This document shows, piece by piece, positions 1-64,000 of a stretch of DNA of 64,000 bases (positions are counted from its first letter, which is position 1; each line of letters opens with the position of its first letter). The notes under the pieces are model-generated. The model worked only from the letters and a program-made list of their open reading frames with translations. It ran no database searches and was not told the DNA's origin. This DNA is from an uncultured Nitrososphaeraceae archaeon (GTDB lineage Archaea; Thermoproteota; Nitrososphaeria; Nitrososphaerales; Nitrososphaeraceae). Both the position numbers and the translations under genes were made by a program. Location: positions 1 through 64,000 of the forward strand of contig CAWGVG010000021.1 of assembly GCA_963825865.1 (NCBI GenBank). The letters run 5' to 3'.

Positions 1-449
1 TTCAACCAGATGTTATCTGTAGTATGGGATCTCTTCAGGAGGTTTGGCAAAATAAACAAGATATACATCGACGGCTCCAACCCATCATTTATTAGGAGCT
101 CTGAAAATACAGATAGGCGAAGACGAAGAATACGAGGAGATAATAAAGGAAGCAAGTAGATAAAGTGAAATTATGAATTTAGCATGGATGTAGTTCCTGT
201 AAGTTTCGCAGCTGAGCACAAATCCATGCTTGGAAACTGCAAAATGTTCCTGGAAAGAGATGGGGGATATATTGCAATAAATCCAAAGTTTGACAAATTG
301 ATAACATCACTAAGAACGGCAGTAGAAAATGATGGCATGCTGATAAAGGTAAAGTGACATCATATGACGATATATTTGACGCCTTCAGGCTGGCAATGTG
401 CTACTACAGGTTTACCGAGTCCAGGAATAGATCGTTATTGTCCATATAA
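1..449 (+). CDS. Terminase large subunit-like protein, C-terminal RNase H-like nuclease domain (partial, frameshifted)
   Basis: Manual translation across indels gives KIYIDGSNPSFIR...INPKFDKLITSLRTAVE...SYDDIFDAFRLAMCYY, ending at TAA 447-449. This resembles the terminase YxDsa.P and DH..DA.RYa motifs. Runs off the window edge. Confidence 0.55.
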
Positions 450-601
450 TCTTATATGCTATAGAGTCTGTGATATGCTGATTTAACTTTATGCCTATTG
501 TAGTTGATGACTAAAAAGATACTTTAACATAAATCTTTGAACTATTATTTTGAATGTATCAAAAATTAAGCAATATTTGTATATGTTCTTTTATTATCCA
601 T

Positions 602-1334
602 TTACAGTCTTTTTACCTTCTTGTCTATTATATTATTCAACCAGTGAATTCCAGCAGTAGTTATTCTGTATATTGTGGAAGGTTCTTCTTCTTTTGTTTC
701 TGCCGCACTTTCGGTACCAAACCTCAAGTCTTTTGTTACATGTCCTGATCTGATCATTTCCGATAACCTTGGGGTTACTGATTTGGGATTGGCTTTAGTT
801 GTAGCAGACTCAATATCAGATATCTTCATGCCTTCTTCTTGGATTATTCCAAGGCCTTTAGCAATCCTTGATGCAACAAGTTGTAGAGCAACAAACTCTT
901 TTATAGACCATTTTGCCTCGTGTTTGGTTTTAGAAGAATGAGTTCTATGCCACCGCTACCGCACCTTATCATCTTTGAGGCCTGATTCGTTTGGTGTTTC
1001 TTCTTGTATTATGTCTACTATTTTGGATGATGATGTATCAGGTTGAACTAACACTTGCACTCCCTCAGGGCTGATTTTGATTAGGCTGGAATACTTTTGG
1101 CATAAGATAATCTTTATCATAGTATAGAGAACTATCTTCCTGGCTAGATCTACTTTTGGAAATTGCTTAATAAAGAAATCTACTGTACTCTTAAGAACAG
1201 ATTGTAGAGGACCTTTGAATTGTACATTCATAGCCTGTGTAGTTATCGATACACTTACATCTTGCTCCTCCTCCCCTAAACTGGCATTGTTATATTTACC
1301 TGTCTACTACTTCTGATGATGATGATGATGACAT
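602..1334 (-). CDS. Hypothetical protein with C-terminal winged helix-turn-helix (split across ORFs 956-1231 and 602-829)
   Basis: C-terminal SVTPRLSEMIRSGHV...YRITTAGIHWL resembles a wHTH recognition helix plus wing; co-directional with the upstream helicase. Confidence 0.45.
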
Positions 1335-1438
1335 GTTGATGAGATAATTGATAAGAATGACGTCGATATTATTGTATTAGCTTGGTCTTGGTAAGCTATT
1401 ATTGTATGTGTCTTGCTGTATTGTCCCTGTATTCTTTC

Positions 1439-3174
1439 TTAATGCTTTACCACATTCACTTTAAACTGCCTTGAGTATAATCCATACAGCCGCCTCTCAT
1501 ATTTTTTCAGCTCTTCTGGGGACATGAGCAGATGGTATTCATCCCTATCTATAAGGGAGTGCATAAGCCTTCCTACTCTTTGAAGTTGCTGTCTTCTTGA
1601 CCCCCCAAGGAAGTCAAGTTCAATTATATTTTTTACATCTGGCATATCCATTCCTTCATCAAATATTCTGCTGCAAATCAACCTCTGATTATTATTTAAT
1701 GTGTCTATTATCTCCTTCAAACTATGCTCTCCATATATGAACGGAATTCCAGTAAGCCTGGATGCCTCTTCACCTATAGCCAGACTATCACAGAATACAA
1801 CAGTATTACCTTTCAAAGTTTGAAGTAGAGATTGTAGAAAATATAGCTTTACAGGTGTAATATGCAGATTTATCTCGGGTTTTTTAACCCATCCTTCCTC
1901 CAAGAGCCCATCCCAATCACTTCCATAAGGGTAGCCTGAAAGTATATAAATTAACTCATAGTGGCCATCCTCTCTGTAAGGGCTACCTGACAATCCTAAC
2001 CTGTAATCTGCATCTAAAAAAGCAAGCCTAGAATAGGTGTTAGCTGGAAAGTGATGGCACTCATCAAAGACAAGAAGTCTGAATCGCTCGTCTGTCAGAT
2101 GTGTTAAAGCACTTTCATATGTGGATATTATTATATCTGCGTATCTTTTGGCTGTGTCTCTTCTACTAGCTTCTCCATACAATAATGCTAACCGAGGCAG
2201 TGTGTTATTGTTAATGTTAATGTTATTGCTATTTTTCTTTTTGAGAAGATGCTCTTCAATATATTTTTGCCATACTGCTATATGAGAAACCGATGGTACT
2301 ACTACTAGAGTCCTATCTGATATGCAAGAGATAGCCTGTACTCCAAATAGTGTTTTACCAGCACCAAAAGGGTAGACAAGTGTCATTGCGCCATGCCTTA
2401 TGAAGAAATCCATCGCTTCTTGTTGGTATGGTCTTAGTTTAATATCAGTAAGCCATTTCCACGATTGTTGATTTTTTACCATTCTTGGTGTCCATGGAAT
2501 AACGCCATCGGATACTAGGCTGGAAATAAGATTAAACCTAGCAGAAGCTGTGGATTTGACTCGTATTCCGATACCTTTTTCCTTTCTTAGCAGATGCTCC
2601 CTGTATCTTATCCAGGCATCTTCAAGTGAAATTCATTGCCTACAAGGTAATCACCGTTCTGTAATATTTTGATCGAATAATACCTAGGGGATAAGTCAAA
2701 GTCTTCTTTAAGATCGTCCGGAACTAATCCAGACCAAGAGCGTATCTATCGACTCGAAAAATGTTGTAGGTTTCAGTCTGTGATTCCAACCACCCTGCTC
2801 TAAAACCAGTCCATTTGGGAGATATCAACAGGTAAGCTTTTTTCTTCTTTATAATTTCCTTGGGGAATAACTGTGTACGGCCTGTCCATAAATTCCTTGA
2901 AGCGTTCGTCTCTTGTTAGAAGCGAAGTGTTACCGTCTATAATATACTCTTGGCACTTTCCAGCCTGTATTCCAACATACACTCGATTATATACAAACTG
3001 AGGCTGATTCTTCTTGGCTTTTATCGATACAACGTTACGCTCTTTTACTCTAATTTGTCCATGTCGTGATGATGATGATGATGATGATGATGGTAATTGC
3101 TTCTGCTTCTTCTTTTCCTCCATCTCTTGTGGCAATAAATTTGCATCCTCATCTCTGGGGCCCTGGTTGACCAA
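1439..3174 (-). CDS. XPB/Rad25-like superfamily 2 helicase with long N-terminal extension (frameshifted)
   Basis: LRPYQ Q-motif, PFGAGKT Walker A, DECHH, GLSGSP, DEGMDMP, QRVGR. The N-terminal part continues through 2482-3174 across indels. Confidence 0.8.
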
Positions 3175-3265
3175 CTAACATTGAGAGTTGACCAACTGCT
3201 ATTATATCAGTCTAATCATCAATGAAATTATCTGAAAAGTTTCATTAGTATCATCATACAACCAA

Positions 3266-5003
3266 GTGAGAAGAGTCGACTCACTCAGTCTTTCTTTCTT
3301 TGACCTTGCAGAAATACTTTTCACATTGCTGTGTTTATTTATTCCTTGTAGGTTGAAATCGGACAGAAATTCTCCTTGTCCATGTGGTAGCAAGAAGAAA
3401 TACAAACATTGTTGTCTTAGTCTGGACCAGGAAAGATTGAGATGGGATGATTTAGAGGACAAACTTAGGGGACAAATAAACGAATACTGTAACGAATTCT
3501 TCGACAGAGAAGATGCCTTGATAGCTTATGGAAAAGAAGACGTGAATAACCATAGCGACCTTGCTGACAGAAGGTTGTTTTATGATTGGTATATACACGA
3601 TTACATTGTACCTAACAAAAATAATACTATAATCAAGTTATTTACTAAAGAATATGAAAGCACTCTTACTGATTAGAAAAAGATACTGTCAAAGCATGGT
3701 CTGACTCTGTATCGAGGTTTTTAGAAATTTTAGATATTCGAAGAGGAGTAGGTTATAAGGTAAAAGATATTTTCAATGAAACCAATGAGTTTTTTGTACA
3801 TGATAGGTCATCTTCTCAATCTTTGAACAAGTATGACATTCTATATTCAAGACCATATCCTATAGGAAATATAACTAGACTTGCAGGAAGCGGGATTATA
3901 CTGGCTCATCATTTTTTGCCTCATGTTAAAAAATATGTTTTGTATAACCTTCGGAGCTCAAGAGAATTTCACCAGTTAAACGATAATACGGGAAATCTAG
4001 TCTTTTGACACATATTTAAGGAATGAAAGTCTTTCAATTATACATTATTTGGATTCATTAAAAGAATTGAGTCCAACAGTCATGACTCCTGAAGGCGATA
4101 TTTCAGTATTTTGTAAGAGTGAATTTGCTATTAAAAAAAACAGGCGTAGCGTTCTGTTAGCACTAAACTCTTCAAAAAAAGAGTTTGCGCGTTTAGAAAA
4201 TGAAGGAAAAACGATAAGATATGATTGGATTGAAGAATTAGAGAATAACAAACAATTTGGTTATGAAAATGGTGATCATCATCAGGATGTAAACACAGGC
4301 ACACGCAGAGGGGAGCAGAAAACAGACTATGTATCAGAACCAGAAAAGCTGACCTTCAGGACAATCCTGTGGTTGCCGCCTAACGAGGAGAAAGATACTT
4401 CGTTGCATTCAAGCAGCAAAGGCAAAAACAAAAAAGACAAAAAAGACAAAATAGGAGAACAATATACGCCCTATCGAGTCCTTGGAAATCTATCACTAAC
4501 AGCAAAGACACTAATAGTTGAGTGCTTATCAGACAGGTTACTCGAAAGGTGCAATGACACAATCCTGCGTCTAGTTGGTAGCAAACATCTCATACACCTT
4601 GGCGATAGTTACTCCGAGTTGATGCCACCTAATACTGCAGGTATAAGACAGGACTCTTGGATGGAATATGAAAAACATGAGCATGGATTGAGTGAGGATG
4701 AGGAGAAAGAGAACGAGGAGTACAAAGAAGATTATACCGAGCAAGAAGTTCTTGAAGATAAACTCCCTAATGAAGTAAAACAGCAAATCGATAATTACTT
4801 TGAAGAATACTATGAAAATTGGCTTTACTTGAAAATACCTGCACTTGACAACATGACTCCCGTAGAGGCAGGCTAAAACAGAGAAGGGTAGAAATGTGTT
4901 AAAAGAACTTTTTAAGGATATCGAAAATACAGACGCAAGAAATTCCAGAAAGAATCTGCCTCCATTTCCTGTTGCAAAGATGAAGAAAAAGCTGGGATTG
5001 TAA
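3266..5003 (+). CDS. SEC-C motif protein with C-terminal MbcA/ParS/Xre-like (DUF2384-like) domain, split by indels
   Basis: RNSPCPCGSKKKYKHCC SEC-C Zn motif; C-terminal WLYLKIPALDNMTPVEA..TEKGR; ORFs 3266-3676, 3823-4008 and 4049-4876 are collinear; stop TAA at 5001-5003. Confidence 0.65.
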
Positions 5004-5199
5004 ACTCGAAGAATCAGATGTGTGAGTTGAGCCGGTTGTGTTAAGGTTAACAGTCGTATCTGACTAATATAGGATTGAAACAACCACAAGACACCCTAAT
5101 TCAAAAGCTGATTATAATAATGATTCATTAGTTGCTCCCATGCTTTTTTGATGACTACTGAGATACATTCAAAATACCAGAGCTGTATAATGTTTGTGC

Positions 5200-5577
5200 C
5201 ATTTGATTAACATGGCTCTGATCATTAATGTTTCCTAGTGCAGATATCAAAGCTTTTAATTGATTGCTTTGTACTTCAAGCCTGCTTCTTTTCAATCAGG
5301 TCAATTTTCTCTTCTCGTCTTTGTGCTTTTGTTCTTTAAGCGTTTCTTGGTAGCCGGAAAATGACAAAATCATTCCACACTTTGAACACCACTTGGCATT
5401 TTTGATATTAGCTTCATTGCAATTGCTGCAGTAGCAGACTGGCTTCAGTTTTTCAACTTCAGAATCTTCATCTGATACAAAGCCCTCCGCTTTTAGCATT
5501 GCATTACTTCCCTGATTGTTAAACCAATGGATATAGCGTAAATGCATCTTTGAATTTTTGCTCCAACCGCTGTTCAT
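5200..5577 (-). pseudogene. C-terminal remnant of a tyrosine integrase (GW..Y segment plus Zn-ribbon tail)
   Basis: SGWSKNSKMHLRYIHW...CSNCNEANIKNAKWCSKCG matches the C-terminus of the integrases at 5858 and 31294; no N-terminal catalytic part present. Confidence 0.65.
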
Positions 5578-5857
5578 GGTACATTTCAGCTGTCGTATCG
5601 ACCGATGTTCTTGTTGGTACTGCCTCTGGATCGTCGTCCTGTCGTGCTCGAACTAGTTATCGACATACCTGTTGATTGTCGTATACTGCCCTGTCCGAGT
5701 TTTGTATGCTCTCCTTTATGGACGACACAGTCAACTCCTGCCGTTGGTTGGTCAAATAGCTAGTAATACTTTCCATGGGGTATTATTTTCGTGCTGAAAT
5801 ATTGTCTCTTGTAAAGTATTATTAAGCAGTCTTTTATTTATTTAGTAAGCGTATCGT

Positions 5858-7435
5858 ATGGCTAGACGATCAAACAAGTCAGTAGCAGCAACATTAACAG
5901 CAGCAGCAACTACTAGTACGAAAGATGATGATGGAGAAGAGCATCTTGAAACACAAAGGAAAATTACTTTAGCAACAGAAGGATTTACTACAAACAAGTT
6001 TTGCGAATTAATCCTGAGAGACAGGAATAGATTATCTAAGGGAAATGCCCTGACAGTTTCCAACTATATAATAGCAATGAAAACGGAGATTAACCCTAGG
6101 CCTAACACCATAAGGACTGCAATTCAGTTTCTGGCAGAACTTTCAAAGTCTGTTTGAATCGCAAAGCAGTTTAAGGATATGACAAAAGATGACGTCTTGC
6201 TATATTTGGACAGTTGCAGAAAACCAGAAAATGATTACCCACTTCACAAATGGATAGGGAGTTATAATGTAAAACGAATGACACTCATTAGGTTCTTCAA
6301 ATGGTTGTGCTATCCTGATATAGATAGTTCTAAAAGAAGAAGTGAGTTATCTGCATCCGAGAGAAAACCTGAATGTGTTATGGGTATTTCTAAAATTAAA
6401 AGGAAGGAGATTAGTTGCTACAAGCCTTCAGATCTTTGGACACAAGACGATGATTTGTTATTTTTGAAATGGGTTACAAACAAACGCGATAGATGCTACC
6501 ATACAATGTCAAGAGACTTGTCAGCAAGGCCCCATGAAATATTGAATCTAAAGATAAAGGATATCATGTTCAAAACTGTAGATAGTGGCAAGCATCAATA
6601 CGCAGAAGTATTAGTCAACGGTAAAACAGGTTCAAGGCATATCCCATTAATCCAGTCTATTCCATATATCAAAGAATGGCTAGCGAATCACCCAAGCAGG
6701 AATAACCCAAAGTCTCCACTTTTCGTAGGTTTAGATAATCACAGCATGGGTAGAAGACAACTTACTCTCAATGGCCTATACAGGTTATACAGAGATTACA
6801 AACAAGAGTTCTTCCCCAAGTTGCTAGAAGATCCTACAGATACCAAATGAAGACAAGGAGAAAATAAAAAATCTTCTTGCAAAGCCATTCAACCCTTATA
6901 TTAGAAGGCATTCAGCACTTACAGAGAAATCAACAAAGCTAAAATCACATACGTTAAACCAACATGCAGGTTGGAGCCCTACAAGCAACGTATCGCAAAA
7001 ATATATTCATTACTTTGGAAACGAATCAAGCGAATCATTGCTAGAAGCATATGGCATAGTCACAAAGAACAACGTCCCAATCGATACCTTGAATCCCAAG
7101 GTATGCCCTAACTGCAGTGAAGGAAATACTGTAGACAGTAAGTTCTGGCAGCAAGTGCAAAATGATAATGAGCTATGAAGGATATCAAGAAGCACTAGAG
7201 TCACAGAAGCAGAAAGAAGACAAACTAACCGTTATGGAAAAGCAATTCAACAACATGCAGTCAATGCTGGAGAAGCTGATTGCAGGCTTATCAAAGACTT
7301 CAGACCAGGCAGCAGTTTAACACAATGACACAGTCATTGTTATCTTCAGGAGTGCTGAAAGTAGTAGTGGCAGCCCCTTCACCTTCTTCGTATTCTTCTT
7401 CACCAGATAGTACCACAACAGCAAGTATGGGATGA
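5858..7435 (+). pseudogene. Tyrosine recombinase/integrase with C-terminal Zn ribbon, disrupted
   Basis: SARPHEIL, VNGKTG, PYIRRHSAL, HAGWS, QKYIHY, CPNC. In-frame TGA at 6155-6157 plus frameshifts near 6845 and 7150. Clear paralogue of 31294-32616. Confidence 0.8.
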
Positions 7436-7668
7436 CAAAAAGAAAAAAGGATGATAAGGATGACGACAAAAATTAATTGTTTACATTACAGTCGCAAACT
7501 GCCAGATCCGCGCTGCAAAATCTGTAGAACAGGAGCAATTAATCCCATACCAAGTTCCGATGTTGAAAAAACTTCTATGGTGGAATAGCGTTGATCCAAA
7601 AAGGCTCAACTGACATGAATTTCATTATCTAAAAGGTAGGGCGCTGAGAAAGACAGTAAGGTTGGTAA

Positions 7669-8785
7669 GGGGTTGTTGCCTAATTCGTTTTAATTGACTG
7701 TAAATATGATTTCACGGTTTTCGATTTAGCTTAGAAAGGGTATGCACCCTCTTATTGACTTGCAAGCACAAGAGGAAAGATGGTTACTGGTTGTGTTACC
7801 ATCTAGCACATACCCTAGAACGAGATATGCTTATCGAAAATATAGTTTCTCTGGTCAAAGAAAATCCTCCTCCTACTTCAAAGAAGAACAGTAATAGAGG
7901 AAGGAAACCAATTCATTCTTGGGAAAAACTTGTCTGTATTTGTATATTGATGGTTGTTTTCGGTTCAACGTACAGAGATATACAGAATATAGTACCCTCT
8001 CTTAATTTGCCATGGAATAACGAGCCATATCCAGATCATACGTGGATATCACGTACATTCAAGAAGATACCGCTGATATATCTTGAACGTGTACTAATAT
8101 GGTCAGCTTATCTATGTTTGAAAGAATCAGGCTGGAAGAAGGGTATTCTCGCATCAGATAGCACCGGTGTAGAGACAAACAGGTACGGATACGAAGTACG
8201 ATTTATCAAAAATAGTAGTAGTAAGAAATTCGAAAAGATAAGGGTAAAACAGTATCTGAAATGGCATATCACAGGGATACTTGATCATCTCATAATACTT
8301 AATACACGACTTACCAGTAAGAAAACACACGATTCTCCAGTACTCCGAACAATGCTAAACAGATTGAAGAAATATAGATTAGACTTTGCAGGTTCAACAT
8401 TCAATGGTGACAGAGGTTATGATGGCAACAAGAACTTCCAGTCAGTGTTTAACATGAACATGCTTCCAAATATCAAGCAGAGAAAAAACTCCAAGAACAA
8501 GAATAGCAGTAGTAAGAAGAACAAATACAGAAAGAAGGCTGCAAAGATATTCAATGCATCAATATATCGTTATAGAGGATTGATAGAAGGAATATTTGGA
8601 GCTGAAGAAACTAAACATCATCATCATCAGCTATACTGCACATTCAGATTAAAGAACAATCAGAAAAGATTTGGATTAATTAAATCAATAGGCTGGAACC
8701 TAGAAGTCCTTAACAGACTACAATGTGCAAACAAACTGGGAATAAAGGTGACACCATATGCGATATCAAATTAGGCAACAACCCC
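7669..8785 (+). mobile_element. IS element, IS5/IS4-like DDE family
   Basis: Perfect 17-bp terminal inverted repeats GGGGTTGTTGCCTAATT (7669-7685) / AATTAGGCAACAACCCC (8769-8785) around a transposase; no target duplication visible. Confidence 0.85.
7755..8774 (+). CDS. DDE transposase (DDE_Tnp_1-like)
   Basis: PDHTWISR, ASDSTG, HD, DRGYD, YRYRGLIEGIFG motifs; stop codon lies inside the right TIR. Confidence 0.85.
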   Translation: MTCKHKRKDGYWLCYHLAHTLERDMLIENIVSLVKENPPPTSKKNSNRGRKPIHSWEKLVCICILMVVFGSTYRDIQNIVPSLNLPWNNEPYPDHTWISRTFKKIPLIYLERVLIWSAYLCLKESGWKKGILASDSTGVETNRYGYEVRFIKNSSSKKFEKIRVKQYLKWHITGILDHLIILNTRLTSKKTHDSPVLRTMLNRLKKYRLDFAGSTFNGDRGYDGNKNFQSVFNMNMLPNIKQRKNSKNKNSSSKKNKYRKKAAKIFNASIYRYRGLIEGIFGAEETKHHHHQLYCTFRLKNNQKRFGLIKSIGWNLEVLNRLQCANKLGIKVTPYAISN

Positions 8786-9259
8786 ACATGGTATGACTCT
8801 GTTAAATGGTAGGTGCATCAAAAGAGGATCTGTTGGCTAGGCCGAGAAGATGCAGTAGTGTCGTTTCGGGCATGGTTCTTTATCAAGGAGAAATTGTGCA
8901 CAGCTTAAAGTCTATAATAGCACAGTGGTAGGATTTTTTTGCGATGGTATTGAGTGGAAGTATCGAGTTATTATTAATATCATCACTACTTACTTTCGGC
9001 GACTCCGAAGCAATACTATCTGCTGTCATATTTGCGTCAGGAATAATCTTTATGACCAAACTAGCATGGAGGTATTCTCCTCTTGAAGTAACAGGAACCT
9101 CATCCTAATTTCAGGTCTAATTTTAGCGCTAATCCTATTGTCATCTGCATGTGTAATTGCAATATTTGGGTGGGATAGTTTTAATTTTATTCTCGGTGTT
9201 ACCTTTATCAGCAGCTTTACTCTATGTAGTAGGTTTAAGAAGAATTGGATCATCGCTTG

Positions 9260-9700
9260 CTAATTATCCACTTGCTCGACCTTCTCTTTAAAGGCATTAT
9301 TCATTTTGTCGAAACTTTGATACAGATCTTTATCCAGACGATTACCAGCAAGAAAGGCTCCCAAGCCAGTAAAGACCTCTCTGTGTACAAAGCGTATATA
9401 ATTTACTTCTAATGGCTCTATAGTAAAAATTCGTTCACCATTGAATATTCCAGGCACGAGAGATTTTCCCAACCAACGCAGTTCGTGATTTGGTTCAACC
9501 TTTGTTACCGTAGGTCTGTAGGTCCTATTTTTTCCTCTGGAAGTCTGAAGATATATTTCGAGCTTTATTCCAACCTTGGCCTCTCCATTTATTTTACGAA
9601 TAAATGGATTCCACTGTGGAAAGTTATCAAAATCTGTAAGTACTTGCCATGCCATTTGAGGAGATGCTTTAATTTCAATTTCGGTGCGAATTTCTTTCAA
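9260..9700 (-). CDS. SRPBCC (START/polyketide cyclase-like) family protein
   Basis: IEIKASPQMAWQVLTDFDNFPQWNPFI ... ELRWLG ... FVHREVFTG ... MNNAFKEKVE. Confidence 0.85.
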   Translation of the reverse strand: MKEIRTEIEIKASPQMAWQVLTDFDNFPQWNPFIRKINGEAKVGIKLEIYLQTSRGKNRTYRPTVTKVEPNHELRWLGKSLVPGIFNGERIFTIEPLEVNYIRFVHREVFTGLGAFLAGNRLDKDLYQSFDKMNNAFKEKVEQVDN

Positions 9701-9995
9701 GGTATCTTTATTTCTGGAAGGTTGTCGTTTAAACTTTTTTTGTATTCGTCTTGTGTACCTTCAACTAGTGTATTTACAATGAAAGAAACAAATAATACAC
9801 ATGTAACAGTAATTTTATTACTTAATCATTATAACTGCAACTAACATAATAATATATGTGTATTTACTTAAATGACACATATTAATAACATGATTCTTAT
9901 AAGGAACCACTAAACGAACATCAAGTATTAAGTACAAGTTACATTCTAGTTATTTAGCAAAATTTAAGTTATCTGATGCATCTAATATTGTAGAT

Positions 9996-10118
9996 ATGTC
10001 TTCAAGCGAAATTATAAGGTGTAAAGAATGCGGTGAAGTATTTGATACAATCGAATCACTTAAAGAACATGAGAAATCAGAGAGAGAAGATCAGGAACTT
10101 CAAAACAAAAGACTTTGA
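9996..10118 (+). CDS. Small C2H2-like zinc-finger protein (40 aa; below the ORF-track cutoff)
   Basis: Manual translation MSSSEIIRCKECGEVFDTIESLKEHEKSEREDQELQNKRL*; CxxC-x3-F-x5-L-x2-H pattern. Confidence 0.6.
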   Translation: MSSSEIIRCKECGEVFDTIESLKEHEKSEREDQELQNKRL

Positions 10119-10295
10119 TTAGGTATGTTAATGGCATCTAATATCTTGACTTCAGACCTTAAACCAAATATCATATGCTTTTAGTGTGTTTCTATCCAAA
10201 TCACAGATATTGTTATCAATAACAGATAATCTTACGTTGGAATTACTGTGTTGTTGTCAAAATTATAAAAACTATTAATTAGTATCTAAATAAAC

Positions 10296-10984
10296 GGCTG
10301 TGTTCATTTAACAGCGTAGTGAGTAATCATTCTATTATGCATGTCAATAAACATACTAAACCAATTGAGGATGTGTTCTAGTTTGCAACTCCTTTCTTTT
10401 CTACAAGGAAAATAATCATCAAAACTTTCTGTTCTATCTTTAACATATTGGATTGTACGCTCAATTATGCTTTTTTCATAAAATGAGTGAACATGGTGCT
10501 TTAGTCTCAAGAATTTGCAAGTCTGAGGATACCAGGTACCGCCATCTGTAGATATGTTACATTTACCATACCTTTTAACTAATGATTTTATAAATAATTG
10601 TTCAGCAATAAGCATATTTCTTTCTATGGAAATACGAATGCCAAGGATTGTATTATCTATTGGTTCAATAGCAATAATCCATAGCCACACATACTTATGA
10701 CCAGCTTTGATAAGAGTTTCATCTATTATATATTCTGCTATTCTCTTATTCCTTTGCATTATTTTCATTGGTCTATACCTTTGAATCCAATTCCATATAG
10801 AAACATGATTTCTTTTGATGAAGGTAGATAGTCTTTGGGATGCTTTTCGCATAGATAAACCTGAAAAGTATAGATGTAATGCATAGTAAATATATTTTGA
10901 AGGAGTTCTGCTTCTTTTGAATTTGACCATTTAAAGTGGGTAATGAGTCTTTAGCTATAGATTTATCGCTAAATGAACACAGCC
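10296..10984 (-). mobile_element. IS6 family insertion sequence
   Basis: 15-bp TIR GGCTGTGTTCATTTA / TAAATGAACACAGCC, flanked by an 8-bp target duplication AAATAAAC (10288-10295 and 10985-10992). Confidence 0.92.
10304..10930 (-). CDS. IS6 family transposase
   Basis: YFSGLS.R, HVSIWNWIQRY, IDET, TDGGTWY, IER.IQYVKDRTESF motifs. Confidence 0.9.
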   Translation of the reverse strand: MVKFKRSRTPSKYIYYALHLYFSGLSMRKASQRLSTFIKRNHVSIWNWIQRYRPMKIMQRNKRIAEYIIDETLIKAGHKYVWLWIIAIEPIDNTILGIRISIERNMLIAEQLFIKSLVKRYGKCNISTDGGTWYPQTCKFLRLKHHVHSFYEKSIIERTIQYVKDRTESFDDYFPCRKERSCKLEHILNWFSMFIDMHNRMITHYAVK

Positions 10985-11139
10985 AAATAAACCATGCACA
11001 TGTTTATTAGTAGCAGCGGTAGTGGCGACGGTCCTGCATCAGAACATCCTAAGATAATATACTAATGTCTCTTCTAGTTATCTCTAAACAGATAATAAAT
11101 ACAATCGTGATTAGTTATACAAAATATATAGATAATATG

Positions 11140-11643
11140 TCAAGTACCGGATTTAAGTCGTTTTATCATATTTAGTCTCGCATTAATTACATTTATCTGT
11201 TCTTCTAGCAGCTTTTTATAACCTGTTAATAGCTTTTCCTGTTCCTCATAATCTTCCTTATGTATATCAGTCATCGTATCTTCAAATACTGTAATTACCT
11301 TTTCAACATTTGCACCCATAGCCGGAATATCACGTCCATCATTTTTTTTACTTGTATCCATGGATTGAGCGGATTTATCTTTAAGTTGCTTTGTTTTCTC
11401 TTCTGTCATAGTTTTTGCTTTTTTACCAAATGACTTTACGAGTTCTTTGAATGATTGTCCTGTTTCTTTGGTTTTAGTAGAAACAGATTCTTCTTCTTTA
11501 GTTGAGGATTGCATCTTCGTAGTTTTATATTCTGTCTTTGATGGTGTAACTTTCATAACGTTATCCTCATTAGATGGTCTTGTGGGATCGTCTACTGGTG
11601 ATGTTTTAGATGATTCTTCTTTAGTATTATCCTCAGTATTCAT
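11140..11643 (-). CDS. Hypothetical hydrophilic/coiled-coil protein
   Basis: 167-aa ORF with ATG start; C-terminal helical segment EEQEKLLTGYKKLLEEQINVI. Confidence 0.6.
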   Translation of the reverse strand: MNTEDNTKEESSKTSPVDDPTRPSNEDNVMKVTPSKTEYKTTKMQSSTKEEESVSTKTKETGQSFKELVKSFGKKAKTMTEEKTKQLKDKSAQSMDTSKKNDGRDIPAMGANVEKVITVFEDTMTDIHKEDYEEQEKLLTGYKKLLEEQINVINARLNMIKRLKSGT

Positions 11644-12118
11644 AATATATCAATAAGCTTTCAAAGTTAATAAAAAATTCATATAATTATACCTTTAGAA
11701 GATAGAATCCTACCTATATTCTTCTTTCGCTAACATTGTTTTTACCTCGTGTATATTTATTGATATTCATGGCCAGAGGTGTATTGGGTATTTTTTTGTA
11801 CATATACTCAAGTACTAGATGAACCCATTAATTTCTGTTCAAGTTTGATCAAAATTAGAACACCACAAAAAACATTTTGTCATATGTATTATTATTATCT
11901 TAACTAGTTTGCCTATTTCCGATAATATTAACTTTTTTGGTACTGTTAACTCTAGAATCTCAAATCCTTTAGCGAGCAGCCTCCCTCATTGTAACAAAAA
12001 TATACGCAGTAGATTAGCTATTTGTTAACAACGATCTAAACTGATGTTTTTTATAAAATAATATTATTTAGAGAATCGACTTACTGGTTTTTAAGACAGT
12101 AGGCCTTAATCTCAAACC

Positions 12119-12325
12119 ATGATAGATGTAATGAAGCTCAAATACAAAGTTAACTATAATCCTGCTACCTACAATTTCGCAACAAAAAAATATGAGAGCA
12201 AAGAAGCTACTTATCTTACTTATGAACAGGCAAGAGCAAACCAATGGAAATGTGAAAAATGTAAAAGACTGTTTGCAAGCCTTAAAGAACTAAAACTTCA
12301 TAAAATCGAATACCACTCTTATTAG
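12119..12325 (+). CDS. Small C2H2 zinc-finger protein
   Basis: WKCEKCKRLFASLKELKLHKIEYHSY. Confidence 0.7.
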   Translation: MIDVMKLKYKVNYNPATYNFATKKYESKEATYLTYEQARANQWKCEKCKRLFASLKELKLHKIEYHSY

Positions 12326-13081
12326 TATATGAATGTTCTTCATTTCTAAACATTGTTGTTGTTGTTATTCATAATATCAAAAATTCGAGTTATTTATAAT
12401 CATCATCATTTTTAGAAAGGAGTAACTCTATCACCATCTTCAATGCTATTTTTGCTCATTTTTCCATCGTCTCAGCCTGTATGTCTTTTGTTCGTTATCC
12501 CCTGTTTCTCTAGCCCTTTCTTACTCTTCTTCTTGGCATTTCCATGAACAGTCATATCGAAGTCAGAGGATCTCAAAGCTGTTGCTATAGGATCAAGTAT
12601 CATTTGAAAGCATCTCCTTTTTATAGTTGAGATTTTGTTGGATTCTATAATAATCCCAAGCTAAGATCATTAACCAATCAGAAAGATGATACTTACGATT
12701 ATAGATACTTCTTGTTCTCTGCCGAAGTAATAAGAGGTACTACCGTTAGCTGTTGCAGAGTCTGCTGTCAACGATTCCTTTGCTAATAGAGGCTAATGAA
12801 GAGGATACTAAAACTCATTAAGGTTGATTGGCTTTCGCTATTTTAATCATAGCATAGAAGATACAATAATATCAATCGTGGTTCTTCATCATTAACTACT
12901 TGTTTCACAAGGTTTTTTTATTCTCTCTCTTTTCTAGCTTTTTATCAGAGATAAATAATGCGGATTCAACATTATTAATGACTCTTTTTGCTTGTGAATA
13001 GTCATGGTTTGCAGAGATACTAAGGGATGATGTGCTGCTTTCATTTTGCTCAGACTAGACGCTCTTAATGTATAGAACACA

Positions 13082-13888
13082 TTATTTGATCGTCCGTATT
13101 TTATAGAGCAACATTATTGCGTTTATTATCGAAGATGCTGCTGGACTTCCACCCTTTCTACCTACATTGGTAATAAATGTAATATTGGTCTTTGAAAGCT
13201 CCTCTTTGGAGTCAGGAGCAGAAACAAAACCAACCGGAACACCTATAACAAGTGCAGGTTTTGTAATTCCTTCTCTGATCATATTGATTGTTTCATATAA
13301 TGCAGTAGGCGCATTGCCAATAGTTACTATTCCTCCGTTCATCTCATTTACTGCGTGACGCATTGCCATTTCTGATCTAGTTTTATTAAATTTGAGAGAT
13401 TCATCAGCAAGTGATTTATTGGAAATATAGCATACAGCTTCCAATCCAAGGTCAGCAACTGACTTTTTATTTATTGCAGAAAGTACCATATCTACATCAG
13501 TAACAATGTTACATTTGTTTTTGATAGCATTGAAGGCAGATTGGATTGCATCCTTATGAAATATTATTTTCCCTCTTCCAGCGAAATCAAAGTCTGCGGT
13601 TGCATGAATAACTCGGCGCACAATATCCCATTCTAATACATTATAATGATGTGAACCAATTTCAGCATCAATTATTTCAAAGCTTTTCTTTTCAATGTCA
13701 AATGATCTCTTTGACATTTCTCTGTCCCCAGCAGTTCCATCTTTCTTATTATAAGAAGCCAATCCTTTTTTTTCTACCTCTTTGGCACGTTCAACGAGAA
13801 TGTCAACTAATTTTTCATCTACTCCCAAATGCTTTGTCATAAACGCGTTTTTGAATCTATATTTTTCGAGTGCTCGCATCGACATCAC
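13082..13888 (-). CDS. cbiC: Precorrin-8X / cobalt-precorrin-8 methylmutase (domain starts near 13717; the first ~55 codons of this ORF look like the CbiX C-terminus)
   Basis: IEKKSFEII, RRVIHATADF, GNAPTAL, IGVPVGFV, GRKGGS. Confidence 0.9.
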   Translation of the reverse strand: MMSMRALEKYRFKNAFMTKHLGVDEKLVDILVERAKEVEKKGLASYNKKDGTAGDREMSKRSFDIEKKSFEIIDAEIGSHHYNVLEWDIVRRVIHATADFDFAGRGKIIFHKDAIQSAFNAIKNKCNIVTDVDMVLSAINKKSVADLGLEAVCYISNKSLADESLKFNKTRSEMAMRHAVNEMNGGIVTIGNAPTALYETINMIREGITKPALVIGVPVGFVSAPDSKEELSKTNITFITNVGRKGGSPAASSIINAIMLLYKIRTIK

Positions 13889-14528
13889 TAATTACATCAC
13901 GCTTGATATGAGCACCTTTATGTAAAAAGTATGGCATCAATAAAATAATCTTTGGATCATTTTGAAATATTATATTCTTTAAGCCTTCTTCAATAGTAGG
14001 CCTGTCTAGTTCGAGAAAGCAAAAGGTTACATTTCGATAGAATGGCTCTAGAGTATCAACCATATAAATGAAAGCATCTCTGGCATTTTTATCGCTGCTA
14101 CCATGACCTATAAGCAAAATATCGCATTCATGATCAGAATATTGAATTTTCTGCTCGTTTTTTAATTGACGGATTCTGTCAGTTACCACTTCAGTCATCA
14201 TAGGATGATAACTGAGCGGTTTTGTTATCACCATCTTTAAATTCTTGATTTGGCAGATCTTGGCACTTTGTTTAACTGAATCTTTTAACTTCATTCCAGG
14301 ATACAGAAAATATGGCATTACGGTAATGAAATCAGCACCATTATCAAGGCACTTTTTGATTCCTTCATCTATAAATGGCGGTAGAACTTCTAAAAAACAG
14401 TAATCGGTATAATCATATCCTGCTTTGCATTTTGCAATTGAGCATATATCCTGAAGCTCCAGTCTTACATCTGGTTCTCTGCTACCCCTATCAATAATTA
14501 ATAATGCTTTCTTTAACAATTTAATCAA
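13857..14528 (-). CDS. cbiX: Sirohydrochlorin cobaltochelatase, long two-domain CbiX (C-terminus frameshifted)
   Basis: Duplicated CbiX domains: IDRGSR...FLEV..P...PYFL and IGHGSS...FLELDRP...PYFLHKGAH. Confidence 0.88.
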   Translation of the reverse strand: MIKLLKKALLIIDRGSREPDVRLELQDICSIAKCKAGYDYTDYCFLEVLPPFIDEGIKKCLDNGADFITVMPYFLYPGMKLKDSVKQSAKICQIKNLKMVITKPLSYHPMMTEVVTDRIRQLKNEQKIQYSDHECDILLIGHGSSDKNARDAFIYMVDTLEPFYRNVTFCFLELDRPTIEEGLKNIIFQNDPKIILLMPYFLHKGAHIKRDVISDVDASTRKI

Positions 14529-15592
14529 ACTTTGCCCTAGCTATAGATACCGTAAGATTTGGTGGAAACTTTTGTTTTGGAACTACGATCTCGCCTTTTG
14601 AACTTAGTATTGATGATGCTTCAGATACGCTTGCAGTTCCTTCATATTTTTCTACCACATAGGATGGATTTGGCACTGTAACTGCTGCCAAGACTATCTT
14701 TATCATAAATTTCGACAGGAATATTGTATTGATTCGAAAACTCTTCCAACCCTTTCATCTTTTCATCTCTATTAATAGACGAAATATTTCTAATGCTCAG
14801 GAAGCTTAATCCATTATCTTTCATTACAGTCTTAATTCCAGATTCAATATCATCCTTATGTGTGTCCCAATGAAGTCCTAAACCTACTACTAGGCTTTTT
14901 GGTCTATAGATAACCGATTTTTCTAAAATAATCGGTTCAGTAATTACTCTATCGGAAATTATTAAAGCCCCTTTAAAATCTGGTGATTTTATTTCATCAA
15001 GGCTTTTGACTAAAGTGATATTCTTTGGTAATGGTAATTCTTTCCACCAGTTCTTTTCTCCTGTTTCCTGGCATAGAGCCATTTTCTCTTCATTAACCAT
15101 AAAAGCACTGACTTTTGTTACGTTCCCATAGTTTTCAATTGCCCATCCAAACTCTCTTCCTACCAAATCAACTGCAATGGTTTCATTAACATCTGCAGCC
15201 GTAGTAATCACTGACTGTGAATTCAGAAAAAAAGAAGCAATAAGCCGTGCCAGTGCATTTGCTCCCCCAAGATGCCCTGATAATGCACTGATAACAAAAT
15301 TTGCTTTATCATCAATTACCAACACTGCAGGGTCAGTCCTCTTATCAACAACAAATGGTGCAATTAGCCTTATCGCTGCACCAAGTGAAAATATACAGAT
15401 TAGTGCATCGCTGGTTTTGAAAAGATTTGCTACTAGCTGTGCAGTTTGTTCAGTAAACCAGTTTATATCAGAGGTAGAATTGCTATGTTTTGCTGGGGCA
15501 TAGATCTCAACCTCGGGCATCTTCTCTTTTATTCTGTGAGCAATATCGATTCCATGCCTCGTAATGGCCACAACGGCTATCTTTCGTATCAT
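14521..15592 (-). CDS. cbiG: Cobalt-precorrin-5A hydrolase (frameshift near 14690)
   Basis: DKRTDPAVLVID, LSGHLGGAN, VITTAAD, LVVGLG; tail VTVPNPS...SVSEASSIL...VSIAR is in ORF 14521-14706. Confidence 0.9.
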
Positions 15593-15683
15593 AAAGTATT
15601 ATAATACTGGCAAGAATCAAATGGGAAAATAATCTTTTCTATTCTAATTAAATCTTTAATAAGAATCAGCGGCTGACAAATAG

Positions 15684-17237
15684 TTGCTGAACACTGACTG
15701 CTTTTTTAAGGGGAAGACTGGATGTAAGTCTAATATTTTCTTATTAGCAATACCGCTGGCATTAAGTACATTTACTCACATGTGGAATACTACAGGGTTT
15801 CCTGATCTGTTCTATGACGAAGGAGTATACATGCGACGGGCTATGCATGTATTGGATGGACTAGGCCCTCAAGAATCGTACTACCACGATCATCCATATT
15901 TTGGACAGCTCTTGTTGGCAGGTGTATTTAAGATAATTGGCTATCCGAATTTACTGAATCCATCTGCTACTACAACTAATGGTAATGCGCATTCAATTGA
16001 AATGCTTTACCTTGTCCCAAGAATATTGATTGGAATACTTGCTGTAGCTGATACTTTTCTTGTGTATAAAATATCAGAGCGCCGTTATGGCAGAAATGTT
16101 GCATTTATCGCATCGGTTCTTTTTGCAGTAATGCCAATAACTTGGTTGATAAGAAGGATATTGTTAGATACTATTCAGCTGCCTTTTCTGTTATCTTCAA
16201 TATTATTTGCACTTTACTATACAAAGGATTCAAAGAGCAACTGTAGCGGCAATAACAACAAACGCATTCTATCAGTTTTGCTTTCAGGTATTTTTTTAGG
16301 ACTATCAATATTCACAAAGGTTCCAGTCTTTACCATGATTCCTCTTATCAGCTTTCTTATTTTTGCAAATAGCAATAGAAATTTTAAAACCTTAGGGCTT
16401 TGGTTTATTCCTGTCATTTTGATACCATTACTTTGGCCTGCTCAAGGCATAATGTCTGGTCAATTCAGTCTGTGGGTGAAAGATGTCTTATGGCAAACGC
16501 ATGTCTTATGGCAAACGCAAATACAGAACGTGGGATTTATCTCAGTAATCACATTCTTCTTGCGAGTCGATCCCGCTTTGTTGGTTTTGGGCACGACTGG
16601 CCTTATTTTTGCAACAATAAAAAAAGACATTTTACTGTTACTGTGGATTATTCCATTTATAATATTCCTATCTGTTACAGGATTTGTCCAATACTTTTAC
16701 TGGATTCCCATATTACCGGTCTTTTCCATTGCAGCAGCCAGGATCATAGTAAATCTCGGAAAAAGAGTTAACGGTAAAAAGGTTCAGCAAATGGTATTGT
16801 TTGCTATAATCTCAGGGATAGGAATTTTTGGATTCGTAAGCACCACGGCATTGGTAATATCAAATGTTTCTAGCCAGTTTGAAGCAGCAGCATTTGTTGC
16901 TAAATATCTCCGAAGCAATAATAATAACGTAACAGTAATCTCAAGTCCAGTTTATTCCTGGATATTAAGTTATATATATAACAGTGGTCATGTGTTTTCA
17001 GACTATCGGGATCTTCTTTTCTATCCCATTCAAACTAAAAAGGTTCTTTTGATAGCCGACCACCATTTCAAGTCAAATATGGGAGCAGGTGAACAACTAC
17101 AAATGATCTATAACAATACAACTATCATTGCCACATTTAAGGGAGGTGTACTTGATTATGATCTTGGAAAATATCCATATACAAGCATGGTTCCAAACTA
17201 TGAAGGAAGCATAGTTGAGATAAGGGTGAGCAAATAA
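15684..17237 (+). CDS. GT-C integral-membrane glycosyltransferase (PMT/ArnT, GT39/83-like)
   Basis: FYDEGVY, DHPYFG, multiple transmembrane helices, LSIFTK. Confidence 0.85.
   Translation: MLNTDCFFKGKTGCKSNIFLLAIPLALSTFTHMWNTTGFPDLFYDEGVYMRRAMHVLDGLGPQESYYHDHPYFGQLLLAGVFKIIGYPNLLNPSATTTNGNAHSIEMLYLVPRILIGILAVADTFLVYKISERRYGRNVAFIASVLFAVMPITWLIRRILLDTIQLPFLLSSILFALYYTKDSKSNCSGNNNKRILSVLLSGIFLGLSIFTKVPVFTMIPLISFLIFANSNRNFKTLGLWFIPVILIPLLWPAQGIMSGQFSLWVKDVLWQTHVLWQTQIQNVGFISVITFFLRVDPALLVLGTTGLIFATIKKDILLLLWIIPFIIFLSVTGFVQYFYWIPILPVFSIAAARIIVNLGKRVNGKKVQQMVLFAIISGIGIFGFVSTTALVISNVSSQFEAAAFVAKYLRSNNNNVTVISSPVYSWILSYIYNSGHVFSDYRDLLFYPIQTKKVLLIADHHFKSNMGAGEQLQMIYNNTTIIATFKGGVLDYDLGKYPYTSMVPNYEGSIVEIRVSK
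16483..16518 (+). repeat. Perfect 18-bp in-frame tandem duplication
   Basis: ATGTCTTATGGCAAACGC x2, giving VLWQTH-VLWQTQ. Confidence 0.85.
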
Positions 17238-17833
17238 GTGATAATATATGCTGATATGAATTTTGACATATCTAGCGCCATACTGATCCAACTAGACTTC
17301 ATATTCTACCAAATTCATCATATAGAAAAGAAAAGTTTTCAGCGCTTAAATTCCAATCTTTTGGTAGAATGAATTTTTCTGCATCAGCACTCTGAAAATT
17401 AATAATCCTGGTAGTGTTAATAAATTTCCTTGGTACAAGATCAAAGAACATGTTGCTACATTAGCAAATAATGCTAGGTTCAATTTGTTTAGTCGGGATA
17501 GAAGAAGACAACCTTGAAGTGGGGTGGCTTGTGTTTACCGACCAACAATCTCTGATTTCTGACTCTTATCATTATCATTATCATCATCATCTTCACTACG
17601 CGTATATTGACTTCATATCAGACCCTCATCGTTTTGGATTCTCCGAAAAATGCATTCAGCGTTATGTTTGTATCAGATACCTAAGTAATGGCATAGGTCT
17701 TTCAACAGGTTTTTATCAGATTGAGAACTCATTTAAAATTACTTAATCAATAGTAAGTCCTAGACGAAAAGTAAATATCTAAATCGAAAGATAAAAAAAG
17801 TAACTCACCTACAAGTAATTACTAGTATTTAAA

Positions 17834-18115
17834 ATGAATAAAGAAAAAATCAAAGAACATGGATTAGAATATATTCTTTTAAATGACAAGGAAGATGAAT
17901 TGTGGGAAATTGACTATGATAAAGGTCATGCTATAAACGTAAGTGAGTATGTAAAATTGGACTTACTCAATTATGATGATATAATAAGATATTCTGGCAC
18001 AATTGAAGATTTCCTAATAAATGAGAGAGCTTGTAAAAATGTTCACTTTCATGAAACAATGGGTGTTCCTGCACGCCTTCATGTAGAAGCTTGTAGTTTT
18101 GACGCTCATGACTAA
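17834..18115 (+). CDS. Hypothetical protein
   Basis: 93-aa acidic ORF with ATG start in an intergenic position. Confidence 0.45.
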   Translation: MNKEKIKEHGLEYILLNDKEDELWEIDYDKGHAINVSEYVKLDLLNYDDIIRYSGTIEDFLINERACKNVHFHETMGVPARLHVEACSFDAHD

Positions 18116-18197
18116 CCATTAAATCAAATCAAATAATGTTACCCCAGAATATAAGACATGCTGTGCATAACACACTAACCCATCAAAATTGATGATG

Positions 18198-19388
18198 CTA
18201 GTTTTTAGCATATTTACCACAAACTTTGCCATCAAACTCAAACATAATTACCTCTACCTGCAGCTCAGCTTTAGAATGTTCGTACATCTGCTCGTATACT
18301 TTTTTGCATATCATATCAAAAAATCCAGAAATATTGTTTTTATTTATAATTTCAGAAACGTGTCTTGCAGTATTTGCTTTTCTTATTTCCGCTATGACTG
18401 ATGAAGAGGAGTTGCATTCTCCAGCAACTTTTGCCATAAATTCCATACTGACATGTGATCCTCTAACGTGGGTTTGTTTGATTCCCATCGCCATTTTTGT
18501 TAATTTTCCGATAAATGCAGCTATGATGGCTTTATGAATTTTTTTATAGACACATTGCTTTATTGCATAACCAGCAAAATCACCCATTTGAATAAATGAG
18601 TGATCGGGTAGAGATTTTCCAAATAGTTCTTTAGCAAAATCCTCACTCCGTCCGCCTGTAGTAAGTACAACTATATTTGTATCCATTGCAACTGCCACAT
18701 CAAGGCTTTGTCTGATCAATGCAGCAAATGATGCAGTAGAATAAGGCAAAACGATACCAGTTGTACCAAGTATCGAAATGCCATCGATTATACCAAGTCT
18801 AGGATTATCGGTCTTTTTTGCAAGTTCTTCTCCATTAGGAACCGAAATAGCTACCTTGACACCGCGATCTTTCAACTGTTCAGCGGCCATCTCTCTGACA
18901 GCCTGTTCTATCATTTTTATGGGTGTTGGATTGATTGCAGCTTTGCCAATTTCCAGACCGAGTCCTGGCTTTGTTACCCTACCAACACCTTTACCACCAT
19001 CAATTATGATCTTGCCAGCTAGATTGATAAATGAAACAGTAGAACAAATCTCGGCTCCATGAGTAATATCAGGGTCATCTCCAGCATTTTTGACAACGGC
19101 AGATGTATATGAATTACTTCCTTCGATTTTTGTCCATGCAACTTTTAACTTAACAGATTCTCCTTTTGGTAGAGAAACTGTAATACTATCAACAGTTCTG
19201 CCAATTATCAAAGCTGAAAGTGCTCCCTTTGTAGCAGCAGTTGCAGAAGTACCTGTAGTATATCCCGTTTTTAGCATACCTTTCCTCCTCTTTTCTTCGA
19301 CCTCTGCAGGAAGTTCTTGCTCTTGCTCGGCTAACTTTAAATCCTCTTCTTGCTCCTCATCCTCATTTTCGCTTCTTTTAAGAGACAT
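18198..19388 (-). CDS. cbiD: Cobalt-precorrin-5B C1-methyltransferase
   Basis: LKTGYTTGTSATAA, AGDDPDITHGA, GVGRVTKPGL, NPRLGIIDGISILGTTGIV. Confidence 0.95.
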   Translation of the reverse strand: MSLKRSENEDEEQEEDLKLAEQEQELPAEVEEKRRKGMLKTGYTTGTSATAATKGALSALIIGRTVDSITVSLPKGESVKLKVAWTKIEGSNSYTSAVVKNAGDDPDITHGAEICSTVSFINLAGKIIIDGGKGVGRVTKPGLGLEIGKAAINPTPIKMIEQAVREMAAEQLKDRGVKVAISVPNGEELAKKTDNPRLGIIDGISILGTTGIVLPYSTASFAALIRQSLDVAVAMDTNIVVLTTGGRSEDFAKELFGKSLPDHSFIQMGDFAGYAIKQCVYKKIHKAIIAAFIGKLTKMAMGIKQTHVRGSHVSMEFMAKVAGECNSSSSVIAEIRKANTARHVSEIINKNNISGFFDMICKKVYEQMYEHSKAELQVEVIMFEFDGKVCGKYAKN

Positions 19389-20071
19389 TAAAAATCATCT
19401 TCCATATACAGAAATACTGTAGCACCAACTATTACAATGGTATTACCTTTTGCAAAAGAAAAAATCATCATTTGCAAATGCACATTATTTAGTAGAGTAT
19501 TAATTCGTTCATGATCAGATAGTATTTGCTGTAAGAATTTATTTACGCTAGACATATCAGTTATGTCATGTTGCTGTTCTTCATCTTCACTATTATCTTT
19601 GGGGTATGTGTAGACCTATTTTATTATATCAAGATAAAACACCATAGTACACGCTTATCGTTCTTTAGTAGTAGAGGGTGTAATACAAATGATAGCAATA
19701 CGCACGCTAAGAACACTATCCTGTTATCTCAGCGCATCCTCTCTACTACTAATATTAATAAATAAATACCATAGACAATTATTAAAAATTTAGCCACAAT
19801 CAAACTTAATTTTATTAATTTGTATTTTCTTTAGATTCACATCAAAAGTTTTAAAGAACAAGAAAAAAATAGCAATCATAAGTAGTGTCATCATTCCCGT
19901 TTATTCCCTTTCGTATTATTACTATTATCATCTTCAATGACTACTATGGAAAAAAATCATAAGTATTTACAAGATGTCCTGTTGCATGACATTTAGCATA
20001 AGTATTTAATAACAAAAGGATTAACATAAAACCATAATTTCATAATATAGGAGGAAGAACAACAAATCATA

Positions 20072-20308
20072 ATGCATCTATTTGGTACAAGATGTTCAGG
20101 CATTACTTTGACTTTGTCTGATGGACAAACAAAAGACCTCATAACCTTAGAACAGGGAAGTTATAGTGATATTAACGTAGAACTTAGCAAAGAACCAAAG
20201 GACAGATTTTTAGTTTTATCCTATATTAATGTAGTAAACAAGATAGAAAGACAGGAATACTACAACATTGATAAAATTGAAAGAATAGATGCTTCTTTAG
20301 AGCTATGA
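20072..20308 (+). CDS. Hypothetical protein
   Basis: 78-aa ORF preceded by GGAGG-like sequence. Confidence 0.45.
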   Translation: MHLFGTRCSGITLTLSDGQTKDLITLEQGSYSDINVELSKEPKDRFLVLSYINVVNKIERQEYYNIDKIERIDASLEL

Positions 20309-20659
20309 GGTATGTCTATACACTTGATTTCATAATCATTGCTTTGATTCTATTGCACATATCACAATGTACTGGACAACAACAACTATGCAAACACACA
20401 CCTTTATAGAATTACAATCAAAGCACCAAAGCTCTTTAGAGGGGAAGAAGGAATGAATGACGATGACGACATATTTTTTGTGAAGTTGCTATAAGCTGTA
20501 TTATTTAATAGCAATTGTGAAGACAAGAATCTAACATATTTCAATAGATTTGACTTGTATTGTTATACTTAATGTTTAATGCATTTTAAATAATGGTATT
20601 CTATAATCTTATTGTAATCTAAATCATTTAATTAACAAAAATATACAGAACTAACAGAT

Positions 20660-21536
20660 ATGTCCTCTGCAGAAGTTGCAGCCAAAGTAGTCAAGAGTCT
20701 AGAGCCAGATGATTACAAATTGCTCAAGGTCCTTGCTTCAGGTCTAAAGCAACATGAATCGCTTACCAGAAAAGAAATAATGACTTATTCAAAAATGCAT
20801 GAAAATATTGTTGATTTTCGAATTAACAGATTGCATGACATGAAGTTAATAGGCAAGAACAAAGGAGGCTTTACTCTACTTATGATGGGCCTTGATACAG
20901 TTGCACTAAAAATGCTTGTTGACAAGGATATCATAATCGGAATGGGAAAACCTATTGGTATCGGTAAAGAATCAGATGTATTTGAAGCAATTACCTCAAG
21001 CGAGCAAGAACGTGCGCTTAAATTTTTTCGAATTGGCAGAATTAGTTTCAGAGAGGTAAGAAGAAGAAGAACATTTATTGGAAAAGAGGATATTCATCAC
21101 TGGTTACTGGTCAATATAGATGCAGCCAAGAGAGAATACAATGCTCTGAATCTATTGAGACATACTGGAATAAGAATTCCAGTGCTATATTACCGTGCGA
21201 TGCATTGCGTTGTCATGAACAGAATAGACGGACTGAGACTTGTAAACATACACGAACTAGAAGATCCAAAAGGAACTTTGCAAAACATTTTACAGGATAT
21301 AAGAGCTGCTTACAAGTATAATATGATCAACTCCGATCTAAGCGAATATAATGTATTATTAGATAGTAAAAATAATATATGGATTATTGACTGGCCGCAG
21401 GTTGTATTAAGAAGCCATCCTAACGCTGCCTGATCTAATAAAAAGAGATGTCTACAATATTGTGAACTTCTTTAACAGAAGGTTTGATGTAAGAAAAGAT
21501 AATGACGAAGCATTGAAGGAAGTCATACTACAATGA
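20660..21536 (+). CDS. rio2: RIO2-type serine/threonine kinase (indel near 21430)
   Basis: N-terminal wHTH, GIGKESDVF, DLSEYNVL, IIDWPQ; C-terminus LIKRDVYNIVNFFNRRF is in the next frame. Confidence 0.9.
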
Positions 21537-21541
21537 TAATA

Positions 21542-22688
21542 CTATCTGAGCAATGAATAAACCTTGTCTATCTTTTCCCATGTAAAGCATGGTTCATTTC
21601 TGCCAAAGTGGCCATATGCTGCAGTCTTTTTATATATTGGTCTTTTCAGATCAAGTGTCCTAATAATCCCTGCCGGTCTCATATCAAAGCTTTTTCTCAC
21701 TTTATCTTCAATTGCTTCCTCGTGTACCTTACCTGTTCCAAAAGTATCTACCATTATGGAAACAGGTTCTGCGACACCGATAGCATATGCAATTTGTACT
21801 TCACATTTATCAGCCAGTCCTGCTGCAACAACGTTCTTGGCTACATATCTTGCCATATAGCATGCCGACCTATCTACCTTGGACGGATCTTTTCCAGAAA
21901 AGGCGCCACCGCCATGTCTTCCCATACCTCCATAAGTATCTGCAATAATTTTTCTGCCAGTTAGACCGGTATCACCCGGCGGGCCACCAATTACGAATCT
22001 GCCAGTAGGATTAACAAGAAATTTAGTTTTACCATCAATCCAATTATCACAAACTGGTATTATCACCTTTTCGATAATTTCTTCTCTTAATTGGCTCAAA
22101 CTGATATCTGGCGCATGTTGTGTAGAAATTACAACTGTATCAATTCCTTTTGGTTTACAATCTTCATAAATAACAGACACTTGTGATTTACCATCGGGTC
22201 GAATCCAGCTCAATTCCTTTTTCTTTCTTACCTGTGATAATTTCATAGATAGTTTATGAGCCATTGTAATCGGCAATGGCATAAATTCATGAGTCTCATT
22301 TGTGGCATATCCAAACATGAGACCTTGATCTCCTGCTCCTTGCTCCTTATTCTTTCCTGCATCTATACCCATTGAAATATCAGGGCTCTGCTCATGCAAT
22401 GATACGAGGACCCGAACAGCTGTCGCAATCAAATCCATAGTCTGGATTATCATAGCCAATCTCCAAAATGGTATCACGGACAACCTTTTGCACGTCCACT
22501 CTGCCTTTCGAAGTCACTTCGCCAGCAACAAAGACAATACCTGTAGTTGTCATGGATTCTACTGCAACACGTGAATCAGGATCCTGTCTCAAAAATTCAT
22601 CTAATATTGAATCAGAAATCTGGTCACATACCTTATCTGGATGGCCTTCTGTGACGCTTTCTGAAGTAAACAGAGATCTTCTTACCAT
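21542..22688 (-). CDS. metK: S-adenosylmethionine synthetase, bacterial/eukaryal type (indel near 22420)
   Basis: [55 protein letters not shown]. Confidence 0.95.
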
Positions 22689-22740
22689 TTTTCCATCTAC
22701 TATTACTATCATACGTTAGTAATGATCTTTATCATTGACA

Positions 22741-22998
22741 TCAGAATTCTTTTTCTAGTCTTATAAAGAGTACATTATTGCCTCTAATTACAACTTTGCC
22801 ATAATTGGCTAGAACATCTGCTCCGTTAAACTCTTCAGCATCGAGAAGAATCAAATTCATATAGGAATCAACATTACTCATCCTACCACGATATTCTATC
22901 TCACTCTTCAATCTCACTGCAACCTTTCGATTTATCGAGCGCTGTAGCATAGACAAAGGTCGTTTTGGTTGTTGCTGTGATGGCGATGAAGATGACAA
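22741..22998 (-). CDS. Sm-like (Lsm/SmAP) RNA-binding protein
   Basis: Sm1 YRGRMSNVDSYMNLIL and Sm2 VVIRGNNVLFI. Confidence 0.92.
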   Translation of the reverse strand: MSSSSPSQQQPKRPLSMLQRSINRKVAVRLKSEIEYRGRMSNVDSYMNLILLDAEEFNGADVLANYGKVVIRGNNVLFIRLEKEF

Positions 22999-23106
22999 TT
23001 CAATTTATCACTTTGCAATTCAAAGCGCCCTGGCTACAATAAAAAGGTTCCTTTGTTCTTAAAAATATCATACTGGATTTATTCTAGTATTTGTTATTAA
23101 TATCTA

Positions 23107-23837
23107 TTGACTGCGACGATCATATACACAGGTTCCATGTCAATTGACCGGTTGCTTGGAGGCGGAATTCGGTACTGGCATGGTTACGGATATTTATGGA
23201 CAGAGCGGAGCTGGAAAGTCACAATTGTGTTTTACGCTTTGTGCTAATTATGCTAAATATTCCAAGCAAGAAGAGATGATAATGTTTATCGACACCGCAG
23301 GAACATTTAGACCCGAAAGAATTTCTGAAATTGCAGGCTCTGAGAGAAATAATAATATGCTTAATAAAATCATATTTGTGAGAGCTCTTTCTACATACGA
23401 TCAGATAAATGCAATAAAAAGAATTCCTGACATCAATCCACGGCTGGTAATAATAGATACCGCAACATCATTATTTTCTGATGAATTCAAAGGAGCTACA
23501 AGACACTTAGCATTGATGAATCATCTTCATGAATTGTCTTTTGCTGCCTATTAATTTTGATTGTGCCATAGTAATAACAAACATGGTTCGGAATATTCCC
23601 GTTATAACAACACTAGCAGATCAAGGCGGCCATAATCTTACAACAGCAATAAAAACAACAATTAATTCATTCCAACAGCGTGAATTTATGGGAACTTCAG
23701 TTTCAATTTATGCCCACATGAAATTAAAACTTGAAATCATTGATTTAGAAAAATCGTTATTCAGAGCAAGTCTGATGCAGCCTCCAAGAAAAGATCAAGT
23801 TCACTTCACTATAACCTCTAAAGGCATTTCTGATTAA
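23107..23837 (+). CDS. RadA/RadB-like RecA-family ATPase (short paralogue; indels)
   Basis: TGSMSIDRLLGGGI, IYGQSGAGKSQL, FIDTAGTFRPERI, VITN, FTITSKGISD. Confidence 0.85.
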
Positions 23838-24039
23838 GAATTAATCAGAGTGAACGCTTATAACTCAAAACAGACATTTAAGATACTTCTTTTTGCTAAC
23901 TTGGTATCTTAAATAAAAAATCAAGGTTGTTAATTTATTGTAGTCTATACAGTAAATAAAATATACGAGTTAAACAAATCAATCTGCAAGACGTTTATAA
24001 AATGCAGGAGGTTTTTGATGGTTATAGAATATTCATATT

Positions 24040-24220
24040 GTCATCTGCGATATTGCATGAAGCAATAGAATTACAAAGAGAAACAAGTTGGAAGTGGTGG
24101 AAGACTCAAAATTAAATATCGATGGAGAGATGCCAAGAGGAAATTATCGATATATGGCATTTCATAATACAATTATCGATAGAACTTGGAATGAATGCTA
24201 ATGCCATAGTAAGCATGTAG
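24040..24220 (+). pseudogene. Degraded fragment of a dimeric (all-alpha) dUTPase
   Basis: AILHEAIELQRETSWKWWK...EEIIDIWHFIIQLSIELGM with indels and stops; paralogous to 24421-24829. Confidence 0.7.
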
Positions 24221-24420
24221 CAAATATTTGGTTAGTAGAGATATGAAGCGTTCTCATTCGTTGTATCTCTAGCGATTTAGTAAAGATTCTTTATAAAGAT
24301 ACTCGTTTGTTTTTATTGTTATAGGATCATTATCTATTGTCCAAGCGTTTTGATTATGCTTGTAGAACGGTTGTTACAATAGCCGAAGACCACAAGTCAA
24401 AAAGTGAATAACTACTGCTA

Positions 24421-24829
24421 CTAGTAGCCATTCTTTTGTCTGTCTTTGTTTATTTGATTTTTCTTGAGGTATTCATCCAATATATGTGGGGGTGTCATTC
24501 CGAGCTCTATTGAAGCATCAACTACAAAATGCCATATGTCAATCAGCTCCTCCTTTGCTTCACTCTCATCAAACTCTATTGGCTTCTTCTTCCACCATTT
24601 CCAATTGGTCAGCCTTTGCAGTTCTACTGCTTCATGGATTATGGCAGGTACAGAGCGCAGATATTCTTTCCTCCTTTGATAGAGAAAGAAATTTCTTTGA
24701 ATATTGTGAGTCAATAGACGGTGAATACAACATGATAGCCTGATGCAACTCTTTTTGTTTTTGAAAAATAGCTTGTAGCATATCATCTTCGCCACTATTA
24801 TTATTCTTATTAGATGGACTTGTTATCAT
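24421..24829 (-). CDS. Dimeric dUTPase (dUTPase_2 / MazG-like fold), frameshifted
   Basis: MLQAIFQKQKEL...AIIHEAVELQRLTNWKWWKK...KEELIDIWHF...YLKKNQINKDRQKNGY. Confidence 0.85.
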
Positions 24830-25289
24830 CGCTTCTTTTATCTCGCTGGTAATTCTCCCCGCAATGAATTTATCCTTATTAGCCCATTTTTTTCTTCTTC
24901 TTACTTCATTATTGTTATCAAAGGGGTAACACCAAAATTCAACGGATACATATTTGGTGACATGGATTTCTTTTCTTGACCTTCAAGGGAACAAATGCCA
25001 ACGCAGAGGAGATCAGTTACATAAGATTTTCAAAAAAATGCAATAAAATGCAACTTTAATTATAAAGGCCCTTATATACTAACAGGAAGTTCCAAATTAG
25101 TGGAATTGTACCTAAATGTTCCTTGGAGTAACATAATCATACTACTAGAGCCTGTTTTAGTCAATTAGCAACAGTTAAAATTCGCTTGTCCTTCTTCTTT
25201 TTCTTTTTTTGTTCTGATTTTGCCTTGTCTCAATTATTAAGGTTGTCCAGTATTTTGTTATTATTATTATTATTATGAAACGGCTTATC

Positions 25290-25640
25290 CATATAATGTC
25301 CTTGATAAGATTGGTTGCTATACCCTCTTGCTGGGATGTTGGTAGTAGCATCATAGATAATACAGATGTGTCTTTAGACTGCACTTGGATTTTATCAGTC
25401 GGTACAAATAGCATTCCATTCCCTATGGACGGTCCACCATGGGTATTGGAGCATTAACATCATATTCCCATTAGCTTATTCCCCGGTTTCTTTGTCCAAT
25501 GCCAAAATCACACCCGAACTTGTTGTTTTGATGTGATTTATTTTAGTCTTTGTGTATTCTGTAAAAGAATATAGCCAGCAAACACAATGCTGTTGGTAAC
25601 TGATAGATAAAATCATGGTAGAAATTCTGTCAGACTATGT
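25290..25640 (-). pseudogene. 3' remnant of a PQQ-binding-like beta-propeller protein
   Basis: Manual reading across indels: VTNSIVFAGY...SGVILALDKETG..KL....VNAPIP.GGPSIGNGMLFVPT. Confidence 0.5.
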
Positions 25641-25718
25641 CATTTAGCATGGGCAATCATTTTATGACGCATTTGACGGACAATTTATTAGCTGCTTATC
25701 ATATTCTATAAAATATAA

Positions 25719-25990
25719 ATGCCTACTAAATTACCAAATATCACTAAATCTCTAGTGATACAGCAATGGCTTGAAGGTAAGTCGAGGGATGTAATTGCTG
25801 CCGAGAATGGATTGAGTGCTGGAGCTCTAATAAATTTAGTTAATGAATGGAAACATGCTTTGGGACTTGGTGCAGCAGACGAATTAAGAGATTAGGCTTT
25901 AACTTTAAGTAAATTGGGTATTACTCCTACTCAATGTGCTCTTGGTTTTAGAGTTGTAATGATAATAGACATATTTTGTAATTACGAAAG
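25719..25990 (+). pseudogene. 5' remnant of an HTH/coiled-coil protein
   Basis: MPTKLPNITKSLVIQQWLEGKSRDVIAAENGLSAG...NEWK...ADELR.LALTL.KLGITPTQCALGFR, truncated. Confidence 0.55.
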
Positions 25991-26399
25991 AAAATCTCTT
26001 TACGATAATTACGAGCCAGTCTCGCTCTGCTCTTAGAGTAACATCTTTCCATTAGTTCGCATTATTCTGAAGTTTACCAATCCTGAAACAATGTCAGAAG
26101 CATGCACGGTATGATTGTGATAGCCGATTAAAGCAAACTTCAGACAATTATAATAATTAACAATTTACATAGTTTAAACATCAACATCATTTGCTCGCAA
26201 TTATCTGCAGTCAATCTATACATGATTAATAAGGAGGTACAATTCCATATAGAATAATATTTGATTGTTCCCAGATAGATAAGGGCGTAGTTCGATAGTG
26301 AATTAATTTTTTTTGTACTTTTTCAAAGGAAATCTTAAAGATTAAAGCATAGATCCTCGTATTCGATTACAATTAATGTAAGTAGGAGGACACTCTTTG

Positions 26400-27269
26400 C
26401 TAGTTCGCAAGAGTCTTTGAAACTAATAATCTTTTATTTGTAATTAAAAGTTCCTCATGTTTCTGACGATTTGATGCATTACAGTTAATCTGTCGCGTTG
26501 TAGATATTGTCATGATATTGAAACCCTTATACAAATTCGTTATAAGCGTGGAATTTGAGTTTGATAGTAATACAGTGCATCCAATATTGCTTAACCTTCC
26601 AAACTCCTTTGCTAACATTATCTGCTGTGGACAACCAAAATCGTCTTTTGTATAATCCTTAAAATAACAAGTTTTACTTAATGGAAAATATGGAGGATCA
26701 AGATAAACAAAGTCACCATGTTGACATCTCAAAGTTATATTATGATAATACTCACATATTATCTCTGCATCAGCTCTCTGCAAAATTTCAGAAAAAGCCT
26801 CTAATTTTTTGCTATTGCAAATTATGGGATTAGTATAGGTTCCATGTGGAACATTAAACGATCCTGACTTATTGACCCGATGTAGACCGTTGTAGCAGGT
26901 TTTATTTAGAAAAAGCAATCGTGCTGCATTCTCTAGATCATTTGTGGAATGGTAGATGTCCCGTATATAATAATAATATTCTTCAGGTTTTTTATAATAA
27001 TTTGATTGGTGTATTTGCAAGATATCAATTAAGTCGCGAACATTGTCTCTAACGCATTTATAGACATTTATAAGGTCGCTATTTGAGTCAGACAAAATTG
27101 CTTTGAATCGGGGTTTCGTCTGGGCAAGATAAAGGAATAGAGATCCTCCGCCTAGAAAAGGTTCACAGTATCGATCAATAACTTGTGGGCAAAACTTACT
27201 TAAGAAATGAGCAATTCTTCTTTTTCCGCCTGCCCACTTAAGAATAGAACTTGTGGTATTTGTCCTCAA
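26400..27269 (-). CDS. dam: D12-class N6-adenine DNA methyltransferase (Dam family), no adjacent restriction gene
   Basis: LKWAGGK, EPFLGGGS, LNKTCYNGL.RVN..G.FNVP.G, FVYLDPPY, LSNS, ELLITN. Confidence 0.9.
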   Translation of the reverse strand: MRTNTTSSILKWAGGKRRIAHFLSKFCPQVIDRYCEPFLGGGSLFLYLAQTKPRFKAILSDSNSDLINVYKCVRDNVRDLIDILQIHQSNYYKKPEEYYYYIRDIYHSTNDLENAARLLFLNKTCYNGLHRVNKSGSFNVPHGTYTNPIICNSKKLEAFSEILQRADAEIICEYYHNITLRCQHGDFVYLDPPYFPLSKTCYFKDYTKDDFGCPQQIMLAKEFGRLSNIGCTVLLSNSNSTLITNLYKGFNIMTISTTRQINCNASNRQKHEELLITNKRLLVSKTLAN

Positions 27270-27608
27270 TTGTTCTTTTGAAACAAAACTAATTAAAAAA
27301 CTCTAATATACATGAAGCAGAGAAAAATCTATTCCATATTTTTCTGAAATTTATTTCTGATAAAGTGTATACATGTACTGTTTTAAACATCGTTATAACA
27401 AAATCATATCATTCATAGTTGGCTGAACCTTCATATTTGTAGTTGAATAATATAATTGAATAAACACTCTCTACAGCTTCTGTTTGTATTTTTGCTTACT
27501 TCACATTAATAGCTAACTGGTTTCTCCAAAAGTGAATCATAATACTATAACTCCTCTGATATTAACGAAGATACACTTTTCTTTAACTAAACAACTCACA
27601 CTATTATC

Positions 27609-28229
27609 TTGTTTTTAATGAATTATGATGATCTTGATGACCCATCTTTTATAATCAAGTGTTTAGTTATTGATAAGATGATACTAGCAAATATGTCTTC
27701 AGATGTAGGCCTCCTTGTTGTTTATACAGGAAAAGGCAAAGGCAAAACTACTGCTGCATTAGGGATTGTTTTGCGGTCAGTAGGTCATGGTTACAAGGTT
27801 GGAATGATTCAATTTATCAAGGGAGAATGGTATTATGGCGAACTTAGCAGTTCAAAGAGATTAGAACCAGAATTTGAAATGATTGCAGCTGGCAGAGGAT
27901 TCGTTGGAATTATTGATGATGATCATCCTATTGAAGATCATCAAAGAGCAGCTCAAGAGGCAGTTGCACTAGCAAATGAAAGGCTCTCATCAGGACTATA
28001 TGATGTTATGATACTAGACGAAATCAACTACGCTATAAAATTAAATTTAATATCTGTTCAGAATGTCTTAGACATTATTAAAAAAAAGCCCAAGAAAACT
28101 ACCCTAGTTCTAACAGGCAATTATGCCCCTGCCGAGATCATTGCCGTTGCTGATCTGGTTACAGAGATGAAAGAGATCAAACATCCTTACCAATTAGGAT
28201 TCAAAGCAAAAAAAGGAATTGATTATTAG
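27609..28229 (+). CDS. cobO: Cob(I)yrinic acid a,c-diamide adenosyltransferase (true start probably ~27680-27695)
   Basis: VYTGKGKGKTTAALG, IQFIKG, ILDEIN, VLTG, ADLVTEM, KHPY..G..A..GIDY. Confidence 0.93.
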   Translation: MFLMNYDDLDDPSFIIKCLVIDKMILANMSSDVGLLVVYTGKGKGKTTAALGIVLRSVGHGYKVGMIQFIKGEWYYGELSSSKRLEPEFEMIAAGRGFVGIIDDDHPIEDHQRAAQEAVALANERLSSGLYDVMILDEINYAIKLNLISVQNVLDIIKKKPKKTTLVLTGNYAPAEIIAVADLVTEMKEIKHPYQLGFKAKKGIDY

Positions 28230-28980
28230 AACTTCTTAAGTCGTATCATTTGTTTCTTATTTTTTGTTTTTCGCTGTGTAAGGCTAAGACATCGCTCATA
28301 GTTTGTTGTGTGAGCTAATCTAACCATTAGATGGGAATGCTTTGATATTAATACATCATGTATATGCAAGTTACCTTTTAACCATTAGAGATGTTGTTCT
28401 GGTGAACTTCTTTTTCTAAGTACAAAGGTTGCTTACTAAATATTCTTATTTCTTTAAAAGACTATTTGTATATCTTGTACGTGGAGCTCAAAAATGAATA
28501 GAACACATGTTTTGTACGTTAGTACGGCTAGAGGAGCCATAATTATTATCATTTTAGGTGCTCTTTTTTTACACAAATAACAATACAATATTATCTCTTT
28601 GGATCAAACAAATGTTTCGTTTCAGTTTCTTCTTAAACTAACATATATGAAAGAAGCGTAAATATAATAAAACAATTGATCCTATGTGCTAATTCAATAT
28701 GTGCATATCATATTTCTGTCTTTTGGAATTAGTGTTGATAATGTGAAACGATCGCTCATATAAAATAATAATAACAAAGTGGAAATGTGTTACACTCTTT
28801 CTGATCAGTAGGTTCTATAAATATGAAGTTTTTTGCTAGTCCAAAGCCTACATTCTCTTATCTCCATATATGATTGTTCAACCACATTTTGTTGACATAG
28901 AATACACAGCAGCATAAATAGATCTTACCATGTACTTGGCTATGACATCACTTTCTAAATCTATGCCTACAACAAAAGTT

Positions 28981-29330
28981 ATGGCATTACATATATTGGA
29001 ACACATTTACTGTTGTAGTTGAAAGTAAGCCAATCAATGCTCCACAAAATATTGGTATAGATTCATCGTTATGGAAAGACCACTATTTAGATAATCATGG
29101 CATACAAGGAATGACACCATTACATACTCATGACGATAATAGCCACTAATACATGCAGAATCTGCAATAAATAAGAATTACACATTATATGAGTTTCTAA
29201 ATATATGGAATGGACTAACTAGACTTCCTTGGTAAAAATGTTAAATGTGACTGTCGATGTCAAATATGTACTTGATTTTAGAAATATTGCCTTACGAGAT
29301 GAAGTACAAATCAAATCTTAGAATTGATGA
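28981..29330 (+). pseudogene. Degraded conserved exported protein (His-rich HTHD motif family)
   Basis: Fragments KPINAPQNIGIDSSLWKDH...MTPLHTHDD...IHAES...YTLYEFLNIW with several indels. Confidence 0.45.
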
Positions 29331-29433
29331 CAGTAGTATTGTTATTTCTACTTCTCTTTTCCTATATCCAACTGCAAACTAATCAAGATAGGGCAACCTT
29401 AAAGTATACCATTTGTACGGTTTACCTTTACAA

Positions 29434-30240
29434 ATGGTTACTGCAGAGATTAAAAAACTTCCTGAAGAAGGCGACATTGTTATTGCAACTATCATGGAAG
29501 TTACAGGTCACGGGGCGTATGTTAGGCTAGACGAATATAACGGAATGACTGGTTTTCTGCATATTTCTGAAATTGCAACAGGATGGATACGTAATATTGA
29601 ACGTTACGTAAAACCAAAACAGAAGGCTGTTTTAAAGGTAGTCAGAGTAGATAAGGCAAGAGCCGAAGTCGATCTTTCACTCAAGCAAGTATCTGGAGAA
29701 GAAAGAAAAGCCAAACTTATTGAGGTAAAAAAGAATGAAAAAGCTTCTGCATTCATGGAAATCATAAAGTCAAAAACCAAGTTCACTGATGCCCAGTTAA
29801 AAGAAATAGAAGATAAAATTCTCCAAAAGTATGATTATGTTTATGATGTTTTTGAAATTGTTGCAAAGAGAGGGATTGATACTATTCAAAACCTTGGATT
29901 ATCCCCTGAAGTCTTAAAGGCTATTGAAGAGGAAAGCAACAAGATACAGACTCCACATGTTGAAATTAGAGGGGTAATAGAGATTTCTTTGAAGAAGCCT
30001 GATGGTATTGATTTAATTAAAAATACATTAACAGCAGTAGAATCTAATAAGAGTAGTTCAAACGTTACTGTCACCTACGTTGGAGCTCCGAAATATAGAA
30101 TCGTTGTTATAGCGGAAAATTTTAAGGTGGCTGAGAAGACAATGAACAACATGATAGAAAAGATTCGTTCTGCTATTGACAAACATCATGGCACTTTTAA
30201 TTTTATTCGTGAAGAATCAAAGAAAACCCATCAAGGATAG
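29434..30240 (+). CDS. eif2a: Translation initiation factor aIF-2 alpha subunit
   Basis: LPEEGDIVIATI, GAYVRLDEY, LHISEIATGWIRNI (S1 domain), YVGAPKYRI. Confidence 0.95.
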   Translation: MVTAEIKKLPEEGDIVIATIMEVTGHGAYVRLDEYNGMTGFLHISEIATGWIRNIERYVKPKQKAVLKVVRVDKARAEVDLSLKQVSGEERKAKLIEVKKNEKASAFMEIIKSKTKFTDAQLKEIEDKILQKYDYVYDVFEIVAKRGIDTIQNLGLSPEVLKAIEEESNKIQTPHVEIRGVIEISLKKPDGIDLIKNTLTAVESNKSSSNVTVTYVGAPKYRIVVIAENFKVAEKTMNNMIEKIRSAIDKHHGTFNFIREESKKTHQG

Positions 30241-30244
30241 ACAA

Positions 30245-30430
30245 TTGAAACATCTTATTCGAAAATGCTCTTTGTGTGAAACATATACACTGAAACAGCA
30301 ATGTCCAAAATGCAATGCAGCTACCATTTATCCTCATCCTGGAAGATACTCGCCTGAAGACAAATATATAGGATATAGAGTTGCAGACCGTTATACGAAA
30401 TCAGATAGAGACAGTGCGCATAGTAATTGA
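30245..30430 (+). CDS. nop10: H/ACA RNP protein Nop10
   Basis: LIRKCSLCETYTLKQQCPKC...PHPGRYSPEDKY..YR; typical position after aIF2-alpha. Confidence 0.9.
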   Translation: MKHLIRKCSLCETYTLKQQCPKCNAATIYPHPGRYSPEDKYIGYRVADRYTKSDRDSAHSN

Positions 30431-30632
30431 AAATCTCTAGGCCATATTTATGTTATTTTCTTTCAAGTTAATAGAGATCATATCACAAGTATAAAATAGC
30501 ACTTTTATTTTGTAATTTGTTATCTAATAATGATGACTTTTTTGATATAATCCAGTTTGCTTTTTTTAGCAGTTTCTTCAATTTGTTCGTTCCGTATCAT
30601 TTTGTCATCATATCAGCATTTTGTTGCATAAT

Positions 30633-31150
30633 TTAAAAAATATATTTATCCAGGCTACCATTAGTGCCAAATACAGCTATTGCTCTTGCATCTTGTTTTC
30701 TTTTACTCTTCCCTTGTCTTCCTTTATCCAGGTCAGTTGCCTGTCTTATCATCTCCAAAGTATTGACATCATGGGTATGTGATAGATATATAGTATATAT
30801 CAATGCTGTATCCTTTCCTTCAGTCTTTCTTACTATTCTGCCTATTCGTTGTACTATTTGATTCATGTTGGATGTTGTTGCTAATATTATTGCTACCCGA
30901 ACTTCTGGTACGTCATATCCTATTTCTAGCGTATGTACTGAAAGTAATGGAAAAAATTCTTTTCCCCATTCTGATAATATTTTTTGTCTTTCTTTTGATT
31001 TTAATTTGCTATCAATCATCATAGACTCTATTCCTTTATTTTGTAACATTTCTTTTAGTTTTTGAATGGATTCTATAGTTTCACTAAAGACCATAATCCT
31101 TTCAGAAGGATGTTTTGTTGCTATGATACCTACTGCTGCCTAATAGTTTA
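30633..31150 (-). pseudogene. 3' half of an XPB/Rad25-like helicase gene interrupted by the integrated element
   Basis: KLL-AAVGIIATKHPSERIMVFSETIES...GYDVPE...QRIGR; starts at the direct repeat and continues the 49183-50158 fragment. Confidence 0.88.
31130..31150 (+). repeat. Left attachment site (direct repeat)
   Basis: CTACTGCTGCCTAATAGTTTA versus CTATTGCTGC-TAATAGTTTA at 49183-49202 (one substitution, one extra C). Confidence 0.85.
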
Positions 31151-31163
31151 CATATAATACTAA

Positions 31164-31195
31164 CTTATATAAGTACGCATCGTATAGTTATGCGT
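31164..31195 (+). promoter_or_regulatory. Putative integrase promoter (TATA-like box) followed by an inverted repeat
   Basis: CTTATATAAG at 31164-31173, then ACGCAT-N9-ATGCGT at 31175-31195. Confidence 0.4.
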
Positions 31196-31293
31196 GAGAA
31201 ATAACAGTAGTAATAATCCCGCTGCCTAAATCAAAATCAAAAGAAGCCATTATTGATGCTACTTCTAACTATATCCTTGATACTGATGATGAT

Positions 31294-32616
31294 ATGAGAA
31301 AGAAGATAGAAAACATTACAGAAGGACTTTCCGCTAACTGCTTTAACATTCTATATAATAGGATACTACCAGCATCAAGGGATAATACCCTAACGATTTG
31401 CAATTATATTTCTTCTTTGAGATCAGAAATTAATTTAGTTGACCATTATAGAAAAGACGTAATAATTTTGCTAAGTAACTTCTCAGTTTATCATAAAGGT
31501 AAATCATTCGAATCTATAACAAGACATGATATACTCGCATTCCTAGATAGTTATAGAAAGCCAGAAGAATCAGATCCATTTCACAAGTGGATGGGGACAT
31601 ACAACACATACAGAATGCACTTGATGAAATTTTACAAGTGGTTATATTACCCTGATATAGAACAAAACAAAAGACCGAAACCATCAGTTATTGAAAACAT
31701 CCCTCAGTTAAAAAGAAAAGAAAAATCAATTTACAAGCCAACTGATTTATGGAAACAGGAAGACGATTTATTATTTCTGAAATACTGTCCTTCAAAGAGA
31801 ATCAAGTGCTACCACACGGTTTCAAGAGATACCAGTTGCAGGCCGCATGAGATATTGAAGTTAAGGATAAAAGATATTGTGTTCAAATCTGTGGGAAACA
31901 GGCAATATGCCGAAGTTCTTGTGAATGGCAAGACTGGTAGCAGACATATACCGTTGATTGATTCAATTCCCTTTGTAAAGGATTATCTGGATCACGAGCA
32001 TCCGCTGAGCGGAAATCCAAATTCAATATTTATCTGTGGAAACGGCAAGAGTCTAGGTAAGAGCATAGGTATCATAAGCCTGTATCGAATATACGATAAA
32101 TACAAGCAAGAACACTTTCCGAAACTATTGGAGAGTCCTAACGTTCCGCCTGAAGACAAGCAAAAAATTAAAGAATTGCTCAAGAAGCCCTGGAATCCAT
32201 ACATCAGAAGGCATTCAGCATTGACAGACAAATCTAAGATATTGAAGGAACATGTATTAAGACAGTATGCAGGATGGTCTATAGGTTCGCAAATGCCTCA
32301 AAAATATCTCCACTATTTTGGAAATGAATCAAACGAAAGTATCTTAGAAGCATATGGAATAGTTACTAAGGACAAACAATTTGCAGATGCATTGAGGCCA
32401 AAACAGTGTCCCAACTGCAATGAGCCAAACAAACCAGATAGCAAGTTCTGTGCTAAATGTAGGATGGTATTAACATATGACGCTTACAATGAAACGATCG
32501 AACAGAAAGAGCAGAACGACAAGCAGATTGAGACCTTAACAAAGAAGCAGGAACAGTTCGAGCAGTTAATTCAATCACTTATAGATTCAGGACAGTTGAC
32601 TCCGGGTATTAAGTAG
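31294..32616 (+). CDS. Tyrosine recombinase/integrase with C-terminal Zn ribbon, intact
   Basis: SCRPHEILKL, VNGKTG, PYIRRHSAL, YAGWS, QKYLHY; CPNC...CAKC tail; ~140 bp from the left att. Confidence 0.92.
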   Translation: MRKKIENITEGLSANCFNILYNRILPASRDNTLTICNYISSLRSEINLVDHYRKDVIILLSNFSVYHKGKSFESITRHDILAFLDSYRKPEESDPFHKWMGTYNTYRMHLMKFYKWLYYPDIEQNKRPKPSVIENIPQLKRKEKSIYKPTDLWKQEDDLLFLKYCPSKRIKCYHTVSRDTSCRPHEILKLRIKDIVFKSVGNRQYAEVLVNGKTGSRHIPLIDSIPFVKDYLDHEHPLSGNPNSIFICGNGKSLGKSIGIISLYRIYDKYKQEHFPKLLESPNVPPEDKQKIKELLKKPWNPYIRRHSALTDKSKILKEHVLRQYAGWSIGSQMPQKYLHYFGNESNESILEAYGIVTKDKQFADALRPKQCPNCNEPNKPDSKFCAKCRMVLTYDAYNETIEQKEQNDKQIETLTKKQEQFEQLIQSLIDSGQLTPGIK

Positions 32617-33020
32617 TTGAGCAATGCATTTGCATAATATGATCAAAGTATGTTATACCCCCTTGAGTGTATACGGCTCTTTTTTCCTCTTCTGTTGACT
32701 TTGTATCACGAGCGAGATCAGTAGCAATTTTCTTAATCAGATCATCAGTAACATCTTCTTTATTTATGAATGCACTACCAGATTGTATTTCCTTAATGCC
32801 ATATTTTAAGACTGGTCTATAGGTATTGAGAAATTCTTTTTCATATCCTTTCATCTGATGAAGACCAGCCTCAATGGAATATTTTCTATGTTCGAAATAA
32901 ATATCTGAGCTAGTAATTGCATTATCGATTTTTTTAAAAGATTCTTGGTCGTTAAGAACTTGATCTATTATCTGCTTTACTCTTGATTTGTCATATACGA
33001 TTTTCTTCCCCTTGTTTCAT
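32609..33020 (-). CDS. Hypothetical protein (frameshifted; includes ORF 32609-32854)
   Basis: ATG at 33020 directly after the 33023-33427 stop; coding-like sequence continues into ORF 32609-32854. Confidence 0.4.
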
Positions 33021-33022
33021 TG

Positions 33023-33427
33023 TTAGGGTTTGACTGAGAGATAGGTCTTCCCCTTGGATTGGAAAAGTTCTTTTTTGCTGCGTTTCAAGATAAGCCGTCT
33101 AGATATTGAAGATAGCACATCAGATAACTCAGGATTTCCTATATTCTTTTCTTCATTTGCTAGTACAGCCCTAAAATCACGTGGACGTGTAGGGAGCTTC
33201 CGATTATTAGTTAAAATATTGATAGAGATAGTATTGTCAGTTACAGCTGTTTTAGATTGTTTAAATGGCTTTGAATCATGAACGGCACATTCCTCAGGAC
33301 TTTCTCTTGCGATCGTTCTTTTCATGATAGTCAATGTACCCCAAATAATGCCATCAGTGATAGTTGACATTTGTTCTGCATTGACAGTTATCTTTGATTC
33401 CTCATCAGTCAAATCAAAACTAGCCAA
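33023..33427 (-). CDS. Hypothetical protein, possible DNA-binding regulator divergent from the replication operon
   Basis: 134-aa ORF; basic C-terminus resembling a wHTH wing. Confidence 0.45.
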   Translation of the reverse strand: MASFDLTDEESKITVNAEQMSTITDGIIWGTLTIMKRTIARESPEECAVHDSKPFKQSKTAVTDNTISINILTNNRKLPTRPRDFRAVLANEEKNIGNPELSDVLSSISRRLILKRSKKELFQSKGKTYLSVKP

Positions 33428-33596
33428 TAATAACCATATATTTTATACCATAAAAAGCGTTTGTGAACTCTCGTAACACAATTACTATACGACATCAAGT
33501 ATATGAACGTCTAAAACGTCACGGTGTGTTCGGAGAATCTTTTAGCAAGTTGATAACCAGACTTTTGGACGAACTAGAAAGAGGGAGCAACACAGA

Positions 33597-33818
33597 TTGA
33601 CGTATAACAGCTTGGATTTTCTTAGCAGATACTGCAGAAATAACAAGCATAACGAATGTTCTGGCATATGGCATGGATTAGGTATAGAAGTTTCCTGTTA
33701 TTGTAACTGTCATAGTAAAAAAGATAAGCAGGCGTTAGATTCGGTAGAGGGACCAGCAGCTAACGCCTTTCATCATATTCAGTTGTCTTCTTCTAAAGAG
33801 GTTAATCAAAGAAGATGA
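33597..33818 (+). CDS. Small Cys/His-rich putative Zn-binding protein, first gene of the replication operon
   Basis: YC....H..C...........CYCNCH; its TGA overlaps the ATG at 33815 (ATGA). Confidence 0.55.
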   Translation: MTYNSLDFLSRYCRNNKHNECSGIWHGLGIEVSCYCNCHSKKDKQALDSVEGPAANAFHHIQLSSSKEVNQRR

Positions 33819-34700
33819 CAGTGAACTGATATAGCCTCTAAAGATAACAATAAACCTTTCGATAATTCTATTACTGTATATAAGAATAGTTCTACCGAAG
33901 AACTGACATATAATGATAATAATTATGATAGCATCCGGCCCGAACTATTAACAAAATACCTTGGGGCAGGTTTCAAGCTTGTACCTGTTGGGAAGGACTC
34001 GAAAACTCCTGCTGTTGATTCTACTAACGAGATTTACAATAATACTAATTACTGGACAGAAGAAAAGCTGGTAAAAGATTATTCCAGATTTTCAAATGTG
34101 GCTACTACGTTTGGTATAACTCATGTTAAGGACGGACATGGAAAAGAAGAAGTCTTGTATCTGCATTGTTTGGACATCGATAGCGATAATGTCTTAAGAC
34201 TCACATCTGATTCTGCTGGAAGAATTACAATCAAAAACATTTGTGACCAAGACGAAGAAAGATTGTAGATACCATGTATACTGGTTAAGTCATACACAGA
34301 ACCCTTCTATTGGAGTAAATAAGTGTAAGCGTGATTATGAATTTGAAATAAAAACTGATAATAGTTTGGGACTCTGCAGTTTGCCTCCTAGCCAACATAG
34401 AGACGATCCATATTTCAGATATCAATGTGTGGGACGAGAAATAAGATCGCTCTTGATGACGGACTTTATGATAAATTATTACAACTACTTTCAAAAGACT
34501 GTTTGATAAGTAATGATGACGATGATAATAATGACGAAGGGAAAAATACAAGAGAAGATGCCAGCAGAGCAAATAGAAGATCTAGATTTGAAACTGCTTA
34601 CAAGGATTTAACAGATACAGCTGTAGAGCAAGTAATAGCCCACGTCAAAGATAGTCTATCAGAAAGGATATAGAGATCCCATAGTTTTTGGCCTTTCTGG
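33815..34700 (+). CDS. Bifunctional primase-polymerase (Prim-Pol, AEP superfamily) domain, N-terminal part of the replicase
   Basis: Manual translation YLGAGFKLVPVGKDSKTP...NVATTFG...LHCLDIDS (DxD)...TKTKKDC.YHVYW...LPPSQH; GAGGT upstream of ATG 33815; several indels. Confidence 0.75.
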
Positions 34701-34704
34701 TTTA

Positions 34705-36360
34705 TTGTTCAAAGGTAACGTAGCATTACCAAGTGCCAAAAATCTGATAGGTAGATTATGTGATTATGCTCAGGATGAAGAGAAAATCAATAGACTTGAA
34801 GTATTAAACAACACATATCTGAAAGGTTTAAACGGAAATGAAATAAAGGGAGTGACGCAACTTTTAGAGACTTTAACAACAATCCATGGTGGAAACAAAG
34901 GTTCCGCAACAAAAATTTTAAAAAATATTTGCCAGGTTTTGGATGAGGAGGAAGACGGGTCTAGCAAAAATGGTGCTACCCAGCTATTGATACAGTTAGC
35001 AAAGGATAACACTTTGCTATTTTTCAAGGACCAGTATGATATAACATATGCAAAGGTCAAGGTAGCACAGCATAGTGAGATAATAGCACTCGGAAGCGGT
35101 AAATTTGAATACTTTGTTAGCAAGATATATTACGACTATACCCGAGGGGAAGTAGTAGGCCAAGAATCATTAAACAACGCCATCCGTGTTCTAGTGGCAC
35201 AAACTCTGTTTGACAGTACAACGACTAGGACATTAAATTTAAGGGTTGCATGGGGAGAACAAAAAGGTAGAGGAAATCTATTATGACTTGGCAGACTCGG
35301 AACTGGCGATGCATCAAGATAACTCAACAACGATGGCACATAGTAGCACAAGACTCTCCTGTGTTATTTACCAGGTTCAATCAAAAGGCACAGGTTGAAC
35401 CAGATAGAAATTATTCAGATGATATATTTGACAAGTTTCTTGATCTAATGCATATTAATGACCAAGGACATAGATTATTGACCAAAGTCTGGATTGTATC
35501 GTTGCTGATACCGGATGTTCCACATCCCATTAATATTACATTTGGTGAAAAAGGTAGTTCAAAATCTACATTTTGTAGGTTTGTAAAGAGGCTTATTGAT
35601 CCAGACAAGATAGAACTACTAACCATTCCAAAGGACAAGTCAGAATTTGTACAGCAACTCTATCATAATTATCTTGCCGTGTATGATAACGTAAAAAAGT
35701 TGCCATATTGGTTTTCTGATGAAGCTTGCAAAGCTGTCACAGGAGTTGGTAACAGCAAAAGAAGTTTGTATACTAATGACGAAGACATAATTTACAACTA
35801 CAAGCGCTGTCTGATGATAAATGGCATCAACAACAGTCTAACTGAGCCTGATGCTTTAGACCGCAGCATATTAACAGAATTTGATAGAATATTCCTGAAC
35901 AAAGAAGGGAAGAAGCAAAGGTAGAAGCAGAGTTTGAGGAAATGCGAGCCTAAACTTCTAGGATATATTTTAGATATTTTAGTCAAGGCATTGCAAATCA
36001 AATCAACTATAGAATTAATCAATCTTCCTAGGATGGCTGATTTTGCAGTTTGGGGTGAAGCCATTGCAAGAGCCATGGGATATAAGCCGATGGAATTTGT
36101 TAATGCATACAACGAAAATATAGGAAGACAAAATGTAGAAGCAATTGAATCCAATCTATTAGCTCAGGCAATAGATAAGTTTGTTGACAGTTGGTATAAA
36201 GAAGAGCAAAAGGTAACCTTTGGGAAGGTTCAACTAAAGAAGCATTAGAACAATTAAACAAAATCTCCCAGGCATACAAAATAGATACCACCAGTAAAGC
36301 ATGGCCCAAAGCTGGCCAACTCTCTGACAAGAAGGCTAAGACCTATACTATCAAACCTAC
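34705..36360 (+). CDS. Primase C-terminal region plus SF3-like helicase/ATPase domain of the replicase (frameshifted)
   Basis: DEEKINRL primase C-terminal-like segment; Walker A GEKGSSKST, VYDN, motif C INGIN, DALDRSI arginine finger, LPRMADFAVWGEAI. Confidence 0.7.
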
Positions 36361-36460
36361 GTGAGGGTCTTGGAATTAATGTTGTTATCGGTAGACAAAC
36401 CACTAGTAACGGTACTGACAGTAAAAACAAAGAAGAATACGTCTACCATAAGAATAGAGA

Positions 36461-36650
36461 AAATATCTCCACTACCTCCACCATCTCCACCAGACCAAAA
36501 TCACGCACAAAATCAAGGCAAAAGCGGTGGAGATATTTTAGATAGTGGAGATAATATCTCCACCCAACAGCAAATACCTCCACCAGAAAATGGCCAAAAT
36601 CACGCTCAAAAAACAGAAAGTGGAGGTAGTGGACATAGTGGAGGTATTAT
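36461..36650. repeat. Iteron-like array of CTCCAC/GTGGAG repeats in both orientations (putative origin, within the coding linker)
   Basis: About 10 copies counted by eye; triplets at the two ends form an inverted repeat. Confidence 0.6.
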
Positions 36651-36699
36651 TCCGACCTTAAAAGAGGAGAAAGTAGCAATACGGAAACATATGTTACAA

Positions 36700-38692
36700 A
36701 CAATCTTTAAAAAGATATGTTGCATTTGACTTCGAATGGTCATTCCTCGGAAGAATCTTCCTCTTCTACATGCAATTTTAGGACAGTCAGCCTTTGTGGA
36801 CAGTAATGGAAACTATAAGGTAATACATATATCAGATTATTCTGATAAAATCTGCTAATTCAGAAGCACGAACTTTTATTAAATATTAATCAAAGGAGCT
36901 GTTAAAGTATGACTATTCAATAGGATGGTATTCAACTGGTGTTGCTAAATACCACGAAGACACACAAGAATACCTTGATGGAGTTGACTCTGATCTTGTC
37001 GTATTACACAATAGGTGTATTGCAAATGGTATAGATTCTATAGTCAATTTTAACAGCGGGTACTCCATATATTAGAAGCCATCACATATCGACTTCACAA
37101 TGTTTTTAGCAAACCAATGGTGCAAACTATTATTTTCAAGAACGCGTATCGAATCTAAGACTAGATGAAGTATCAAAGGCAATATTATCAGATAATCTGA
37201 GGGTCTAGGAGTAATGAACAGGAAAATACAGAGGACTAACAGGCAAAGACATTCAATCCTTTCAGTTGAAGAGCAGAAGAAGTATGTTCTACGGGATGCA
37301 GGATGGTAATGCGACTTTCAAAGCATAACAATAGTGAAGTTCTTGATGCTATGAAGGCATATCAGAGATAACTGGACTTGAGTTTTGAAAGAGTATGTAG
37401 GACTGGAATATCAACGTGGTGGGCAGCTATTTTTGATAAGATGGTACATGATGGAGAATGTGAAGAACCACCTGTGGTTGCTTCAATTGAGAGAATCAAG
37501 AACAAAAATCTGAAATACAATATATTGGGGGAATTGTCCTTCAACCAAAAAAGGGACTTTATCATAACTTGATTGTTGTAGACGTTACTAGTTTATACCC
37601 TACAATGGCAATACTTCACAACATATCATTTGATACAGTTAACTGTGGATGCTGTGAAGATAATCTTGCAATGCAGAATAGACAAAGGAATTACAAAGGA
37701 CTGCAAAATAGAAAAAGAGTATTGGGTATGCAAACAAAAAGAAGGTTCATTTCCAAAGAAGTTAAAAGTATTCAGAGAAGAGAGACTAAAACAAAAGAAT
37801 CTAGGAAATCAAGTTAAAACAGCTAGCATTAAAGACTCTAATCAATGGTGGATATGGTGTCTTTGGAAGTCGATATTTCAAGTATTATGGCCCAAGGGTG
37901 GCAGAACTAATCACAGCTTATGGTAGATTCACTCTATTAAGAATGCAAGAAATTGCCAAAAGTATGGGATTTGAGATTGTCTACGGTGACACTGACTCTT
38001 TATTCCTTTACAACCCATCTTATGGCAGTAGTGGAGCCGTTCCAAGCCGTGATATTATTTCAAGATTCCAAGAAGAATGTGGTAAGCAATTAGGTGTTGA
38101 AGCCGAGCATGCCAAAACATACCAAACTGCAGTAATTTCTGATAAGAAAAAACATTATGTTGGTTGGACTGTCATAGAAGGAAAAGAACCAGACATTGTA
38201 GGAATGGAAGGAGATAAGAATGATAGGCCTAAATGGATTAACACTGTTTTTAGACAGACAGTACGTGACATTGTTAATAACGCAGATCCTATAGTTAATC
38301 TACGGAAAGCAATTTCGGGTTTAGAATCAGGTCATGTAGATCCAGAATTACTAAAAAGATTTAATAGGCTATCCAAAAATCCAGAAGAATATGAGAACGA
38401 AAATGATCGTAAACGCAAGATAGGGTTAGCAATTGGTGCGAGAAAAGGAGATATTATCGAGTATTTCGAATCAGACAACAATAAAGAGGGATATTCTCTA
38501 AATCCGCAAGACATCAGTGTTAAGAAATACAAGATTATGCTGTGGAAAGCAGTCAAGGACATTCTGGAAATTGCAGGTTATGATACTGCAGCATTAGAAC
38601 ATGAATTAGTTTATACAAACATGACCACACAGCAAAGCCTCCCAGTGGCGTGGTCGGGTTACGCTAATTTGCATACAGGAGGTGAGATATAA
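36700..38692 (+). CDS. polB: Family B DNA polymerase (exonuclease plus polymerase), multiply frameshifted
   Basis: ExoI YVAFDFEWS, ExoII GWYS...DSDL, ExoIII KYVLRDA, motif A VVDVTSLYPT, motif B KTLINGGYGVFG, motif C YGDTDS, KKHY. Confidence 0.85.
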
Positions 38693-38693
38693 T

Positions 38694-39049
38694 TTGGCAT
38701 CAGAAAGTCAAGTATTAAGTCCTAAAGCCAAGGAAAATTTGCAGAGAAATGCAGAGTGTAAGACAAAAGGACAACAAGTTTATAAAAATAGAGCCAAGCG
38801 AGAAGAGAATTTTGCAATTCAATCCAGAGAAAATCGAGCAAGTAGAAGCAGAATTTAACGGAAAGAAGAGTCAAAGATATAGATACACAGTTACAGACCC
38901 AGCAGTGGAGCAATCAAGAAAAGTATCTAGAAGTAGGAAAACGAACTTCTGAAGACATTGACGCATATTTAAGTGAAGGAAAAACATTACTTAAAATTCA
39001 AAGGTTTGGCTTAGGCAAGGATACACGATACCACGTTACACCTGCCTAA
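38694..39049 (+). CDS. Putative OB-fold single-stranded DNA-binding protein (indels)
   Basis: GGAGGTGA Shine-Dalgarno before TTG 38694; KFIKIEPSEKRILQF...LLKIQRFGLGKDTRYHVTPA resembles phage gp32-type SSB C-termini. Confidence 0.55.
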
Positions 39050-39366
39050 AGTAACCAAACCTTCTCTATTATTTTTTGTTAGAAATATAACATTGTAATA
39101 TATATAAAGTTAAAAGACTAGGTTTGTACTAATATACTACCATATATTATGTACCTGCGATAGTCAAAATGGTACTTTGGTTTTATGAAAGAAAAATAAA
39201 TAAACCTTCAATAGTATAGCATTTAAAAAAGTTTTTTCTTTTGAGATAAAGTCATGTAATAACAACGAATCCCATGATCAGTCTCTATTTTTTCTTCAGA
39301 TCATATTGACGTATTGTAGTCATATTCCATTAAAAAGGTATATGCAACCTACAAGGACTAGTTTTT

Positions 39367-40110
39367 ATGCCATCAACCATCACTTTTTACGGTGTAGTCC
39401 ATGAGATAGGTGGAAACAAATTTCTTGTGGAAGACAAAGGAACTAAGATTTTCTTGAATTTTGGAATGCAGATGGGTAAGGTTAACCAATATTTTACAGA
39501 ATTTCTGAATCCTCGTACATGTAATGGAATGGGCGATCTGTTTGCATTTGGATTATTACCAAAACTCAAAGGACTCTACAGAAAGGATTATGCCAAACAT
39601 ACAGATTTTGGTGGCAGTGAAGATAATGAAATAGATGCTATAGTCTTAACCCATGCACACGTAGATCATGGAGCTTATATTCACTATCTGAGACCGAGCA
39701 TTCCTATTTACTGTTCAGAAGCAACCATGTTGATAATGCAAGCATTTCAAGACACTGGATCTTTTGAAAAAGTATGTTACCTTTAAGGAAAACTTCATGG
39801 TTAGATTAAACCAGATAGGCGATCTTTCGAATATAAAAGGCAAGGAAATGAGTTATCCAAGAAAAGTTCGAACCTTTCAGGACTAGAAGAAGTTTAATGT
39901 AGATTCTATCGAAGTTGAAGTATTTCCAGTAGACCTTTTACCTTCCCGGTGCTTGTGGTTTCGTATTGCATACTTCAACTGGGTCTATAGGTTATACCGG
40001 AGATATTCGTTTTCATGGTAGAAGAAGATCAGACACACAAAAGTTTGTAGAAAGGTGCGGAAATTCAGATCTTAATATTTTATTGTGCGAGGGAACTCGC
40101 ATCCTGCCAT
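39367..40110 (+). pseudogene. Metallo-beta-lactamase-fold ribonuclease (RNase J/beta-CASP-like), truncated
   Basis: FYGVVHEIGGNK, LTHAHVDH, YTGDIRFHG, LLCEGTR; ends after the MBL domain. Confidence 0.75.
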
Positions 40111-40235
40111 AAAAAGTTGCATTTGGTTGATGGAATTGCATTGAGGATTTGTAACTGTAGCAAAGTTGAAAATGATAAGATCCATAGAGTTGATGACAAA
40201 AGTCAAACCTTTTGGACTTTTATAATGGATACATA

Positions 40236-41330
40236 TTAAGTAGCATTATTCTTTTCTAAGAACTTTAAGGTCTCCTGTAGGGTCGGAGGTTCAGAAAATG
40301 GACTTGTAATATATAAATATGCGTATGCATTTGAAAATACTAACTGTTCTTCCTCTCTAAGATCAATGATTTTGCTCACAATATTTGCTGCATCCCAAGC
40401 ATCTCCTGCACCAGTCAACGTATGAGGATTCTTTACCTTAAATGAATGAGCAAATACGGATCTTTTACCATCTGACCAGACTGCGCCATTTTTAATATGC
40501 ACATTTGTATTAATATTTATTTTATTGGCCAGCACTTTTGCTAATTCTTTTAGCCTATTAACTGCTCTAATTTTGCCATTATCTTCACTGTATTCAAAAG
40601 AATTATCGCTATCATATATAATATCAGATAAAGTATCAGATTTCAATCCTAAAGCAGTTAATATTGAGTTACACTCATTTTCATTTATACTAAGAGTATT
40701 TCTCTTACCAGAAAATTGTGGCAAATCATCGATAAACTCTTTTTTTCTACTTTCTATGTCGGCAGGATCTAATAAGTGAAGTGCATGATAAGAGTTTTTG
40801 AATGCATACTCTACAAGTTCAGTTCCTTTTAAATTACTTCCCCAATTGACTACCATTACACCATCAGCATCCTGCAATATCCTTCTAGTATCCTCGTTAT
40901 CTATACGATCAGGTCCAAAAAAGGCAATATCGCCAACATCGTTTAGCATTATATTTACTTTTGAATGGAGATCGCCTTGAAACTCCATTACTACAGTGTG
41001 GCCATGTTTTCCATGGGAAACTCTGAGTTCTACTCTGTCACCAAATTGAGAGAATTGCTGTTTTAATATATTTGAACCAATTTCGTTAGCAATGGTAAAG
41101 AGCACCACTTTTACTCCCAGTCTTGCAAGACAATACGCAATATTCACAGCATTTCCACCTTTAACATCTGAAATAGAGACATTGCGAATACTTCCTCCCC
41201 CAAATTTTTCTTTTTCAGAAATAATTTCAAACAATTCCTTAGTCGATTGCAACCTAACAAAGCGATCAAGGAAGAAATCGGGCATCACCACGATAGAATA
41301 ATTTTCTAATTCAAAGTCTTTATCAATCAT
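40236..41330 (-). CDS. PfkB/ribokinase-family carbohydrate kinase
   Basis: VVMPDFFLDR, KGGNAVNIAYCLARLG, INENE, TLTGAGDAWDAA. Confidence 0.88.
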   Translation of the reverse strand: MIDKDFELENYSIVVMPDFFLDRFVRLQSTKELFEIISEKEKFGGGSIRNVSISDVKGGNAVNIAYCLARLGVKVVLFTIANEIGSNILKQQFSQFGDRVELRVSHGKHGHTVVMEFQGDLHSKVNIMLNDVGDIAFFGPDRIDNEDTRRILQDADGVMVVNWGSNLKGTELVEYAFKNSYHALHLLDPADIESRKKEFIDDLPQFSGKRNTLSINENECNSILTALGLKSDTLSDIIYDSDNSFEYSEDNGKIRAVNRLKELAKVLANKININTNVHIKNGAVWSDGKRSVFAHSFKVKNPHTLTGAGDAWDAANIVSKIIDLREEEQLVFSNAYAYLYITSPFSEPPTLQETLKFLEKNNAT

Positions 41331-41531
41331 TTGTATGATAAATATAGCTATATTCAAGATGTTAATATGAATATATCTATATTTCAAAGTCTGATGTAAT
41401 GAGGGAAGAAGGTGTAAGGTTACTTGCATTCTTATCTCATAGATTAAACTTTAATATAAAATCCTCTTAACTATTCTACCATCCTATTTATTGGTTAGTG
41501 TCAAATATGTATATTATCACAGATATATGAT

Positions 41532-42711
41532 ATGCTGTAGGTATCTAATCGTAGTTTGTATCTTATTCTCATGTTATTTCCTGTTTGTAACTTTTTCGTT
41601 TGGTGAATCAATAAACGAATTTAATACTCCAACATGAGTAGCATAGAATCAAATAAAGGAAGATACTTACAAGGCGAAGCTGTAAATATTAATGGGACTC
41701 TATGGAATGACAAAGTAAATAAAACTAACACTTGTGTTCCACCTAGGACTAACCTAACATTACAGGTAAAACCGATTAACCATAACTTAACCCTTGAAGT
41801 GGATACATCAATTCATCTCAATGGCTGTTCTTTTAGTCACACTTTCGTAAATATATGGGATGTAGGTAAATATGAAATCATTTCTTCAATCGAAAATAAA
41901 ACTCTAGGCCGGACAACTATTGAAATAATCCCTATTTATTGGACACCTGTTCTTCTGGTTTTTAGATGATAAGTTTATGTTTTTTTAGTGCCTTGATGTT
42001 GTCAATTTATTTTTATGCCAGAAAACATACACACATTTATCCGAAATCCAAGTGCTTGGTTATCTCTTTTTCAAGAGGATGGTTTTACGTATTATGGAAA
42101 AACGATCTAAGAACGTAACATTCAAGAAAAAGATATGAGTTTTTATGTTTATATAGACATATTGCGCTTTGTTTGTATTTCAGGAATGGTTATCTTTTTT
42201 ATAATTTCTTTCTTCTCACTTACTTCAGAAATAGGTGGCAATGGACCCATTGGTTTAGTATTGAGGCATATGTCTAACTCTTCCAAAAGCAGTAATACGG
42301 ACATTATGGAAGAGCAATCTACCCGGCAAGTTTGGGTTTTCAACGTAGGAGGAACTTCAACTAGTAAGTCCTATATCTGGTCTTAATATCCCTATTTTTG
42401 TCATATTGGTCGGCGTAGTGGGTGGTTACATTAGATATCTTTACAAAGCAGCAACAAAACGAGATGTGTATGTAGCAACGGCACACAAAGATAACCAGGA
42501 CTCCATAAGCCCTGGAAAATTTGGACATGAAACATTTGAAGAGATTTCGGAAATTATACTTGCTGGCTTACTAGCGATAATTGTCTGGTTTATAATTTCA
42601 CAGGGAACTATAAATACTAATATATATACGCTGGGAGCAGTAAGTCTCACTGTAGGATTAATTACAAAAGAAATTGTCCAAATTCTTAAAAATTTTTCGA
42701 AGAAATTTTAG
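41532..42711 (+). CDS. Membrane protein with N-terminal extracellular beta-rich domain (split into ORFs 41634, 42135, 42406)
   Basis: Collinear fragments; hydrophobic segments DILRFVCISG, GVVGGYIRYLY, LTVGLITKEI. Confidence 0.5.
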
Positions 42712-43205
42712 CGGGAGTGAGTCAAAAGTAACCTAAGATTATGGTCCCAAGTGGATGTAAATCAAATTTGACATGATTTTCAGGTTCGTCTTACTTCGAT
42801 TTCTATTACACAGGTTCTTAAGTTCTTTAAAAATTGTATATAATACCACTCATATTGCTTTATACTAAGCTCGTGAAATCCTTGCCAAAGCCTTCCTTTT
42901 CTGCCCTCTTAGATAGGTTAATGACGTTTTCTTTTGTTGCCTGTTCTCCTATTTGTGGTAAGGTTATTCCAACTTTCACACGTTGATGCTTTTATTATCA
43001 CTCCTACTAATATTATTTATCATCGTCGTTGTTGCTGGTCATTATTTGATTTCTTCCAAATACCAGAATAGCATATTTGATAGTGCCAGTATGAAGACTT
43101 TCTTTACTAGCCTTGACATACCTAAAGCCAGTAGAGTAATTGTGTTTGGGACATCAGGTATACAAATGAAGAAATATATTTGAAGCTAGTAGTAGAAACA
43201 TTATT

Positions 43206-43656
43206 GTGAAAGAAATGATATCCAAGATTCTTGTTGCCATGGATGGTTCAGAGTCATCGGTAAGGGCTTATGAATACGCTTCTTTTTTAGCCAAAAAATG
43301 TGATGCCACTCTACTTATTGTAAACATAAATGATACATTTGAAAGAATATCACATAATATTAAAGAATTTAGAGAAATTGCTAAGCAGATAGAAGAAGGA
43401 GGTGGAACAGCAGTAACTATACAAGTTCTTGAAGATTATCAGTCTCGTGCCAAAGATTCTGGGATAAAAAGATGTAAAAACAATAAGACGTGAAGGAAAT
43501 GCAGTCGTAGAAATATTGCTCATAGCAGATGAAGAGAAGGCGGATACTATAGTAATTGGCAGTACAGGTATGAATGCAGTTAAAGAATTTCCGCTAGGTG
43601 GTGTATCTCATAAAGTCATTCATCAGGCAAAATGCCCTGTTACTGTTGTTAGGTAA
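43206..43656 (+). CDS. Universal stress protein (UspA family), indel near 43470
   Basis: KILVAMDGSESSVRA ... EGNAVVEIL..A.EEKADTIVIGSTG ... LGGVSHKVIHQAKCPVTVVR. Confidence 0.88.
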
Positions 43657-44283
43657 AAGAAGAGATGAGACCTCCAATATAGCGCAGTCAAAAAGTCTGT
43701 GAATCTTCCCATAATTGATATCAAATTATGTAGTTTATGCTTTGTTGCACGATTCAGAAATGTCGCTTTTATTAGTTGATTTCATTATATGTCATACTAG
43801 CACATATGCGAAATGGACCTATCCAGTTGGAGATTTCAGACATAATTGAGACTGGGGAATAATTTGATTATGCAATTTTCAAGTTAGTTTTGTTGTTGTT
43901 GTTGATTAGTTCCTAACATGTGTTTGATTGCTTTTGGATGTTCTTTGCGAGTCTTACAATTGTAATAAACAATGATTTGATAGAGCAGTAGTCCTGATAG
44001 CAGGACTAGTCAAGCTGCTTTCTGGTACCCTCTTATTGACAAAGGATTCTACTGGAACATCTTTGATGTGTTCTATTAACGGCTCTATTGATATGCCTCT
44101 CCAAGAGTAAATTATCTGTCCTAATTCAGACTCATAGGGCTCATTTTTGATATCTTGCCAGAGTTCAGTTCCTAATGGAGACCCTTCAGAAATCCTTTCT
44201 GGGTTTGGCTATGACTAGATAAAATGCCATATGAATCTCTGCAACATCATTACATAAAAAGATGGTTTGCGTTAAGAGTAGAT

Positions 44284-44568
44284 AAAATACCTCCACTATC
44301 TCCACTACCTCCACCAAAGCCAAACTCGTGCTCAAATTTAGTCCAAAAACGGTGGAGATATTCTTAGTTGCTGTATACAATATCTCCACCTTTCAACAAA
44401 TACCTCCACCTAATAGTGCAGAAAATAATGTGCCAGCCATTGACGGTGGAGATATTGCAGCCATTGGTGGACATATGCCTTTACGATACCTCCACTAAAA
44501 GAAGTAAAATCATATTCCTTTTTCAAAATAAGCAAAAGTGGAGATGGTGGAGATAGTGGACATATTTT
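44284..44568. repeat. Second iteron-like CTCCAC/GTGGAG array
   Basis: About 12 copies counted by eye; same triplet-ended palindromic layout as 36461-36650. Confidence 0.6.
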
Positions 44569-45121
44569 CGGTATTGTTGTGTAGTATATAAAATAAATAA
44601 AAAATCATTCAACATATTAAAAAATTAATGTCATCAGTATATTACTTCCCTATTGAGTTCAATTTGAAATAAATTGGTAGCAGGTGATATCAGATGAAGA
44701 CAGGTGGAAACAAGGAGGGAGCAGGGGTAACAAAATTGGTAACAGGTGGTAGGAGCCCTTATCATTCTTTTTTATTGTGTATTTATTAAACAAGTTAGAT
44801 GGTATTAACAAGACAGCAAAGGGAAAGACTTGTTCTCGATCTCTACAGTCAAGGTAAAAACACGCGCGAGATAGCAGAAGAAGCCAGAATGTCATTTAGT
44901 GCTATAGGCGCCATTCTGAAAAAAGCAGAGGAAGAAAAGGAGGCACAGGGAGAGCAAGAACAAAAGCTGTCTCTAGCCTCTCAAGCTTACAAACTATTTT
45001 CAGAACCTAAAAAACTCTGGCACAAGTAGCTATTGCATTGAACCTAAGGGAGCCTGAGGTAACCAAATTTTACATGGAGTATTGTAAGCTAACTCAACTT
45101 GACAGCTTTTGTCGGATTTAT

Positions 45122-46119
45122 TGCTCTGTTGCATAATTCATTAGGATTTTAGGTTATGCAAACCGTTAGTAGGTTATTCGATTGAACATGTTATACAGAG
45201 CTGCCTTTAGGAGGATCTCTTTTACCATGTGAGGAAACTTTCTAGCTGTTACATGTTCACCAAATGTTCTTTTAATGGAAGAGAATGCTGTTTCTGCTAT
45301 CCACCTGTACCCATAGCTCACGCTACGCTTCCATTTTTTGAGGTTTGCTTGTTGTCTTACTACAGACATATTCCTAGCATAACAGTTAGTTGACTTGACC
45401 TTGGAATTACTTCTTGTCTTTATACCAGGCTTAATGTGGTTCTTTGATAGGTATCTAAAATTCTTATTGCTGTTGTACATACCATCTGCTAATATACCCT
45501 TCAGATTATTATTTTCAGAAGCATTGTCTACTAACTTCTTTAGCATCTTACCATCATGTACCTCTTCACTTGTTACCTCCAGAGATACAATTCTTTTCTT
45601 CTCGATATCAACTGCTATGTGTATCTTTAGATATCCTTTTCTGACATGCCATTTGTGGTGCATCCATTCCCCTCGATTAGCTACCTTAATGCCGGTGCTG
45701 TCTAAAGCAATGACAATATCATTTCCTAATTTTTCATCGATTTTAATCTCTAGCCTGTTTATACGTCTATTAATGGTACTATAATGTGGTGTGTTTGATA
45801 CTTCTTTACTTGCATGAGCTATGACTACACCCTGTGTTTGTCTATATGGTAGATGGAAATATGCTCTCATGTAACCTAGAAGCTGAATAAATGAATTTGG
45901 GTAGCAGTAGGGCTCACCAACCTTACCAAGGTTCATTTGACATAATTCATGATCCCATCCATCAAGTACATCAAAATCCAAGAGTACTTGACCACGCCTA
46001 ACTAGTGATTCATTATAGCAAGGCCAGTCAACCATACCAGAATAATTAATACTAGCAAGCTAAATGGTGAGTGGTCAAATAAGTATCACTTACAAGATAA
46101 TTAATCATGCAACAAAGCA
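45122..46119 (-). mobile_element. IS5 family insertion sequence, copy 1
   Basis: TIR TGCTCTGTTGCATAATT / AATCATGCAACAAAGCA; 8-bp TSD GGATTTAT (45114-45121 and 46120-46127). Confidence 0.92.
45166..46035 (-). CDS. IS5 family transposase (IS903-like)
   Basis: W..YNESLVRRG, PHYSTINRR, ALDSTGIK, YLKIHIAVD, LADGMY, YGYRWIAETAFS. Confidence 0.92.
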   Translation of the reverse strand: MVDWPCYNESLVRRGQVLLDFDVLDGWDHELCQMNLGKVGEPYCYPNSFIQLLGYMRAYFHLPYRQTQGVVIAHASKEVSNTPHYSTINRRINRLEIKIDEKLGNDIVIALDSTGIKVANRGEWMHHKWHVRKGYLKIHIAVDIEKKRIVSLEVTSEEVHDGKMLKKLVDNASENNNLKGILADGMYNSNKNFRYLSKNHIKPGIKTRSNSKVKSTNCYARNMSVVRQQANLKKWKRSVSYGYRWIAETAFSSIKRTFGEHVTARKFPHMVKEILLKAALYNMFNRITY

Positions 46120-47504
46120 GGATTTATGATCAAATTAAGGATGACATTTACCCTTTTGTGAATTTGTACATTTTGTCTAAGGTGGCACGTATAGATACAC
46201 AACAGGTGGTCAGACTTCTTACAATCGCTAATAATGATCTACCATCAGTACAATGGAGATGTGAAAAACTCAAAAGAGAAGAAGCGTCTCTAAAAGCTGG
46301 TAATCAGAATTCTGCTATGATTTTGCAGGAATTAAGCGACCAGATATCAGATTTACGAAATACATCAGACTCCTGTCGTTTATCATTAGAAGAAGAAAAA
46401 AGACAAATGGCTGAGCTGCGCCAACAAAAGATGAACCAAGAAGCACTTGTAAATGACTTTCAAAACGGTAATGAAGAATTTATCAAAATCATAAAAACTG
46501 TTGAAGAAAAAGTGGTTAGTATTTTGTCAAATGCAAAAGTGCTTCTAAGATGTGCACTTTTGTCTATAACTGAATCAATAACAAATAACCCAGAAAGATT
46601 TAGGTTGATTTTTTACAATATGCCTTCAATAATAGATTGTTACGACAGTAATGGCCAGGATTACGCTACATCCTATATGTATGGAGGACAAATACGACAA
46701 TCACAACAGTACCCATCACCGAATTATAATACTGAAGCTAATGTAGCTATGATAGTAGGTGAAGCTGAAAAACTTTACAATAAGATAGTAAAAGATTGTA
46801 TAAGCAAAGTTGTTGCTGATTATGCTGTTAACAAATCATCATTACCATTGTTACCACCACCCAATGAAGAACAAAAGTCACCTAACATCAACTAGAAGAA
46901 CACACATTCATTCGATACCAAATGAGGACGAAGTTAATTAAAGAGTGATAATAGCGTCATTTTTATTATTGGTCTGATTAATCCCCAACTATGCAAATAT
47001 GAAAAACGTGCAAAGATGTTTAATTACAAATATATAGGTAAGGTGATTGGTAAAAGAGAGAACAAGCCTTTTCTCCCCAGATTTCTTACAGAAAAAGCTA
47101 TCAGAACAGCCTTGCAGAATCTGTACGTATCCTTTGTGAAATGTACATAAATAATAAATGAAAATGCCAGAACATTGCTTGAAAAAGACTTAAGTAATAT
47201 TAGCATGTATCTTGCAAAAGGAAACGAGCGTGTAAGGGCGTCTTTCATAGCCGCAGTCTCATGGTTAGCTCTTGGTAGCAAATTTGCCTTGGCATATGAG
47301 ATCTTCGCTGAACAGATTCTCGAATCGGCTCGTTGCGCTGCTCGCTTCATCATGAGTATTAGGAGATTTTCCTCTCCTACGGCTACACTTGATGGAATTA
47401 TCTTCGCAAGATCTGATCCATACTACATGTATATATATTTGTCAAGTTGCTAAATGTCTCGATAGGTAATATTTTTCATGTCGTTATAGCAGATACATTA
47501 CAAC

Positions 47505-48911
47505 ATGCTAAATTCAGAAGAGAGCACGAATTCATCCTCATTGTCACCTACGTCTACATCACCACCTTCACGACCACCAATAATCTCAGCAATTTCCTCA
47601 TTAAAATTTCCATTTAAGCTTACAAAGGATCAGCTTGAAGCGGTTGATGCATGGATAACAAATGGCTATAGAGGTTCGATAATATACAGTACTGGCACGG
47701 GCAAAACAGAAATAGCATTTGAATGCGCAAAAAGAGCGTGTGAAGCAATAGAACATAAAGAAGATAATAAATCGTCATTTAATATCCTCTTTCTTGTACC
47801 ACGAATTGTACTATTACAGCAGAATATAGACAGGCTAATAAGATATGGTATTGCTCAAGAGAGAATAGGAACATATTTCGGAGAGCGCAAGGAAGTACGA
47901 GAAATAACGATAAGCACGTACCAGAGTGTAATTAGCAATCTTGATCTTTTTAATAATTCTAACATGGTCATATTTGATGAAGTGCATTTAGTAAGTGACA
48001 CTGCTACAACTTTGAGAAAGGTGTTTGATTTTGTAACTGCTGCTGATCCTAAAAAACCATTATTAGGTCTAACCGCAACAATAGATGAACAAGATCCTAG
48101 ATACAACACAATACTGTCATTGCTGCCGCCAGTCAAAAAATATATGATAAGAGATGCTGTGAAAGATAAGCGATTAGCAAGGCCTGTTGTTATTCCAATA
48201 AAAGTTAATCTAACACATAATGAACAAAAGATCTATAATGAATGCTCTACTAAAATCAGAAACATCTCCGGCTATCTTAATACCTCTGACCCCAAATCAA
48301 TATCTTCTCTATTAAGGAGAGGAGGAGGACGAACAGCTGGACTAGCGAGAGCATGGTTTGCAAATGTTAAAGAGAGAAAGAATTTAATTAACTGTGCCAA
48401 AAATAAACTGTCAGCAGCAGTAGATATCATAGCAACAAAACATCGTTCTGAAAGGATTATGGTGTTTAGTGAAACTATAGAATCAATCCAAAAATTAAAG
48501 GAAATGTTACAAAGTAAAGGAATAGAATCCATGCTAATTGATAGCAAACTAAAATCAAAGGAAAGACAAAAAATACTATCAGCATGGGGAAAAGAATTTT
48601 TTCCATTACTTTCAGTACATACGCTAGAAATAGGATATGACGTACCTGAAGTTAGAGTGGGAATAATATTAGCAACGACATCTAATATGAACCAAATAGT
48701 ACAAAGAATAGGTAGAACAATAAGAAAGACTGAAGCGAAAGATACAGCATTGATATACACTATATATCTATCAGAGACTCGTGATGCCAGCACTCTGAAG
48801 ATGGTAAGACAAGCAACAGATGTAGGAGTCGAAAATAAGGATAAGAAAAAGCCAAGAGACAACAGAAGCTTATCCTCTAATAACGATAATCTGGATAGAT
48901 ATATCATTTAA
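47505..48911 (+). CDS. Intact XPB/Rad25-like SF2 helicase carried by the element; close homologue of the interrupted target gene
   Basis: LTKDQ, STGTGKT, DEVH, GLTAT, GYDVPE, QRIGR; aligns end to end with the two halves at 49183-50158 and 30633-31150. Confidence 0.9.
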   Translation: MLNSEESTNSSSLSPTSTSPPSRPPIISAISSLKFPFKLTKDQLEAVDAWITNGYRGSIIYSTGTGKTEIAFECAKRACEAIEHKEDNKSSFNILFLVPRIVLLQQNIDRLIRYGIAQERIGTYFGERKEVREITISTYQSVISNLDLFNNSNMVIFDEVHLVSDTATTLRKVFDFVTAADPKKPLLGLTATIDEQDPRYNTILSLLPPVKKYMIRDAVKDKRLARPVVIPIKVNLTHNEQKIYNECSTKIRNISGYLNTSDPKSISSLLRRGGGRTAGLARAWFANVKERKNLINCAKNKLSAAVDIIATKHRSERIMVFSETIESIQKLKEMLQSKGIESMLIDSKLKSKERQKILSAWGKEFFPLLSVHTLEIGYDVPEVRVGIILATTSNMNQIVQRIGRTIRKTEAKDTALIYTIYLSETRDASTLKMVRQATDVGVENKDKKKPRDNRSLSSNNDNLDRYII

Positions 48912-48968
48912 TTAGTTACATTGATATGGCTTCCATGTATACGAGAAACTATAGGCATATGATGTGAT

Positions 48969-49100
48969 ATGATGATATCCATATTACTGATCCTTGTGCT
49001 GATACTGGGTGGGCTTGGAGGAATAGCAGGCCATAGCAGATCTGGTATTACAGATGGTGGCATGGGTTACAACGTGACACGCAGCACTTATTGTATGTAA
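48969..49100 (+). CDS. Small putative membrane/secreted peptide (43 aa)
   Basis: MMISILLILVLILGGLGGIAGHSRSGITDGGMGYNVTRSTYCM*. Confidence 0.3.
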   Translation: MMISILLILVLILGGLGGIAGHSRSGITDGGMGYNVTRSTYCM

Positions 49101-49174
49101 GATGGTTAATCTTATCATTGATACAGCAGTATCATTTATTGATTAAATATAGTATTGATAGCAAGTTATTTTTC

Positions 49175-50158
49175 TCAACAGTCTATTGCTGCTAATAGTT
49201 TATTTTCAGCACAATTGATCAAATTCTTTCTATTTTTAACATTTGCAAACCATGCTCTAACTAATCCAGCTGTATGTCCTCCTTTTCTTAATAGAGAAGA
49301 TAGTGATTTGGGATCAGAGGTATTAAGGAATTCAGAAATGTTTCTGATTTTAGCAGAGCATTCATCATAGATTTTTTTCTCATTATGTGTCAGATTAACT
49401 TTTATTGGAATAACAACAGGCTGTGCTAATCTTTTATCTTTCACAGCATCTTTTATCATATATTTTTTGACTGGCGGCAGCAATGACAGTATTGTATTGT
49501 ATTTAGGATCTTGTTCATCTATTGTTGCGGTTAGGCCTAATAATAATGGCTTCTTTTGGCGATGCGTTGTTGCTGCTATTACAGCATCAAATATTTTTCT
49601 CAAAGTTGTAGCGGTATCGCTTATTAAATGTACCTCGTCGAATACTATCATGTTAGAATGATAAATGAGATTAAGGTCGTTAATTACACTCTGGTACGTG
49701 CTTATTGTTATTTCACGCATTTCTTTGCGCTCTCCAAAATATGCTCCTATACGATATTGGGAAATGCCATATTTTATTAGCCTGTTAATATTCTGCTCTA
49801 CTAGAATAATGCGCGGTACTAGAAAGAGTATATTGAAAGAGTTGTTGTTGATGGCATCATCATTACTATTATGATGGAATAAAATATTATTGTCTTTTGG
49901 ATGTACTATTGCTTCAGCCGACGCTCTTTTTGCACATTCAAATGCTATTTCTGTTTTGCCCGTGCCAGTACTATATATTATCGAACCTTTATAGCCATTT
50001 GATACCCAGGCATCAACCGCTTCAAGCTGATCCTTTGTAAGTTTAAATGGAAATTTAAGTGAGGAAATAGCTGATGATGAGGATGATACTATTGACGTAG
50101 ATTCTTCTGGTGCTGATGGTGTCGCTGATTTTTCTGCAGTTGTTTTTGAATTCAGCAT
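49175..50158 (-). pseudogene. 5' half of the interrupted XPB/Rad25-like helicase gene
   Basis: Motifs I-III present; similarity to the intact copy ends at ...NCAENKLLAA, exactly at the repeat. Confidence 0.88.
49183..49202 (+). repeat. Right attachment site (direct repeat)
   Basis: CTATTGCTGCTAATAGTTTA; contains the dyad CTATT-GCTGCT-AATAG. Confidence 0.85.
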
Positions 50159-50574
50159 ATTGTAATACACTAAACACCATAGACATGTCCAATTGAAAAA
50201 TGTTGTCTATAAAAATACATAATCTCTAACAATTACACAATCATTCAATGCATTCGCTTAACTATGTAATTTTTTCAATAACTTTGCGTTTAATGGAGAC
50301 TAGACGCTATTGTATATATTCTAAGCCCCGATATTTAGAGTTTCTTTATCAATTCGTCTTTCTTTAGGCGGTCGTTCTTCTATGAGAGCACTCTTTTCAA
50401 TATGCCTAAATGTATTAGTAGCAATTAACTCAACTCTGACAACTTGTCCATTAACTAAAGTCTATGTTTTCTGAAAATACAACTATTGCTAAATATCAAA
50501 GGTTCTTACATATTAGTATATTTGTAATTAAACATCTTTGCACGTTTTTCATATTTGCATTACATAGTTGTTGA

Positions 50575-50778
50575 TTAATCAGACACTTTCTTGTTGTTAT
50601 CATTATTCTTCTTCTTTGCAATTTTTTTAATAGTACCAAATAGCAAAGTGTAGCCACATTTAACACATTCTTCGGAACTGCAGAACTGCCCGTTATGAAT
50701 GGATGTTTTCTTGAAAAGTTCGCCACCACATTCCAAGCAAAAATGCTGCAAATTCTGGTTAAGCATGAGGTTTGTCAA
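50575..50778 (-). CDS. Small Zn-ribbon protein
   Basis: CLECGG...CVKCGY. Confidence 0.45.
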   Translation of the reverse strand: MTNLMLNQNLQHFCLECGGELFKKTSIHNGQFCSSEECVKCGYTLLFGTIKKIAKKKNNDNNKKVSD

Positions 50779-51131
50779 TAGTGTATAGTACCTAATAAAT
50801 CACCTAACTGAATCATTATCTTAAATCATTGATATGTCTCAAATATACGTTTTAGTAATAAAAACAAAGATCAGATACTATTTAACTGAATTCCTTGTTT
50901 TGTCTCTTTCTTACTTTATTTCCGAAAAAAATTGTTGACTTTTTTCGTACAAAGCAAAAATAGGATGCAATATCATGAGATAAAAATAAGCTAATGCAGA
51001 ATTCCGTTAATTGGATGTCTGTGAATACTCTTTATGGGCTTTAATCGGACTCAATGGGCATTAGCAAATATCATCATTCAAATGAATTTATTATATATAT
51101 ACATATATAGACAATCAAGGTATTTTCTACC

Positions 51132-51398
51132 TTAGAGTTTCGAGAATTTCATATCAAGTCCACGTTTATCTCCAATTGATACTGTATATCGCCCATCTTT
51201 AGCTAAATGCATTAGAGAAACGCTTTTGTCCTTACACATTGGACATATATGAATGGTAGTTTTCTTATCCTCAACAACATATTCGTGTTCTTTTATTGAA
51301 TTATGAAAAATAGTTGCACACCAAAAACATGATTCATAAAGGGCAAATTCGTGTTGACATTCCTGTAATGGTCTTACGTTGACGTTCACTGAATACAT
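51132..51398 (-). CDS. Small Zn-ribbon protein
   Basis: ESCFWCAT...ICPMCKD. Confidence 0.5.
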   Translation of the reverse strand: MYSVNVNVRPLQECQHEFALYESCFWCATIFHNSIKEHEYVVEDKKTTIHICPMCKDKSVSLMHLAKDGRYTVSIGDKRGLDMKFSKL

Positions 51399-51699
51399 AC
51401 GGCACGTTCATTCTACTTCTATTAAACAATTTGCAAAATCTACAGTGATATCTAAAAGATTAATAGTCCTAATGGGGTGATTTATATGTGTAACTTTTTT
51501 GCAAATTCAAGGCTGCGGGTAAACTATCAAGACTTTGATTGTTATCTTACTAATAACAAATAACTTTTAGAACGAGGTATAGTAATTTCTCTAAATTGTG
51601 GAGGACAATTAGATTGAATTTAAAAAAATAAAAGTCATTTAGAGGTCATGAAGCAGCAGCTCATGATATCTAATTAGTCATTATTGTTGTTATTACTAG

Positions 51700-52026
51700 T
51701 ACTATTAACTTCTGTGACGCATTATTTATGTTGCATCAGTAGCATCCTAACCAGTTTTATTGGTCATATTACCTGTTGCATTGATAATATTTTTGGTTGC
51801 TGTATTTGTTGCAGTAGTATTTTTAGCGGCATTAAGGACAGCAGTTATACCAGTTTGACTTGCTGCTTTGCTTGTTGTATTTGTTGTATTAGTTTTATCG
51901 GCCCCTTGTGCTAGCGCTTTTTGCGTTAATTGGTCACCAGAGATCAATAGCGATGCTACAAGTATGGCTGAAATGGCAATTCCAGATAGGCAGCAATACA
52001 CAATTTGTCTGTTGTTTTCTATTCAT
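51700..52026 (-). CDS. Small secreted Thr/Asn/Ala-rich protein
   Basis: Hydrophobic leader IAISAILVASLLI ...ALAQ followed by a low-complexity NxT-rich tail. Confidence 0.5.
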
Positions 52027-52553
52027 TATAGAAAAGACTTCATATGAAATTTATTAATTTTTCTAATGTCTATTCTAACACTACATTCGGTCTTGCATAT
52101 TCAGAATTATCATATCACATATAGAATATAACAAATAATACAGATATAAATATAGATATATATTCAGATATTACATGATAAGAACCAGTCAATGTATTTG
52201 GTTGATAAAGTTCTCCAAATTGTTGCCGACAATATGATAAATTTCGTTATTGTTTCGATACATATTCAATCTAGATTTTCACCAGGGTTCCTTACATTGA
52301 CATTGAGGGTAAAATCTTAAATTTCAGAAGTTATTGGATAAAGAAATCAAATTTTATTTTGCTGATAAAATATTGGCTACTAAGGATTATTTTGTTAGTA
52401 TTTGAATAAGTGACATAATTGAATGCAATTCTATTTAACATTAGATCGTAAAACAAGACAATAATTTATAAATAAAAAATAAATATGGATGGGACGTCTG
52501 TTTGGTTTTCTGTTGTTATTATCCTATGCACTTATTATGCAAATGAGTATTTG

Positions 52554-53373
52554 TTATGTTCCCTTGCACATTCCACTAGGAGTAGCAGTTTGACAATTGT
52601 TGCCTGAGAAGTCATTGTGATTAATGTTTGTAGGCAATCCGTTAGCATTGTTGATGTCTTGAACATTTTTCAGCGCTGTGTTGGAGTTTATGGAGTTATC
52701 GTGGCTCTGGGGATCTATAAATATACCATTGGTCGCTCCTTGTATGATATTCTGTAGCTATATTAGATCCGAAACTATTTACCAGTGCAGCTCCAGCCAA
52801 TGCGTTACCGGTTAGCAGGTTAGACTCTACATCAATACCACTGGCAGAATGAGCTGCTATTGCAATTGTATTTCTCTTCATTATATTTTCTGAAAGTGTT
52901 GTATCACGGGTACCAGTCATAAACATCGCAATTTGGTTGTCCTCAGCGATTAGTGTTGATACTTTTACGTGGTGAGCTCCAGTCATCAAAACTCCAGCTT
53001 GGAAGTTCCTTAAGGCTCCCGGTCCCACTATTTCCACATCGTCTGTAGCAGGTATCATTATCCCTACTTTTGAACTGTCTTTTCCAGGGCCACCTATAGA
53101 ATAACCATTTAGGTTTATCCTTGTATGGTCAGCACCTACAATTAACCCATCTCCTCCACAGTTGAGGTTGGATGTTAACGTGACATTTCCTGCCACAACC
53201 TGTCCGCATGCGGGGTTTGTGGTTGTGGGTGTTGTGGTCGTAGGATCTGTGGAAGCAGTATTTGTGAATTGTTGTGGTACAGCCATTACAAGCGTGGGTT
53301 GCATTGTTAATGCACCTAGTGCAGCGAATGAGACTATCGTCGCTACCATGTATGACATTCTAGTTCGATTCAT
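52554..53373 (-). CDS. Secreted right-handed parallel beta-helix (NosD-like) protein, indel near 52750
   Basis: Signal peptide, CGQVV..NVTLT.NLNC.GDGL, NLNGYSI.GPG, beta-helix repeats; ends NNCQTATPSGMC. Confidence 0.75.
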
Positions 53374-54087
53374 TCAGAGAACGCTCGGAGATAAACTATT
53401 TATGTGAAACCCTATTTTGTACTAAACTTCATCTTTGTGTCTATTAGATATAACTATGTATTTGCATTGTTGCGCTTAACTATGTATTAGTATAAGTAAC
53501 ACATCTACTAAAAACTGTATTCAGCTTTATCTCTTATAACTAATTATACGTTACTATTAGCATATAATTCCGAATGATAAGCATTATTATCAACAAACAT
53601 TAACTATAATGATAATTGCCATTTAGATATATGTGTGTGTACAATAGCATTATCGGAAAAAATCACTTCAGTTATAACAAATGGGGAATTAGTTTAATCC
53701 ATGACTTTAGTTCTGATGGTTTTTCAATAATTTCGAATAAGTATCCACTACAAGCATAAATTAAAGTACTGAAATAGTATAAAGAATCCTTATGCAATCA
53801 TGATTCTTAATTTGTCCATTTAATGCTACTATTTTTAACGTGTGTGCCAATTCAAGAATCATGACCATTGTGTTAATTAAATAGGTAACAATTAAATCAT
53901 AAAGATCATTGATAATATTATAAACACAAAGCATTCAACCATTTATAGATTAAGACACAACAGTTTTTAAATGTCAATTAATGAAGTTTTCCATCTCAAC
54001 TATAAAAAGTAAAATCCCAATATTGATAGATAGGTCAGCAAAAAAGACATTTGATTATAATGCCAAGCATTTTATTATCTAAATTTT

Positions 54088-55092
54088 TGCTCTGTTGCAT
54101 AATTCATTAGGATTTTAGGTTATGCAAACCGTTAGTGAGGTTATTTCGATTGAACATGTTATACAGAGTCTGCCTTTAGGAGGATCTCTTTTACCATGTG
54201 AGGAAACTTTCTAGCTTGTTACATGTTCACCAAATGTTCTTTTAATGGAAGAGAATGCTGTTTCTGCTATCCACCTGTACCCATAGCTCACGCTACGCTT
54301 CCATTTTTTGAGGTTTGCTTGTTGTCTTACTACAGACATATTCCTAGCATAACAGTTAGTTGACTTGACCTTGGAATTACTTCTTGTCTTTATACCAGGC
54401 TTAATGTGGTTCTTTGATAGGTATCTAAAATTCTTATTGCTGTCGTACATACCATCTGCTAATATACCCTTCACATGATTATTATTTTCAGAAGCATTGT
54501 CTACTAACTTCTTTAGCATCTTACCATCATGTACCTCTTCACTTGTTACCTCCAGAGATACAATTCTTTTCTTCTCGATATCAACTGCTATGTGTATCTT
54601 TAGATATCCTTTTCTGACATGCCATTTGTGGTGCATCCATTCCCCTCGATTAGCTACCTTAATGCCGGTGCTGTCTAAAGCAATGACAATATCATTTCCT
54701 AATTTTTCATCGATTTTAATCTCTAGCCTGTTTATACGTCTATTAATGGTACTATAATGTGGTGTGTTTGATACTTCTTTACTTGCATGAGCTATGACTA
54801 CACCCTGTGTTTGTCTATATGGTAGATGGAAATATGCTCTCATGTAACCTAGAAGCTGAATAAATGAATTTGGGTAGCAGTAGGGCTCACCAACCTTACC
54901 AAGGTTCATTTGACATAATTCATGATCCCATCCATCAAGTACATCAAAATCCAAGAGTACTTGACCACGCCTAACTAGTGATTCATTATAGCAAGGCCAG
55001 TCAACCATACCAGAATAATTAATACTAGCAAGTGAAATGGTGAGTGGTCAAATAAGTATCACTTACAAGATAATTAATCATGCAACAAAGCA
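54088..55092 (-). mobile_element. IS5 family insertion sequence, copy 2 (near-identical to copy 1)
   Basis: Same TIRs as copy 1; 8-bp TSD TAAATTTT (54080-54087 and 55093-55100). Confidence 0.92.
54132..55008 (-). CDS. IS5 family transposase (indels near the 3' end)
   Basis: Nearly identical to 45166-46035. Confidence 0.88.
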
Positions 55093-55191
55093 TAAATTTT
55101 CATTTTATTACCATACAATTCAATGATACATATACATATTAATGCTTGACGCAACAGGAATTATAAGGAAAAAGGATGGATTATTGATCGC

Positions 55192-56224
55192 ATGAAGATT
55201 GCCATTGCTGGAGCAGGTGTGGCTGGCAGTTATCTTGGTCATTTACTTCAAAAACGTGGCCATGAAGTAGAGATATTTGAATCTTCAAAGAAAGAAAACC
55301 ACTTGGCAGTATGTGCATGGGGAGCATCAAGACATATGCTTTCAAAGTTTTCTGAGCAGGCTGACCTCAATTTTGATGATTACATTTTCCATGTAGGTAA
55401 AATTCTTAGAATGGATCTTCCAAATAACATTAGAGAATACCTTGATCTTAAAGGGTTAGTTACTTATGATAAACATAGATGGGAACATGATCTATTAGAA
55501 GGTGTCAAGATCACATATGGTGTTAAATGTACTCTGAAAACTTTTCCGTTAAATGAGTATAATTATGTAATCGATTGTACTGGACTTCATCGGTACATTA
55601 CTTCCAAAATCAAAAGAGGATTTTATAATACCTGCATATGAATACCTCGTTGAAAACATTCAAGGCGTCGAGGAATTTTATGTGATAGGTTACAAGGGCG
55701 CACGAGGCTACTTTTGGTATTTCCCTCTTGACAAGGGGATGGGATATGTAGGTGCTGGCGATATCGACAAGAAATATTATGGTGTCGAGGAATTTTTCAA
55801 ACAGCATTCTCAAGCTAGAATTGTAAAGAAGATAGGTAGACCCATACGCCTTGCTCCTCCCAAACGAATGGAGCCATTTAATCATGAAAATATAATAGGA
55901 GTCGGCGAATCTATTGGATGTGTTTTCCCCATGTTAGGTGAAGGTATAATTCCTTCGCTATTATGTTGCAACATTTTCCTAGAAGTATTTGACAAAGATA
56001 ATAACAGATTTGATTTCAAACAATACAGAAGAAAAGTGCTCGATAGATTTGAATACTATGACGATGTTTACAGAATTGTGAGACTAAAGATGGATGGTAA
56101 ATTGAGTATCATCAGACACATTAATTTGTTGATGAGTATGTATATGAATATGAAGAAGGAAGAACAGCGTTTTGGCTTTGAAATCAGTTTTGATAAAATG
56201 ACAAGGCTTGTTAATGCGTTGTAG
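55192..56224 (+). CDS. FAD-dependent oxidoreductase, geranylgeranyl reductase-like (indel near 55600)
   Basis: IAIAGAGVAG Rossmann motif, VIDCTG, GYFWYFP, GVGESIG.V.P..GEGI. Confidence 0.85.
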
Positions 56225-56533
56225 TAGTAGTTATCTACCAAGTAATCTAATTTTTCAGAATCATTATTTTTATTACCATCTTCATAGTTGCCAGTGATGG
56301 TTTTTGGAGTAATTATTTCTGCTATGAGATCTGGCAGTGAAAAAACTATTATCATAAAACACATATTAGCGAACTGTACATTATACGAGTAACAGAAAGT
56401 CAATATCGGAGTTGATGACAGCTTTTAATGATATAACATTAATAGCGAAGGTAATTTTTTATTCAACTAGCGACAGAAGAATTTTTGACAATAATGAAAG
56501 GAAACAATAATAATTTAATCAGTATTCAGATTC

Positions 56534-57238
56534 TTAACAGTCCATTCGATCTACTTGCGGATGATACGGAGTGACCCCTGAATCGACAACCTTCCATTGG
56601 TCGGCTGCCAATATAGCATTAATATCGCATTTAGATATAGATCCTGTTTTGTTATCTACTATTGTAGACATGAGGTCACCATTGAAGTTTGTATGTCCAA
56701 GGCCAAGAGCATGACCTATTTCATGCTGTGTCAATTGCTTTATTTTATTTGAGTCGAATGTATCGCCAAAGGCGCTCCTCGCTATGGTGATCAGTACACT
56801 ACTTATGAAGCCATTTTCATCAAGGTTATTTGTAGATTGTGCTGCTGTTACAGCATTTGTAACCGTATGACCCGCTGCTGTCACTCCATGGTCAATCTTA
56901 TGCGCTTCTGGATTGAAGTTTACTTCTATGTCTGCGTTAATGTTTCCTGAAACTTCTGTAATTTCTATACTTTTGACTTTTGCATTCCATTCATTTATTG
57001 CATTTCGAACAGCCTTTTGCGTTAGTGCATCACCACCAATTATCTTATAAGTCAATGCTCCATCTGCAAGCTTATTACCCCAACTACAACAGATTTGTAT
57101 AGAATGTTGCTGTTGTTTAATATTGTCTGATAATGGAGATGCTTTTGTCATTTGAAAAATACATGGTGTTTCTATAACAGCTAAAATTAATACTATCACT
57201 ATTCCTTTTGATAACCCAAAGAATAATGTCTTTTGCAA
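56534..57238 (-). CDS. Secreted matrixin/M10-like zinc metalloprotease
   Basis: Signal peptide, HEIGHALGLGH, Met-turn DLM. Confidence 0.88.
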   Translation of the reverse strand: MQKTLFFGLSKGIVIVLILAVIETPCIFQMTKASPLSDNIKQQQHSIQICCSWGNKLADGALTYKIIGGDALTQKAVRNAINEWNAKVKSIEITEVSGNINADIEVNFNPEAHKIDHGVTAAGHTVTNAVTAAQSTNNLDENGFISSVLITIARSAFGDTFDSNKIKQLTQHEIGHALGLGHTNFNGDLMSTIVDNKTGSISKCDINAILAADQWKVVDSGVTPYHPQVDRMDC

Positions 57239-57877
57239 TGGGAAATGTCTCTTGAATGACTTAATACGCGTTCTTTAGAATATCTAAATTTCTTTCCTTT
57301 TAAAAAAACTATAATACTCAAATTCTTTATTTTTATTATACTATATGTTGCTAGTAGTTGATAACTTTTTAAAACGTTGCTGATAAATTTTACGAATATG
57401 AAATAGAGTTGCTGATAATTTCTGTATGAATATAAGTCAATACTTGACATGATTAACGTACACTCAAATACTTCTGTAATTTTGAGTGATAATTTGTTAT
57501 GCTGAAAAGTTAGGAAATTTTGAGATTATAATTGCCTTTACTGTTTATCGATAATTACTTTAGAAGGATTTTTACCAATCGTAGCCCATAGTAGAAGGGA
57601 GTCAGAAGGTCATCATAGTAGCAGCAGATCAGTGTTTAATCCTTTAATTTTTCCATTTGGAAGAGCTCATTATTTTGTTTATTTGTTTTATCAGATCTTC
57701 ATTCCCTATTGGTTTTCTAATAAAGCAATTTTTTATTGGACTATAACACGATACTGTCTATCGCATCCATTTATTTATAACAGTAAATATCAATTAATAG
57801 AGATTTGTTATATATACTTGAAAATATTTTACCTTCGGAGCTTAAAAATTGCGTTAGAGTCGGTAAGCAAAATGCTT

Positions 57878-57893
57878 GGAGTGGGATTTGAAC
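57878..57893 (-). repeat. 16-bp copy of the tRNA-Ser 3' end (relic att site)
   Basis: GGAGTGGGATTTGAAC is identical to 59192-59207. Confidence 0.55.
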
Positions 57894-58055
57894 TGACGAT
57901 TTCTAATTGCGATCCTTAAGCTTAAATTTTTTTTGAATCAATGACCATATCATTATTAAGTTGAATAAATCTAAGGGCCAATGTTACATACTTACTGACC
58001 AGCATATAAGAACAACAACAAACAAATGATTATAAAAAAAGAAAACTACTGTTTA

Positions 58056-58331
58056 TTATTTCTTTTTGACATTTTCAATAGACATTATTTCATCGAATTG
58101 GTTATACATCTGCAAAAGGCGTACACCTTTTTCTGTTGTTCTAAAGAACTGCCTTCCTTCTTCATACTCTAGCAAACCATTTTCTAACAAAACCGTCAAG
58201 TATTCCTTTAGCTGCGCATAAGACAGGAATGCTTTGTACATTATTTTTGTCTTGGTAGCTCCACCACCATTGGCAGATTCTAGAATCAATCCAACGATAT
58301 CACTTCTGCTTCTGTATTTCATAACAATCAA
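58056..58331 (-). CDS. Winged helix-turn-helix transcriptional regulator (HTH_45-like)
   Basis: MKYRSRSDIVGLILESA..GATKTKIMYKAFLSYAQLKEYL..L.ENGLL...FRTTEKG. Confidence 0.88.
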   Translation of the reverse strand: MIVMKYRSRSDIVGLILESANGGGATKTKIMYKAFLSYAQLKEYLTVLLENGLLEYEEGRQFFRTTEKGVRLLQMYNQFDEIMSIENVKKK

Positions 58332-59186
58332 TATAACAAATGGATACTAACTATTTATGGGAATCCGTACTATTGATCTTAATATTTGATCATACTATCT
58401 GATCGAACAAGTGATCATTCTATTAGAACAGTTACAAATTAAGTATTGAGCTTATCATATGCCACAGTATTGGTACACTATAACGTCTAATTTCGAAAAC
58501 TATACCAGTTAACAAAAGTTCGCTAACAACTATCGACGTATTTCAACTCAAAATATTAGCAAAGTGTTAGTGAATTAATGTTAATTGGTATATTTAGTGT
58601 ATGGTAAGACCAACTATGATAGTATGTCAAGTATTACAAAGGTACCTGATACCTGCTATATACTTACTAAGGTCTTCTTTCTGTATCTACAAATCCAATG
58701 TCAGAAAGCATTTCAGATATTTCAGTAAACGAATAAGATCTTCCTTCATATGTCACTAAGATCATGTTAAGCTATTTAGAGCTGAAGGAATGGATTTGTC
58801 TTTTTATCATTTTACCAATTACCCATAAATCATAACAGTGTTTTTATCAGGCAAACTATCGTAAACCTTCCCTTATAGATCAGAAATGTTTTTCAATCCA
58901 GGTATACAATTTTAGCGTTGTAATGAACTCAATTAAATGTATAATACTCTAAAAATCGGAATCATCCAACTCATCAATGAATACTATTGAATTGATGAAA
59001 GAGGTCAAAAAAATAAAATGGTAGCACAAAATTGACTTCGAACCGGAGTTATTAGTCTAGGCATAGATATAATACCAGAAAAGTTGAAGTGGATTCAGAT
59101 GACTCGAACCAAGACTACAATCATTTGTATGTTGCAATTCTCCGAGTCAATTATGAGGATATGAGCGTATCTTTCCGTAAGTAAAG

Positions 59187-59270
59187 CGCGGGGAGTGGGA
59201 TTTGAACCCACGAGTTCTTTCGAACATGGGATTAGCAATCCCACGCCCTACCAGGCTAGGCGACCCCCGC
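59187..59270 (-). tRNA. tRNA-Ser(GCT)
   Basis: Cloverleaf: acceptor GCGGGGG/TCCCCGC, anticodon arm TGGGA-TTGCTAA-TCCCA, long variable arm, T-loop GGTTCAAATCC; CCA not encoded, no intron. Confidence 0.95.
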
Positions 59271-59437
59271 CCTAAAGCAAAAGACTCTAATAGCCATTAT
59301 ATTAATGGTAGGCAGATTAATAGGAAACTAAATGTTTGGATTTATATGCACAGATATGAGCAACTAGATGATATTAGAAAGTTTATAATCTTTTAGTTAA
59401 AAAGATTATAAAATAGGCAGGCTTCGTTATACTGTCT

Positions 59438-59875
59438 TTGAACCTCAAAGAGTCAAATGAGATATTCCGCAAGGCCATAATTAAGACTTACTTTGAGCCT
59501 AAATTACTAAAAATGGATTATCATAAATCTCTTGTTAAACATCCGTTCATTCAGGAAGACGGTTTAACAGTAGAAGATGTTTTACATCTATATTTTGACA
59601 TCATTACTGGAAATGATTATCCTGATGGCGACGAATGGTTCACTATTGAATATCTAATCCCTTTTAATATAAAATTACCTGACCATTTGAAAGGGCCTGA
59701 CTATTTTACAACAATTTCAATTTTAGAAGACAAACATTTCTGGAGACATAGGGAGTTAATTCGTTTCAAGTATGGTAAATCGAAGAAACTATTAGAGTCC
59801 TTAGAATTTATAGACAAAAAATATCGTGAACTCAGTAAAGCTTTACATGATTCATCAGTTACTAATCAATCATAG
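59438..59875 (+). CDS. Hypothetical protein
   Basis: 145-aa uninterrupted ORF with globular composition. Confidence 0.65.
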   Translation: MNLKESNEIFRKAIIKTYFEPKLLKMDYHKSLVKHPFIQEDGLTVEDVLHLYFDIITGNDYPDGDEWFTIEYLIPFNIKLPDHLKGPDYFTTISILEDKHFWRHRELIRFKYGKSKKLLESLEFIDKKYRELSKALHDSSVTNQS

Positions 59876-59887
59876 TAACAATAATAA

Positions 59888-60424
59888 TCACTTCTTCCAC
59901 TCATTGCTCTTAAAAAAATACTCTAAACCATCATCATCCTTTGCAAGATATGGAAGCCATTTAAAACTAACTTCATCATAAGAATAGGTAATTTCTTTTG
60001 TATTAGTAGGAAGCGTTCCCAGTTGTATAGGCACGATATCCACTAAATATTCAATTTTTTCAATACCCATTTCAAACTGTCTATCGCTCTTATTCATAAG
60101 TGAAAATATTAAATGCGATTTTATTCCTGTCATGACTCCACAAAAACACAAGGATGCTTTGATTCCTTTTTTACCTCTTCTTCGTTTCATTTCTTTAATA
60201 ATGCCCTTAATTTTGAACCATCTATCCATTGTAAAAAATTCAAAAAAAGATTCACCGAAGGGAATCGGAAATTCTATTTCAACCATGCTGACATATCTAC
60301 TATCGTCTATTGAAAGTTGCTCTTCCACTACTTCAAAAGGTCCTCTTAATGTATCATAAATAACTTCGATCTCAAAAAGCGCTATGCCATAATAACGAAA
60401 TTTGGCTATTCTTCCTATACTCAA
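59888..60424 (-). CDS. Hypothetical protein
   Basis: 178-aa uninterrupted ORF, convergent with the previous one. Confidence 0.65.
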   Translation of the reverse strand: MSIGRIAKFRYYGIALFEIEVIYDTLRGPFEVVEEQLSIDDSRYVSMVEIEFPIPFGESFFEFFTMDRWFKIKGIIKEMKRRRGKKGIKASLCFCGVMTGIKSHLIFSLMNKSDRQFEMGIEKIEYLVDIVPIQLGTLPTNTKEITYSYDEVSFKWLPYLAKDDDGLEYFFKSNEWKK

Positions 60425-60926
60425 CTATTAAGTTAAATAAGTATAAAAATTAAAACTTTTGATGAATGATGCCTATAGACGGGAGGATTTTATATTAGAT
60501 ATCTAGACTAACAATACGGTTTATTATGAAGTATGTAATATACTTACAACACGATCATTAGTATTTTCGGTGAATAAGTTAGAAGTTGGTGATCCAATAT
60601 TTTATATAAGTTGTAAGAGCCTATAAAAGGAAATATATCCTAACTTGTGTCTTCTTCAATTCCAATGGCACGTACTGGTGAGCCTGATGCGCCTATCAGT
60701 TTTAATGGCGTAACTATAAGTGTCAATCGTTGATTGTTTAATTTCTCTAAATTGCAAAGATTTTCTATTATTAGAGTGTCATTGGATAGGAAAATTTTAT
60801 GAGCAGTAAAGTTATTATCCACTCCTATGTCAATACTTGGGCCATCTATTGCAATGGCATTTACTTTCTTTTCGGCCAGAAATTTTGCAGCATCTGCAGA
60901 CAGCCCGGGGTTATCTGATACCTAAT

Positions 60927-61957
60927 TGTTGTACTTACACAGATGGGTAACAATTTTGATTACCTACATAGGTTACACTTTCTTGCTTCCTTTTTGTATA
61001 TGTCTTAGATTTAATTAACCTTTGTACAAACCTTTCAGAAGGAGTAAGATCATTTATTCCACCATGTTCCCTAGTTTCATTATATGCTTTGACAAACATA
61101 TCATACCTTAGTTTTCCATCATCAATACTTGTTATTTCTTCAACTGTCAAGAACTCATTCTTTACAATCTTGTTATATGCTTCTATCTTTCCTTGTAACT
61201 GTGGATATGAATTTGGAATTGGTTTATCCTTTATGTTATTCTTATATAGAAAGTGTTTGAATAGTTTAGATGTAAACTGCTTACCGTTGTCATGCATAAC
61301 TTTCCTGGGCTTTCCGTTATCCATAATCCACTCCTCTAGTACATTCAAAACATCAATGCTCCTCTTTCTTTCAGACCACTTGCTAGCAACTTTTCTTGAA
61401 CAGTCATCTATACAGCTTATCATGTAATTTCTTGTGCTAGAACAGCGTACGTAAAATGGTCCAAGTATATCCATTTGAAGCATGTCATTTGGATGTTTCA
61501 TTGCAAATCGCTTATACTTTCTATTATTCTTTACCTTACAGTTTAGAACGTTGAGAGTATGTTTTTTCAATGTCTTGTATATGGTTCTACTGCTCAATGA
61601 TACTCCAAGTCTTTTTAATCTGAACCTGATTCTACTACATACCAAAGGTCTTTAATCTTAAATCAAGTATTGTTTCTTCTATTTCTTTAGATACTTTGGT
61701 TTTGATGCTATGAGGCCTTCTAGATAGGTCTTTCAACCCGTCTATTCCGTGCTCTATGTATCTATTTTTCCACCTGTAATATGTCTTCCTAGATATTTCG
61801 TATTTATTGCAAATATCGCTAATACTATTACCAGTCCATTCATGTTCATGAATGAGATTGAATTTTGTTCTAATTTCTATAGAGATTTCCACTTCCTAGC
61901 AGAAGTGTTACCTATGTCTGTAAGTCTATATTGTTACCTATGTTTGTAAGTACAACA
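60927..61957 (-). mobile_element. IS481 family insertion sequence
   Basis: TGT...ACA ends; 28-bp imperfect TIR TGTTGTACTTACACAGATGGGTAACAAT; 6-bp target duplication CCTAAT/CATAAT (one mismatch). Confidence 0.88.
60935..61892 (-). CDS. IS481 transposase (rve integrase core; indel near 61640)
   Basis: HTH ISRKTYYRWKNRY...GL.D.SRRP; QMDI, IDDCSR, HDNGKQF, GKIEAY, YN..R.H. Confidence 0.88.
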
Positions 61958-62652
61958 CATAATTATTATCTTTTTCATAATGCTTTTCCCACCCTGTAGA
62001 AAATATTATAGTATCTTTTTCATATATGTTACAACCAGTTTCAATAATATCATCGCGAGTAATCATCTGATTAGCTTCCTGTTCCATTTTCAGCAACAAT
62101 GTATTCTTACAAACAAATCTATTAATCGCAACCTGGTTGATATTGTCAGCACCACTGATGAAATGAGAGGGCGCGTCTATATGAGTTCCCGTATGAGTAC
62201 TCAAAAACATTACTTCAGAATCATAGCCATGAATATCAAATTTTGACCATCTTATAAAAGAAGGTTTGGGGATCCTGGGAAGACCCTGATATTTGGTGAA
62301 ATTTCCAGTGTAAGGTCTACTATTTCATAACTATTATTTAATAAATATTTTGCTCTGTATATACGCTATGAAATAATATTAATAATCAGTTACAGATGAT
62401 TAATAAATAGATAAAACAGCATAATTATCTTCAGTTTTTAGTGACCATTCTAAAAGTCAATAAGGTTAAATACAACAGATTTAATTCATTATTGATATCA
62501 TGTTTTTATGTTACTAGTGAAAATTAGCCTTTCTTCCTTATTTGATCTAACCTACATGGTCCAGTTCCTAACTACAAATAGATAATAATAATCCTTTTAC
62601 AAAAATTGAGTTAAAAACAGTTTAATACTCACGGAGTAGATTTATCATTATA

Positions 62653-62919
62653 ATGCCAACAGCATATGTCTTAATTAACTGTGATCTTGGTTCCGAGGAA
62701 GAGATTATAAGAGAGGTAAAAAAATTGCCTGAAATTATTGAGGTTAGCGGTGTATACGGTGTTTATGATATTGTTGTGAAGATTAAATCAGATACAATGG
62801 ACAGACTAAGGGAAACTATTACTTGGCATGTAAGGAGAATTGATAAAGTAAGATCTACTCTAACTATGATTGTAATTGAGGGCCAAGGAGATAAAGGCAA
62901 GAAACAGCAATCATTTTAG
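62653..62919 (+). CDS. Stand-alone Lrp/AsnC ligand-binding (RAM) domain protein
   Basis: MPTAYVLINC..G.E...VYGVYDIVVKI...VRSTLTMIV. Confidence 0.9.
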   Translation: MPTAYVLINCDLGSEEEIIREVKKLPEIIEVSGVYGVYDIVVKIKSDTMDRLRETITWHVRRIDKVRSTLTMIVIEGQGDKGKKQQSF

Positions 62920-63032
62920 AATATTTTAATAGATGTGATAGTTCGCACGGCTTCTTCGCTGTTAAAAAAGTGACGTGATGCCTTAGATATCATAATCCAT
63001 TATATTCTGCATCTATCCAACTGACATATAAG

Positions 63033-63665
63033 TTGAACACTGCCTATAACGATATCCTGAGCTCAAATGGATTGAACACTCTAACATTTAACGATCCGTA
63101 TGCAAAGCTTTGTTTTACTGCAATGCTAGCATCACAATGTAAAAAACTAATCTATATTGACCTTGATACTGTATTTACTGCGTATGTGAAGGCAGGGTTA
63201 TTGCTGAAGAATATAATCAATTTTCATAAAACCATCGAGATTTACCTTCCGAGAGAAAACAGATTTGAATCAATTTTAACAGATATTATTAATTCAATGT
63301 CAGATTCTTCAATTGTTATTTTTGATTCTATCAACAGCTTTTACAACATGTATTATAAAAAAATTAACGCGGACTCAGGACATAAAATGAGTAACTTTAA
63401 TCACCTTCTTTCAATTTTTCTTATGTTACTCGTAAAACATGGCATATCTCTAAATATTCCGATTCTCGCGACTAGCATGATTCGTTACAAAAAAGATAAA
63501 GAATGGGTTCAGTCTCCTACTAGCAAACGACTTTTACAAAAAAAGAGTATCGTAAAACTAAATGTAAGTATGGTGAATGAAGAGGACCTTTCTGTAGAGA
63601 TAATAACACATCCTGTTCTAACTCCTGAGATAATTATTTTTCGAAATCAAGGGATCAAATTTTGA
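63033..63665 (+). CDS. Hypothetical protein with degenerate RecA-like fold
   Basis: IYIDLDT and IVIFDSINSFY strands; no intact Walker A. Confidence 0.55.
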   Translation: MNTAYNDILSSNGLNTLTFNDPYAKLCFTAMLASQCKKLIYIDLDTVFTAYVKAGLLLKNIINFHKTIEIYLPRENRFESILTDIINSMSDSSIVIFDSINSFYNMYYKKINADSGHKMSNFNHLLSIFLMLLVKHGISLNIPILATSMIRYKKDKEWVQSPTSKRLLQKKSIVKLNVSMVNEEDLSVEIITHPVLTPEIIIFRNQGIKF

Positions 63666-63676
63666 AAGATATCAGC

Positions 63677-63985
63677 CTAAAACCCAACATCAAAGATATT
63701 CCAAGGACGGCGAAACCTGCTGCCTAACAATCCTTCTTGACTTTTTGGGGTATTTGTTTTTCCCGATTTATAAAGCAAGAAAGCGCCAGCCATTCCCATA
63801 AATAGAATCATAGTTGTCACGATCGTTTCTCCTATTGTTTGTACTGACCTTGACGGTATGATGAAGGATCTAGCACCTCGCCCTCCTTCTATGATCGCGT
63901 TAAACAGGCCAGATGCTAAAGCGAAAAAGACCACAAGATAAGCAATAGCAACCATAAGTGCAAGTTTGGGAGATTTAGTAAGCAT
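63677..63985 (-). CDS. Small membrane protein, OSTC/OST3-like
   Basis: FFALASGLFNAII...SVQTIGETI...LFMGMAGAFLL; C-terminus probably frameshifted. Confidence 0.45.
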   Translation of the reverse strand: MLTKSPKLALMVAIAYLVVFFALASGLFNAIIEGGRGARSFIIPSRSVQTIGETIVTTMILFMGMAGAFLLYKSGKTNTPKSQEGLLGSRFRRPWNIFDVGF

Positions 63986-64000
63986 AGATGGTTTACCTTA

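Follow-up and report, generated by a model that had tools for sequence, protein, structure and literature searches.

A ~1,600-residue primase-helicase-polymerase, probably encoded as a single chain by an integrated element of a Nitrososphaeraceae-type archaeon

Primase, helicase, and polymerase are three activities needed by every replication fork, and their union in one chain is, to our knowledge, rare. The question raised by this locus is whether a gene split into at least 13 frame pieces encodes such a protein. The window (the whole stretch of 64,000 nucleotides that was analyzed) came from an uncultured Nitrososphaeraceae archaeon, and an initial annotation, made from the sequence and its ORFs, had proposed a single-chain replicase at positions 33815 to 38692. 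Most likely (probability of about 0.8), these positions represent one real, probably functional gene, which belongs to a plasmid-like integrative element of a Nitrososphaeraceae-type archaeon and codes for a single-chain replicase of ~1,600 aa.

The coordinates proposed for the gene were right. The start codon, an ATG at 33815, overlapped (as ATGA) the TGA that ends a Cys-rich ORF of 73 aa lying upstream, the stop codon lay at 38690-38692, and the final 295 codons formed a single open frame. The Prim-Pol, helicase, and PolB domain sets were collinear on the plus strand, as initially described, in the order pRN1-like Prim-Pol, PriCT-like helices, D5-like SF3 helicase, linker, and family B polymerase, and the catalytic motifs were all intact in the window. 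Features assigned to the gene were as follows.

33815..38692, plus strand: whole replicase gene, ~1,620 codons, with ~26 frameshifts in this assembly
33945..34445, plus strand: Prim-Pol (AEP) domain, with DIDSD within 34167-34187, YHVYW within 34261-34287, and PPSQH within 34339-34401
34647..34900, plus strand: helical PriCT-1-like region, with weak PriCT_1 matches and helices 230-338 in the homologue model
34975..36150, plus strand: predicted D5-like SF3 helicase (collar, ATPase core, helical C-terminal domain), boundaries approximate
35538-35573, 35670-35693, 35811-35837, and 35844-35870, plus strand: stretches containing Walker A, Walker B, the motif C Asn, and the Arg finger of the helicase, respectively
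36399..36700, plus strand: flexible Pro/Gly/Ser/Gln-rich linker of ~100 aa, with an internal repeat of ~33 aa (D11, D18)
36716..37450, plus strand: 3'-5' exonuclease domain, with ExoI FDFEW, ExoII DSDL, and ExoIII YVLRDA
37450..38692, plus strand: polymerase domain, with motif A DVTSLYPT, motif B KTLINGGYG, motif C YGDTDS, and KKHY

The linker frame (36340-36726) overlapped the frame carrying ExoI at +1. The latter frame had a stop codon upstream (36674-36676) and no ATG, GTG, or TTG between that stop and YVAFDFEWS (36716-36742), as had been noticed when a fusion by way of an indel was suggested. A single 1-nt shift does join these two frames, but the gene as a whole carries ~26 indels, not one.

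The Prim-Pol domain is predicted, from the homologue model described below, to have an AEP fold, and it had the catalytic acidic and His motifs. Against PF09250 (pRN1 ORF904-like AEP; cut-off, 22.8 bits), P0035, the full-length homologue closest to the window replicase, scored 19.1 bits, P0132, of the same N-terminal type, scored 27.6 bits, and P0004 scored 83.5 bits; window frame pieces taken alone had no Pfam match to this model. Only 2 of the 13 raw frame pieces were recognized by Pfam, both as PolB. Matches to PriCT_1 were weak (E = 0.045; 3 of 40 homologues). For the helicase domain, nothing significant was found in Pfam, PHROGs, NCBIfam, and PDB sequence searches, weak Pfam matches among 40 homologues were limited to RNA_helicase (3/40), AAA_5 (4/40), and the PriCT_1 matches just given, and PF05272 and PF19263, searched genome-wide, matched neither this domain nor its paralogues. 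Profile comparisons (hhalign) with pRN1 ORF904, P4 alpha, phage 1706 gp55, and a DUF5906 alignment gave helicase probabilities of at most 18%, including 13% over 158 columns for the DUF5906 alignment (16 sequences) and 5.8% over 114 columns for P4 alpha; non-SF3 P-loop controls gave P values similar to those of SF3 templates, but over 17 to 45 columns. A high-confidence model of a homologue (P0125), compared by a wide VIA-align structure search, matched pRN1 ORF904 and D5-type SF3 primase-helicases and contained the collar, SF3 ATPase, and C-terminal domain. From this fold, which is that of the homologue and not of the window's own sequence, the helicase domain is predicted to be D5-like SF3, and the initial naming of a Prim-Pol with an SF3-like helicase, weak by sequence, was upheld by the model. 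Seven residues invariant in 17 homologues (G561, E562, K567, T569, D608, N656, and R667) were all present in the window, within what we take to be the Walker A, Walker B, motif C Asn, and Arg finger of an SF3 helicase.

In the polymerase part, two window pieces scored 50.2 and 61.4 bits against PF00136 (cut-off, 23 bits), and P0035 scored 107.5 bits. We take the conserved blocks to be Exo I, II, and III, Pol A, B, and C, and KxY. The motifs first listed as fitting an RNA-primed-type PolB, YGDTDS, KKHY, and VGMEG.K.DRP, were found within 37976-38005, 38138-38164, and 38195-38233 (as VGMEGDKNDRP). The best solved relative of P0035 was 1s5j (Sulfolobus Dpo1; 8.1e-42), followed by Thermococcales PolB (~1e-26); the best NCBIfam model was the PolB1-type NF004417, at 209.9 bits, far under its cut-off of 780, and the score against the protein-primed PolB model PF03175 was 20.3 bits for P0035, below the cut-off of 25.8. 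The domain is thus predicted to be a family B polymerase of the RNA/DNA-primed kind, with proofreading by the intact Exo motifs, in agreement with the initial typing. A PolB phylogeny, which had been recommended, placed 48 mobile-element PolBs in a clade of their own (SH-aLRT, 100), apart from 16 B1 and 24 B3-like rows, in a quick tree with long-branch warnings; a grouping of the window PolB with chromosomal archaeal B1 was not found on this tree. Its placement there sets the window PolB among the mobile-element polymerases, in a clade separate from cellular B1 and B3.

The replicase gene was located in an element of ~18 kb (31128-49202) with the integrase at its left end, inserted in an SF2 helicase gene that was unsplit in 11 of 11 relatives' loci.

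30636..31139, minus strand: 3' half of the SF2 helicase gene split by the element (Pfam Helicase_C, 3e-19; aligns to paralogue residues 309-472)
31128..31150, no strand: left copy of the direct repeat (~22 nt), an att core that comes from the target gene
31294..32616, plus strand: intact ORF of 440 aa for a divergent tyrosine-recombinase-like integrase that has a zinc ribbon at its C terminus
32609..33427, minus strand: two small ORFs, for which neither a family nor a genomic paralogue was found
33597..33818, plus strand: 73-aa Cys-rich ORF, stop overlapping the replicase ATG
38700..39115, plus strand: small conserved downstream ORF, frameshifted here
39116..49180, no strand: cargo part of the element, including a Usp fragment
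40236-41429, minus strand: PfkB-like kinase (cargo)
45166-46035, minus strand: DDE transposase (cargo)
47505-48911, plus strand: full-length SF2 helicase, paralogous to the disrupted one (cargo)
49178..50206, minus strand: 5' part of the SF2 helicase gene split by the element (ResIII, 6.8e-20; aligns to paralogue residues 33-312)
49181..49202, no strand: right copy of the direct repeat

The two repeats shared an 11-nt exact core and extended to ~23 nt with one indel and two mismatches. The integrase scored 23.4 bits against Phage_int_SAM_1 (cut-off, 22.3) and 13.9 bits against PF00589 (E = 0.048; cut-off, 27.1), and was 61.5% identical to an integrase-like ORF adjoining a helicase-PolB fusion in another genome (G002:C49). 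A pattern readable in it, RRHS...GW...YLHY, may correspond to the tyrosine recombinase motif. A homologue of the Cys-rich ORF was found directly upstream of a Prim-Pol-like match on C3. The downstream ORF had homologues at four paralogous loci and in the ~160-aa ORFs that come after the fusions of L032, L035, L036, and L037. The integrative element proposed initially was borne out by the integrase, the direct repeats, and the split target gene, and these features, with no virion or conjugation genes among the Pfam matches of the window ORFs, are those of a thaumarchaeal cryptic integrated element in the sense given in the available part of PMC6563490.

Frameshift-aware alignment, also recommended at the outset, recovered a continuous gene of ~1,620 codons, at the cost of 28 frameshifts relative to the intact homologue P0035 (two at the 3' end are reference artifacts, and one more lies just past the ATG). 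In this alignment, 1,574 codons matched the 1,601-aa P0035 with 67% identity, which is far beyond chance. The gene could be a dead pseudogene with real indels in a decaying integrated element, as indel density was uneven: ~26 frameshifts in 4.9 kb stood beside an unbroken adjoining integrase (1.3 kb), PfkB gene, and helicase paralogue, and such intact neighbors are incompatible with errors spread uniformly at ~5 per kb. Many fragmentary PolB and integrase copies in the genome and the IS inside the element point the same way. However, the essential gene rpoB in the same assembly had a comparable density (13 frameshifts in 2.9 kb), the replicase read-through contained at most three in-frame stops, in one stop cluster, versus 28 frameshifts (two paralogues in the genome had 0 stops), and 244 of the 248 residues invariant across 17 intact homologues were kept, together with all catalytic motifs. 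Because rpoB is also broken, stops are few, and the invariant residues are kept, the breaks in the replicase gene are assembly indel noise of the same kind as in rpoB, and a dead pseudogene is highly improbable; in this assembly, a string of short ORFs is no evidence of one. An alternative genetic code was rejected, the breaks being frame changes and not one recurring stop codon, as was programmed frameshifting, since rpoB had the same pattern. No more than 0.10 of sampled words were present in any of 10 public runs, so that the correct sequence of this copy was inferred, not seen; reads from four public runs gave short contigs, some identical over 151 to 261 nt, none of which spanned the region.

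The same architecture was found elsewhere as uninterrupted ORFs, and the fusion was common in Nitrososphaeraceae. Among the 120 homologues listed, 17 carried both PF09250 and PF00136 and 38 were at least 1,300 aa long, and three full-length homologues shared the window's N-terminal type (P0035, 1,601 aa; P0024, 1,586 aa; P0043, 1,612 aa), in keeping with the single-chain replicase initially proposed, for which a search for full-length homologues had been recommended. A representative search with P0020 gave 23,074 proteins at E ≤ 0.001, with PolBs dominant; the proteins returned were mostly helicase-only. Separate ORFs in homologues had been named as evidence against the fusion; fused full-length homologues exist, but the PolBs of relatives occurred in fused form, in split form, and alongside MCM or PriX primases. 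The true sequence could accordingly be two adjacent, translationally coupled genes (Prim-Pol-helicase and PolB), like those in a complete relative genome (G035, locus L029), where the 3' end of an 850-aa helicase-like ORF and the 5' end of a 679-aa PolB ORF overlap. Stand-alone PolBs of 650 to 770 aa were common, and the fused state required five changes on the PolB tree, at least four of them forced by well-supported branches. Against two genes, the linker was collinear with that of intact fused homologues, residue for residue, no start codon preceded ExoI in a frame that a 1-nt shift joins to the linker, and the 13 to 14 other members of the window PolB clade were all fused (SH-aLRT, 96 and 99), which leaves a split gene very unlikely and favors the single chain. 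Least likely is that the element is a provirus and not plasmid-like: many ORFs at 39 to 49 kb had no family, and PolB-encoding archaeal viruses are described in the available part of PMC6563490, but no capsid, portal, or terminase family was found by Pfam among the 71 window ORFs scanned, and no close relative was found in IMG/VR. Scanned with P0035, IMG/VR yielded no relative; scanned with alignment A3, it yielded 210 stretches, and the 80 kept were only 22 to 30% identical, in the polymerase core.

In replication of the element as we picture it, the integrase would excise the ~18-kb element as a circle. D5-type SF3 helicases assemble into rings, and the helicase part may likewise form a ring and open an origin, and the N-terminal Prim-Pol would make primers and the tethered PolB with its exonuclease would extend them. 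The element would then supply its own priming, unwinding, and accurate synthesis, with the host contributing little beyond clamp, ligase, and nucleotides. If active, such a protein would be a compact model for the coupling of these activities and a candidate for amplifying DNA with a single enzyme, without primers and with proofreading. Nitrososphaeraceae are major soil nitrifiers, and we tentatively propose, at somewhat less than even odds, that soil ammonia-oxidizing archaea harbor an abundant, undescribed lineage of integrative plasmids in which a single protein of ~1,600 aa serves as a minimal autonomous replisome, a D5-like hexamer bearing six primases and six proofreading polymerases, and in which the PolB represents an old mobile-element clade outside B1 and B3, repeatedly fused to or split from alternative helicases (SF3 and MCM) and primases (Prim-Pol and PriX). 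If so, the lineage would be a natural experiment in modular replisome assembly. The coexistence in this family of fused, split, MCM-linked, and PriX-linked states bears on the exchange of replication modules between mobile elements and cells.

No description of a thaumarchaeal Prim-Pol/SF3 helicase/PolB fusion was found in the open-access article texts searched (the element tables of PMC6563490 and the PolB group tables of PMC7544198, both supplementary, could list such proteins), and PolB, family B, Thaumarchaeota, and Nitrososphaera were not mentioned in PMC5862659. A primase-helicase-PolB fusion is already known from phages, a precedent absent from the initial annotation, and it is the archaeal form, with its domain order, for which no description was found. 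The HelPrimPolB group, which includes Lactococcus phage 1706 gp55 and relatives (Kazlauskas et al. 2016, 2020; PMC4889955, PMC7544198), likewise has SF3 helicase, AEP primase, and family B polymerase parts within one polypeptide, according to the available parts of these papers. There the parts are named in the order helicase, primase, PolB, whereas the archaeal order is primase, helicase, PolB; motif C and KxY are said to be divergent, whereas the archaeal replicase has canonical YGDTDS and KKHY. The hosts also differ (phages of bacteria versus an integrated archaeal element), and hhalign aligned the archaeal family with gp55 over the polymerase core only (88% probability, 173 columns). Compared with the pRN1 ORF904-type Prim-Pol/SF3 helicase replicases found on archaeal plasmids and in thaumarchaeal cryptic integrated elements, as covered in the available part of PMC6563490, the window replicase adds a complete proofreading PolB via the ~100-aa linker, and its helicase is not recognized by P4/D5 Pfam models. 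The primase-helicases vaccinia D5, SaPI5, and PriRep1 were 8 to 11% identical in sequence and have no polymerase attached. A helicase-PolB fusion of ~1,500 aa in Oxyrrhis polinton-like viruses was likewise broken up into several ORFs when assembled from long reads but, in the available part of PMC12721341, combines an SF1 helicase with a protein-primed PolB, has no primase, and belongs to a eukaryotic virus. Casposons and pipolins are also self-synthesizing integrated elements with their own family B polymerase; here, in contrast, no Cas1 was found in the Pfam matches of the 71 ORFs of 90 aa or more scanned in the window, the RNA/DNA-primed PolB is accompanied by a primase, and integration would be by a tyrosine-recombinase-like protein, with direct repeats.

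From 33815 to 38692, the + strand carried no single long ORF. The replicase gene at these positions was read as at least 13 successive frame pieces of 25 to 295 amino acids (aa) that used all three frames, and only the last two pieces matched in Pfam (PF00136; 50.2 and 61.4 bits). The start codon (ATG, 33815) shares bases with the stop codon of an upstream 73-aa Cys-rich ORF (ATGA), the frame changes within 10 bases after this ATG, and the final 295 codons are open up to a stop codon at 38690 to 38692. As the initial annotation had stated, the frame with the ExoI motif (YVAFDFEWS) begins after the stop codon at 36674 to 36676 and lacks a start codon ahead of the motif, with a +1 overlap to the linker frame. 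The linker contained, at 36457 to 36640, an internal duplication of ~33 aa (direct repeats 91 to 99 nt apart) and complementary stretches.

Homologous proteins carry the same domains in one chain. Compared to longer proteins, the C-terminal 295 aa gave 309 matches (E ≤ 0.001) from 7,998 candidates; among the 120 homologues listed, 38 were at least 1,300 aa long and 17 contained both PF09250 (Prim-Pol) and PF00136 (precomputed family column), and some were named by their sources as Nitrososphaera or Nitrososphaeraceae MAG proteins. Among 26 matches to the N-terminal 147-aa piece were three full-length proteins with an N terminus of the same type as that of the window gene (P0035, 1,601 aa; P0024, 1,586 aa; and P0043, 1,612 aa). 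Frameshift-aware alignment of 33888 to 38739 with P0035 covered 1,574 codons (67% identity); it introduced 28 frameshifts, and in-frame stops occurred in a single cluster of three (37206 to 37215). The last two of these frameshifts are artifacts, because the open C-terminal frame of the window matches the C termini of two other homologues (P0001 and P0004). A conserved C-terminal tail (AW-G-ANLQ-GGE-like) closes the fused proteins (window 38590 to 38689; C termini of P0001, P0003, P0004, and P0008) and is a candidate docking peptide, with the sliding clamp as one conceivable partner.

The assembly (4.98 Mb in 62 contigs; 81.8% complete) is noisy, with heavy indel noise. The rpoB gene of the same genome (G000:C44:24966-27303) was read in three frames; over 2.9 kb, alignment to a relative (93% identity) needed 13 frameshifts and included one stop. 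In relatives, rpoB had no stop within the match; 10 of 12 had a single frame of ≥1,114 aa, and the open frames of the other two were shorter (922 and 716 aa). Within the window, MetK was split across two frames, and the Rad51-like and dUTPase-like genes each adjoined an overlapping unannotated frame.

Indel-noise regions in the window
21545-22715, MetK
23111-23834, Rad51-like gene
24424-24982, dUTPase-like gene

Paralogous replicase copies on contigs C15 and C7 had 13 and 9 frameshifts, respectively, and zero in-frame stops. A replicase pseudogene with real indels would fit the uneven indel density and the intact integrase and other neighbors, but rpoB was frameshifted at a comparable density, and frame breaks also occurred in MetK and these paralogues. 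Moreover, the frameshift-corrected translation kept 244 of the 248 columns invariant in 17 intact homologues, within the leave-one-out range of those homologues (0.908 to 0.992), and all catalytic motifs were intact. Four soil or rhizosphere runs yielded contigs (85 to 100% like the window) that differed by one base at 36313, 37357, 37382, and 37664, each adjoining a predicted frameshift site and in the frame-restoring direction; a run-derived 151-nt piece (97% identical) covering sites near 35263 and 35301 had two gaps. Decay is therefore considered very improbable and one gene read through assembly noise is preferred; a short ORF in this genome needs checking before it is called a pseudogene.

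The best solved relative of the P0035 PolB was Sulfolobus Dpo1 (1s5j, 8.1e-42), and PF03175 fell below its cutoff in the Pfam search of P0035. Exo I to III, motifs A, B, and C, and KxY are canonical in the window. The usual archaeal PolB N-terminal domain was not matched, and the NCBIfam PolB1-type model aligned only from its position 304 on. Prim-Pol scores were borderline for the window's N-terminal type (P0035, 19.1 bits; P0132, 27.6 bits) and strong for other types (P0004, 83.5 bits), with D95, D97, E152, and H169 invariant across both. Window-type Prim-Pol also occurred in 753- to 764-aa frames together with a genuine D5-like (DUF5906) helicase (G043:C61:4600-6387 and G003:C14:73244-75022), and one primase has therefore been combined with two different helicase modules.

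The helicase domain was recognized by no sequence method tried. In hhalign comparisons with SF3 templates, probabilities were 18% or lower, and P-loop controls had similar P values. Its relatives were always tied to a primase and included a protein of 1,124 aa encoded by pH6Ac, a 12-kb Methanothrix plasmid (33% identity, 1e-56; weak Prim-Pol match), Streptomyces plasmid proteins encoded after a Prim-Pol gene, and gp37 of Microbacterium phage Zeta1847, with a Toprim domain. The helicase and Prim-Pol assignment is settled by the predicted fold of a homologue rather than of the window's own sequence (AlphaFold2 model of the 801-aa P0125; mean pLDDT, 85), whose helicase part shares 67% identity with P0035.

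Searching 121 family genomes with P0035 gave matches (E ≤ 1e-20) in 112, a tally that includes three unpublished genomes on which no claim here depends; most matches were chromosomal PolB1 (30 to 32% identity). Among the matches listed, beyond which lie 97 more, at least six other genomes (G002, G017, G021, G073, G077, and G079) encoded helicase-PolB within one open frame of ≥1,300 aa. Forms of 1,380 to 1,400 aa were without Prim-Pol and had an integrase upstream and a ~160-aa ORF and a PriX-domain protein downstream. One complete genome had a split form, in which an 850-aa ORF runs at its end into the start of a 679-aa ORF. In a quick maximum likelihood tree of 88 PolB cores, with long-branch warnings and SH-aLRT rather than bootstrap supports, 48 mobile-element PolBs formed one clade (SH-aLRT, 100) apart from 16 B1 and 24 B3-like rows, and the window PolB sat among 13 to 14 fused proteins (SH-aLRT, 96 and 99). 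On this tree, fusion status requires five changes, and well-supported branches force four or more of these. PolBs of the clade also lay directly after MCM genes or formed fusions, either with a PriX-domain region (1,129 aa) or with a Dam methyltransferase (832 aa). These variants are represented by L030 (G035:C1:2460000-2479000), L031 (G046:C1:1116000-1135000), P0091, and P0082.

The replicase lies between two parts of an SF2 helicase gene, a 168-aa Helicase_C fragment (30636 to 31139, −) and a 343-aa ResIII fragment (49178 to 50206, −), which aligned to residues 309 to 472 and 33 to 312, respectively, of a full-length paralogue. A shared ~22-nt sequence occurred at both junctions (31128 to 31150 and 49181 to 49202), and the two parts formed one gene, overlapping by ~12 nt, in 11 of 11 relatives' loci; ~18 kb has therefore been inserted. 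The full-length paralogue (47505 to 48911, +), near the right end of the element and opposite in orientation to the split gene, was 77 to 79% identical (aa) to the halves and could be a replacement copy. At 150 nt from the left end is a 440-aa integrase-like gene with weak tyrosine-recombinase signals; an integrase-like ORF that adjoins a helicase-PolB fusion in a different genome was 61.5% identical to it. The replicase module (integrase to ~39115) may be a core, and the remainder may be cargo or a second nested element; paralogous copies were similar only up to ~39115. No virion or conjugation families were found among 71 ORFs scanned, and no close relative was found in IMG/VR.

The window region is rich in mobile DNA: within 64 kb, cobalamin-synthesis and translation genes are adjoined by five genes for transposases or integrase cores (DDE_Tnp_1, IS240-like, and rve).

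Transposase or integrase-core genes in the window
7710-8771
10307-10930
45169-46059
54214-55047
60938-61651

The element's integrase family is greatly expanded in this genome (tblastn matches on >20 contigs; one copy at window 5954 to 7145), which also contains many PolB fragments and three or more copies of the fused replicase (C21, C15, and C7).

Beyond the architecture, intact motifs, integration scars, and conservation, which are observations, a working of the replicase can be proposed: the integrase would excise the element as a circle, the D5-like helicase would assemble into a ring and open the origin, Prim-Pol would lay primers, and the tethered proofreading PolB would extend them via a flexible ~100-aa linker.

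The element fits the thaumarchaeal "cryptic integrated element" class (PMC6563490). Replicases that combine Prim-Pol with an SF3 helicase but no PolB are standard both for plasmids of archaea and for elements of thaumarchaea (PMC6563490). Searches of open-access main texts found no account of an archaeal protein with all three domains. A helicase-primase-PolB polypeptide is described in phages (gp55 of Lactococcus phage 1706; HelPrimPolB group), but the domain order named there differs from that of the archaeal replicase and the motifs are called divergent (PMC4889955 and PMC7544198); in our comparison, gp55 and the archaeal family had only the polymerase core in common.
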